Source of the DNA: Nitrosopumilaceae archaeon
GTDB taxonomy: Archaea; Thermoproteota; Nitrososphaeria; Nitrososphaerales; Nitrosopumilaceae
Direction: 5' to 3'
Length of the DNA stretch: 64,000 nucleotides
Assembly: GCA_965207375.1 (NCBI GenBank)
Contig: CBDBMG010000001.1
Span: forward strand, 320,001-384,000
In this document: one piece after another, positions 1 to 64,000 of the stretch
Position numbering within the stretch: the stretch's first letter is position 1
How the letters are laid out: every line of letters begins with the position of its first letter
Notes under the pieces: generated by a model
Database searches by the model: none
The model's input: only the letters and a program-made list of their open reading frames with translations
What the model was told of the DNA's origin: nothing
Program-made: the position numbers and the translations under genes

Positions 1-395
1 TTATCACAAAAGGGTCTAACAAACATTAGTAATATTGCACTTATTGTATAGTATTATGGCTGGTCCGATGATAGTTCCAATGGTCCGATAATATGACCTT
101 CCGATTTTAATCTTTTTCGAGCTGTAGCTCTAACACGGAGAAACAAATTAGGATGAAACTTTGCATATACATTCAGCAGCAGGTATACTTGCTATGTAGC
201 AAAGAAAATTTCAAATAATTATTATGGACTGTGCAAACGAGCGTCCGAATATGCATGCCGTCCGATAATATGTCACTTACTCTATATTACAAGAATATTT
301 ACAAAAGTTGAGATTCCTGATTCCAGAATCTTTACAAACCATCGACGTGATTCGGAATTGTGTTGGTGAGTCATACCCCTAGCCGCAGTAGCATA

Positions 396-488
396 TAGTC
401 TCCCTAGCCAGACCGCTTTTTCTTCTTTTATGTTGGGACGGGAAGAACCAATATAAAAGAAGAAAAAGCGGTCTGGCTAGCGAGACTA
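396..488. mobile_element. Small hairpin MITE with TAGTCTC...GAGACTA termini
   Basis: Inverted arms tagtctccctagccagaccgcttttt / aaaaagcggtctggctagcgagacta; related termini recur near 842, 17456-17793, 21049-21126 and 55757-55777. Confidence 0.7.
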
Positions 489-2382
489 AGTAGCCTACAA
501 ATTGATACAACCATATAGATTGTTAAGAATCCATGATAACTGGTTCATCTGCAGCACTACCTTGTCTAAGCTTGATACACGCGTGAGTCGGTGACATCAC
601 ACCCTGTGTTATCTAACTGTGGTACCGTGACTGAATATTTAAGCGCCTTTACAAATAAATAAATCTATCACGTGATGATGTAATGACATCACCAAATGAC
701 GGAGGTACCCAGTACTGACTGTAGTCTTGCTTGTGGATTGCGGAGCTCAAGTAACATGATGGCAGCGCATCTAACTAGTAGTAGTATGATATTTTGAATA
801 TGGTATGTTTCCTTTCTGTGGTAGCTAGCTATATCACTGAGTAGTCTGGCATAGCCAGACCCTTGGATTAGACCGCGCGAGACAGCGGAATAGGAATGTT
901 TTTGGAATTGGGAGGGCCAAAAGTGAGCGCTACTGACTGATAGTGTGCGAAGCACACTCAACATGCATAGCATGCTCCTACTAGGGGGTCTGGGGCATGC
1001 CCCCAGGAAAATTTCGAAAAATAGATGCTCCAGGCTGAGATGCACTTTTGCCTGTAGCTATATCAGCTATAGATAACCTGAAACTAAGTAAATTTACCAA
1101 ACAGGGTTAACTACAATGCTCCTATCAATAATATCATTTGTAACATTGTCAAGATTTCTAGTTAACAACAATAGCATACTGACTTTACAGTGACTCATAT
1201 ATAGCTATATCAATGATTAAAGTGCTTTAGAAATTTCCAAAGTAACCAATTCTTCTTTCATTTCTTCTTACAAATTCCTTGGCTACATCATTAAGATCCA
1301 TTTGATCTGTCTCTTTAAGATGCACATGCAATAGAGGACTCCAGCCGTTGTTTCTTAGAACTTGAAGCTGAGGTTGCATGACTTGAAGTCATGATTAACT
1401 GTAGCTCCACTTTTACAACTTGACATTAATACATGAGGTTTTAAATAGTTTAGCTATATGTACTCACACAAACAAGTAACACTGAAAGGTACACCGCTAA
1501 ACATTTATTGATTATCTGCTGTAACAATGGCTCATTATAGTAAAAGAAACACTTAATATGAATACTATTACCCTAAGCATAGACATTCGTGATCATGACC
1601 TAGAGGGATTAGCTAACAAAACTGTGTATATTGAATTACTCTAGCTACCAGTTCTAGATGATTCTGTACAAAATTATTAAAGCTAACTGCATTATTATGA
1701 TTGATGAAAAACCTTATGACATTAATATTATGTACACCTCATGATTGTCACTCCAGGGGAGCCAGGCCCCCTCTCTAAATATCGGAGGGCCCACTGCCCC
1801 CTGGCCCCGGTGTCAAAAAAAGGCTGCCGTGCAATATATATCAGTTTCAATACCAGCTCAGCTTTCTAGATCTCATGCAGCCATGCATTCCTTTTATAAC
1901 TGAACTTGTGAGTTACGCAGAACGAGTCACTATCATAATATACTCGGAGCCCGCAATCACAGCATGTAGCCTGAAGATTTTTTGATCTACCTATAGCTAG
2001 CATATACGTAAATCTAAATTAGCTAATCGGATAATGTGGAGACGGTGTATATAGCTATATATTGTGCAATCATCATACTGAACTATAGCTAGGCTATCTA
2101 CGTATAGTCCCATAAGGTACGTAGTAAACAACGCAGCCTAGCATTTCGTAGGCAACAAGATGGCTTAACATTTGCTAGATACATATATATAGTAGTGCCA
2201 TGATGTTATCATCATCATTATCAGGCATGGCTACTAGCTAGCTATCTATATGTATAGCTATCCCTATTGACTCTACTCCAGCAAAAATGATAGCTAGCTA
2301 GCTACATGTTTGTTGTAATGATGTAGAACCCCATGCACATATAGCTATGCATGTATGTATGCCGCACTGACAACATGAATGC

Positions 2383-2480
2383 ATGCATGTACACACATAC
2401 AGACACACACGTGCGCACGCATACATACACACATGCACATATACACAGACGCGCACATACACACATGCGCACACACAGAG
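2383..2480. repeat. Imperfect (CA)n/(CATA)n microsatellite
   Basis: Runs such as acacacatacagacacacacgtgcgcacgcatacatacacac; explains the spurious ORFs 2302-2532 and 2383-2580. Confidence 0.85.
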
Positions 2481-3368
2481 CTATATAGCTACGTATATGG
2501 TTTGTATGCTCCTTATAAGTATGGGTTTGCATGTGTATAGCTACATACCATGCATATGCACTATAGTTGAGTTTGCATGAACTTCATAGCCAATGACCCT
2601 ACAGTATAGCTATACGTAGCTATTTACATAACTGATATATATAGCTATAAATCTGCTTGTATCGTAGGTCACCACATTTTGAAACCTTGTATAAATAAAC
2701 TCATATTACAGATGTGGCCTAGCTGTTATACCCAGTCCTGCCAAAACATTTCATTGTATCTAGGATATTATCATCATGTAACTATAAAATAATGGAGTAG
2801 CTATAATAATAATAACTTCTGTGCCTAACTGGTAAAGTTAATTCATAATAAACTCTTCTAAGTTTATAACAAATCAATGCAATCATTACAGTGATAATGA
2901 TATAGTGATATCATGAAAACAGATTAGATCAATTAGTGGATAGACAATATTATGATTAATGGTTAACTGCCTGGAAGTGATTATAGCTAACTGGCTTTCT
3001 CATACGTAATACGTAAATCCTTTTCTTGTTACCAAATAAGATCCTTTTGCATGATACTGCATGTGGAAGTACAAATTCCCATAACAGTGTGTAATATTCT
3101 TAGAAAATAGATATTATGTATCACAGTGGCATGTATAACTAAGTTTATACTATGGATAGTGGTTTAGTTATACCATGGTGGTTTAAATTAATTATACCAA
3201 TTATAGCTATACCATGGGAGCATATATAATGTGTGAATATACAGCACATTTCAATAAAAAATGCAGCTACAAAGAGGTGCGATAAAAAACATGTTTACTA
3301 TTAATAGAGCAAAGGACTGTCCAGCTTAGCTATATCACACTCACTCGTGTGATAGCTATCATTTTTAT

Positions 3369-4080
3369 TATAGTGCACCAAGGCATGTACTTGGGAAAAT
3401 GAAATATTTTATGTTTTGTTATTTTTTGAGAAAATTATCAGCATTACACTTATCTAATTAGTGCATTTGTGTAGACACTTATTAAATCTACTCAGGCAAT
3501 ATCTGGTTGCTATGGAAACAACCCTTAATTATCGAATATTTCAATTTTACTGATTTTTGGTATTTTTATATCTAGTTAATGACATTGCATTTAATCTGAT
3601 AAAACTGCATATCTGTAGGTGTATTTTCAATATGACTATATTTCTTACAGAGCAAATCTTAAAATATTTGTTTGATTTCAAAGATATAATTAATAATGCT
3701 ATTTTTAGGCTATTTTCTAAAATCGTTACTGTTCCCACAATGTCCCATAAATGAAAATGTAGTTACTGGTATGAGATACATAAAGGTATACACAAAACTT
3801 CTTACTAAGAATATTTGAAATTTTAATCAAAGCATCAAGTGGAGAGAGCTAAATGTCAAAATAGTACCAAAAAATCAGTAAATTTCTAAAAAGTGCCCAC
3901 CAGCAACCAACAGAAAACCACAGAAATGCAATATAAATACCACATAATTTTGTAGTTATTTATTTCTTAATCACAAAAAGATATAATGTGAAGCCATTAA
4001 TATCATCATGTTTACAGTAGAGTTGAAATAGTGATGTTTTAAAAAATGCTTTTCCCAAGTTTATGCCTTGGTGCACTATA
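3369..4080. mobile_element. Non-autonomous TIR element (about 710 bp), TA-flanked
   Basis: Terminal inverted repeats tatagtgcaccaaggcatgtacttgggaaaa / ttttcccaagtttatgccttggtgcactata; no coding capacity. TA flanks suggest the Tc1/mariner superfamily (inference). Confidence 0.75.
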
Positions 4081-4116
4081 TCTCCCAGTGCGTGGGAAGA
4101 TCAAAGAAGCCGCCAG

Positions 4117-4160
4117 GGAGATATTATAGTTATCACAATGTGATAACTATAATATCTCCC
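4117..4160. repeat. Perfect palindrome, arms of about 21 bp
   Basis: gggagatattatagttatcaca-a-tgtgataactataatatctccc. Confidence 0.85.
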
Positions 4161-4508
4161 TACCCAGAAACCTTTAAGGTTGTAGTTTTAACACCTCTTC
4201 ACAGCTGCTAATAACAAAGTTTGAACAAACAAACACCTTTCGTGACAAACGATCTAGTACAAGCGAACAAGCTTTGTGAGAGATAAACAAGTTATATCCC
4301 ATTCACTCGTATCAGTGGTATCCTTGTTATTAACACTTAAACTCAGCTGTGCCTCGGTCTCGTGTAATAACAAGGATACCATACTCGTTCTGGGGTATAA
4401 CTAATACTTAATACTCTCCTATATCACACTCGTGTAGTGTGATGTAAAATACATATTTATAAGGTATAGCCAGTTATAGCTATTCAGACAAAGTGTGGTT
4501 GGTGACAA

Positions 4509-4787
4509 ATGGTGACAAAGACTAGTTGTGAACCCACTTGCTGCAGTCCCTATGGCTGGCGAATGATTTATCAGTACATGGTGCTCGGCCTACCCTATTG
4601 TGTAGTAGCTGAAAACCTTGCATGGTTTCGATGCTTCAGTTTGTCAAATAACAGCTACAGTTATTTAAATGCACTGGTTCAGTGTGTATGGAGTATTGCA
4701 ATGAAAACATTGATCAAAATGACTGACATTGTAAAATTTTATATACTGCAGCCGTTGCTAAATTGTCCAGGCATCTATACCAGCTAA
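4509..4787 (+). mobile_element. Degenerate N-terminal (HTH) part of a Tc1/IS630-like transposase
   Basis: KTSCEP...WRMIYQYMVLG...VAENL...KMTDIVKFYILQPLLNCPGIY follows a recalled pattern of basal-metazoan IS630/Tc1-like transposase N-termini (WRM.YQ...LG....A.NL...PGIYL); frameshifted, no DDE part. Not database-verified. Confidence 0.55.
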
Positions 4788-5669
4788 AATTTGTTTAACC
4801 GGCTATTCAGGCTTCATTGTACATGTGAGGAGTTATTAGGGATCGGAAGGTCACATGTGACACAAACGTGCACAGCAACCAGGGCATCTTCCATAAGCAC
4901 CTATATTTAACAAGCCAGGGCTTCCATAAAATTAACTTTCTTTTCCTGCACAGTAGCTATAGCTAAACTGTAAAAATTTAAATTTTCATGCCATACGGTA
5001 GGTCACATACTTTTATTGTGTTAAGATATTAAGCCCTGATAAGAAAACAGATTTTATCATCAGGGAAATGCACAATTTTCATGAAAGATTGCCGAATCAG
5101 TTTGTGTAGCTAATGATCTGGAAAACAAAGACTTAGGGTAGGAATATCTCCTGTACATTCAGCTAAACTACAAAGTAAGAGAATTACAGCAACTTTTAGA
5201 AGGAAATGTTATCGCTGTTGATGAGTTTGCTGAACAAAAGCTGTAGTTCTGTAGATTCACTTTGTAAGCTATAGTGTAATAAACTTGCAATTGTATAAAA
5301 CAATATAATTGTATATCAATACATAATGGTAGCTAATGACCTGCCTGCCTGCCTGCATTGCATCTTGGATAAAATATTTTACCTTTTATCAACATTTTCA
5401 CCTTTTGTATTAGATATATAGCTAGCTAGTTGGTATTAAGATGCATGTAACCTGTGCTGTATAGCTGGGAAGTTGGAGAGTGAAAAGTTTGGTGTATTTG
5501 GAAAATCATCTGTGATTCATCAAACCAAAACTTATTACCTTATACTGAATAATATATCGTGACCAAACTCTTCTTCACCAAATACTCATAAGAGTAAATT
5601 TGCCAAACTTTCCTCCTATAGCTACAGTAGTAATTTATTTATGATACTGTTTTGTATGTATCTTTATAG

Positions 5670-5738
5670 GGACTGGTGGTGTGGAGTCAACAGACATTTC
5701 CACCAATTGCTCCTAGTGAAGTGGAAGGCTGCAAATAG
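5670..5738 (+). pseudogene. Truncated paralog of Ig-gene exon 2 (GLVVWSQQTFPPIAPS, then unrelated sequence and a stop)
   Basis: Acceptor tttatag at 5663-5669; near-identical to 10973-11020 up to cctagt (5717), then homology is lost abruptly, with no donor and TAG at 5736-5738. Confidence 0.8.
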
Positions 5739-7000
5739 GATGATGAATTCTGTAAATTTCTTGATAAAGAAAAACTATTATCTGGTAGATGATGGGGTTA
5801 ACAAAAAATGATCACTGTATATTAACCAAATCAAACGTTTGTTGATATTAGCAACAATGTGCAATGAGACAGTACCTATAGCAATCTGTGTGTTCTCTAG
5901 TCACCTCCAATTGCTACTCAGCTTTTCTCGTCTCTGTGACTCCACTTCAAAGAGTTCCTACATACATGAATCATGAGCAGATCCTCGCTTTGTATCTCCT
6001 TATAGCTTCAGCATCCTTGCTATCTCGCTATACTCTCAGTTCTTCCACTTCTGAGAGAGCTTTTTTTAATTGGAACTATAACAAACTTATAAATTGATGA
6101 TGTAATGGTAATAATAGCACCTTCAATTCCTCAGTTGTTTGTTCATATCTTGATTGCCACTGTAGCTCAGTATCTGATCATAACTTATCGATAGCTGCCT
6201 GAACCGTGGACTAGTATCAATATCATTTTATCATCAGTAGCTTCATGCAAATCTTGTGTCTCTAGCTACCTGTTGCTCTAAGTGGCTATTTACCTCTTCC
6301 AATCAGTTTAGCTTGCAGCTCCCGCTTTGCCTTTAAAGGAACCACAAGCAATAAAATTGTTTAAAAGCCTATGATTATAATAACCTGATCGTATTTTATA
6401 GACCTCTAATTCACTAATGGGAGTGTACTTTGCTAAAACCTCTTCCTAAAAATGGCACAGCTGTTAATTGCTAATTTTAAAACATTGTTATCATAGACAT
6501 AAAGTAGTATAAACACTGATACGTATGTAGGAGAATAAATGGAAGGTTAATGGGAGGAAGCATCTGATAAAGACACTTTGAATATAATAATAGCTTTTAA
6601 CATCTCAGCCTGTTACTGGCTGGCTTATTACAGCTGTATATTTAGTAAACAATACAGCAATAGCTAACTAAAAATTCTTGCAATATTATCGTGTGTGCCA
6701 TGTGGAACCTTTAGTGCATGCAAGCTTTTTGTTGGCCTTTTCCAAGTGATGATGCACCTGTTAGAGATAAATGAGTTAATCTACATATAGAATGAAATTA
6801 ATGATCAAATGTAGCATTAAAATTTTGTTGACGCTACAAGTGATGACTCACACCTTTTCCTTTTCTCTAAGTTCTGTTTTGCCTAGAGGACAGTTGGCTT
6901 CTAGATCTTTCACATTCTATAAGAGAAAGTTCCATTTTCCGTTTTCATTACACTGAAAGTAACGGTGTACCTCTCTTGAGAGATTCTACTCCATTATAGC
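5718..7000 (-). pseudogene. Decayed multi-exon coiled-coil gene fragment, ANKRD26/CCDC144-like C-terminal region
   Basis: Short AG..GT-bounded minus-strand exons read EEVLAKYTPISELEVYKIRS, KAKRELQAKL/EEVNSHLEQQ, DTELQWQSRYEQTTEELK, FQLKKALSEVEELRV*RDSKDAEAIRRYK, ELFEVESQRREK. Their order parallels recalled ANKRD26 sequence (YKQEIEERARQEIVEKLKEVNLFLQ...ELEKYKQLYLEELKVRKS). Contains stops and frameshifts. Confidence 0.55.
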
Positions 7001-7418
7001 CTTTAGAACTATTGTAGCTAGCTAATTGTGTGTTAGTGACTATGTGTACTTTGAATGAATGTTCTAAGTATTACACAGATGAAAACATCACGTAGAATAC
7101 TGTTAATGTTAAGTTATTGCCATGTTATTGGTTGATTATAAGTGAGTTACCTTACATGCTGTATCACTTACCTATATAATTACCTTTTATGGGAACATAA
7201 AAAATTGTTTTGTAATGGTATAACTTACAGCCACTACAGAGGCCAACTTGTTGGATAATTGTAATCATGTCATCACTTATTTCCATTAAATAATTGAGAT
7301 AACATGAATTAACTGACATATTACGGTATATATGTAGCTAATTAGTATAGCTACCTATAGCTTATGTAAATTCTTTGAAAAATCTTTTGTTAGGTCAAAG
7401 TTCATATATATAGCTTAC

Positions 7419-7446
7419 TATAAAAAGAATATAGCGGACATCAGTG
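7419..7446 (+). promoter_or_regulatory. Putative core promoter of Ig gene 1 (TATA box and Inr-like TCAGT)
   Basis: tataaaaag at 7419-7427, tcagtg at 7441, ATG at 7513; the same block is conserved upstream of gene 2 (20776-20810). Confidence 0.5.
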
Positions 7447-7512
7447 ATTAAGGTAGTTGTAAAGATCGACAGCATTAGCTATAGCTATACCTGTGGGACT
7501 TAAGAAAGGAAA

Positions 7513-7557
7513 ATGTTGTTAATTTGCTGTGTGATTGTGGCAGTCATTCAATCTAAG
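7513..7557 (+). CDS. Ig gene 1 exon 1, signal peptide MLLICCVIVAVIQSK
   Basis: aaaATG, 15 mostly hydrophobic codons and an aag|gtacc phase-0 donor that joins in frame to ALVVWS-QQ of exon 2. Confidence 0.65.
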
Positions 7558-8086
7558 GTACCATATAAATTGCTTTCTGTATTAGTGCTGGTAAGACAGC
7601 TATGAGGTAGCAACATCTCTATTTCTGTCATATAGCTATAGCTGGCTGAATGTAAGTTATATGTATAATTTATAATTGCATAGTGTGGAGTAAACAGATA
7701 TCTGAAGTTCCACCATGCAGTGCTCATCTCAACATGTGTTATATGCATTATAGTCGAGTTTGCATGAACTTCATAGCCAATGACCCTACTGTATAGCTAC
7801 ATAGCTATGTATATATCTGATATATAGCTAGCTATAAAGCTGCTTGCATCGTTAGATCATCACATTTTGAAACCTTGTGTTCATATATTACAGATGTGGC
7901 ATAGCTGTCATACTCATGCATGCAGTCCTGGGAAAGCATTTCAATTGTATCTAGGCCTTTGGGAAGTCCTGGTGGGACATTACAGTCCTGCTTTGGATGG
8001 ACAATATTATAGCAGTAAGTTAAATAAACCAGAAAGTGGCACAATTTCCAAACCACTATACCAACTAGCTACGTAGCTATAACAAT

Positions 8087-8850
8087 CTGGACCTGGTGCA
8101 CATGCAGAGTGAAACATTACTCTTACAGCAGAGCACCTGTCAAGTCAACTGAACTCATAGGCAGATGAGGAGTCCAGGATGGCAAAGAACCGCTACAACT
8201 GGAAATGCAACTATAGGCTGTATTTCTACAGATAGAGTCAGTAATGGACCTAGTGGAGGTGGACTTGTTTGCATCTCATCTAACAACACAGCTTCCCCAC
8301 TTCTACAGCTGGAGACCAGATCCAGAAGCAGAGGTAACAGATGCCTTTATGCATGCAGGATTGGACAACTTGTCGGGGATTTGCCAACCCACTGTGGTGC
8401 CTGATACATCATTGCCTCACCAAGGTGACAAAGCAAGCAGCACATGTAGTATTAATAACACCATTGTGGAAAACCCAGTCATGGTTCCCAATGGTACTAG
8501 AACTTCTGGAGGACTACCCTAGAAAGATCCCGCAATGACAGGATCTAGTGTCAATGCTGGTGGGACAAGACTTTCTGATGCAACAAGGAGTACCTCAGGT
8601 CAGTTGTCTGCCCTATCTCAGGGAATCCTATATGCATCATGAGGACTTTCTTCATCAGCTTTGGATCTCATGCTTGTGTCATAGAGGGACAAAGCCAATT
8701 CCAACTACCTGTATGGTTCCTCCTTCTCTAGATGGTCTAGCTGATGTCGACAAAAGGGTCGAGATCCCTTTTCAGGACTTATAGAGGGTAAATTTTTTGA
8801 CCAGTATTTTTTAAGAAGACTAGCTACCAGTATCCAGCACACATGCTATC
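8087..8850 (+). mobile_element. Degenerate DIRS1-type (tyrosine recombinase) retrotransposon fragment: end of RNase H, methyltransferase-like domain, start of recombinase ORF
   Basis: ITLTAEHLSSQLNS.ADEESR, then VDLFASHLTTQLPHFYSWRPDPEAEVTDAFM/QDWTTCRGFANPLWCLIHHCLTKV...LITPLWKTQSWFPMVLELL, matching the DIRS1 DLFAS...DAF...W...ANPPW...P.W..Q.W signature. Frameshifted; lies in gene 1 intron 1. Confidence 0.85.
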
Positions 8851-9699
8851 TACAAAGAGCTAATGGATAGGGACTGCATGCTCCTTTTATAGGCACAACA
8901 CATTTTTACGTAAATCTTATGACTCTTCAAAATGGCTGTAATATCCTTGTAATTATGCCAATTACATATTGATATTTCATTTCACCTTCTTCATGTAATT
9001 ATAAGTACGTAGCATGCAGGTACCTTGTGCCCTGAACCATTCGCAAATGACATCTTGTACCCTAAACCATTTACAATTGTTGCACTAATGTAATGGCTAT
9101 ACAGGATTACACCTGTTTGTTTGGCATTCATCATGCGCATCATTACTAAGGATATGCCCACATCATAATATTGATGGAAAATGTTATATGAAGGAATTGA
9201 AAAGTAGCAGAATTTGTTTAACTGACTAATCAGGCTTCATTTTACATGTGAGGAGTTATTGGAAGCTCACACACTATGTAAACATGCACAACGACCAGGG
9301 TACATTCCATAAGCGCCCATATTTCTTCCATAAAATCTGTCAACTTTCTTTTCCTGTACAATATAGCTAAACCATAAAATTTAATTACCATTAAATTTTC
9401 ATGCCATACGGTAGGTCACGTAGCTACTTTGATTGTGTTAAGGTAATAAACTCTAATGAGAAAACAGATTTTATCATCAGAGAAATGCACAATTTTCATG
9501 ACAGATTGCATCAGTTGGTGTAGCTAATGAAGGTAAAATTTAAGGAAGAATTTAGTTTGCAGGTATACGTATGCTGAAAACTTTGGAGTTACATGTAGGG
9601 TATTTTTCTGGAAAACAATGCACAAAGTACTGGTTAATGTGTCTTGATAGATCTGCCAATGAAGAAGTGAAACCCCACATCCTACTATGCTGTGATGCT

Positions 9700-10000
9700 T
9701 GAAAATCTAGAAGGAATCTGGCAAACGGTCTGAGAATTGCATTCTGGAACAAATCAGTTTGTGCATGAGTAAGTGCCAACAAGCAGAAGACGACATTGAT
9801 GACTTAGTGAAAGTTCTTAAAGAAAACATGTGTCTAAATATTCTATACCTCAGCATGAATGATTTTCTCAGGAAACCACAAAGGCAGCAATGATCCTCCA
9901 AAATTTCCGGTATTGCATCAAAGATGGAGAAAGCTCCCTAGCAGATGAAATATCTACATTTGCCCAAGCATTTAAACCACAGGTTTCTATATCAACTGCT
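9700..10000 (+). pseudogene. Decayed ribonuclease-inhibitor-type LRR fragment (possible NLR remnant)
   Basis: One frame reads SLCMSKCQQAEDDIDDLVKVLKENMCLNILYLSMNDF, fitting LxLxxCxLxxxxxxxLxxxLxxNxxLxxLxLxxN; flanked by stops and frameshifts. Confidence 0.4.
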
Positions 10001-10312
10001 AATAATTCCTCAGTGGTTGTTAACCAGACTACTCCACCTAAATCTCTGGGCACTAGGGTAGAATATCTCCTGTGCATTCAGCTAAACTACAAAGTAGGAA
10101 TTAAGAGAATTATAACAACTTTTAGAAGAAAATGTTAGCACTGCTGATACAAAAAGCTGGAGTTCTAGATTCAATTTAATTTGCAAGCTAGTGTAATAAA
10201 CTTGCAATTGTACGTTTAAACAATTTGTATATTATAATGGTAATGACCTGCCTGCCTGCATTGCATCTTGACATGATTTCAACAAATAGTGGCCTATAAA
10301 ATATTATAAGTT

Positions 10313-10420
10313 ATAGTTATATCACAGTACGAGTATGATATCTTAGTTATTACACGAGTCCAAGGCGAAGCCGAGGATGAGTGTTAATAACTAAGATATC
10401 ATACGAGTGTACTGTGATGG
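10313..10420. mobile_element. Palindromic MITE terminus (tagttatatc... hairpin family)
   Basis: gtatgatatcttagttattacac...gtgttaataactaagatatcatac around an aggcgaagccgagg core; related hairpins at 4290-4402 and 40440-40545. Absent from the 5370-5390 paralogous position. Confidence 0.6.
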
Positions 10421-10972
10421 GTTTATATTCCAATCCTTTGTTGCAGTAATTTACAAACACATGTAGTTTTAGTACTACAAATAGGTGCAACTTTCTTTGA
10501 AATTTTTCTCACTGGATGATAACTACCCAGCTGGATTATAACTACCCCAGCTGGATGATAAATGATAACTACCAGGAAGTAGTTATCATCCAGTGGTATT
10601 GTAGTTATCATCCAGCACTTTCCTTTGATGTATGGCTTTATTGGAATATAATATTTACTTATAATATATAAACATTTTTACCTTTTGTGAGTAGCTGTAC
10701 GTATAATAATTATATAGCTAATTGGTATTAAGATACATGTAACATGTGCCGTATAGCTGGAAAGTTGGAGAGGAAAAGTTGACAAATTGTCTGTGATTCA
10801 TCAAACTAAACCATCCATTTTTATGTATAATTATAATTACTTTCTCAGCTGAATATATCCATTCACCAAACTCTTCTTCACCAAACGCTCATGAGAGTAA
10901 ATCCGCCCAAACTTTCCCACCATACAGTAGTAATTTATTCATGATTATTGTTTTGTATGCCATCCTATATAG

Positions 10973-11048
10973 GCACTGGTGGTGTGGAGTCAACAGACAT
11001 TTCCACCAATTACTCCTAGTTTTCCTCCTCCTCCAACATCTAATCATG
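10973..11048 (+). CDS. Ig gene 1 exon 2, signal peptide end and Pro-rich linker (ALVVWSQQTFPPITPSFPPPPTSNH)
   Basis: tatatag acceptor, 76 nt, g|gtatag phase-1 donor; a paralogous 76-nt exon lies at 23006-23081. Confidence 0.8.
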
Positions 11049-11393
11049 GTATAGTCAAATTGTAGCTATATTATAATCAGCAGTACAATATTACTGTCAA
11101 TATCGTGACATTTATTACTCATAAACATTTGAATTTTATAGTACCAGTAAAATATTTCATCCTATGTTCACAACTATAGTGCTTGACTGTTAACTAAAAC
11201 TGATATTGTAATAATATCGATTATAATGATATGATATATCGTAACATGAAATTTTTACTATTGCCCATCCCTAGCTGATAGACAACCACTTAAAGCTGAT
11301 ACATTAATTTATAAATTCTTAATTATTTGTTGTAGTAGCTATAACATTTATTTGACTGCTTTGCTTATTTGATTAAGCTATTTGTCTTGTTAG

Positions 11394-11702
11394 GTGTTCC
11401 TCCAGACATTGATGAGGGACCATTTATATCACAGCCACTCGATGTTTTGCCTGGAGACATGACAGTCAGCATAGGAACTCCTGTATATGTTGTTGATGGA
11501 TTTAATGTTACTATTGTCTGTAATATTATTAATGGAACAAGCCCAATTACCATTATGTGGCTTCGTAATGGAGCACCTTATGCTGCTGGAGGAAATATAT
11601 CTACTATTACAGTAACTGATTATAATGATAGTGATGTCTTCACTTGTAGAGCTGATAATATTGTAGGATTTGACGTGGAGAGTACTACTATAAATGTGTT
11701 TG
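11394..11702 (+). CDS. Ig gene 1 exon 3, I-set-like immunoglobulin domain
   Basis: 309 nt, phase 1-1 (ttgttag| ... |gtaagt); canonical Ig C...W...C: VTIVCNIINGTSPITIMWLRNG...DVFTCRADNIVGFD. Confidence 0.9.
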
Positions 11703-11934
11703 GTAAGTAAATTCCATATTTTATCAATACAAGTTTGATTTGTTATATATAAGTTTGGGTTGGAATGTATGCCTGCCTTAAAGGAGTCTCAGAATGTCTT
11801 TCATGATAATGCGTCTCCAGAAACTTGTGGTAGACTAAGCTTTGGTAGTTTGGATTTTCATACATAATGACAAGAAATTTAACTTGAGATACATCACTTG
11901 TGACAATCGCCAAATTAAAAAAATTAACACAAAT

Positions 11935-11985
11935 CAACAACAGCAACAACAACAACAACAACAACAACAATAATAATAATAATAA
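11935..11985. repeat. (CAA)n(TAA)n microsatellite
   Basis: caacaacagcaacaacaac...aataataataat; explains the poly-Leu ORF 11743-12003. Confidence 0.9.
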
Positions 11986-12107
11986 AAATACCAAAATATG
12001 CATTTAGCATTTATGACAGCTATGTATCTAGCTACTGGGAGTTACAGGGTATTTTCACAACTATGATTAGCTTGTGATTTGGCCTGTAGCTAGCTACTAT
12101 CATTATT

Positions 12108-12381
12108 ACCGTATGGCCTAAACTTTTCGAGGGTGAAAATTTTCGCTGATTTTGAGGTTTTTTTGACCGACCATGAAAATTTTATCCTCAAAATATTTGT
12201 TCTATACTACATTTCAATACTTTACTTCTGCAATCTACAAAAATTTTATCCTCGAAATATTTGCTCTATACTACAATTTAATACTTTACTTCTGCAATCC
12301 ACGAAAATTTTATCACGAAAATTTCTTTTTAAAGGAAAAATCACTCAATCTCAAAATTTTTCACCCTCGGCTATATGGTAT
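12108..12381. mobile_element. TA-flanked MITE (taccgtat...atatggta) inserted in the centre of a foldback element
   Basis: taccgtatggcc...cgagggtgaaaatttt / aaaattttcaccctcggctatatggta; the flanks match the two arms of the 19078-19497 palindrome family. Confidence 0.6.
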
Positions 12382-12550
12382 ATAAAGGTGGCCAAGTGAC
12401 AAAGCCAATCATAGTTGTGATAAACTAGTAAATAATAAAATATAAAATTTCTATTGTTGAACTAGCTAGCTAATAGCCTAAAAATATTTGTCATTCAAGT
12501 AAACAATTAAGCCTCTTGGCCTCATAATTAGTTGATATCACATGACATGC

Positions 12551-13082
12551 AATGCTAGTACTGCTTCTGGTTGGCCTCACACATTTTACAGCCAGGCTGT
12601 CACAGTTTTGTTTAAGTATGTATAATCCTCAAAAACCTTTAGGAGAATTAAGAAGTGTCTAGGAAGAAGCGAATCGATACTTCAGGATTTTCCCTTGTAT
12701 TTCCCCAAGTAATAGATGTCCATTAACAATAATAGATTGGCTCCGACATATAATTTGTCTTTGGGCAGACGTACTGCTGGTTGGCAATGCTACATTCTGC
12801 AATGCTAGCGCTGCTTCTGGTTGGCCTCACACTTTTTATAGCCAGGCTGTCACAGTTTTTGTTTGTTAAAATACATATAGCTAATCCTAATTTATAAGAA
12901 AATTTTGACAAAACCTTATAAAATATGCAGGATAATTAAGAAGTATCAATAATAAACTAGAATCAATACTTCAGGATTTTCCCTTGTATTTCCCAACTAA
13001 TATAGATGTCCATCAACGATAATTTGTGACATATGATTTGTCTTTGGCCAGGCATACTGCTGGTTGGCAAAACTACATTCTG
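12551..13082 (+). repeat. Diverged tandem duplication, unit of about 250-280 bp
   Basis: caatgctag..ctgcttctggttggcctcacac...tactgctggttggcaa..ctacattctg occurs at 12551-12799 and 12800-13082. Confidence 0.8.
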
Positions 13083-14736
13083 TTTGTATGCCAATGGAAG
13101 AATAAATGATTTGTTAGTAATAGCTTTTTGCTAAACAAAAATAGCTTGATCATGACTGTAAAAAAGTGTTAGGCCAATCAGAAACAACATTGTAGCTATG
13201 TATAGTGACCAAACACTTTGATATCACAGGCCTGGAGGAATCAAAATGAAATTAGTCAGGCCATGTAATATCACAATGTAGAACATTGACTTGGATATGA
13301 TGTTACATGTTTTAAGGGGCATGCAAAATGCATATGAACCATCAAGTTTATGAATTTATGACTTATTTCTTGTTATAAAAATTAGGTTGTTTAATTAGAG
13401 TATCCTACAAGCACTGTGACTGTTCTATTAGAGTATACTGATCTTTTATTGTGATGATATTATATAGCTTATGGGCTTACCTACTCCAAAGCTATACACA
13501 TAGGTGATTGTTTTATTAGAGTGACTATTCAGTTAGAGTATATTGACATAAACTATCTATTAATAATTGGTTAGGCTCCAGCCTTACCAACTGGTTCCGC
13601 TGGCCCTATATCAAATAAGGCCAAGAAGTTATCAAAAATCACTTTAGCCATTTGAATAACATACAAGCAGTTTACAGGGCATTTTCACAACTATGATTGG
13701 CTTTATCACTTGGCCACCTTTTTTTAAAAATGATGGTATAAAAAAGGTGGCCAAGTGACAAATCCAGTGATAGTTGTGACAAGTTGATATTTTACCATCT
13801 AAAAACCAGGCGCTGTGTAAGTTAAACCACTGTTAATCCACTGCTATTTAATGCATTATAATATCATGTGTAAGTCACGTGAGCAATGACTCATCATTAG
13901 GAACACATAGCAATGCATACAAATTTGGCTTTACACTCCAGCACTTTAGTGATAAAGCTTTTTAAAAGTTGTTTTGATACTGTATAGGCCAGTCTTCTTT
14001 TATAAACTTCACAATCCGCATGGCATGTTCACTTTCAAAGCTGAAGCACTCCATCTTATTAGTAATGTACAGCTGGATAAGCGCCTTTTACTGTGTAATG
14101 AACAGCAAATACGGCATTATCTTACTCTTCTTTAGCAGTAACTCCCAACGTATTTTGTTACTAAGGCCATGTTCATCAATATCAACAGCAAATGTCATAT
14201 AATAAAGAAAAACTGAAAGCAGTAGGACTTATTTAATGGTTATTCGGGTTACATTTCACATGAATAGTTATTTATAGCCTCAAGGCAGTCACACACACAT
14301 ACATACGTACACAGACAGACACACACACACTCACACTCACACACATAATTTGCAAACAAAAGCAATTTCAAGAAGCTATGCAAAGTCCTGGGAACGTGGT
14401 TTAAAAATGCCCTGCGAATTATTTGTACGCATGTCATTCAAGTGCTAGCTATGCTTTAAAGGATTTTTGATAAAGAATTTTAAATAATTATTTAATAAAC
14501 AACCTCATAATTACTATTCTATGAAAATTAATAATTCATTGTTATGAAATCATTCAACATACACCATGCAGGTGTCGACAGGGGAGGATCCAGGGTATCC
14601 CAAAGGAAGTAAAATTAGGTAATATAATAGAGGTGGGTGCACCTGCCTCTATAGAGCTCTGTATATTACCCAAAAGATACAAATATTAAACACATTTTTA
14701 TACTGAGATAAGAGCAAAAAATTGATTGCACAGTCA

Positions 14737-14920
14737 ATTATTATTATTATAATTTTGGCAAAAAGGCAAAAATAGCCTGTACACCAAATCATTATTCAAT
14801 AAAACAGTACATGTTGTCAGTCCAATACATATCCAGCTTCGCCTTGAAGTAATTTAAAGAGCATGTTTCAATAAAAGGTTGTGGTAAATTGTTCCATGCA
14901 TTCACTACACGATGAGATAA
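14737..14920 (-). mobile_element. 3' remnant of a CR1/L2-group LINE
   Basis: Minus strand reads LSHRVVNAWNNLPQPFIETCSLNYFKAKLDMYW, the typical ORF2 C-terminus, followed by a short UTR and a (TAA)n tail. Confidence 0.75.
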
Positions 14921-15306
14921 AGGTGTTAATTATTTATGAAAATAAAAGTAACTGGATATGAATGAAAGATAATAGCTTCATGTGCAAAAATGATCGAAAT
15001 GAGAAACTTGAGAAACATTGAATCTAGCTACGTATAAGCCCAACAATTTAAGTGGTAGGGTAAGCTTCATTGGCATAGCAGTAGTCAACCTATTTCTGCA
15101 GGTGTCTGCTTGATAGACCAAGCTTGCAGCATGTAGCTACATCATAGCTGTCCCTTGGTAATAATTAAATTCACTGTAGAGGTTATAAAAGTACCTGTTA
15201 GTCTGAGATCCCTATTAAATAGTTGCCACCATACTTGATATTATAACACCTCACTATACTTGCATATAGCTATACATATTATACTATAAACATTGCACTT
15301 ATCTAG

Positions 15307-15453
15307 CAACTGAAGAGGATTGCTCAGTTACCATGGTTAGTGGAAAAGTTAGGCATAACCAACGAAGAAACAGAACAAGATTTAGGTTTTCATCTGATGG
15401 TGATCCAAAGGTCACTTATAGATGCAAACTTGATGATGGGGAGTTTGATGATT
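15307..15453 (+). CDS. Ig gene 1 exon 4, first half of the C-terminal beta-sandwich-like module
   Basis: atctag acceptor, 147 nt, phase 1-1, t|gtgagt donor; ATEEDCSVTMVSGKVRHNQRRNRTRFRFSSDGDPKVTYRCKLDDGEFDD. Confidence 0.75.
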
Positions 15454-16112
15454 GTGAGTTTATAGCATTTATTGCTGTCTACAGCCAGCATACTGTGGCT
15501 TATATTATTGATATTTTTGTTTGTGAAGTGTAAGATAGGTATGTATATATCTAGTTCTGCATGCATGAAGTTCAATGTTTTATTACCAGTATGGTAAGTA
15601 TATATAGCTACATAGTTCATCAGATTTTTGTACCGACACATTGATAGTTTCTGGTTAACAACTTTATTAACAGAACAAAAATTTGTGGATTGAATGACAC
15701 TTAGTTACATAGAATGTTGTATAAATAATTTTATAGGGCTATTAGGGGGCACTGGGTCCATATTTTAAAGAAAGGTTAGCTAGAGCTTATACCTATTTGC
15801 AGTGTAGCTACATACATACTTTTAGTGTAGCTATAGCTAATCCTTATGCATTTTAGGAGGTATTTAAGGTGCAAACCTTACATATATACGTAGCTACAAA
15901 TATTAGCTATAGTTTGTGGAAGGGACAGTTTCTTGGTTTCCTACATCAGAGAATCTCTAAGGTCAAATGCCAGGCCAAATGCCACTGTGAATGACCATTT
16001 AAAATGTATGCAGCTAGATAATGTTTATGTAGCTGCACAACTCCATATGATAATGATTTAGCTTTCATATAGCTACAACTAGTTGTAATATTACGTAGGT
16101 ATGTGTATTTAG

Positions 16113-16243
16113 GTAAAACTCGTATGATCTGGAGAAACTTGAATAGAGGAAGACATACTATTGCTGTAGAAGCCTTCTGTGTTGATGATGAAGGGAAAAG
16201 ATCTTCTACTGTGAGAAGAAATTTCAACTTTCGAATTCCTTAA
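16113..16243 (+). CDS. Ig gene 1 exon 5, terminal coding exon
   Basis: tatttag acceptor in phase 1; CKTRMIWRNLNRGRHTIAVEAFCVDDEGKRSSTVRRNFNFRIP then TAA. Completes a 708-nt CDS (235 aa). Confidence 0.75.
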
Positions 16244-18517
16244 TCAGTTTCCCTTCATGCTGGCAATTGACTATAATTACTAGTAGTGTGTAATTCTTTG
16301 TTAGGTTTCTGCACTGAATTTGGATTTTGATTTAGTTGCTACTCTTTTATTTTTCATTTGACTTGACTTCATCATGCATTGTGTAGCTATAGTAGGTAGA
16401 GCATTGTACATTGTCAGCTATACAGATTTGATTACTAATCAGAAATGTTTATATATTAGCTAGATTGTTATAGCTAACTAAGCTAGTTGTATAATAATAA
16501 CTAAAACATTCAAATAACTTTAGTCATACTTATAGCTATATGTATGTGATGAGCATTCAACCAAATACCTAGCTATAGTCCCTAGAAACAGAGTGCTAGT
16601 GGAATTGCTCTATAGGCTTGAATTGATGTTTCTCAATACTGTGATTATCTTTCTTATGCATTTATCCGCCTATACTTTCACTATAAACTTTCAATGGTGA
16701 AGTTGATAATTTTGACTTTGATTTCGTTGTCGAGTGTGGTCGCAATATTAGGGAAGGACTCGAAGTAGTGATTAGACCAGGTGTTAATAAGACTAGTGTG
16801 AAATTACTATTTTACCCATGTTGTATTATCTGTGCCTCTTGTGACATCAGATCCTGATTGCACTGATGACGTGTTGCATTAAATGGAAAAGTTTTCAATC
16901 CCTTGTTTTATTGTTAAAATGTGAAATGAAATTTAAAAATGTGTAATTGATAATCTTACCATTCAATTAATATAATGAAACAAAAAATTACCCTGTCTCC
17001 CTCCCTTTAAGAAGGCTTGGCATGTTTAATCGCCACTTTGTTGCCTTTCTTGTCAATAATAAATGGCGAAAGGTGGCCAAATGATAAATAAGTCTAACTT
17101 CCATGTTCTGATCAGTTAAAAGACAAAGTTGCTGTCAGTAGTAGTTAGCTATAGCTATTGCAATAGTACAGTAACATAGTTATGTACATTATGTATTATG
17201 AGAATTCAAGTCATATAGGTACGTAAATAGTTTTGTGGATCACTTCATTTTTCCTATTATATTTTCTGTTTATATCCTTGCAGCAAAAACTGTAAGAGTG
17301 CAAATTTTACATATTTATTGTGACAGCATAAGTATGTATTGAAATATACAGAACATAGCTATACAGCCACCTATAAACAATGGAACTGTGAAGCTACTTA
17401 GGGTGTTCATGTAATGGGTATAATTAGACACCCTGACTTGTACCCTGATACCAATTAGTCTTGCATTGCTAAACCCTCTTTGCATAGACGCCTATCGATT
17501 GGAGATCATAAGTGCTGCACTACAAGGGTCTAGTACTGTTTACAGGTCCTGAGCAAACAGTTTTTGTTGGGTGCTAATAGCTAGGTGTTCATAAGATCAT
17601 GTGTAAAAATCCACTGCCAAATACAAGCACATATGCTAATTCATTACAAAAACCCATCATTACCAAAAAAGTGTGAAGAAACATATTGTGGCCTGACTGT
17701 GAATAGTATCAGACCCCGTAGCTCAACTGAATGCTTATAACCCCCATGCCAATTGATAAATGCCTGTCCAAAGAGGGTTTGGCATAGTGAGACAATAACA
17801 TGTGGATAAAATGTAGCATACAACAGTCATGTGATCCCCTCATGTGACCTTACCTATTGTATAGTATTTACATGTTATGTATTTTGACTTTGAGAAAAAC
17901 ATGAAGTACATTTTTATTAAGTAGCTAGTCACCCACCCTTGTAATTAACACACCCAATGGGTTTGTTACCTTCTGCATCTTCAAGTGGGCACTTGTATCA
18001 TCTAAATTAATAACCTGCTTTAATAATGATAAATATTATTTTGACCATATCAAGCATGGTCTTATCTAGTCTTGCAAGCCAGACTCACTTTTCCCACCCC
18101 CATGTAAAATGAGAAGGTGAATCTGGCCAACCATGTGCAACAAAATTTCCCTCAGTAGCTAGTACACGTTAATCTGCTTTATCTTTACAGAAGAACTTCA
18201 GTGAGCTGGTGAATAACCTAAAGAACCACCCGCCTTGAGTAGCCTCGGATTGTGGGATCCCACGCCTGCTCGAAATAAACGAGACATGACCATGCACTAT
18301 ATACCCATGCTTACGTATACCAAACTAACAAGTGTACCTGCCTGTTGTGCAGGGTGTAAGCCGTGTAGCTAAATGCATGTTCATGTGCATGCAGATCATA
18401 TCACACTATCTAGCCACTATATGATCTCCTATAATATTATGCCCATCTAGTCTCCTATGCAGTGGCATAGCTAGCCTATTGTGATTGGTTGGGCACCACT
18501 TTATATAGAACTCATTG

Positions 18518-18697
18518 AGTGTGTGCGTGTGTGTACGTGAGTGTGTGCGTGTGTGTACGTGAGTTTGTGTACGTGAGTGTGTGCGTGTGTGTACGTGAGT
18601 GTGTGTACGTGAGTGTGTGTGTGTGTGTGTACGTGAGTGTGTGCGTATGTATACGTGAGTGTGTGTGCGTACGTGAGTGTGTGTGTGTGTGTGTGTA
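18518..18697. repeat. Compound (GT)n / GTGTGTACGTGA microsatellite
   Basis: Repeated gtgtgtacgtgagtgtgtgc units. Confidence 0.9.
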
Positions 18698-19077
18698 CAC
18701 AGTTAGTGTTATATCAAGTACATAATTATAGCTAATTAGTATAGCTATAGCTTATGTAAATTCTTTGAAAAATCTTTTGTTAGGTCAAAGTTCATATATA
18801 ACTGATAGTAGTCAGATTATGCCAGTAGGTGATAACACTCTTGATATAGTCTTACAGAACACTAAACAAGGTACAACTAAACATTGCTTTTACAACTAGA
18901 CCATACAAGACAATGAGTATTAGCTACATACTACAAGATAAAAACTATTATGGCCAATACACAGAAACGATACAACTATTATAGCTACTAAGGAAATGAG
19001 TGGTACAATAACTACCCAATAATAAATTCTTAGTACGTAAATGTACACAAAACAGCTCATACACTGTTTATAATGTT

Positions 19078-19497
19078 TATGCTAAACAAAACAGCCTGGC
19101 TGTAAAAAAAGTGCGAGGCCAATCAGAAGCCACAATGGCTATAAGCGACCAAAATCTCTGATATCAAGTAAGGCCAAGAAGTTGAACATTTTATTAAGAA
19201 TCCTTTTACTTGAATGACATACAATAGTTTACAGGGCATTTTCACAACTATGATTGGCTTTGTCACTTGGCCACCTTATAAAAGATGATAGTACAAAAAG
19301 GTGGCCAAGTGACAAAGCCAATCATAGTTGTGAAAATGCCCTGTAAACTATTGTATGTCATTCAAGTAAAAGGATTCTTAATAAAATGTTCAACTTCTTG
19401 GCCTTACTTGATATCAGAGATTTTGGTCGCTTATAGCCATTGTGGCTTCTGATTGGCCTCGCACTTTTTTTACAGCCAGGCTGTTTTGTTTAGCATA
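19078..19497. mobile_element. Foldback/palindromic element with essentially perfect arms of about 200 bp
   Basis: 19078-19277 is the reverse complement of 19298-19497 with a 20-nt spacer. Degenerate family members lie at about 12040-12620, 13125-13780, 17030-17090 and 42015-42200. Confidence 0.9.
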
Positions 19498-19884
19498 TCA
19501 CTGCTTTTTGTAAATAGATTACAATTATAAACAAGTCCTGACAAGAAACCTTATATGAAGTATGCAGAGTAATAAAAATTTAAAGGGGAGAGGAGCTGGA
19601 AGTTAATACTTTAGGTGTTTCCCCGGCTTGTATTTCCCCCAAGTAGCTAATGAACATATATAGTACGTATTACTATAATTGTTAGCTATGTATATAGGTG
19701 GAGAACAGTGAAGAACCTCAATGAAGGCTACATCATTGCCATCATGTCCTGTACTGTTGATTGATCTACAGGAGAAGATATATTATAATGCTATAAATAA
19801 ATTTTGTGCATGCTAACAGGACAGTGGTCTCCTATTTATAATGTGTGGCCACTGTTCACCTTGTGTTGTTTGGTATAATTATCT

Positions 19885-20728
19885 TGCATGGCACATAAGC
19901 ATGAATAATCATTAAAGGCTAATTTTGACAAACTGAAGTGTCACAATTTCTTTAAACTTATCCTGAAGATTCATATATCAATATAGTTTGTGTATCTGAA
20001 ATTTTATTCAAATGATTTAGAGGGAGTCTGAGTTATGGAAACTATCAACATGCAGTGTAAAAGTATCTCTCAAATATAGTTAGGTATTTGCTTTATGCTG
20101 AAAGTTGTTTTTCTGGTAGAGCATACATAGGAGAAGTGTTGATACAAATTTGGTTGAAATCCATGCAGAAATGAGTGAGTTATTAGACAAATAAGTGTGA
20201 GTGTTTTAAATAGAAATTCCGGAATTCACGCGCAAGCGCACAAAAAGTGTGCGATGAAAATGAAAGAAAGAAAGAAAGAAGAAGAAGAAAGAAAAAAAAA
20301 ACGACGGGCGCCTAAAATATTTTTGATTACAGGAAGGAGTTTATAAGGCGCGTACGGAAAACTCGTGTCATGGATATCAAACGACTTCAGGTCAACGATT
20401 ATTCATACATTGAAGGTACTATTTGTTTAGTAAACGAGTAAGTAGGTGCCAAGGGGATGGTTTTTCGAGCGTGGGCGCACGAACGGGTGCCATAAAACTC
20501 GCAATGGCTGGTACTTAGGATTGGTGGCGCCGACTTCCTCCATTGTCGGGTTACTAATTCTATATGGTTAGAACGTTCTGAGTCCTGAATAACTAGGCGA
20601 TAGCTGTCGTGGCGGCTTAGTTACAGCGTTTTCAAATTTCAGAGCGGTGCTACGTGTAAATAACTCACTCATTCGTCGCGTACGGCTGCTTCTTCTTGGC
20701 CTCGCGACTCACTATCGTGAGTCTTGAT
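19885..20728 (+). mobile_element. Candidate Helentron-associated (HINE/DINE-like) non-autonomous element
   Basis: CpG-rich interior, internal (GAAA)n/(GAA)n tract and a 3' hairpin gactcac-tatc-gtgagtc followed by TT. The 5' boundary is approximate. Confidence 0.4.
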
Positions 20729-20773
20729 TAGTTCTTGGTAATGATGTGACATTATTACCACAATAATTTACCA

Positions 20774-20832
20774 GCTATAAAAAGAATACAGCAGACATCA
20801 GTGATTAAGGTTTACATGCCTGTGGGACTTAA
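20774..20832 (+). promoter_or_regulatory. Paralogous core promoter/5' leader upstream of Ig gene 2
   Basis: ctataaaaagaatacagcagacatcagtgattaaggt...cctgtgggacttaa matches 7418-7503. Its upstream half (18727-18800, equal to 7335-7410) is separated by about 2 kb of inserted sequence. Confidence 0.5.
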
Positions 20833-23005
20833 TATGATGTAATTAACTTATTAGGAACCACATGGAATCTGATTTGCTAAAAATGTCAGGTCATGCAACT
20901 ACACAGATTAAATTCGGACCACAGCACAGGCTGAATGGCTATATAAGGCTATATAATAATAATGTAGCTACGAAGTTCAAATGAATATCGTTAACTGTGT
21001 GGCCGGAACAAGAAATGCATTCATGTCCCGAAGTGATAATACCATTGGTAGTCTCGCGTAGCCAGACCCTTTTTGTCGCAGGGCGCTTATCGATTAGAGA
21101 TTATAAGCGCCCGCTCAGAGAGACTATGGTAGGGCTGGCATTGCTATAATTTAGCCTGATATCTAACCTCAGTTCTAATTCTGGCTTAGCTGTTGAAAGC
21201 TACGTATCAAATAACTTTTCCAGATACAAATCCTCCAACTTCCAACTGATGTCATTTTGATACGTAAAATTTCGTATTCCATAGTGCACCTGATAGGTTT
21301 CACCTCGCAACTGTCGAGTTGATTGCCGGATTTGAGTTGGATCAATGAGATGGCTCGTCTAGCTATATACTTGTTAACAGCATTGGATTTAGTAAGTTTG
21401 ATTTGGTTATATCTAGCGTGATTTTTGTAGTACACTGAGTAGCCTGAGGTATATCATAAGTGCGAGGTAGTTTATTGTGGCAGCTAGGGCGGCTATATAT
21501 ATTTGAGGGGGCGGTGACACAATCAATTCTCTTTTATACCATAGGCGATTTTAAGGGGTCTGGGGGTACAGCCCCTCACCCCTACCCTATTGAAAATAAG
21601 TGAAAAATCTTACAGTATAGCTACAACACTGATGGTAAATTAAACAGTGAGTCTATAGAGTCTAGTACATGTTTCTAGGACATACTGGCATGATAGCTAT
21701 ACTTAATTAAGGAGCAAACTTCACACAAAATTTACATTTCTGAGTGAAGTAGTATAACTTCCTTGGTCCCCTGACAAGAAACTAAGCCCCCTGTATCCTA
21801 GTTCTAGAATTATCACTGGTTTTTACACGTATAGCTACACCTTAAAATTCTACTAGTTTGATTATGTCACTGATGTATAAGGGCCCTCTCCGCTTTAAAG
21901 CGTGTGTCATGTTATACCATCTTGATAACACAGTGGTTAGCCCCCTCAGTCAAAAATATAAAAGGATAAATGTATTGTTATACATAGAACACTAATTCTA
22001 TATAAAAGGATGGATGTGTTGTTATAGAACACTAATTCTTGTCCATTTAATTGCATCAAGTAACAATTTATACTAAAGGGGTAGCGGCTATGCATTGCAC
22101 TCTAAATCTGGCATTTCTGTACTTGACAGAATAAAACATCCCATAGCTTCTGAGGGCTACACCCAATAACCCCTACTTTAGAGATCCACTGTACTAGCTG
22201 TGCTTAGCTCCCCTCTCTAGATCTGCCTATGGCTGGGTAGCATAACTATATCACTCTCCTTCATGGGATTCATCATGAATTTTTGATCATTGTTGCTGTT
22301 TTCACAGACTAGCTATGGGGAAGTACATTATGTAGTGAATGATGGAGGTTATGTACATGCTGAGAATATAGATCTAACTAGATATAAAATCTATAAAGTC
22401 TGGGATGTTGAAACCTCTCGGGTACCTGACCATGGCACCGAGGGATGCTATAGTTTCCCAGTGAATAAGTCTTGCGATTAGCAGTGCAGCCTCTATTAAA
22501 ATATCCTTTCTTTCCACAGTTAAGGGGTTTATCACAAACATTATCCCATGGCTATAAACCTGTGAGAAGGCTTATATATAGCTTGTTGACAGGGATGCAG
22601 AAAAAATCATGTCGCGATACTCTTAATCAGTATGCACTTTACACATGCAGTCTGCTATACACCAGACTACATATGAAGACAGGCCATACTGGAACGAAAT
22701 TGAACAAAAATGATTTATTACATTATACATGTGATCTGTTAGACTACACCCATGAGAATAATCTTCAAAGCATAGTGCTTGAATATCTTGATCCATAATA
22801 TAATATCTCTGTGGTGCTTAGCCCTATTGAAGCACAATTAAATACTGGGCTTCAGTTTATGGCAACATAAATTTTGTTCTACAATGTCTGCAGTGAATGG
22901 AAAAGAATGACAGTGAACTTGAACATACTATGCACCATGTTTATTAATGTCTTGCATAATAAGTAAAATAGACTGTACATGAGCTTGTGCATGATATTTT
23001 TATAG

Positions 23006-23081
23006 GCACTGGTGATATGGGGTCAGCAGACACTTGCACCAATCACTTCAACCTTTCCCCCTCCTCCAACCATGAATGCTG
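23006..23081 (+). CDS. Ig gene 2 linker exon (ALVIWGQQTLAPITSTFPPPPTMNA)
   Basis: tttatag acceptor, 76 nt, g|gtatagtcaaa donor identical to that of gene 1 exon 2. Confidence 0.75.
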
Positions 23082-23350
23082 GTATAGTCAAAATATTATT
23101 ATTTCATTATTTTAATTTTAGTTTTTAAAAATTGCATTTAAAAACATAGGAACAACACTCTGGCAATGAATAATTTATACAAGACTAATACAAAAATGTC
23201 CATCAAAAGTATGTACATAATTATAGCTAGAATTTAAAAAATCTTGTGCCAGTGTTGTTCCATATATCCTATTGCATTTTTCCTTGGGTTTTTTAGGTAA
23301 AACATGTAAATTTACATGCAGTCTTTTATTGTGTCATTCCTTAGTAGCTA

Positions 23351-24778
23351 CTAGAATAATAAAAAATTGAAAATTTAAATGGTGAGTAGGGAATATAAAT
23401 TATTATACAAAATCATCACCAGAATCAATCTCAGAGCATTTAATTTTCAAAATTTTCCTGGGGGGGCATGCCCCCAGACCCCCCTGTAGGGATCGAAGGG
23501 ATCCACTAGTACAGTGCTACAAAAAGTAAGGAAACAAGAAATAAGATTCTGGCACGAATGAACACTAAAGATTCTGGCAAGAGATAATTTATAAAAGTTT
23601 AATCCCTACTTTTGGCTCATATTAGTCATTATAGTACATTTGCCAAAAGTAGGGATTAAACTTTTATAAATTATCTCATGCCAGAATCTTCAGTGTTCAT
23701 TCGTGCCAGAATCTTATTTCTTGTTTCCTTACTTTTTGTAGCACTGTACTAGTGGATCCCTTCGATCCCTACTCATCATTTAAATTTTCAATTTTTTATT
23801 ATTCTAGTTTGTAAGCTTTTTATAGGGCATTATAATAATCATTCAGGTGCCTATATAGCAGCTACACAAAAATATACAGGCGCTAACATAATTATGGCTT
23901 CTTTACAGGCGCTTGTTAACAACCTGCTTGTGTGGCAAAGCAGCTGTGCAAGCAAATTACATCCTTTAAAAACAGCGAATATATTTGTCCAGCTGCTTGT
24001 CGATGTTGACTGGTGTGTGTTTCAGTTGAATTAGTTTAGTTATAATTTATGGAGTCGTATAGTGTATAGTCGTTTTCAAATAGTTGTTAGTTATCAAGTA
24101 ATGTAACAGTGGATGTGGCGTAAGTTGATGCTGTGTGTTTTTGTGTAATGGGATAGCAACCACGTGTGTGTATGCGCATGCGTAATATTTAAGTATTGTA
24201 GCCTAGAATGCTTCTAAGCCGTTAAACAATATTCCTCTGACAACATCGAAGAGATATGCAACATTCCATGCATGAAGCGATTTGTAACTATAAAACGGCA
24301 GGCGCGCATTATTGTACCTGTTTACACCTTGTATGGAATGTTGTGGTCATGCTGAAATTGTTTACGCATTCCAATCGATAGAGAAGAAAGTAAAGAAAGG
24401 AAGTATAAAGGAATCACCATGGCGCAGTGGATAAATCGTCTTCGGAACAACAGTTTCGTAAATGGGAAAGGATAACCTTTGCCGTGCTGAATTTCTGGAG
24501 CCGTACACCTAGCGGAACCCGGTCTTACGGCAGGCTGGCAGGCCGGCAGACGAAATCCAGGTGATTTTTGAATTTTTTAAAATTCACTATAGATCGAAAT
24601 AATCGATATTTCGCTTTGTTAAACAAATGTAAAGCATTATTATAGCTGTGCCAGTGCGTTTAAGTTGGTTTTTTCGGCTAAAGCGCATTGTAAGGTGGGT
24701 TTCTAGATGTGCGAAAATTCCACATTCCATACATTCCTTATCGATCCCTACTATTAAGTACTACCGTACTTAATGATA
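23351..24778 (+). mobile_element. Helentron-like non-autonomous element with an inverted duplication of its 5' end, present only in copy A
   Basis: The empty site in copy B reads ttagtagcta|tactgtgatt. Sub-terminal IR gtagggatcga / tcgatccctac; 3' hairpin attaagtac-tacc-gtacttaat (24753-24774); inverted arms 23351-23616 and 23642-23808. Confidence 0.7.
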
Positions 24779-26916
24779 CTATGATTAATAAGATTGCAGT
24801 CAAGCTTGATATCAAGTAGTCCACTCAATCCTACAGTATAGCTTTAATAGTTAGGGGTGAGAACGAGTATAATTAGTTGAAAGTGAGAAATATTTGCTGA
24901 ATTCCACTGACACACGGTGGTGATTGATATCATGAAGAAGTGAGACCACAAAATGTGACTGTCTCTGATGAAGAGAAGGCCACTTTAACTGATGCAAACA
25001 AGAATCAGATGACTTTGTCCATCCTCATATGGATTGTTTCCATATGCTGTCACAAACCCAGTGAGCAGCATGATGCTGAACATTCTCCAAACATGCAATG
25101 TCACCGGGAAAGTGCAAATACCAAAGCAAAGTTGCATATTCCAAAACAGGACGAACTATGCACTTGTAGGAAACAGCTTTAATTGCGGATGAACAGGCAA
25201 TCTCAAAAAATTAAGATAGCGAGAAGCTTTGGCCGTAACATATTTAACCAAACTTTCTATAGCAAAGTAGCATGAAGTACATAGCTGTACTTCATGCTAC
25301 TTTAAAATGTTTGGAAAAACTGAGAGAAATTGCTTAATATTATAGCCATAATCAAGTACTATCCAGACACAGTAACAACATAGTTACAGATGGCCAGGTC
25401 TGCTTTTACTAATAGCATTTTGTTGACCCTGTAAAGCAATGAAGAGTTACTGAAGGGCATTAATAAGGTGGCATAGGGTGCCAAGCTGCTCCCAATGTCC
25501 ACCTCAGCTTGTGCTAGGGCCACTGTGATCAACTATTGAACATACAGCTTGGCTGCCTCTGTCTACTGGCAGTTATAACCAACCCACCATCACCCTCCCC
25601 ACACCCTTCCCACATGCTCATCCTTTATATGCAACATTCATGATATTCCGAAAACATTCAAAGCCTCTCAAAATCAACGATTTCGACTACGTAGCTGCCA
25701 ACTTTGTTCATGTAATGCTAGCTACATATAAAACTAGTTGCAAATCTAGAGTGATTAATATTATATACAATTAAGCATACAGAGTCTTGAATAATTAAAA
25801 TTGGTATTTGTGACAATACAGCCAGTTTTCAGGCACTAACAGTACAAGATTAGCTGTGATGCATAGCCACGCTGAGTTCACCCTATCATGAAGCAACTAC
25901 AGTAAAAACCCAACTAAACTGCTACTGTTCTTGGCTTTGTATTGTTAATTTGCTAGATTGTAAGTCAGTGTGAAAATAGTCTGCATTAGCTATACATTGC
26001 TGATTCTTTAAATAGCTCTCCTGTGTGTTAACACATTACAGTATAACCGATAACACATCAGTACAATAGCTGGTTCAATATTTTCCAACATACAAATTAT
26101 ATTCTGTATAAGCAACAATGCAGTCAAATGATTGGTGTGCTATAGTTAGCATTTATCCTATGGTGATCATGAGAGTGGCTGATAGCCATTAATGTGATAT
26201 ACATGGATAGTCACTTTACGAAAGTTTGTCCATAGTTGCAAGTAATATCATAAATGGCTTCCGTATAGCAAAATTGTATGCTTTGTTATATGAGTATTTC
26301 ATCAGTAGAAGTTTTGTTACAATGCCTCTAAACATTGCTATGTTAGCAGGAGGCAAGGAGGAAGGTACGTATAGTAGAAACATGTAGCCAGAGTGGATAG
26401 ATTTCATTTTCACAGTCAGCGAATTATTGCTAAGTATTAGCAGGTTTTGTGTTGGCAGCAAAATCCTTTTCCCTTGAATAGAGTGAGTGACAAGAGAGTG
26501 CTAAGATGATGGTAGCTATTGGGCAGTAGCTACACACTTAATATTTCATTGGCATATGTATGTATGTTACAGCTTTGTTTAGAGAACATGACCTTTGATG
26601 GTTTTAAAGTAGAGCACTTTTTCTTGTTGGACACAGTAGAACCACTCTGATTTTAAGTGTCTTTTGCCATAGTATTTCCCAACCACCTTCTTGTTATTTT
26701 TAAAAAATCAGTATCCAATTTATGTCAAAAGAATATAGCTAACGGACAGCTGAACTACAGCAAAAATTGAAATCATGCCACTCTTTTTATTTGCCACATG
26801 GAAGTTGTTTTACATCATGTTTGTGACCTGTTTGCAACTACTCTGTACAAGACACAATTTGACAATTTGTCTCTCTGACTTATTTAATTGCTCTTGTTTT
26901 TTATCTATTTTATTAG

Positions 26917-27231
26917 ATGTTCCACCAGACATTGATGAGGGGCCATTTATACCACAGCCACCTACTGTTATGCCTGGAGACATGACAGTTACAATAGGAA
27001 CTCCTACATATATAGTTGATGGATTTGACGTTACTCTTGTCTGTAACATTGCTAGTGGAACACGCCCAATTACCATTATGTGGATTCGTAATGGAGCATC
27101 TTACCCAGCTGGAGGAAATCAATCTATTATTATAGTACCTGATACTGATTATAATGATGGCGATGTCTTCACTTGTAGAGCTGATAATACTATAGGGTTT
27201 GACATGGAGAGTACTACTATAAATGTGTTTG
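26917..27231 (+). CDS. Ig gene 2 Ig exon A1 (I-set-like)
   Basis: 315 nt, phase 1-1; VTLVCNIASGTRPITIMWIRNG...DGDVFTCRADNTIGFD; close paralog of 11394-11702. Confidence 0.88.
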
Positions 27232-29239
27232 GTAAGTGAAATTTCCATATTTTCATTCATAGTAACATACAATTAATACAAGTCAGTCTTATTGCATAAT
27301 TTCATGTCAATGATATAAGAATTGAAATATTGACAACTTTACTGAAATCTGTGTTATTAAGTGGTAATGAGTTACACAGCCAAGTAAAGTAGACTTAATT
27401 CATGCATAGTCATAAAGCATGCCACCACCACATTGAGTATTGCAAGCATGTAATAAAACACCAAACTGAACTGTTACTAAACCTTTTAAATACTGGGCTC
27501 CATAAAACCACTTACCAGTGATCTTCACTATGTCTTCCAACCTAGGATGTTAATCCTTTTCTAGCTTCTACTTATGGATTCTATAGGACATTCTAAGTCT
27601 AGACCTATCACTGGTTTTTACAAAAGTTTCTTGACATAAATAGTATCATGCACTTATGATATAGTTTGGTCTTTCTCTAAATCAACTTTGTGGGTTTGTA
27701 AAATTTCAGGCTGAACCACCTCTGTAATATTGTATGGCTCATGTGTCCTTGACTAATTAAGGTGTGAATTTTATGTTTTACATTAGCTAATAACATTGTA
27801 CTGCATAGCATATGTGAGAGCAACACTGATTGTCAGCCTTGTTTGAAATTTATATTTGTTTTAATGTATAGAAGCCATTCATATCATTTTCATAAGTGAC
27901 TATGCTAATGTAACACATAAAAATTCCTCCAAACTGTTTTTATTCAACCAATAAAGTTATGATACCTTTAGGAGAAGGGAGACTTATCAGACAAAGAAAT
28001 TAAAGACGATGGTATCGTTACAGTTGGAGTTGGAATTGCCATACAATATGCTCTATATAATTCCCACTCAAGTCACATTAATCACCTAAACTAAAGTATG
28101 CATGCAAGTACCACACTTAGTGCTTTTTATACATGCAGCTATCTACTTAACAGTAGTCAGACATCATACCACTGTTACTGTTCATTACATAATTTTTGAG
28201 ACCTATTAAAATCAGGTGATACTTGTCTTTATCAGGTGGTCATAATATAAAGGTTATTGATAAGGTGTGTCATTGTACACATATCCGGCTCATTGAGTAG
28301 CTAGCTATAATTAATAGTCTGATTTCCGGGTAATGATGTAGTTTATTTTTGCATTTCACTATCTCAGTAAAGTAACTCTTACTCTTTTAACAAGCAATCT
28401 AAGAAAGTAAGTAAGGCCTCAGTCCCCGCCCTTAGTTTAAACATCCTTTGAATTTTGTTCCATATGTGTAGAGCTTGTCTTTGCTCTTCATACTTTAATG
28501 TCACGGAGTCACCAAATAAAATATGATTAAGGTGCTTAATTTATAAACCTTCTATGACTGTTTTAAGTTACAGAAGATACTTCACATTTGTATTAAAAGA
28601 ATACCCAATACGTAAGTTAACCACTTAGCTATAAGGGTTGACAGTTATAAGTGATGAAACTATAAGAACTAATTCGGAATGTTCAAGGAATGTAAATTAG
28701 GTCCTTTTGAACATTTTTACAGCTTAACGTGACTTTTGATAATATTTGCAGTGCATTATCACTTTGTATAGAAGTCATTATTAGACCATCATCTTTTCCA
28801 AATCATTCTGAATCAAGAGAATGGAAACACTATAATATTACCTAAACAATATTCATTTCTATTGATTCCAGTATAGCAAAATTTGTATAGATTACTTGAC
28901 AGTTGATATTTTGATGAATAGTGTGCCTGTATACACGCTAACTAACTACATGTATCGGAATGCATCAAAAACCCCTTAAATTGATGAGGTAATACGACTA
29001 ACACGCAACCCATGTATTTCTGTAAGACAGTTGGTATTTTTGATGAATAGTGTGCCTGTATACACGCCAACTAACTGCATGTATCAGAATGCATCAACAA
29101 CCCCTTAAAGTGACAAGGTAATACGACTAACATGCAACCCATGTATTTCTGTAAAACACGCAATCATTACGTAACAGTTGGATTAATAACTACCCACTCC
29201 AGGTTTTGTTTATATAGCACAAGTTTATAAACTCCTATT

Positions 29240-29447
29240 ATGACTGCTGTCACTATGGCTACTGTCGCTATGACTTCTGTGACTATCACTAGTTACTATG
29301 ACTACTATGACTATGACTACTATGACTATGACTACTGTGACTATGACTACTGTGACTATGACTACTATGACTATGACTACTATGACTATGACTACTGTGA
29401 CTATTGTGACTATTGTGACTGTGACTATTGTCACTATGACTATTGTG
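29240..29447. repeat. (GACTAY/GACTACTGT)n microsatellite just upstream of Ig exon B1
   Basis: tgactatgactactatgactatgactactgtga...; intronic, directly before the ttgtttgcag acceptor. Confidence 0.9.
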
Positions 29448-29465
29448 AATTTGTGTTGTTTGCAG

Positions 29466-29807
29466 AGCCACCACAAATTCTACCTATTCCTTTCCCAACT
29501 CCTCCACCTGGTGAAATGACAGTCAGTACTGGTCAACTTATGAATGCTACTATTATTACACTTGGCACAGATGTTACTATTTACTGTCCATCCAGTGGTA
29601 TTGATACTCCTAGTATTGAATGGTTCAGAAATAGTGTAATGGTTGTGGCTGGTGGTCGGTTTACAATCTCTACAACAACATTACCTGGAGCAGTCATTAC
29701 TAGTGTTTTAAGAATTGATGATTTTCAAGGATCAGATGCTGGTACTTATACCTGTACTGCTACCAATGTAGTGGGTTCAGATGATGGAGGTACTAAGTTG
29801 CTAGGAG
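29466..29807 (+). CDS. Ig gene 2 Ig exon B1 (I-set)
   Basis: 342 nt, phase 1-1 (ttgcag| ... |gttagt); VTIYCPSSGIDTPSIEWFRN...SVLRIDDFQGSDAGTYTCTATNVVGSD with the DxGxYxC motif. Confidence 0.9.
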
Positions 29808-30425
29808 GTTAGTTGTTACAGGCTACATATTTCATTTCATTGTTATGTCAAATTTGTTGTAACACCTTCACACAATTACATCAAAGGATGCAGGTGTGGA
29901 TATCAGCACACTTGGCTGTGGTATAACCAGGACATCAAAGTGTATAAGTGTGGCATAATCTGATGTCACCTATTTGAAGTGTTCAACAACTTTAACTTGG
30001 TCTTTATATAGTCACACCAATGCAATATCGATTGTAGTTTTTAGTTTTTTAAGCTGATTATTAATTGCCATTTGCTCAATACAGTTTTGTTTTTAATCTA
30101 AAAATGTTTCTAAAGGCTATCTGTTATCTATTTCAAGCTTATAAGCCGAAGCATAACTAAGCGCCATTTGAGCTGAGTTGCTCACGTGACAAAAATAATA
30201 TATTTACTGTGTGACTGTATGTATATTAATCTACTTTAGTTACAATACTCACCATTATATTAAGCCCATTATAAGTCTTGCAGCTTTATAAAAAGTTGTG
30301 GTAAACCCACAATCACTGCCACTACCATGCAAGAATGTCATGACAATGATAAAATAGAGACCCACAATGAGTACTCATTACTATATAAAGAGGCTGAGAG
30401 TTTAGCATCAAGGCCATCCAATTGG

Positions 30426-30788
30426 TAGTGATGTGTGATATTGAGTTTTTATAGACTATACGATATCAATATAATAATTACTTTACAAGTTCAATATCAA
30501 TACAATAATAATATCTGCTATATGTACCAAGTACCAACTGCCAAGTAAATGATTAATTACTCTAAGGGTTTGCTACTGCAGGTTTTTATAAATCCTTGCT
30601 AATTTCAGTGGAAAAGTTTAATATTTTTTACAGCAAACTCATCGAAGGTATGATATTTGAACAACTTTACATGGAAAAATCTTTAAACGATAAATTGTTT
30701 ATGTAAAGTAAAAATCGATAATGAAATCGATACGGTATCATCGATTATTGCAATGTGGATAAAAGAAACGATATATTGCGCATCATTA
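30426..30788. mobile_element. hAT-type MITE with 8-bp TSD
   Basis: tagtgatgtgtgatat / atattgcgcatcatta termini flanked on both sides by ccaattgg; second copy at 37200-37562. Confidence 0.8.
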
Positions 30789-33644
30789 CCAATTGGTGTC
30801 CTCTATAGGTACCATTCTTTTAATTGTGACATCACAGTGGCAAGATGCCCTCCAGAAAAGCAGACCAGTTCATATTGGACAATAGAGACCGAGGGGTCCT
30901 TCATTCTTTGAAATGTCGTTGATCAACTCTGAAATTTATTTGAAATTTTTTATTACAATAAATTTTGAAATTTGAAATCTTATTTTTGGTTATGTTTGGA
31001 TATTGGAAGTCATTGTGTTCGGGAAATTTAAAATTCAGCCTAAATATTAGCAAATTTTAAATGTTGTTGACAAATTTGAGGAGTGAAGGACCCCAGTAGA
31101 GACACTGTGCATGGGGTTGAGTTTCTCAAAGTTGGGGGCTCTTCCCCTCCAGCTCCCCAGTCCTCATTCCGCTGCCACCAATAATAAGAGTTGAAGAAAG
31201 TTTAAATACATAGTTTCTAAGATCAAGATTTATCCTTCAAATTCCAAAAAGAGTTATAGCCATGCAGCCTGTCATCAAAATTTTACCAATAATTTTAATG
31301 GCTCAAAACTTTAGCTAGCTACATGGCTACCTATCAATTATTTGCACTACTATAGTAAAAGACACAGCTACTAACTGCATAAGTATACAGCTAGCTATTA
31401 TGAAATTTTGGGGTTTTTTAGGTAAAACATGTAAATTTACATGCAGTCTTTTATTGTGTCATTCCTTAGTAGCTATACTGTGATTAATGAGATTGCAGTC
31501 AAGCTTGATGTCAAGTAGTCCACTCAATCCTACAGTATAGCTTCAATAGTTAGGGGGTGAGAATGAGTACGTATGACTAGTTGAAAGTGAGAAATATTTG
31601 CTGAATTCCACTGACACACGGTGGTGATTGATATCATGAAGAAGTGAGACCACAAAATGTGACTGTCTCTGATGAAGAGAAGGCCACTTTAACTGATGCA
31701 AACAAGAATCAGATGACTTTGTCCATCCTCATATGGATTGTTTCCATATGCTGTCACAAACCCAGTGAGCAGCATGATGGTGAACATTCTCCAAACATGC
31801 AATGTCACCGGGAAAGTGCAAATACCAAAGCAAAGTTGCATATTCCAAAACAGGACGAACTATGCACTTGTAGGAAACAGCTTTAATTGCGGATGAACAG
31901 GCAATCTCAAAAAATTAAGACAGCGAGAAGCTTTGGCCATAACATATTTAACCAAACTTTCTATAGCAAAGTAGCATGAAGTACATAGCTGTACTTCATG
32001 CTACTTTAAAATGTTTGGAAAAACTGAGAGAAATTGCTTAATATTATAGCCATAATCAAGTATTATCCAGACATAGTAACAACATAGTTACAGATGGCCA
32101 GGTCTGCTTTTACTAATAGCATTTTGTTGACCCTGTAAAGCCATGAGAGTCATAAAAGAGCCTGTGGGGTTACTGAAGGGCATTAATAAGGTGGCATGGG
32201 GTGCCAAGCTGCTCCCAATGTCCACCTCAGCTTGTGCTAGGGCCACTGTGATCAACTACTGAACATACAGCTTGGCTGCCTCTGTCTACTGGCAGTTATA
32301 ACCAACCCACCATCACCCTCCCCACCCCCTTCCCACATGCTCATCCCTTATATGCAACATTCATGATATTCCGAAAACATTCAAAGCCTCTCAAAATCAA
32401 CGATTTCAACTACGTAGCTGCCAACTTTGTTCATGTAATGCTAGCTACATATAAAACTAGTTGCAAATCTAGAGTGATTAATATTATATACAATTAAGCA
32501 TACAGTGTCTTGAATAATTAAAATTGGTATTTGTGACAATACAGCCAGTTTTCAGGCACTAACAGTACAAGATTAGCTGTGATGCATAGCCACGCTGAGT
32601 TCACCCTATCATGAAGCAACTACAGTAAAAACCCAACTAAACTGCTACTGTTCTTGGCTTTGTATTGTTAATTTGCTAGATTGTAAGTCAGTGTGAAAAT
32701 AGTCTGCATTAGCTATACATTGCTGATTCTTTAAATAGCTCTCCTGTGTGTTAACATATTACTGTATAACCGATAACACATCAGTACAATAGCTGGTTCA
32801 ATATTTTCCAACATACAAACTATATTCTGTATAAGCAACAATGCAGTCAAATGATTGGTGTGCTATAGTTAGCATTTATCCTTACCTATGGTGATCATGA
32901 GAGTGGCTGATAGCCATTAATGTGATGTACATGGATAGTCACTTTACGAAAGTTTGTCCATAGTTGCAAGTAATATCATAAATGGCTTCTGTGTAGCAAA
33001 ATTATATGCTTTGTTATATGAGTATTTCATCAGTAGAAGTTTTGTTACAATGCCTCTAAACATTGCTATGTTAGCAGGAGGCAAGGAGGAAGGTACGTAT
33101 AGTAGAAACATGTAGCCAGAGTGGATAGATTTCATTTTCACAGTCAGCGAATTATTGCTAAGTATTAGCAGGTTTTGTGTTGGCAGCAAAATCCTTTTCC
33201 CTTGAATAGAGTGAGTGACAAGAGAGTGCTAAGATGATGGTAGCTATTGGGCAGTAGCTACACACTTAATATTTCATTGGCATATGTATGTATGTTACAG
33301 CTTTGTTTAGAGAACATGACCTTTGATGGTTTTAAAGTAGAGCACTTTTTCTTGTTGGACACAGTAGAACCACTCTGATTTTAAGTATCTTTTGCCATAG
33401 TATTTCCCAACCACCTTCCTGTTATTTTTAAAAAATCAGTATCCAATTTATGTCAAAAGAATATAGCTAACAGACAGCTGAACTACAGCAAAAATTGAAA
33501 TCATGCCGCTCTTTTTATTTGCCACATGGAAGTTGTTTTACATCACGTTTGTGACCTGTTTGCAACTACTCTGTACAAGACACAATTTGACAATTTGTCT
33601 CTCTGACTTATTTAATTACTCTTGTTTTTTATCTATTTTATTAG

Positions 33645-33959
33645 GTGTTCCACCAGACATTGATGAGGGGCCATTTATACCACAGCCACCTACTGTTATG
33701 CCTGGAGACATGACAGTTACAATAGGAACTCCTACATATATAGTTGATGGATTTGACGTTACTCTTGTCTGTAACATTGCTAGTGGAACACGCCCAATTA
33801 CCATTATGTGGATTCGTAATGGAGCATTTTACCCAGCTGGAGGAAATCAATCTATTATTATAGTACCTGATACTGATTATAATGATGGCGATGTCTTCAC
33901 TTGTAGAGCTGATAATACTATAGGGTTTGACATGGAGAATACTACTATAAATGTGTTTG
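33645..33959 (+). CDS. Ig gene 2 Ig exon A2
   Basis: 315 nt, phase 1-1, intact splice sites; 3 substitutions relative to A1. Confidence 0.88.
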
Positions 33960-35981
33960 GTAAGTGAAATTTCCATATTTTCATTCATAGTAACATACAA
34001 TTAATATACAAGTCAGTCTTATTGCATAATTTCATGTCAATGATATAAGAATTGAAATATTGACAACTTTACTGAAATCTGTGTTATCAAGCGGTAATGA
34101 GTTACACAGCCAAGTAAAGTAGACTTAATTCATGCATAGTCATAAAGCATGCCACCACCACAATGAGTATTGCAAGCATGTAATAAAACACCAAACTGAA
34201 CTGTTACTAAACCTTTTAAATACTGGGCTCCATAAAACCACTTATCAGTAATCTTCACTATGTCTTCCAACCTAGGATGTTAATCCTTTTCTAGCTTCTA
34301 CTTATGGATTCTATAGGACATTCTAAGTCTAGACCTGTCACTGGTTTTTACAAAAGTTTCTTGACTTAAATAGTATCATGCACTTATGATATAGTTTGGT
34401 CTTTCTCTAAATCAACTTTGTGGGTTTGTAAAATTTCAGGCTGAACCACCTCTGTAATATTGTATGGCTCATGTGTCCTTGACTAATTAAGGTGTGAATT
34501 TTATGTTTTACATTAGCTAATAACATTGTACTGCATAGCATATGTGAGAGCAACACTGATTGTCAGCCTTGTTTGAAATTTATATTTGTTTTAATGTATA
34601 GAAGCCATTCATATCATTTTCATAAGTGACTATGCTAATGTAACACATAAAAATTCCTCCAAACTGTTTTTATTCAACCAATAAAGTTATGATACCTTTA
34701 GGAGAGGGGAGACTTATCAGACAAAGAAATTAAAGACGATGGTATCGTTACAGTTGGAGTTGGAATTGCCATACAATATGCTCTATATAATTCCCACTCA
34801 AGTCACATTAATCACCTAAACTAAAGTATGCATGCAAGTACCACACTTAGTGCTTTTTATACATGCATCTATCTACTTAACAGTAGTCAGACATCATACC
34901 ACTGTTACTGTTCATTACATAATTTTTGAGACCTATTAAAATCAGGTGATACTTGTCTTTATCAGGTGGTCATAATATAAGGGTTATTGATAAGGTGTGT
35001 CATTGTACACATATCCGGCTTAATTTTTTCTCATTGAGTAGCTAGCTATAATTAATAGTCTGTTTTCTGGGCAATGATGTAGTTTATTTTTGCATTTCAC
35101 TATCTCAGTAAAGTAACTCTTACTCTTTTAACAAGCAACCTAATTTTTCTAAGAAAGTAAGTCCTCAGACCCCGCCCTTAATTTAAACATCCTTTGAATT
35201 TTGTTCCATATATGTAGAGCTTGTCTTTGCTCTTCGTACTTTAAGATCACGGAGTTACCAAATAAAATATGATTAAGGTGCTTAATTTATAAGCCTTCTA
35301 TGACTGTTTTAAGTTACAGAAGATACTTCACATTTGTATTAAAAGAATAATATAAACTACCCAATAAGTTAACCACTTAGCTATAAGAGTTGACAGTTAT
35401 AAGTGATGAAACTATAAGAACTAATTCGGAATGTTCAGGGAATGTAAATTAGGTCCTTTTGAACATTTTTATAGCTTAACATGACTTTTGATAATATTTG
35501 CAGTGCATTATCACTTTGCTTGTATAGAAGTCATTATTAGACCATCATCTTTTCCAAATCATTCTGAATTGAGAGAATGGAAACACTATAATATTACTTA
35601 AACAATATTCATTTCTATTGATACCAGTATAGCAAAATTTGTATAGATTACTTGATAGTTGGTATTTTTGATGAATAGTGTGCCTGTATACATGCCAACT
35701 AACTGCATGTATCGGAATGTATCAAAAACCCCTTAAGGTGATGAGGTAATACAACTAACACGCAACCCATGTATTTCTGTAAGACAGTTGGTATTTTTGA
35801 TGAATAGTGTGCCTATATACATGCCAACTAACTGCATGTATCAGAATGCATCAACAACCCCTTAAAGTGACAAGGTAATACGACCCATGTATTTCTGTAA
35901 AACACGCAATCATTACGTAACAGTTGGATTAATAACTACCCACTCCAGGTTTTGTTTAGCAAAAGTTTATAAACTCCTATT

Positions 35982-36225
35982 ATGACTGCTGTCACTATGG
36001 CTACTGTCGCTATGACTTCTGTGACTATCACTAGTTACTATGACTGCTATGACTATGACTACTGTGACTATGACTACTGTGATTATGACTACTGTGACTA
36101 TGACTACTATGACTATGACTACTGTGACTATGACTACTGTGACTATGACTACTATGACTATGACTATGACTACTGTGACTATTGTGACTATTGTGACTGT
36201 GACTGCTGTCACTATGAGTATTGTG
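35982..36225. repeat. (GACTAY/GACTACTGT)n microsatellite upstream of Ig exon B2
   Basis: Same repeat as at 29240, 36 nt longer. Confidence 0.9.
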
Positions 36226-36243
36226 AATTTGTGTTGTTTGCAG

Positions 36244-36585
36244 GGCCACAACAAATTCTACCTATTCCTTTCCCAACTCCTCCACCTGGTGAAATAACAG
36301 TCAGTACTGGTCAACCTATGAATACTACTATTATTACACTTGGCACAGATGTTACTATTTACTGTCCATCCAGTGGTATTGATACTCCTAGTATTGAATG
36401 GTTCAGAAATAGTGTAATGGTTGTGGCTGGTGGTCGGTTTACAATCTCTACAACAACATTACCTGGAGCAGTCATTACTAGTGTTTTAAGAATTGATGAT
36501 TTTCAAGGATCAGATGCTGGTACTTATACCTGTACTGCTACCAATGTAGTGGGTTCAGATGATGGAGGTACTACATTGCTAGGAG
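36244..36585 (+). CDS. Ig gene 2 Ig exon B2
   Basis: 342 nt, phase 1-1, intact splice sites; 6 codons differ from B1. Confidence 0.9.
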
Positions 36586-38288
36586 GTTAGTTGTTACAGG
36601 CTACATATTTCATTTCATTGTTATGTCAAATTTGTTGTAACACCTTCACACAATTACATCAAAGGATGCAGGTGTGGATATCAGCACACTTGGCTGTGGT
36701 ATAACCTGGACATCAAAGTGTATAAGTGTGGCATAATCTGATGTCACCTATTTGAAGTGTTCAAAAACTTTAACTTGGTCTTTATATAGTCACACCAATG
36801 CAATATCGATTGTAGTTTTTAGTTTTTAAGCTGATTATTAATTGCCATTTCAATACAGTTTTGTTTTTAATCTAAAAATGTTTCTAAAGGCTATCTGTTA
36901 TCTATTTCAAGTTTATAAGCTGAAGTATAACTAAGCGCCATTCGAGCTGAGTTGCTCACGTGACAAAAATAATCTATTTACTGTGTGACTGTATGTATAT
37001 TAATCTACTTTAGTTACAATACTCACCATTATATTAAGCCCATTATAAATCTTGCAGCTTTATAAAAAGTTGTGGTAAACCCACAATCACTGCCACTACC
37101 ATGCAAGAACGTCATGACAATGATAAAATAGAGACCCACAATGAGTACTCATTACTATATAAAGAGGCTGAGAGTTTAGCATCAAGGCCATCCAATTGGT
37201 AGTGATGTGTGATATTGAGTTTTTATAGACTATACGATATCAATATAATAATTACTTTACAAGGTCAATATCAATACGATAATAATATCTGCTATATGTA
37301 CCAAGTACCCACTGCCAAGTAAATGATTAGTTACTATAAGGGTTTGCTACTGCAGGTTTTTATAAATGCTTGCTAATTTCAGTAGAGAAGTTTAATATTT
37401 TTTACAGCAAACTCATCGAAGGTATGATATTTGAACAACTTTACATGCAAAAATCTTTAAACGATAAATTGTTTATGTAAAGTAAAAATCGATAATGAAA
37501 TCGATACGGTATCATCGATTATTGCAATGTGGATAAAAGAAACGATATATTGCACATCATTACCAATTGGTGTCCTCTATAGGCACCATTCTTTTAATTG
37601 TGACATCACAGCGGCAAGATGCCCTCCAGAAAAGCAGACCAGTTCATATTGGACAATAGAGACCGAGGGATCCTTCATTCTTTGAAATGTCGTTGATCAA
37701 CTCTGAAATTTATTTGAAATTTTTTATTAAAATAAATTTTGAAATTTGAAATCTTATTTTTGGTTATGTTTGGATATTGGAAGTCATTGTGTTCGGGAAA
37801 TTTAAAATTCAGCCTAAATATTAGCAAATTTTAAATGTTGTTGACAAATTTGAGGAGTGAAGGACCCCAGTAGAGACACTGTGCATGGGGTTGAGTTTCT
37901 CAAAGTTGGGGACTCTTCCCCTCCAGCTCCCTAGTCCCCATTCCACTGCCACCAATAATAAGAGTTGAAGAAAGTTTAAATACATAGTTTCTAAGATCAA
38001 GATTTATCCATCAAATTCCAAAAAGAGTTATAGCCATGCAGCCTGTCATCAAAATTTTACCAATAATTTTAATGGCTCATGTAATCATCAAAACTTTAGC
38101 TAGTTACATGACTACCTATCAATTATTTGCACTACTATATTAAATAGACACAGTTACTAACTGCATAAGTATACAGCTAGCTATTATAAATTTATCAGTG
38201 AAGTATTTATAGTGTATATAATATATATAGCTATAACTACATAGGTAATGTAAATGTTGTCAGTTAACATAAATTTTAATTGATATAG

Positions 38289-38612
38289 CAACAGCTCCAC
38301 CAGTTATTGTTGAGGGACAATGCATACCACAACCAGAAGTTATTCCTAATAATGATGTAACAGTGATGATAGGATCTCCTGCATACATTGCTGATGGATA
38401 TGATCTCACTATCACTTGTAATATTATTAATGGAATACCTCCAATAAATATTAGTTGGTATCGTAATGGAGTAGTTGATTCATCCAGAGGAAGCACATCA
38501 ACTATCACAATATCAAATGTGGACATTAATAAAGATAATGGTGTAGTCTATACCTGTAGAGCTGAAAATGATAACGGATATGATGAGCAGCTCACTAGTG
38601 TTAATGTGTTTA
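38289..38612 (+). CDS. Ig gene 2 Ig exon C (diverged A-type Ig domain)
   Basis: 324 nt, phase 1-1 (atatag| ... a|gtaagt; alternative in-frame acceptor at 38295); TAPPVIVEGQCIPQP...LTITCNIINGIPPINISWYRNG...DNGVVYTCRAENDNGYD. Confidence 0.85.
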
Positions 38613-38971
38613 GTAAGTTAACAAATGTATATGGAGAGAGGAGTTGTATTGTTGTATGTGAAAATTAATAATCATACTAGAAGGTGAGAGGTGATAGTAC
38701 TGTCGCTACTGAAATCACCACCCATGTTGCAACGATACACAGTGAATAATCAACAAAACTGAAGTTTGCCCAGAGCCACCGTGCCTTGTTATATACGGTA
38801 CAGTCCAACTACAACTCCACATTATCATGCGTTATTACATGTGTTCACACATGGCTACATGGAAAGAGCTGTCGTGCCCCACACTATGTGGCTGCATGTC
38901 CCACGGCCACATCCAACATTGTCACGCATGTCCATGCGTGGAAATTAACAGCTACACGGCTATAAGAGCTG

Positions 38972-41351
38972 TTGTGGCTGCGTGTCCTACTCAACTTCAT
39001 GCAGAGGGCATTCATAGAAATTATATCACTGTACCTGTTAATATTGAAATATAATTGGTACGCCTCATCACGGTTCTTTAGTTCCGGCAACATTGTAACG
39101 GCCACAACTATGTCATGGAGGACACTTCAGAATGCACCACTACCTTTTGTTTGCTACTATTAATATTACTACCAGATTAACTAAGTAAGTAAAGAGGCCT
39201 TCAAATCATCAGTTTTCTTGTACCTCAAAACTTTGAAATAATTGACATGTGAGCCAAACAGTTTTCGTTTCGTGGTTTTTGTGATGATCAGGTGAAGGCT
39301 AAGGTGTTAGAGATCAAATGTCTCCTTGAAACTTATTGCGTAAGTAAGTTATGTTTTATGTATTGAAGTAGTTAGGGGTGAATATATGGCGATGGAAAGA
39401 TTTCCTCGTCTAGCACACCAAGTATTTTATTTCAAGTTTCAATTGATAATAGTTTGCAAAAGCAGCCTGTAGGCAAATAATGTGTCTTAACATCAATAAG
39501 TTAGTTATATGAAGTTCTTAGTTTATAACCTTAATCTGTGTAATATGCAGAGGATATCTGATGATTTACATGCCGGGAATACTGGCCCATGTGTGAAACA
39601 GACCCATGTAGAAATAACACGTCCTTTGTGAGTTGTGTAAACAGTAGATTCACGCATGATTATTTTTCTCTTTCATGCTGAAACACATACCTTATTTGCT
39701 ATAGCTACGTATGTGCATGGTGGTTAAGATAGTATATACCACTTTGCGTGGGAGGATCAAGGGGAATTGCAGGGCAATATATCTTATATTGCCCTCTGCA
39801 GAGGGCAATATATATATTGCCCTCTCCAGGGGGCAATATTCAGATATTGCCCGGGAAGGTGGTTTCCAGCAATCCTTTGAACCACTCTTTGATACAAAGC
39901 TTTCATAGCTTTGATCCAAATGCTGTTTGGACTGCATTTGTGTAGTAAGTATTGATCAATCCTTTATATAGTGAGCCATATGGGATTTGATTGTGGGTTT
40001 CAATATAGTATCACAAAAGCGCTTTCATAGCTTTGATCCAAATGCTGTTTGGACTGCATTTGTGTAGTAAGTATGTATGTATTGATCAATCCTTTATATA
40101 GTGAGCCATATGGGATTTGATTGTGGGTTTCAATATAGCATCACAAAAACGTTTTGATCATCAAATCACAGTGCTATGATGTATGGGGTGGGGCTTGGGG
40201 TGATGTTCGCCCACACATGATTGCATATTGAGCTGATGTTTGCCCATGGGTCACTAGTATGATTAATTATTTATATAGTGAGCCCTACAAGATTTAATTG
40301 TGGGTTTCAATATGACATCATAAAAACGTTTTGATCATTAAATTCAAACCCACAATGCAATCCAATAAGTCCCCATATAAATACAGGGAGGCCATGAAGC
40401 TATGATTGTGCTGGTTTGCCCACACATTAATTGGTATATAATAGTTATACCATGTGCACTTGTGGTTTGTCTGATATATACACCCTCGGCCCTCGGGCTT
40501 TGGGTGTATATATCAGGCAAACCACTCGTGCCCATGGTATAACTACTAAATATTCTACATTTGTTTTCATGATCACTGTGCTATGACCAAAGGTACATAG
40601 ATGCATGCAATGTTTTGTGAATACTATGGATGGCATAGCTAGTAGCTAGCTATAATGCAAACATCAGCATCAATATTGTATTCACATTAGCTGATGGTAT
40701 AAAATATGCATGCACATACTACAATTGTAGCTTATAGATAGCTAGCTAGCTTGCTACGTAACATCCTGTCAACTAGTTATGTTTGTTATTGTTCTAGCTC
40801 CATTATGTTCTCATGAAATTTGTAGATCTAGAAGAAATATCTTGTGCATAATGTAAGTTGCTCTATAGTCTACATACGTACGTAGGTAATAACAAAGGGC
40901 CCCAACTCCAAAAAATCTTGTATGATATTTCAAATCTTGATTTTGAGCAAGATTTCAAGATTTCTGTAAAGATGTCTACAAGATTTTAAATTGTATTTAC
41001 TATTTTTCTATGAATATATTTAATTTTGAATTACGACAGAAAGCAAGCTCATGGATCTGTGTATATCCAGAAACATTTGGTTTTAAGATTTCAGACTTCA
41101 AGATTTCTAAGAACCTATACGAGATTTCAATGGATTTGTTGTATGTATGTATATATGTATATATACCCCATAGCCCTAACTCTATGTGCTTGTGTAAACC
41201 TCAACTGGGATATTGCTCTGCTGCATATTACTCTACTGAAACACGACCACTCCCAAAAGCATGTAAAAGATGCAGAATTCCTACTGATTTGGATTGCATA
41301 AAGATGTGGTCTCAATGTGTTAAGAAACAAGATGAAGATGTTCATGGCCGA
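38972..41351 (+). pseudogene. Possible decayed multi-exon gene of unknown family
   Basis: Phase-consistent AG/GT exon chain: ..39184 (two in-frame TAA), 39262-39339 FSFRGFCDDQVKAKVLEIKCLLETYC, 39551-39627 RISDDLHAGNTGPCVKQTHVEITRP, 41174-41351 PNSMCLCKPQLGYCSAAYY...DEDVHGR. Confidence 0.3.
39895..40150 (+). repeat. Tandem duplication, unit of about 122-130 bp
   Basis: gctttcatagctttgatccaaatgctgtttggactgc...gggtttcaatatag occurs twice; a partial third copy lies at 40270-40340. Confidence 0.85.
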
Positions 41352-42220
41352 GTAAGTGCTATAACTAACTGTATAATATGTTATTGTTCAATGTCACATT
41401 AGTGACCAGCTAATATACATTCAGGAATAGCCACAGCTATCTTAGTTTGCCAAATCAGAATGTAAAATAGATCAGAGATTCGGCTTGTTTGTTAGCTAAC
41501 TAAAGGTAGCTATAGTAGCTAGGCTTAAAGCTGATTATGTGTCAAAATATGAAATTAATCAAGTCATGTGGATAATAGTCAGCAATGCAAGATGTGGCTA
41601 CAAGAATAAAATTGCATATCATAGAAATTATTTTAATCTTTAACTATAGAAGGATTAATACACTATTATATAGCTAGCTATATACACATGTAGCTATAAC
41701 TACGTATTCAGTTGAAATACCTGTAGTCACTGACATTGCAGTATAATGTGACTCACCTACCTAATACTCACAAAGATTTGTACCTATAAAATTAGCAGAT
41801 AGCTAGCTAGCTCAATTAGGCATTGTTACCTTACAAGCTAAGTAGCTAGCTATAGCTACTAGCCAAATATAGCTACATGTTGAGGGATATTACTTGCAAT
41901 AGAAAAGCCCACAGTATTAATTCCCTCCTAGTTTGTTGATACTTAAAATTATGGTTTCTTGTCAGGTATAACTAAACATTGTAGCTATAGTTACTTATAA
42001 AAAGCATTGATGTCCTAAACAAAAACCCTGGCTGATTGTAAAAAAAGTGTGAGGATATAGTTAAAGGTGGCTAAGTGACAATGCCAATCAATAAAAGCAT
42101 TTTTTAATGAAGTTTTGGTCACTTATATAACCATATTACAATGCCACTTATGATTGCATGGTCTCACATTTCTTTTACAGCCAGGCTGTTTTTGTTAGGT
42201 TATATACGTATATAGGTTAT

Positions 42221-42347
42221 ACATACATACATACATACATACATACATACATACATACATACATACATACATACATACATACATACATACATACATACAT
42301 ACATGCATGCATGCATACATACATACATACATACATACATACATACA
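42221..42347. repeat. (TACA)n microsatellite
   Basis: About 30 acat units with a short gcat interruption. Confidence 0.95.
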
Positions 42348-45300
42348 TTATTACTGTCTGTTGTCACTTGTAGCCTACACGACGTATGAGGACTGCTACT
42401 AACTTCAAAATCTACATGCATCCTTGCTGACAAGTGAAGTCACAACAAAAAACTGGATTGAATAAATATTGTGTGCAAATAGATTTACTTTTGTATATTT
42501 CCCAATTTAGTTGATTTAGCCGTTATATAACCTGATGTTGTAGTTTAATGTGTAGCTATAGCTAGCAACAATGATATAGCTACATATTCAATCATAAAAA
42601 TGAGTTGTTTAACTCTAGAGATAACCTTGCACAATAGCATGATGATTATACTCACATGACGTGAATGTATTTTTAGTGCATTAATCTGTCATAACTACTC
42701 TCTGTACAGCCACATGTGCATGCACGGTCTGGTAATAGAAATTTACTAGCAGATGTACCTGCCCTATTATGTAAGGTGTCTATGCATAGATCATAACAGT
42801 CAACTACTCCACAATGGATTCCCTAGTCTACTGAGTCTACTTAGTTTCCCATGCTTGTTGTCCTATGGCTACATCGGTATAGTCTCTGCCTAATCTCCAA
42901 CACCTATAGCAAAATCACCCCAATCTTAAAAAGGTGATAAACACCTAATTCCTCATTATTGACCGATCAGTCTAACTCAAAGGTCCATTTAAAACAATGC
43001 ATTGGTGATGTTTAGTAGGAAACTTGAGAGATCTAGAAACAAAACAATGAGTGATATAGCTAATAGTGGTCATTCAGAGTTTGACCCAATCATCTATAGC
43101 TACTGTATGTAATACCATGTTGTTCAGGTCTGTAGAGGAGTGGTTTTGAAAGCCACCAGAACCTTCAATATAATATATTTTTTGTGTGCATGCTGCAGCA
43201 AAGAATTAACTATAAGACATTTTTCTCTCTATAATGTCTTGAGTCTGCTTCACCAGCTTGGCTGCAATTAGGCTTGCGCTGATTATGCCGGCATAATTTT
43301 GGGCGTAATGGGCATTTAAAAACATTGAGCATAATGCTGGCATAATAGGCAAAATTTCTAGCACGCGCCGCCATGCAACATACTCAAATCATTTATAACA
43401 TCCACAAAGTTATTATTACACACATACTGTACTTTCAGGAGACTGCTAGGCTCAATTTAGCAATTTTTACAACCACTTTTAGATGCTAGATCAGGCGCCA
43501 CTAAAAATAATTAAAATTATTATGTAAAAAGCTCTATTGTGGAAGAAATTTTACACTCTTATGGATTATTCACCACCTACAAAATATCACTAAACTAAGC
43601 CATGATTTAAGTTGTTAACGCATCCGCCTGATAAACCTGCTGTTCAACTTTGTTTTATTGCAAAATTTTGTGCTACAGCAGTGTGTTTTGGGATCTTCAC
43701 GTGACAATGATATCCTTGATTGACTTACTGTCTGTTGTTCAATCTGTGTTATTTATGGAGATACGTAGGCTTCCACAGTGCTGTAATTTGTATTAAGCTT
43801 CTCCCACCCTGTACATTCCAAAATTTATCACTTACTTTTTAACAATAATTTTGATACAATCTGATTTAGCTGCTATTCCACGAAGTGTAATGATATTGAC
43901 TCTTGCAATTGGTGGATAGAATGGAGGAATCTCTTCCTAACTGCTGCAACTAATCCTTTGGAGTGAAGCTTTAAATAGCTGCCAGGAGCGAGGCTGCAGG
44001 AGATTTTCAGTCAGCCTAAAATCTCAAGGTCACAATGATGTACACATGTCACATGATAGAGAATCTCTTATTGTAATCAAACACCACCTTCATGATGGGA
44101 ACAATATCAGTCAGAAATTGTATCAACTGGAAATGTTTCAGTTATTGCAGTAACATCAAGTATGATCAATGCTTTAATGTCGACAAACATTAACTACACT
44201 TTAAATACACACTCTGTGGACTAGAATTGAAGGGATAGTGCTCATATCATCAACGGTTGATACTGTAGAACCATCCAGAATACTTTAATAGAGGGTCATT
44301 TGTTGCCGGATGGCTTGGATGCTGCTCTATGGAGCTTATATAGCCTGATCAAACAAACAAGCTAACACTACAGAAAACTGGATATCACCTGCTGCCTGGC
44401 GATTAATGGATCGCCAGGCTAGTTCCTTTTGTGCAACCCCTTAAATCGATAATAATTCCCCGCTAGCAAGTATAATATCACCTCGGATATGACGATCTAT
44501 TGCCGTTTTGGTATGAGATGCTCGCGTAATCTTCTTTGCGCGAGGTCACGTGACCGGGACTCGCGTGATATTTGCAAGGTGAAATCTTGGTCGGGTCGAT
44601 CTTGGTGGTGGCATGTTTATTTCAGTTTAATGTACGAGAATGAAATTATTTGTACAATTTGTGCTTTTGATGTTACTGTCATGTAATGACCCATGCTGCA
44701 GCGAGAGAACCTTCATTACAGGATGCGGTAAGTTCTGCGTTCATGTATCATTCATATAAATAATTGTACGCATGTAGCTATAAAGCCAGGCAAACTTGAT
44801 TACTTGTTTCTCTTTACGCGTAAATTTCATTTGTTTATAAATTATCGTTTTACGTACTTGAATTTTCAAATGTCTGTCTTTTCACCTCTCACCCCCGGCA
44901 TCAAAATCACAGTTGCAAAAATTAATTTTGATGCATGAGAAAGCACTGGCATGTATCAAGTTTGGACTAACTCATAACTGATGATACCTTTCTTGGCATT
45001 TTATGCACTGGTCTCAATTGTTAAATAAGTTTCAGTCCAAGCAGCTCTTTCTGCATGGTGATATAGCTAGCAAAATATGTACATGTGGTTGTGTAATGGT
45101 AAGCCGGGTGAGGTGATATACAAAAATGGGTTGGCAAAATTAATTTTGGTGATCTAGTACAACTAGCTATCAGGTACTATTTGCACATTTTAAGAGCTGC
45201 CTTTTCTAACAGCTATCAGAATTCATTACTGACACCTCTCACAATGAAGACTATTGGATACCTTATCACCAAGGTAAACATTTTAGGGCATAAGCCCTGC

Positions 45301-46255
45301 AAAATTTAATTGTGACTTGCTATCAAGGGCATCATTTCAGCTGAAAAGTCAGATATGTAACTTCAGTAGTCACACCAGATAGCTAGCTAGCTTTAAACAG
45401 TCAGAGTTAGAAGATTATAGAAATTTTTCTAATTCTGGTGCATCGGTAATCCAAATTTTTCTCAAAATGTACAAAATTTCTTCAAGTAGGCTAGCTAGCT
45501 AACTATACACTTTACAAGGGCACAATGTTTAATAGTTATTTCACAAAGGGAATTTCTTGCCAAGTTTGCAGAAACTTTGTTTAAAGATGTACGGTAAATT
45601 TATCTGACCAAATTAGATTTTGATTGGCCAAATAAATGGCCAATAGCCAACTACATTATATACTCATAGCTAGTATATGCAAATCCAAACCTATCCTTGC
45701 TGCCCATTTTATTTGGCTGATAATCAATAATTGAATACTGGTAATGATCACTTAACCTTTAGTAAGGAATGAAGCCAGCTAGCAGTCACTTGAGGGAAGT
45801 TTTAAGGGAAACCTTATAAGCTCATTAGAGCTGCATTAGCCAATGATTTGTGGCAGCAATGATTTCATATAACACTAAATATTATGTGGCTTCATAAAGG
45901 TCATAGCCCCTTATAAGGTACCACAAGTGGCAATCCCCATAAGCATTCTAAATATGTTTTATTCCTTATACAGTAAAACATATATCAATAATGATATTCA
46001 TAGCTGAGATAGCTCATAAATTTGCTGTACAAATTACACCACCATAGTTTTGTGACTGCATTCTGTAAAATCTAAATTTATGATTTCCACAAGTCTTAGG
46101 TTTATGTAGGTGAGTTGTAGATCATCATTTATATAAAATTCATAGCTAGAATAGGGTGAGTCAAATACATGACTACTACCAACAGTATCGTATGCATAGG
46201 CGGCAGAAGTAGGGGAGCCATGGCGGTGCGTGTATTTTCCCGCCATCCAAAAAGG

Positions 46256-46336
46256 TAATAAACAAAAAGTAAAGTAAATGGGCGCTTCGCGCGCTGCGCG
46301 CGCGAAGCGCCCATTTACTTTACTTTTTGTTTATTA
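46256..46336. repeat. Perfect 39-bp-arm palindrome with a GC-alternating core
   Basis: taataaacaaaaagtaaagtaaatgggcgcttcgcgcgc-tgc-gcgcgcgaagcgcccatttactttactttttgtttatta. Confidence 0.95.
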
Positions 46337-46337
46337 G

Positions 46338-47195
46338 CAGGGCCGGAGCAAAATGCCTGACCACTTTTCAGAAGCTATCCCACAATCAAAAAGTTTAAGT
46401 TAATATTCTAACTCTAATCACCTCTGTGAAACTTCTTGTAATCTCAACTAGTAACTGAAGAAAGTTTTCATGTCCTTCACGCAAACGAACCAAATCACGT
46501 GATTTCCATTGATCATAATAATACTTTTGTGCGCTTAAGTAATAGTGATGCGCCGATTTTGCCAGCATAATACCAAAAGGATAATAAGGTTAATGTTAAT
46601 GCACTAAAACAATAGCCTAGTTTCTTAGGGTGAAATAATAGTAGTTCACTTTAGTAATGGGGTTTAATTAGATATTAAACCCACAATCAAAACTTCACGT
46701 ATACTCGACGATGGTTTGTTATGCCGGTAAGAATGGCGTTTTTAGAACGATCGATTTGCTACCTTGGGAGAGCAGCCTAACCAGCTGCCTAAGAGTTTTT
46801 AGTTTCCGAAAAGGAGCTTTGGGATAGATGTGTAAATGAGTCTATTTCATTAAATTCCCACAGATCTAACAAAATTGCTAAGTTTCAGTTACTGTGACTG
46901 CATGTGTGTAATTATACAATTATAGCTATAGCTAATAATGTACGTACCCTACTTATGTATTTTGCTTGTATGCACTATAACTTGTGAAATTTAATATAAA
47001 AATTAGACAGTAATATGTAGGCATGTTTAGAAGGTGAAAATGCCCTCAGATTCAATCTCAGGGAGTGCACATTTTCAAAATTTTCTGGGGGGGCATGCCC
47101 CCAGACCCCCCTAGTTTTGGCATGCTTCGCACACAATGAGCGTATTTCTCCATTGAAAATGCCTGACCACTTATGTAAAGGCTGCTCCAGCCCTG
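46338..47195. mobile_element. CAG-ended non-autonomous TIR element (hAT-like)
   Basis: cagggccggagc / gctccagccctg termini, sub-terminal direct repeat aaaatgcctgaccactt and an internal gggggcatgcccccagaccccc motif (also at about 990 and 23461). Only 5 bp (attag) of flanking duplication is visible. Confidence 0.6.
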
Positions 47196-50100
47196 ATTAG
47201 GACATTGAGCATTTGGAATTCGTGAATTCCAAATGCCTAATTTTATAAATATATAAACTTCTGACTTACTGCCTCCAGGGGATGCGGTTGCCTGTGCTAA
47301 TTTCCCACATCAGGTAAGGGAACTTTATAGAGAAATATTTTCGCGTGCATTAATTAATTCTATATAACGCTCGATATCGAGCCACGTGTATCATCTTGAA
47401 TTCACCTGTTTCTAGACGGAATCATTAATGGATTGCAAGCTCTTGAATAAGGGAAGAAGTTTTTAAGGTTTGTTAACTAGATATTTTGTATTCACTCTAA
47501 TTAAAGCGCATTTCATCCATTTATATTTTCTTTGTTGTGCATAATACACGGAGAAGGCGCAAAATTAGCTGCTGTTGATGTACTAAGTAAATACCACCCC
47601 AATAGGGACACTGTTGTGATTTCCACGATATACGTCGACTAGATATACAATGAAGAGAATTGCAACAGCATGCACATCTACTTGATCTAAATAAGAAGCC
47701 GGGCTGGCACATACATATGCATAAATTGGCCTCCGCAACATAAGTACCGCTGATAGAGGGTTTAAGGATACAATAGTGACAGCTGAGGTACGAGTTTATT
47801 TTGCAGTATGGGCCCTTTAACCAGCTGTATATTACTAACAAGGTGGAGCGATTCAGTTTTAGAGTGTAGCTTACAAAGACAGATTGGCTTGTAGTGTTAC
47901 AGTAAGAATTCCAGCTTTATAATTTTATCACTAAATTGAGCAGATTAAACCAAAGAATTAAATTTGTATGCGTTGCTATGTGTTCCTTAATGACAAATCT
48001 TTGTTCACGTGACTTTATTGAATGATAATAGCCTGATTTTGGATGGTAGAACATCAGCGTGTTTCGAATGCAATCATTACCATATATAGTAGCATTATAG
48101 TCATGTTTAATAGTTTTTGTGTGAATCCATGCACGATTGTATGACGCCATGTATTATAAAGTAATAAACTAATTGAATGGATTTGTGGCTGCCTTGTGTG
48201 ATGTGTATTCTAAATATTCAATCATACATTAATGTAATATGTGCTGCATGAAAGTGATTTTGTTGACTAATGAAATGTCACCTTTTTGCCTTACAGAAAG
48301 TGACCTACTACAAGTGCAGCCACCAGCTGAAGACAGACAAGCCAACAAACTGTAATGCATTTTTATCACCATAGTAACACAATTAATTGTTATGGTTACT
48401 ATAATTTGGTGGAAAAGTTTGCCATGTTGAATACGCTAAATGGCGTCATAATCTTGTAGATGTTATACTTTACTGTCGACCTGCTACTAAAGCTTTTCTG
48501 ATCGCATTTGTATGCTGGAGCTAATCTGGAATGGGTTACAAGGAAGCTACCTGATCATTCACCTCGGACTCGTGTAATGACTGTGATAGCATAATGACCA
48601 TTTAATAATTGCGTATTTGGTGATGGTGTAGCAACCATGTATTGGTACATAGGTTGGCTCACAAACCCTCAAAATTTAAATAATACCTTATATATGGCTC
48701 CCTATTTTAGGCTTTGGTAATTTTGCCTGATTTTTGTGATTCGCTGGTTTTGAAGTGTCCTGTGCTATGTATAAGCTGCTGGCAAGAAAATTTTGACAAA
48801 AATTTTTGTAATCTGCAAATTTCACAAAAATATTTGACCATAGAAATTCAGAGCTATGTGAAAGTAGTGCATATACGTAGTCTCCATATGCATAATACAT
48901 TATGCTCTGCAGTACATGTATTTCATGCTTCCTGATCAAAGACAAATAAAAAAGTAATTATTTGATGTCATCACCATAGTAACAGTTGGTTACTATAGTT
49001 TGAATGTGACTGTGACTGTCATCTGTCATTTTAAAATGTATTCGGTCATTTCTGTGAAAAATTGTATTAAGCCATCCATCATAGATGTTACTACTACCTT
49101 CTATTACAAAATGATTCAACATGATCGTGACTTTAAATCGGTACGTCATACGCTATCATCATTAGGGGCATGTGTTTATGAGTGCTACGTTACTATAATT
49201 ATATATACCAGTATGAGCACATTCACATGTTGGAATACTGGAACCTAATATTATAATGATAAAGGTGTTGGATGTAATAGCAAAGTATTTAACAAAGATG
49301 AGCTTAATGTGAATGCTCTATTGGAGTATTTTGATATTTCACATACATTTTAATTTGTACGTACTTGTTAATATGGAGCAGAAAATACCTTATACCTGGC
49401 TTCACTTGTGATTGAGGATTGTGATTTTGGGGGAAAATGAATAATTGGAATTTTTAAAACCATGATGTGCTCATCCCATGCCTGCAGTGGTTGTGTACGT
49501 AGCACGTACATGCATGTGCATGTGCATAGGCATCCTTACAGTAACAGTATCATCATGCAGTGTCTCATGACACATTTATATAGCCCACACTAGATGATTA
49601 TGTAAATGCAAATAAAGCATGTGTAATCTGCCGAATGAACTTTTGTTTGTGGATGACTAAATTAGAGGACAAAAATAAAATTTCTCCCTCAAATTGTCCA
49701 GGCCATACGAATGGACTGGAGCAAAGTATATAAGAAGCAGCAATCGCACATTAAACCTGCAATTTCTCACTGAGTCAGTAAGCTAACACTCTGATCATGA
49801 CGTGTATGCATGTATGTAGGTATACATAGTTGGTGTCTGACATATGGTCTAGCTAGCTCCAGGGTAATAATTGATACCACTAACGTTATGTTATGTGCAT
49901 GCATAGTTACACAATATCTAGTGATCGCATTATTGTGGTGATCACACATTACAGTGAACACAGGGATGAGCACTTCATTAATAATTTTTGACAGCAGAGT
50001 GAGTTTAAGTGACTGCTCTATTAGAGTAATATTTTGTATCCTGTTAAAGCTTGTAACAGAAAATACACATTAAGTTGACTATACCTGGCTTTACGTAAAG

Positions 50101-51326
50101 GAAAAAATTTGTGTGAAGGAAATGTTGCAGTTGTCAGAATGGAAAAGCATAACATGTCCGTCCCTATACACTCTACTCACACAATAACATGCTGCATAGT
50201 TGCATATTTGCCTTCATGCATGTACATAGTTGCATAGAGGCATGGTGATCGTTCATCTATTGCACGCAGTAATTTTACATGTGTATATACGTACGTAACA
50301 TATGATAATATAATTATTATAGTAACAGTACTAGTATCACCATACGCATTATGTATAGCTATGTAATAAATTTTTTAAAGTACATGCAGTGGCAAGTTTT
50401 CTCCCCATCCATCTATCACAAAACCTTCCATTGCAAAATACCAATACCATACACATGTGCATACTAATCATAGTAATAAAAAATTATATCTGCTCGTCCC
50501 TACATATCTACACTCATAATAATAAGAAATTAACATGCATATGGTTGCTTAAAAGAAGCACAATTGTCAGTTGTCCGGTCCATATTACAGTATGACAGTC
50601 ATGTGCATGATCATCACAGTGACTGATCATGATCATGACTCAACATCCTGAAATGTGCATACACAATGATGATCACAATCATGACAATAAAATTGATGAT
50701 CATCTTCATTGTGGTGCACAGCATGCACATGCAGATGCTGATCATGATCATGATGCATTGTCATTATGCATTTAATTATTCAATTCTTTCTTTCTCCATC
50801 CTAAGCTGTTCTACACTAACAGGTATATATAGAAATGTATATGAAATATTATCAAGATACTCTGATAGAGCATTCACCTTAAAATTTTTCCAGTATTCCT
50901 AATATAATGTGCTCGTCCCTAATATTAATGTGGTCAGTCCCAGTCACTAAAATATATAATTGCACAACCATATGCATGCATTATATGAACGCACATTTTG
51001 ATGTATATGTGTAGCTATGCACATGTGTTATATTATCAGACATTAGCTACCATGGCAACCATGTTGACGTCACTATATAATCGTTATATGCATGTTCAGT
51101 TTTGTCATATGACCATGTAGTTACGTACACTGTCACACGTACAACCCATGATGATTACTGTACAAACAAGCAATCTTAGCAAACTGTAAAAGTGTAAGAG
51201 CACGTAGAAGGAGTGTCTAGCTTTTAGTACCTATGTATTACGTAAGCATGATTAATCTATACTACATGATTAATTTAATATAGCATAACTCAGTTAAATG
51301 CTTACTATATACGTACATACATATAT

Positions 51327-51562
51327 GTGACTGGATTTGGGAAAACGTGCATAGTTCACACATCCAATTTTTCAACTTTAACGATTTATAAAATCTTTTG
51401 TGACTTACATATAGATGTGAAACTTACAGGGATTGTAGAGCTACCATTCTTTTATCTACTCTGCAAATTTCAAACTGTATACCATTCTCATTGGATTTTA
51501 TGACTCTTCAAATGAGCAAAATCGGATGTGTGAACTATGCACATTTTCGCAAATCCGGTCAC
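51327..51562. mobile_element. GTGAC-ended MITE with 4-bp TSD (atat)
   Basis: atat|gtgactggatttgggaaaacgtgcatagttcacacatcc ... ggatgtgtgaactatgcacattttcgcaaatccggtcac|atat. Its right half and flank are tandemly duplicated (51462-51613 / 51614-51762, period 152). Confidence 0.85.
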
Positions 51563-52456
51563 ATATACATATGTAAAAAGTACAATAGTATTATGGAAAT
51601 ACTGTGGAAATATTGCAAATTTCAAACTGTATACCATTCTCATTGGATTTTATGACTCTTCAAATGAGCAAAATCGGATGTGTGAACTATGCACATTTTC
51701 GCAAATCCGGTCACATATACATATGTAAAAAGTACAATAGTATTATGGAAATACTGTGGAAATAATAAATTATATTGAAAGGTGGTATAGCGTCTGTTCC
51801 ACACGTGAAATCTTCCTGTAGTAAATAATAACAATATTCCCAACATGCAGTGAGATATGTCCATACTGTTACTGTAATCCTTCAATGGATGGTGCCCTAT
51901 AACACACATGGATACGGTAAAAATAATAATGACGACACACCAGCAGTGATAATAATTTCATTCTTACTGCTACTATCTCTTGTCCTGTCCACTGACAAAA
52001 TAATCTACATGACCACGGTGGTCACAAAGTATGTACAGTGTAGGTACATACCAAATGACTTTGAATGTGCATACGTATACAAGTGTATGCATGCATGTAC
52101 ATTTTGCACATATGTATCCTTGTTGCTATGCAACAAAGTATTAAGTAGTTGCACTGGATTCATTTCTTGTAGCTCCATTACATGTGTACACTATTGTGTT
52201 GTCCATGTTAATTTTCAACATACAGTGTGACATCATGATGATGCATGTGTTTACATGTTGCCATGGTTATACATTCTTTGCATAACATCATACTCAGTTC
52301 AAGTGATGGATCCCTGCAATGTGATTAGCTATTTTCTGAAAAATAACCAATCGTGTTTCAGGGATCTCAATGGAAGGAGGAGTACATACAACACTGTATC
52401 ATCATGGTGATGTAGGTGCAAAAGTACTTAATATCAATGTTGTCATGAACATATAT

Positions 52457-53032
52457 GTGACCGTCTCTGCAAAAATCGGCCATGTTTGTGCCTGGTAATA
52501 ATTAGAGAAACAAACGTTCAAAAACTTTTTCATTGAAATTATAGCTTTTGCTCATGCCAAGCCGCTTTTGTTTAGCAGAACTGGACTTAGTAATCCATTG
52601 AATAAAACTTTGAAGTTGTTCCTTGCTTGATTTAGGCCTCTTTAAATGATTTTTTGAGGTGTGAATCAATTTTAGCCAAGCATTACAAGGGGGTGGGCAG
52701 GTGTGAGGAGGGTGGAGAGAGAGGAGGAAAACCCCCCAGGTGAAGACAAGAGGTGCTGAGTTGCTCACAGATGGTCCTAACCATGCAACTAGACCAAAGG
52801 GACATTAAGGGTAGAATTCCAGTCTGATGACACCCACTTGTTGTGCTCCACAGGTGCCAACGTGTTGATTATGGTTTTACAAGTTGAAAATCCACCTCTG
52901 GAAAACTACCCCACTTGTATCTGGCCATAGGAGACATGCTGTGTGGATAGCCATTGAGTATAGCTATAAGCTAGGCCAAAAACATGAATTTAAATTTTTG
53001 TGTGAACTAGGCTGGTTATTGCCGACAGTCAC
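52457..53032. mobile_element. GTGAC-ended non-autonomous element with 4-bp TSD (atat)
   Basis: atat|gtgaccgtctctgcaaaaatcggcc ... ggctggttattgccgacagtcac|atat. Confidence 0.7.
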
Positions 53033-54597
53033 ATATCATAACAACTAGATATTACTTTACCTTAGTGACAAGGTTTCCATGACAATGGGAATTATTACCA
53101 TGATCCTGAGATGTAAAAAATTACTGCTGTGCATAATACTGTTGACTTACATATTTCTGCTGACCTAGATATTTGATGAGGAAATGACTCCATCTACACA
53201 TGCCTACAATAATACAATGTTATTGAGAGCACATGCTTCTGTGGTCTGTGGAACTTACGATTTCCAACATATCCATGTGTGTCAAGATGCTTATGGATAG
53301 CAAAGCCTACGCTATGAAGTCGACTCTGCAAGTCCCCTTACAAGAAGTGACATACGTATGTAGTTACATACTCCCTCCCAACAGTAATGATATCTTAGTA
53401 GCTTCCTTTACATGTGCAGGCACAGCTGGCTAGCTTTGTCTTCTCCTGCATGGTCAGCAAGTCGTAAAATGCAGTAGCAGAAGTGCACTTATAATTACTT
53501 CTTTATCAACAATGATGCTCAACAATCAGTGGCTTACTATATAGTCCAAAATTTTCACATCTTTGGCAATGATAATCCTTCCATCCTTGATTTCTCTTCT
53601 CACCACTGTTTCTGTACATACACACACACACATGTGCACACACACATGCATGTATGCATGCGTACACACACAAGCACGAATCTTAAGTTGGTAAGTGCTT
53701 CTATACACATGTTTTCTTTAGTTGATATACTAAAACTGCATTGTATGCATACTTGTAACACCTATATAGTAGTCCCTGTCCATGCTTATTCCAGTTGCCA
53801 TAACAACACACTGTTAGTAGTTACACATTACATGCATGCAGTATGCATGTGCATGTAAGTCACATAAGCATGCTCAGTGCATGTAATATTCATGCAACAA
53901 CCATGAAAAATGTCCTAAATCCATGCATGTTACATGAAACATACATGTATATTAATATGATAGCATGCATTTTATGATGGTCTTGCAAGTCAATGGAAAT
54001 TTCATGGAACATGCATGTTACATAGATGCACAGTATTTGACCAAGTAGCTGATTAAATTTAATTATTATTATGGCAGTGCGTGATATTTTTATTGCAACA
54101 GTAACTTATAGAGCGCATACATGCATTATAGGAATCACCATGGTGACACTGTCATCTTGATAGCCCTAGATCTGTACCATGATATGAAGTAAGGATCACA
54201 TGTAATTTGGCATTTCTTGAATTGATGTTTTTATATATTGGAATGGTAGTCGCACAGCTTTAGGTTCCATTATCACATGGGCTTATAAAAATTTCATACT
54301 GCACATGTATAGCTATATGTACGTTGCTCTATAATGAACCTCTGCTTCAGTACTTAATTTTCACCACTGATACCACAGTAGCAATATATGAACTATAAAT
54401 TACTGTTTTGCCAAAATTACCATATGCTTGCCATCACAAGATTTATCACATCAGATAATGCAGGTAATTAATATAATCATTTGATTATTGTTCAGCACTA
54501 AAATATTCAAGTGAAGAATATGATATGTAGCTAGCTATGTACTTGAATTTTGTGACACACATCCTTCAGGCTATAGCTAATAAGTAGCACTATAAAC

Positions 54598-54893
54598 TAG
54601 AGCTGAAACAAATACTCGATTCGCTCGGATATTCGCTCGGTTACATAAGTATTCGAATACCAAGAGAGTATTCGGATGCACATTTATATAGATTTTCTGC
54701 ATTAATTCTTACATATTTTGTAATTAAACACATATTTTAAGGTATTTCAGTAATTAAATGAATTACATTAACATATTGCTAGCAAAAATCAACCATTTTA
54801 ATAGTAAAATGGCTGATTCAAACTATTCGGATATTCGCTCGCTTTACCATTCAAACTATTCGAGCACTAAATATCATATTCGTTTCAGCCCTA
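54598..54893. mobile_element. hAT-type MITE with 8-bp TSD
   Basis: ctataaac|tagagctgaaac...gtttcagcccta|ctataaac; internal attcg/cggatattcg repeats. Confidence 0.88.
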
Positions 54894-54945
54894 CTATAAA
54901 CAAAAAATTGCAATAACAAACCAAAAATATAATCGCAGTATTATT

Positions 54946-55317
54946 TAGGGGTGAGCGATAATATCGATAGTACGATTATCGTGACAAAATAATTGTTATT
55001 GCGATAATTATTTATTAATCACTATTGCGATAGTTTAAAATACTCTTATAGAACAATCAACTACTCTAATAGAACAATCAGATACTTCAGTAAAACAGTT
55101 CATTAAAGCAAAGTGTAGTTGAGGTTACACCACTACAGTAGTTGTTACATAAGCTCAATTGCTGCAGTATCTAAAACTAATGTGTATCATTGTAACTATG
55201 TAAATGCTAAAGTACACTGATAGCATAATTTATTGACTATCGTGATAGTATCATGTATCGTGAACAGCTTACAACTATCAATCGTGATAGTGATTTTACC
55301 ACTATCACTCAGCCCTA
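54946..55317. mobile_element. hAT-type MITE with 8-bp TSD
   Basis: gtattatt|taggggtgagcgata...tatcactcagcccta|gtattatt. Confidence 0.88.
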
Positions 55318-56191
55318 GTATTATTATTGCTACTACAATCACAGTATTATTGCTACTACAATTTGTTTTTTTCTAGTACATGTATCAATGAAGGTAAACA
55401 ATCATGTCCTAATGATAATTAATCACCTGGCTAATAAGATCAAATTACTTACAGGCTCTAAACTAAAAAATAGGCTCAATGATGAAAGCATTTTACAGTA
55501 GGAACAGCAAGATTAGTACCTATCATCACAGGTATGGTTCCGCGAACGGTAAATGTAAGAATCTATAATGATTATAACCGGTTGAGAGCATAATTAAGAT
55601 AACTCCGAATGAGAATGTATAGTTTCCCATTCTCCTCCACCTGCATCACATCTGAGCACCCACATTAATGGTCATTATTGCCATTATTTCCTTATGTACA
55701 TGGAAAGTATAATGTTTTCAATTATTTTATATACCTTGGGTGTGCATTAAGAAAAAGGGTCTGGCAATGTGAGACTACTGTGTGTTCTAAATTACGCTTG
55801 GCCACAGTGGTCAAAACTGTCAAATCAGTAAAAATTTTGCTGTATCTTAGTGACAGCTCCTTAGGCCACTCCAAATGAGAGTGCAGTTTCCTGTCCAGAA
55901 GTTTTGAAAATGCGATTTGGGAGGGAGGCCCATTATCATTATTTAATACATCCATTGGTTTAAAAATGGCAGTGATTTTATGGAAAGGGTTACAATTATC
56001 AGGCTTCCCACAGGCAATAAGTAGGTGTCACACATGGCAGCAACCACAAGAAACAGTCTTTTTAGTTGCATTATACTCCTTGGAAGCAAGTTAAGAAAAA
56101 GGGTTAGGCAATGCAAACTATTCCATATAGATTGTTGATCATATGCACCCACTAATATCTATGACTAAACACACAGTCAGTTCCTAAGGTT

Positions 56192-57026
56192 ATGTCACAA
56201 CATAAATGGTCCCCCGGATCACTTATATGTACGAACATTAATGGTCTGGATAAAACATTGTTTATGACAACATAAATGGTCCACGCGCCACTTTTGCAGG
56301 AATATATAATGCTAAGTTGCCAGCTGCTAGTTATATTTATACATCATGCATGCATATATAGCACAACTCAAAGGCAATGTCATGAGTCATGAGCGATCGA
56401 AGCTAATTTGCTGATAATAGCTAGCTATGCCATACACTTGCACATTAGCTCCTCACCTTTTATCTTGCAAATTGTGAAGGTGCTTGAAGCTTAGCTACTC
56501 GTGTGTTACTATAGATCTTTTGCTACTTGCACTCCCTGTCCACTTTGTCAAGTCGTTTAGTTTGGAGAATCGTGATTTAGCTGATTGGTAGCTAGCTAGC
56601 TAAATGGTAGCTATGTAGCTAGGGCACCAAATGGTAATGACGGATTGGATAAAATTGTGAGCATATAGCTAGACCATACTTGTGAATATGCAACATCTAA
56701 AAATACCCCCAACATTAAGTAGCAATAGTGATAGTTACAGCCACAGCTATATAATATTAAAGTTTAATCAAGATACAGTTTAGTCTACTAGCTCAATAGC
56801 TAGCTACCTAGTAGCTAGCCAGCTACCGCATGCATGTAGGCAGCAGAGCTGTCGTGTAAAATCATAGCAAGGTATTAAATCATATGTGATGTAGAGCATT
56901 TGTTTGGCCTCGCTTTGTGACCCGGACCATTTATGTTTGGGGCGGACCACTTATGTCAACATAAATGGTCTGGGAGGACCATTTATACATAGTTGCTTAT
57001 GTACCCGGACCAAATATTTCGTTACA
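56192..57026. mobile_element. Non-autonomous TIR element with cataaatggtcc sub-terminal repeats
   Basis: Multiple acataaatggtcc / ggaccatttatgt motifs clustered at both ends in both orientations. Confidence 0.55.
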
Positions 57027-57410
57027 GTACCACAGATAGTATATTCTGAATATACTAGACATCTACATTCAGTCTTTTGAATTACGTAACAATGCAATTA
57101 TTATATGTACCTATATAAGAATATACTTCAAATTGACCTTAACTTCTTATTTCAAATTTTACTTAAAAATAACACATGGGTTTTTTGAATGTGCACAATG
57201 CATGAGTGTCATTGTACAAAAATATAGCCAATAACTGATTTTTTAAACATGTAATCGTAGGTACGTACAAATAAAAAGTTTATACAGTCAATATCAAACT
57301 TCAAATGATCATTCAGAATCATACTCCGGCAATCAGCCAAGGCTCTCTTCTTTGCTGGAGGAGGCAACAAAACATAACAATTATGCATACAGATACGTAC
57401 CATAATATTA

Positions 57411-57780
57411 TAGTGACGTGCAATAATATCAATAGTGTGATAATCATATCACAGAGAACCATTATCGTGATATGATATAACTGGCAATTATTATCATGAT
57501 ATATAAAGCCAGACCGTTAAGCTTCAAAAATAACCATGAAATTGTTAAGCAGAATGGCAAACATAGCATATTATTATTGTTATTGTATATACGTATATTT
57601 CACTGAAGTATTATAATTTATGTACCAAAACTTCATAATACACATGCATGTTACATATGAATTCTTGAAGTTACTATTTGACTTATTCAGGTGCAGTATA
57701 GTGGGCGTGATAACTATTGTATGGTGATAAAATTATGATGATAATTGATAGAGTTGTAAAATCACTATCACACATCACTA
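57411..57780. mobile_element. Degenerate hAT-type MITE
   Basis: tagtgacgtgcaata / tatcacacatcacta termini, same family as 30426-30788; TSD not intact. Confidence 0.55.
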
Positions 57781-58492
57781 GTACCATATGCGGCAAAGCT
57801 AAAACTTTCACAATTGAATGAAAAACCGCCCCCTCAAATGTTTTACCGTATATGGTAAACGTAAATACATAAAATGTACACTACAATACACAACCAAAAT
57901 ACAAAATAAGAATAGAGGCACAGCACTGTGCCCTTTATCAAAAGCTTTTGATGTGGTCTGATAAATAAGTTTTGATGCTGGTGGCAAATAAACAATTCTT
58001 TATTGCTCAGACTCAAAATGTCAAACAAAACAATTTTATGGTGACTCGTGTAATGATGTGTAATACATATCAATATGTATATCGAAACATCAAAGCATGT
58101 CCCAGTATTTCTTTACTAGTTCAGTTTTGTGCAGTTTTGTGCAGTTTAGCAATATCATTAATGTTGAAGTACCTACAACAAAATTAATTGTTTTCCCTTA
58201 ACTTGATACATTGCATCACATCATGAGTACACATTTTGATGCAGATAACGTTTCAGGTGTATCGCACAACACCAACCATGTGGTAAACCAATTCAATAAC
58301 ATATACTCTTATGGGTTGGAGAAACTTTTGTGAAAGGAAAATTTAAAAGTAAGGGAGAGTCCTAAATTAAAGTTGGCAGATTTGGTGAATACAATTGTTA
58401 CAGTCACTATTTGAATCTACACATATATCACAGACATGCCAGTGTTGCATCAAAGAATGGTGTGTATGCTATGTTCTAAAATTAAGTATAAT

Positions 58493-58768
58493 GTGACCGG
58501 GCCAGCAAAAGGGGTCCAAGTGGGCACATAAAATTTGACCTTCTTTTTCAACTTTCTTGCATCATAACAAAAGATATAAATACGCATACGTAATTGATAA
58601 ATACGGGTACGCAATTGACATGATTTTTCTACCATCAATGAACAATTTAATAAGCAACATTTTATAACTTACAGAACATAAATATATTGTACAGAACCCA
58701 AGATATTAAAGTTTTTATGATGATGTGTAGTTTGTGCCAACTTGGTCCGTTTTTGCTGGCCCAGTCAC
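58493..58768. mobile_element. GTGAC-ended MITE with 4-bp TSD (taat)
   Basis: taat|gtgaccgggccagcaaaaggggtccaagtgggcaca ... tgtgccaacttggtccgtttttgctggcccagtcac|taat. Confidence 0.85.
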
Positions 58769-59379
58769 TAATAAACTTTGATTACACAAACATTTCACAA
58801 TAATAAAATAATTTGATGCATGATCCCACATAGTCACTGCATAATTTCAAAGCACCAATACAAATATTTCACCAATACCTTTTATGAAGTGACATAAGAC
58901 ATCGTAGTGATGACCACTGAAACACAAAGTAATAAATCAATTTCTTATACGTAGTCTATATATGTATGCATGCCACCGTACAACCAAATTGAAGCCATAA
59001 CTACGTATGCCTGAATGTGATGGTTAACGTTAAGGAGCCTCATCACCCGAGGTCGGTTTCTAAAATGTCCCCATAAGGCAATGTTGGGCCTCTACATAAA
59101 CATGGGTCTCCAGTTTGCATTATTTAGAATAATAACCTGACAAAATCACCTTCATATCGATATTTGGCAATGGCAGCAACATCAGGCATATCTACAGGGG
59201 CAGTGACAATAAACTCCATGAACATGATCACTTAACTATCATGATAGTATGTCGAAGTTTGGAGGCTTGGAGAATTTTTTAGGCTAGCCCATATATATAA
59301 TGTGCAAGGATCGCTAGGAATAAAATGAGCCGTTACATCACACAAATGTGACCTGATTTACAAAAACCCGACATAATAG

Positions 59380-59680
59380 CAGAGTTCAAAATAAGAAATA
59401 GTAGGTATTAGGACATATGGCCAAATAGTATTTGGCCATTTAGAAAAGTATTAGGCCATCCACAAATGTAAGTGACCCTTTAAATTTAATAAACAGGTGA
59501 AAGAGATTAGCTATGTGATAACAATATCATGTGTTAGTCTAAAGTATATAAAGTCACAATCCAACCATGATAGTGTTTGAAAAGAGCGATCTAGCTCTAT
59601 CACCCATTTCTTGTATGTGTAAAATGTGACTTCTCTCCTATTGGAAATTGGCCGATGACCGGCTGTTATTTTGAACTCTG
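59380..59680. mobile_element. CAG-ended TIR MITE inserted in a GTGAC-element terminus
   Basis: cagagttcaaaataa / ttattttgaactctg TIRs, flanked by taatag on both sides. Confidence 0.7.
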
Positions 59681-59704
59681 TAATAGCATAATCTTAAGTC
59701 ATTT

Positions 59705-61964
59705 GTGACCTGATTTGCAAAAACCCGACATAATAGCGTATTTAATATTTCGAGAAATACCAATTTAAAATATTGAAGACACTGTAGTTCTTTGATGCCT
59801 TACTGGATGGAAGCCAAATTAACAGCATAAGTAGAGTAGTCTTATAGCCAGTGCTTTATAGCTAATTTAACTAATACTGCTGGATTTTCAGACACTTTTT
59901 TCTGAACTCCACCAATATCATGGATTAATTCTATAGGGGGTGGGTGGGCGTTGGAGGGGGTGGGAGGAGATGGGGCTGGGTGGGAAGCCGAAGGTGGGCT
60001 AAAGCATCCATGGTCACAGAGAAACAGCCATTGTGTGCTCAGTAAAATACTGAAACAGCCACAGCGTACCTGCCAGGCCAAGACGGTCGCTGACAGCTGC
60101 CTGACACCACATGTCGCTTTATTAGTGCGCCCCAGTGGCACCACATGGACCGTCATGGATTTACAGGGTCAGAAAAATGCTGCCTGTGAAAGCAGACCTG
60201 GTTATCTTTAGCCCTGTCATTGGTTTGTCTGGATAGTCCTAGAATGTGGCTTTCATGTCAAGCTATAAAATGGATTTCAGTTCTTGCGGGATTACACCTG
60301 GTTTTAGCAATTTCTCTTCAGTTTTCACACATGATGGAGAAGCTATACTTCCAGACATGGGTCCTAGCCCATATCCAAGTTTACCAGATATTGACATAAA
60401 CATTGCAGGGGTTACTAAATTTCTTAAAGAGATCAACCCTTACAAGGCAACTGGACCTGATTGTATTCCTGTAAAAGTGCTGAAAGAAATGGCTGAAGAA
60501 CTTCCTCCAAGTTTAGCTTTGATATTTACAGCTTCCCTGCAACAAGGAAAGATTCCGCTGGATTGGAAGAAAGCCTTGGTAACCCCCCTATTTAAGAAAG
60601 GTGATCAAATCAACCCTACAAATTATCGCCCAGTGTCTCTAACCTCTATCTGTTGTAAACTACTGGAACACATCATCCATTCAAATGTCATGTCTCACTT
60701 AAATGCTTGTAACATAATCAGTGATAACCAATATGGGTTTCGTAAAAGACGATTTGCAGAATTACAGTTACTTCGTACTATCCATGATTTTGCTTACAAT
60801 CTAAATGTAAAGAAACAGACAGACACTATATTACTTGATTTTTGTAAGGCCTTCGATAAGGTGTCACACCGTCATTTAAAATTAAAGCTAGAATATTATG
60901 GAGTTAGAAACCGAACTCTAAAGTGGATATCTTTTTTCTTAGAAGAACGCACTCAATGTGTAGTATGCGGTGGCTATACATCAGACCCTGCAAATGTTAT
61001 CAGTGGGGTTCCACAGGGAACTGTTCTGGGGCCACTATTGTTCTTAATTTATATAAACGACTTACCAGAATGTGTTTCATCAATGTGTAGCTTGTTTGCT
61101 GATGATTGTATGATAAGGGACATTGAAATATTGCAAAATGACTTAACAAACTTGGAGCTTTGGGCAAGAAAATGGCTGATGACTTTCAATATAGATAAAT
61201 GCAAAGTTATACAGATATCATTGAAACCTGTTGCTCCAAGTTCTTATACATTATATGGAAGACATCTTAGGGAGGTAACTGAGGCAAAGTACCTTGGAGT
61301 AACAATTGATCGTAAGCTATCATTTAGCAAGCATATTGATAATGTATGTAAAAAAGCAAATTCTACATTAGCATTTATTCGGCGAAACCTTAAGTCCTGC
61401 CAACGCCAAATAAAGGCTGATGCTTATCTGATGTACGTTAGACCAACTTTGGAATATGCAGCAGCGGTATGGGCACCCCACACTAAATGTGACACTGAAA
61501 AATTAGAGGCAGTACAAAGAAGGGCTGCAAGATTTGTAATGTCTGATTTTAATCGTACTAGTAGTGTCACTGAAATGTTACATAATCTTAATTGGAACAC
61601 CTTGAGTAGTAGAAGACAGACATCTAGATTATGCTTATTATACAAGATCTTGCACAACCTAGTAGATGTTACCCTTCCAAGCTACATTGTACCATCAACC
61701 AGATTTACAAGAGGACACGATCAAAAATTTATCCTACCCCAATCCAGAATTGATATTTACAAGTTTTATTTCTTTCCAGACTCAATCAGACTGTGGAACA
61801 ACTTACCCTCTGAGATATATAATACATCCACACACAATCGACGAATTTTGAAAATTAATTAAAATTTTTGTAGATAGCTAATTAGTTAATTACATTGCAT
61901 TATACTCGTACATATGAGTTCAGCAATTATATTATTATAATAATAATAATCCTAATCCAGTCAC
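59705..61964. mobile_element. GTGAC-ended DNA element interrupted by a LINE
   Basis: attt|gtgacctgatttgcaaaaacc ... ggttttagcaa[LINE]atccagtcac|attt; identical 4-bp TSD on both sides. Confidence 0.7.
60311..61953 (+). mobile_element. 5'-truncated non-LTR retrotransposon (CR1/L2 group), reverse transcriptase part of ORF2
   Basis: Open frame to 61862: FSSVFT, KATGPDCIP, NYRPVSLTSICCKLLEHII, QYGFR, LLDFCKAFDKV, SGVPQGTVLGPLLFLIYINDL, FADDC, KYLGV, WNNLP; (TAA)n tail at 61935-61950. No endonuclease domain. Confidence 0.95.
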
Positions 61965-62120
61965 ATTTAAACTACTATTATTATAAACATCTTACCTTCG
62001 ACTCATTATTATACTCTTGGCCTATAAGTCCATTCCACGGTCCACCCCTTTCATCATTCGCCTACAGAGCATCACCTTAAGCGAGCGCTCATAATCTCCG
62101 ATCATGCTCCGATCGATAAG

Positions 62121-63717
62121 GCGATTTTTGAATTTGGGCTCGGATGTAACGGAACTCCGCATACGTCTCCGTATACTACAAAGAATTATTCGGGCGCCAG
62201 CGCTACTTCTAGCAAGCACTTTAGGCGGTCGCGGGAAATTTAAGATGAAGCAACTGAGCATCGGAAAAAGACTGCTGCTGTAAAAGTAGCAGGATCTTGC
62301 AGAGCAGTATATTATACTGATTGTTTATGCCCTCCTCCTATAATTTTGGTACTCTACTACAAAATAAGATTCCAAGGCAATCAGTTAGTAAAGTAAGCTA
62401 CAGTGGGCTTGCAAGGATTAATTACCACGTGACACATTTGACATGCAAATTTTGTTCTATGTATACATAGCATTATATTGAGTGTTCTATTGGGGTATTT
62501 AACATGTGACTGTTATATTAGATAATCCCCTTATAGAATCTTACTGATGCTGACATAACATATTAGCTTATGTTTTATATAGATATTAAATATGGAAGGA
62601 TGCAAAAAGATTTCATACTACAGCTGCGTATAAAACAATATATTATATATACATGTGCATGCATCTATTATGTGCTTTATAGTTTGTGTACAGAAAATAG
62701 AAAGATATTCATGCAGTGTTGCTTCTCTTGGATGGAAAAACTGGAACAGGCAAACTATTTATAAACATATGGCTATATATATATATGTATAATTTATGTA
62801 CATGTACATATTTTTAATAGTATGTAATGTAAAGGAATGGATATCATACTTTTGAAGGAATGGATTATCATACATACTTTTGCATGCTTTTAAAGTATGT
62901 AATACATACTGTAAAAGGAATAAATTACATACGTAGTTAGGCGTGCTAAGGAAGCTAGGAGACTGTACGTTATTTTAGCTAGAGGACAGTCAAAGGTATA
63001 ATGGAGATGAAATTTTATAATGACTTGAGAGAAGAGTCTTCAGAGGAAGAAGATATTATAGCCTTGATAATAGCAATAATGATGAGTGTGATGACAATTC
63101 TTCTCCTGTATCTTCTGAAAGTGCAGATATCACTGAGATTTCAGTCAATAACAGCTCAACCAGCACAATGACGCTAACAAGTAAACATATACAGGATTAG
63201 AAACAAGGCCTATATGGCATAGTTGATGACATAATAGAAAGACTAGCAGATGGTGACCAAAACATGGTATCAGGAGTAACAAAACTGATTTATCAAGAGT
63301 TATGCATGTATGCAAAATTCAGGTATTGCACCATCATATATATACCATCTCCTATGCCCTTCACAAATTAGGAAGCCTATCTATTTTCATGTTATATTAT
63401 ATCTTAACTTAGGATATGTATAGTCAAACGTAAACTAGGGAGCCAGTATATACCAATTAAGGCAAACTATCCACTAAAATTAAGCAATAGAATGTATTAT
63501 TAGTTGCACATAGCTACATGCAGCTAGTAGCTAGCTATTTTACCTTATAAATTACTAGCTATCAATCTATACACACTTACACGTATGAAACTACAAAATA
63601 CCACACTCTTAGAAGAATCCTGGCGGTGTCAGAGTTAGCGCGGGGTAAAATAATTCTTTATAGTATACGGAGACATATACGGATTCCGTTACATCCGAGC
63701 CCAAATTCAAAAATCGC
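62121..63717. mobile_element. Long-TIR non-autonomous DNA element (possibly Mutator-derived)
   Basis: gcgatttttgaatttgggctcggatgtaacggaactccgcatacgtctccgtatactacaaagaattatt (62121-62190) is inverted at about 63648-63717; a decayed coding-like remnant lies at 63000-63370. Confidence 0.65.
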
Positions 63718-64000
63718 ATCGATAAGCGCGCTGCCATTTAATTTGATCTAAGAGGTTCGATTGTGGTTTATAATTTTAATCGTCATGGTGATGCCCTGGT
63801 GTCTCGCGATGTGATCCCATAAGCTACTTTAAGCAAGGAAAGATTGATTGGCGATCGAAAGGTGATGTAGAAGAGGGTGGAGTGGACTTCTGGATGACAA
63901 GTACAACGATGGGTTTCTAGAGTCGATGTTAGTCTCGCGTGGCTGTTAAACCTGCGATCCGCAGGTTATACTATCTATGATGTTAATAATCAAGAACCCA

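Follow-up and report, generated by a model that had tools for sequence, protein, structure and literature searches.

The window, a 64,000-nucleotide stretch, is eukaryotic DNA that was placed in one bin with an ammonia-oxidising archaeon. Contig C1 of this mixed bin is archaeal, and contigs C2–C4 are eukaryotic. The forward strand of the window carries a predicted five-exon gene (Table 1). The joined exons total 708 nt and read as 235 codons followed by TAA, free of internal stops, which bears out the original prediction of five phase-compatible exons and a 235-residue open frame. At every internal boundary the exon is preceded by AG and followed by GT, the phases are 0, 1, 1, and 1, and the donors of exons 3 and 4 read GTAAGT and GTGAGT, respectively. 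The foreseen Pro-rich stretch is encoded by exon 2, the Ig part is indeed acidic (net charge −10) with four N-x-S/T sequons, and the C-terminal module of about 90 residues is basic, the last 92 residues having a net charge of +6 and four cysteines. The expected lack of a transmembrane segment also held: the Kyte–Doolittle peak (2.5, 19-residue windows) falls at residues 1–19 only, and as this is the sole strongly hydrophobic window, there is no second membrane segment.

Table 1. Features of the predicted gene, in window coordinates
Feature	Position	Strand	Description
Putative exon 1	7513..7557	+	ATG + 15 codons, start of hydrophobic leader
Exon 1 donor	7513..7557	+	AAG/GTACCA, phase 0; direct sequence reading; least certain part
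Exon 2	10973..11048	+	Hydrophobic end of leader (ALVVW) and Pro-rich stretch; starts in phase 0, ends in phase 1
Exon 2 borders	10973..11048	+	Acceptor TATAG/GCA, donor CATG/GTATAG
Exon 3	11394..11702	+	Single Ig domain, phase 1-1, acidic, 4 N-glycosylation sequons
Exon 4	15307..15453	+	First half of bacterial-type Ig-like unit, strands A to C; phase 1-1
Exon 4 end	15453	+	First base of codon for second hairpin Cys
Phase-1 intron within unit	15454..16112	+	GTGAGT...TTTAG, interrupts codon of second hairpin Cys
Exon 5	16113..16243	+	Second half of unit: C.SP-like turn, G.HT..V.A strand, last strand
Stop codon TAA	16241-16243	+	End of exon 5

Exons 2–5 are more than a chance arrangement, being backed by paralogues, and their splicing is predicted. 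Exon 2 has six further copies on C2 at ~80% identity with the same AG/GT borders, the Ig exon has four close copies there with 76–78% amino-acid identity, and exons 4 and 5 each occur in three further copies that keep these exons' splice sites. Exon 4 gains additional backing from 25 diverged database ORFs, which point to a larger, diverged family of such exons in public data. For exon 1, no counterpart was found near the paralogues, and it remains a guess; hence, the signal peptide is putative. In the three paralogues of the module, the nearest recognisable upstream Ig exon lies ~27 kb or more away, so the compact join of Ig exon and module in the window copy is not the family norm. A look for RNA records over positions 7400–16400 returned none. 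Contigs of four public runs cover introns and exons alike, with no exon-border joint among the rows listed, and are uninformative on expression. There is no AATAAA polyadenylation signal within 750 bp of the stop and a single ATTAAA downstream of it at 16878, neither of which decides anything.

In Pfam, the Ig exon exceeds the Ig_3 cut-off of 30 bits (33.4 bits, E 6.5e-8) and scores marginally below the cut-off for I-set (23.4 against 23.7). The prediction of a metazoan I-set domain was thus right as to an animal-type Ig domain, and its I-set label is borderline. A Cys...Trp...Cys core can be read in the translation, and the database ORF P0001 is 59% identical to this exon.

Relatives of the C-terminal module

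We searched a profile built from exon 4 only (A1) against 1.84 billion representative proteins at E≤1e-3. The search matched 334 proteins, of which the 150 listed comprised 124 long multi-repeat proteins, with 3–33 units each, and 26 short ORFs; inspection covered these 150 of the 334, and weaker-scoring single-unit eukaryotic relatives could sit among the remainder. One listed match, P0114, is a vertebrate Siglec/CD22-like protein and was set aside as a false positive. When a model of the spliced module was applied to the listed long matches, the unit spanned both halves in 121 of 124. Because the exon-5 half was absent from the search profile, these full-unit matches lend support from that half. 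In an alignment of both exons with eight bacterial units (A3), the exon-4 rows fall on the first half of the bacterial unit and the exon-5 rows on the second, in colinear order.

The unit is marked by a hairpin, C-x-[LIVM]-D-x(5-9)-C, followed by SP and then by G-x-H-T-x-x-V-x-A. This pattern is present in all four animal copies, with the SP lost in the window copy, which reads KTR, and it recurs in 121 of the 124 listed long matches. Each of the four animal loci has one unit, with no tandem array.

Among the matches listed, the best units are ~50% identical over 47 residues. Identity between animal and bacterial cores has a median of 41% and a maximum of 56%, compared to 47% for random bacterial pairs. 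Against a profile built from 809 bacterial units, the spliced window module reaches 83.6 bits (E 3.8e-23, residues 7–87 of 91), and this bacteria-only profile also matches the exon 5 ORF by itself (23.9 bits, E 1.7e-4); the bacterial units behind these identities and scores were picked by likeness to the animal exon, which makes both sets of values partly circular.

Pfam Big_13 was found in 14 of 16 scanned long matches and in seven of the eight aligned single bacterial units (best E 1.4e-9; family cut-off 27 bits). Across 120 listed long matches, Big_13 is present in 107 and PF07679, PF13927, or PF13895 in none. The animal half rows, which were scanned separately, gave no Big_13 match at E≤1 (0/8) and matched no other Ig-like family. 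Y_Y_Y (PF07495) matched two of the 16 A3 rows (best E 0.0056), as well as many long matches, and was not matched by the animal halves; nor did these halves match HYR or HYR_4C (PF23237), the latter giving one partial, below-cut-off match to the bacterial protein P0028 (E 6.6e-5). The fn3 family was absent from all Pfam scans of the halves and of the bacterial units, and the best FN3-like sequence match in the PDB was a chitinase (E 0.061).

The module halves alone gave chance-level rows in the PDB, no usable match in the ESM Atlas, and nothing relevant in Pfam, and neither a word-indexed search for longer proteins containing exon 4 nor tblastn of exon 4 against plasmids found a match. The same plasmid search with P0014 returned 142 records of Ig-like repeat proteins; the single record inspected belongs to Microvirga, and as its unit lacks the cysteines, it says little about the Cys-hairpin subtype. 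A related-locus search found nothing with P0031 in genome contigs and nothing with A1 in metagenome contigs.

As judged by these comparisons, the C-terminal module is homologous to Cys-containing Ig-like repeats of large prokaryotic surface proteins. The originally proposed resemblance to bacterial Ig-like, Y_Y_Y-related repeats thus reflects true homology, as indicated by the 83.6-bit profile score, the full-unit matches in 121 of the 124 listed long proteins, and the Big_13 and Y_Y_Y assignments of sampled matches. No FN3 or Ig family of broad eukaryotic membership turned up closer.

Intron and assembly context

The intron inside the unit has the same position and GT-AG ends in all four copies, and when the copies are aligned with bacterial units, which are uninterrupted, it occupies a single column, that of the hairpin Cys. 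The proposal of a bacterial-type domain split by an intron is therefore upheld by a conserved spliceosomal intron in phase 1. GC content is 37.4% in the module exons, 37.2% in the Ig exon, and 52–70% in the bacterial loci. In the whole assembly, only eight exons, all on C2, match the module, and nothing on the archaeal contig C1 does; a PfkB-like ORF on C1, the only non-self match of an animal-only module model in the assembly (E 0.047), was judged to be chance. The conserved phase-1 intron, the host-like GC content of 37%, and the presence of four copies in the assembly argue that the module is host DNA and not contamination.

The mixed bin carries a practical warning: eukaryotic DNA makes up half of a prokaryotic genome record whose ratings are 99.95% for completeness and 0.06% for contamination, and exon fragments of such contigs enter protein databases as 'prokaryotic' ORFs. 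One such ORF, P0006, is the window's exon 4 with read-through into the intron.

Origin of the module and alternative readings

We think it reasonably probable that the window holds an animal-type gene for a predicted small secreted protein that joins an Ig domain to a bacterial unit captured once from bacteria. The horizontal origin of the module is likely, if unproven. Under this reading, a single bacterial unit would have been captured once by an animal lineage, acquired a phase-1 intron along with two additional cysteines that probably form a second disulfide, become linked to phase-1 Ig exons through exon shuffling, and then multiplied in tandem. The predicted product would comprise a leader, a Pro-rich stretch, one Ig domain (Ig_3/I-set-like), and a C-terminal β-sandwich unit of ~85 residues.

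The same homology could have arisen with no transfer into animals, if an old Ig/FN3-like domain descended vertically in eukaryotes and was lost or left unannotated elsewhere, or if bacteria acquired it from eukaryotes. Ig-like sandwiches occur universally, the structural matches of a bacterial relative extend into eukaryotic FN3 tandems, fewer than half of the profile matches were inspected (150 of 334), and the databases do not hold the host proteome as spliced proteins, all of which leave room for such a history. We nonetheless consider it unlikely. Among the matches listed, all 14 named by organism are prokaryotic (13 bacterial and one archaeal) and none is eukaryotic; the family assignments of the listed long matches favour Big_13 to the exclusion of PF07679, PF13927, and PF13895; and the median animal–bacterial core identity is near that of random bacterial pairs. 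The unit is also common in two unrelated bacterial phyla: uninterrupted units occur in MAG loci of Solirubrobacterales and Chloroflexaceae, and a sample of 151 genomes from each of the two phyla contained it in 39 and 14 cases, respectively. Finally, in an unrooted tree of the units built on 62 columns, in which the window row was flagged for odd composition, a single branch (SH-aLRT 94) has all 29 eukaryotic rows on the same side, a grouping that fits a single capture. Given the mixed bin, bacterial DNA might instead have been joined to a eukaryotic contig in assembly or grouped with one in binning. We regard an artefact of this type as extremely improbable, because a GT-AG intron interrupts the unit at one conserved place in four copies, the GC content of the module equals that of the neighbouring Ig exon, C1 lacks any match, 25 diverged database ORFs share both exon 4 boundaries and cease matching at these same two borders, and the stretch is covered by contigs of public DNA runs from two studies.

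Two further alternatives concern the gene rather than the ancestry of its module. The real transcript may differ from our model, with exons 4 and 5 belonging to another one (for example, that of a long multi-Ig gene or of an independent gene whose upstream exons went unseen), or with exon 1 wrong and the protein not secreted as drawn. This is a possibility to be taken seriously, albeit one we do not expect to hold, as exon 1 is without support, the modules of the paralogues lie far downstream of recognisable Ig exons, and many joins are possible when all Ig exons are phase 1-1. However, in the window copy a stretch of 5.3 kb contains exon 2, the Ig exon, and the module on the same strand; their splice sites are good, no further Ig-like ORF intervenes, and the hydrophobic end of the leader opens exon 2 in seven of seven copies. 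Moreover, the dS values of the window copy relative to its paralogues are similar for the Ig exon (0.17–0.20) and the module (0.25–0.36), as expected if both were duplicated together. The window copy could also be a decaying duplicate, with working family members elsewhere. Its dN/dS against the paralogues is 0.59–0.74, its introns are full of repeats, and a truncated exon-2 duplicate and a segmental duplication lie just upstream; dN/dS ranges of 0.48–0.86 for the module and 0.6–0.9 for the Ig exon reflect weak constraint and are compatible with decay. We nevertheless find a pseudogene rather improbable, as the five exons are open in frame with all splice sites intact, the four Cys and the motif residues have all been retained, and the similar dN/dS of the Ig exon may simply be the family's mode of evolution.

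Predicted function and comparison with known systems

The predicted product may act as an extracellular binding or adhesion protein. The acidic, glycosylated Ig domain and the basic unit, with its net charge of +6, might offer two faces for matrix, cell-surface, or microbial polyanions, and the fairly high dN/dS (0.6–0.7 versus paralogues) fits a fast-evolving recognition or adhesion family. More speculatively, a stalk unit of a giant adhesin may have been captured once by an early-branching, microbe-rich animal, gained its intron and second disulfide, been shuffled onto Ig exons, and then expanded into a large secreted family that binds host microbiota or matrix. The host would then possibly be a sponge, given the co-binned ammonia-oxidising archaeon, and such a family would be a host recognition tool made from the microbes' own adhesion module.

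To our knowledge, transfer of a domain from bacteria into extracellular animal proteins has seldom been documented with comparable internal evidence; here, the domain contains an intron, shows an adjusted base composition, has expanded into a family, and is fused to an Ig exon. The module appears confined to one animal lineage. If the transcript and this restricted animal distribution are both real, the locus would be a clean case of a bacterial adhesin module recruited into an animal Ig-based repertoire and a handle on host–microbe recognition in a symbiont-rich host. We found no description of an Ig plus bacterial-unit fusion in literature titles and abstracts, and supplements might list such genes; in PMC4784904, the terms Ig-like, immunoglobulin, Big_, domain fusion, and chimeric do not occur.

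The closest relatives by sequence are the Cys-hairpin units of Big_13 (PF19077), which are colinear with the animal module over the whole unit and share its F.FSS, Y/F.C.LD......C.SP, and G.HT..V.A motifs, with ~50% identity in the core; Y_Y_Y and Big_3_3 also score on the same giant prokaryotic surface proteins. The bacterial units stand in tandem arrays of 3 to >30, whereas the animal gene has a single unit that is split by an intron, rich in Arg and Lys, and joined to a eukaryotic Ig domain, with additional Cys at module residues 5 and 70 and an insertion of two residues. In fold comparisons made with the bacterial relative P0119 rather than with the animal module, the predicted structure is all-β (pLDDT 90.4), and the nearest solved chains are the BIg stalks or extender domains of SiiE (2yn3/2yn5), GhpA (9fl*), and MpIBP region II (4p99), with Foldseek E values of 1.5e-10 to 2.7e-8. 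SiiE is also the best sequence-profile match in the PDB (E 0.0023), but sequence likeness to these chains is weak and limited to the last strands, and none of the solved chains has the Cys hairpin.

On the animal side, the window gene resembles ordinary metazoan secreted Ig-domain proteins in its phase 1-1 Ig exon, its Cys, Trp, and D..D.F.C pattern, and its Ig_3 match, but their C-termini consist of FN3, Ig, or other animal modules and not of a Big_13-type unit. Teneurins and other animal proteins composed partly of domains of bacterial ancestry (PMC6425310) likewise embed a bacterial extracellular module in an animal surface or secreted protein; the domain type differs, however, as the module in the window is a small stalk unit and is joined to just one Ig domain.

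Source of the DNA and predicted exon structure of the gene

The assembly comprises four contigs: C1 (2.16 Mb) and C2–C4 (2.14 Mb, half of the bases). ORFs of at least 150 aa covered 83% of C1 versus 13–22% of C2–C4. C1 encodes archaeal AmoA (G000:C1:900566-901114, E 8.9e-115), and on C2–C4 lie Ig exons accompanied by introns as well as a jockey-like reverse transcriptase with its closest clusters in animals. C1 is prokaryotic, from an ammonia-oxidising archaeon, and C2–C4 are animal-type eukaryotic DNA; the gene under study, in the window (G000:C2:320001-384000), therefore sits in animal-type eukaryote DNA co-binned with that archaeon. A sponge host can only be guessed at, from the association with an ammonia-oxidising archaeon. 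The assembly record is rated 99.95% complete and 0.06% contaminated, despite half of its bases being eukaryotic. The palindromic words TAGCTA and TATAGCTATA occurred 7–56 times above mononucleotide expectation on C2–C4 (e.g. at window 7485-7500 and 16380-16395) and were rarer than expected on C1.

All five exons of the original prediction were present, forming an open frame of 708 nt (235 codons plus TAA) with AG and GT at all internal borders and compatible phases (0/1/1/1). The predicted protein has an acidic Ig part, as proposed, with a net charge of −10 and four sequons, whereas its final 92 residues have a net charge of +6 and four Cys. The proposed lack of a transmembrane segment also held, the only strongly hydrophobic stretch being residues 1–19. 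The Ig exon matched Pfam Ig_3 over the cut-off and scored slightly under it for I-set, so that the I-set label first given is borderline.

Paralogous exons supported most of this model. Exon 2 has six more copies on C2 with identical borders, each opening with the hydrophobic leader end; no counterpart of exon 1 was found near any paralogue, leaving the predicted signal peptide only half supported. Four copies of the Ig exon share 76–78% identity with it, and several others are more distant. Exons 4 and 5, which encode the C-terminal module, each have three further copies, every one on C2, and all copies retain a T|GT(G/A)AGT donor, a TTTAG|GT acceptor, open frames, and four intact Cys. From the other three module copies, one has to go ~27 kb or more upstream to reach a recognisable Ig exon; the compact Ig-to-module join is particular to the window copy. 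Compared to its paralogues, the window copy gave dS of 0.17–0.20 and dN/dS of 0.61–0.77 for the Ig exon, and dS of 0.25–0.36 and dN/dS of 0.59–0.74 for the module, similar divergences that would fit joint duplication and weak constraint.

Positions of exons and other features in the window
Feature	Window position	Strand	Remark
Exon 1	7513-7557	+	putative; direct sequence reading
Exon 2	10973-11048	+	hydrophobic leader end; copies on C2
Exon 3, Ig exon	11394-11702	+	Pfam Ig_3; copies on C2
Exon 4, module first half	15307-15453	+	copies on C2; exon-4 profile matches
Exon 5, module second half	16113-16243	+	copies on C2
P0006	15336-15533	+	66-aa ORF in public protein collection
Truncated exon-2 duplicate	~5671-5717		first 47 bases with acceptor
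Two dispersed repeats, intron between exons 3 and 4	13608-13782, 13779-14345
Second multi-Ig gene or array	23001-38611	+	exon-2 copy 23001; Ig exons 26919, 29510, 33647, 36288, 38297
(YDYC/YDYY)n tandem stretch	29231-29500, 35973-36250	+	opens frames of second-type Ig exons
Non-LTR reverse transcriptase	60243-61862	+	539-aa open frame (RVT_1, jockey-like)

The truncated exon-2 duplicate is part of a segmental duplication ~5.2 kb upstream (window 2554-5717 versus 7741-11020). The first repeat between exons 3 and 4 is ~175 bp long and MITE-like: it recurs at numerous neighbouring sites in either orientation, with well over 100 copies on C2–C4. Within the multi-Ig array, two copies of one Ig pair sit ~6.7 kb from each other, and C2 carries no module exons downstream of the array. 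The tandem stretch, though conserved in both copies, is probably a microsatellite within the intron that happens to be in frame.

Homology of the module to bacterial surface-protein units

Module homology was searched with exons 4 and 5 separately, and a spliced-module model was built in script for re-scoring matches. Against 1.84 billion representatives, an exon-4 profile made from the four copies matched 334 proteins at E<=1e-3. The 150 matches listed comprised 26 short ORFs (52–94 aa) and 124 long proteins. One short ORF, P0006, corresponds to window exon 4 and continues into the intron; the remaining 25 share 40–71% identity with window exon 4, and their matches end exactly at both exon-4 borders, '[D/E]C.V[T/S]' and 'C[E/K][F/L]', the latter being the donor read through. 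Public data therefore contain a diverged family of some size that shares this exon structure. All 26 fragments sit in public protein data called as 'prokaryotic' ORFs.

The 124 long proteins had 3–21 matching stretches apiece and, upon re-scoring, the units extended into the exon-5 half in 121 of them, although this half played no role in the search that found them. The exceptions were P0023 (an SprB-repeat protein), P0111, and P0114. P0114 is vertebrate Siglec/CD22-like and was rejected as a false positive, its E of 1.4e-7 with the exon-4 profile being owed to repeated 'SCSSDGNPAVNYTWY' strands; summed repeat scores therefore need checking.

In a single alignment, exon-4 rows covered the first half and exon-5 rows the second half of eight bacterial units, with only a two-residue insertion and with the intron at the second hairpin Cys. 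A profile of 809 bacterial units matched the spliced window module end to end (83.6 bits, E 3.8e-23 in 130,049 sequences) and the separate exon-4 and exon-5 ORFs at 48.9 and 23.9 bits, scores somewhat inflated because the units were chosen by likeness to the animal exon. Colinearity of both halves and the score with this bacteria-only profile thus uphold the proposed resemblance to bacterial surface-protein repeats.

Pfam Big_13 was found in 14 of the 16 long matches scanned, where Y_Y_Y and Big_3_3 frequently scored too, and in 7/8 single bacterial units, but in none of eight animal half rows (exon 4 or exon 5 alone). When 29 exon-4 sequences served as queries in a word-indexed search, 131 longer proteins reached E<=1e-3, with Big_13 in 107 of the 120 listed; PF07679, PF13927, and PF13895 were absent from the matches listed. 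Fourteen matches bore an organism name (13 bacterial and one archaeal, no eukaryotes). Scanning species-representative prokaryotic genomes with the exon-4 profile gave two loci with uninterrupted units, in a Solirubrobacterales MAG (GC 70%, 34.8 bits) and a Chloroflexaceae MAG (GC 52%, 33.6 bits). A full-unit profile of animal exon rows and the eight bacterial units matched 39/151 and 14/151 genomes sampled from their respective phyla.

Origin of the module

Contamination with bacterial DNA is ruled out as the source of the module: a GT-AG intron, as proposed, interrupts all four copies of the unit at one shared codon, the unit's GC of 37.4% matches the Ig exon's 37.2% and is far from the 52–70% of the bacterial loci, and C1 has no module match. 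C1 does encode a 608-aa ORF (G000:C1:1186880-1188703, +) with six ~100-aa repeats that bear a weak likeness (E 0.16) to the unit's second half. The Cys hairpin is absent, and this ORF is an implausible donor.

Of the 99 rows in our tree, four were spliced modules and 25 were exon-4 ORFs; the remainder came from the top-scoring 70 of the 121 prokaryotic proteins, each represented by its best unit. All 29 eukaryotic rows fell together on the same side of a single branch (SH-aLRT 94; 62 columns, unrooted, with the composition of the window row flagged), which is compatible with a single origin of the eukaryotic units without proving it. Core identity between animal and bacterial units had a median of 41% and a maximum of 56%, close to the 47% of random bacterial pairs. 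Because of the tree, these identities, the wide prokaryotic spread, and the lack of named eukaryotic relatives, capture of the module from bacteria is the most economical reading, and one we favor with fair confidence.

Predicted protein and comparison with adhesin stalks

The predicted protein would be secreted, with possible binding partners both for the Ig domain, which is acidic and glycosylated, and for the basic bacterial-type unit. The hairpin disulfide would be a legacy of the bacterial unit. Of the two additional Cys, one opens the first strand and the other closes the G.HT..V.A strand; a second disulfide between them is plausible because this fold would place both at one end of the sandwich.

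A PDB sequence-profile search found nothing close (best SiiE, E 0.0023; chitinase FN3, E 0.061). The predicted fold of the bacterial relative P0119 consists of tandem seven-strand sandwiches (pLDDT 90.4). Among solved chains, the BIg stalks of SiiE, GhpA, and the Marinomonas ice-binding adhesin come closest to it, and FN3 tandems come next. In adhesin stalks the bacterial unit is a spacer, whereas the animal unit, single and positively charged, is more likely to serve as a binding or oligomerising end.
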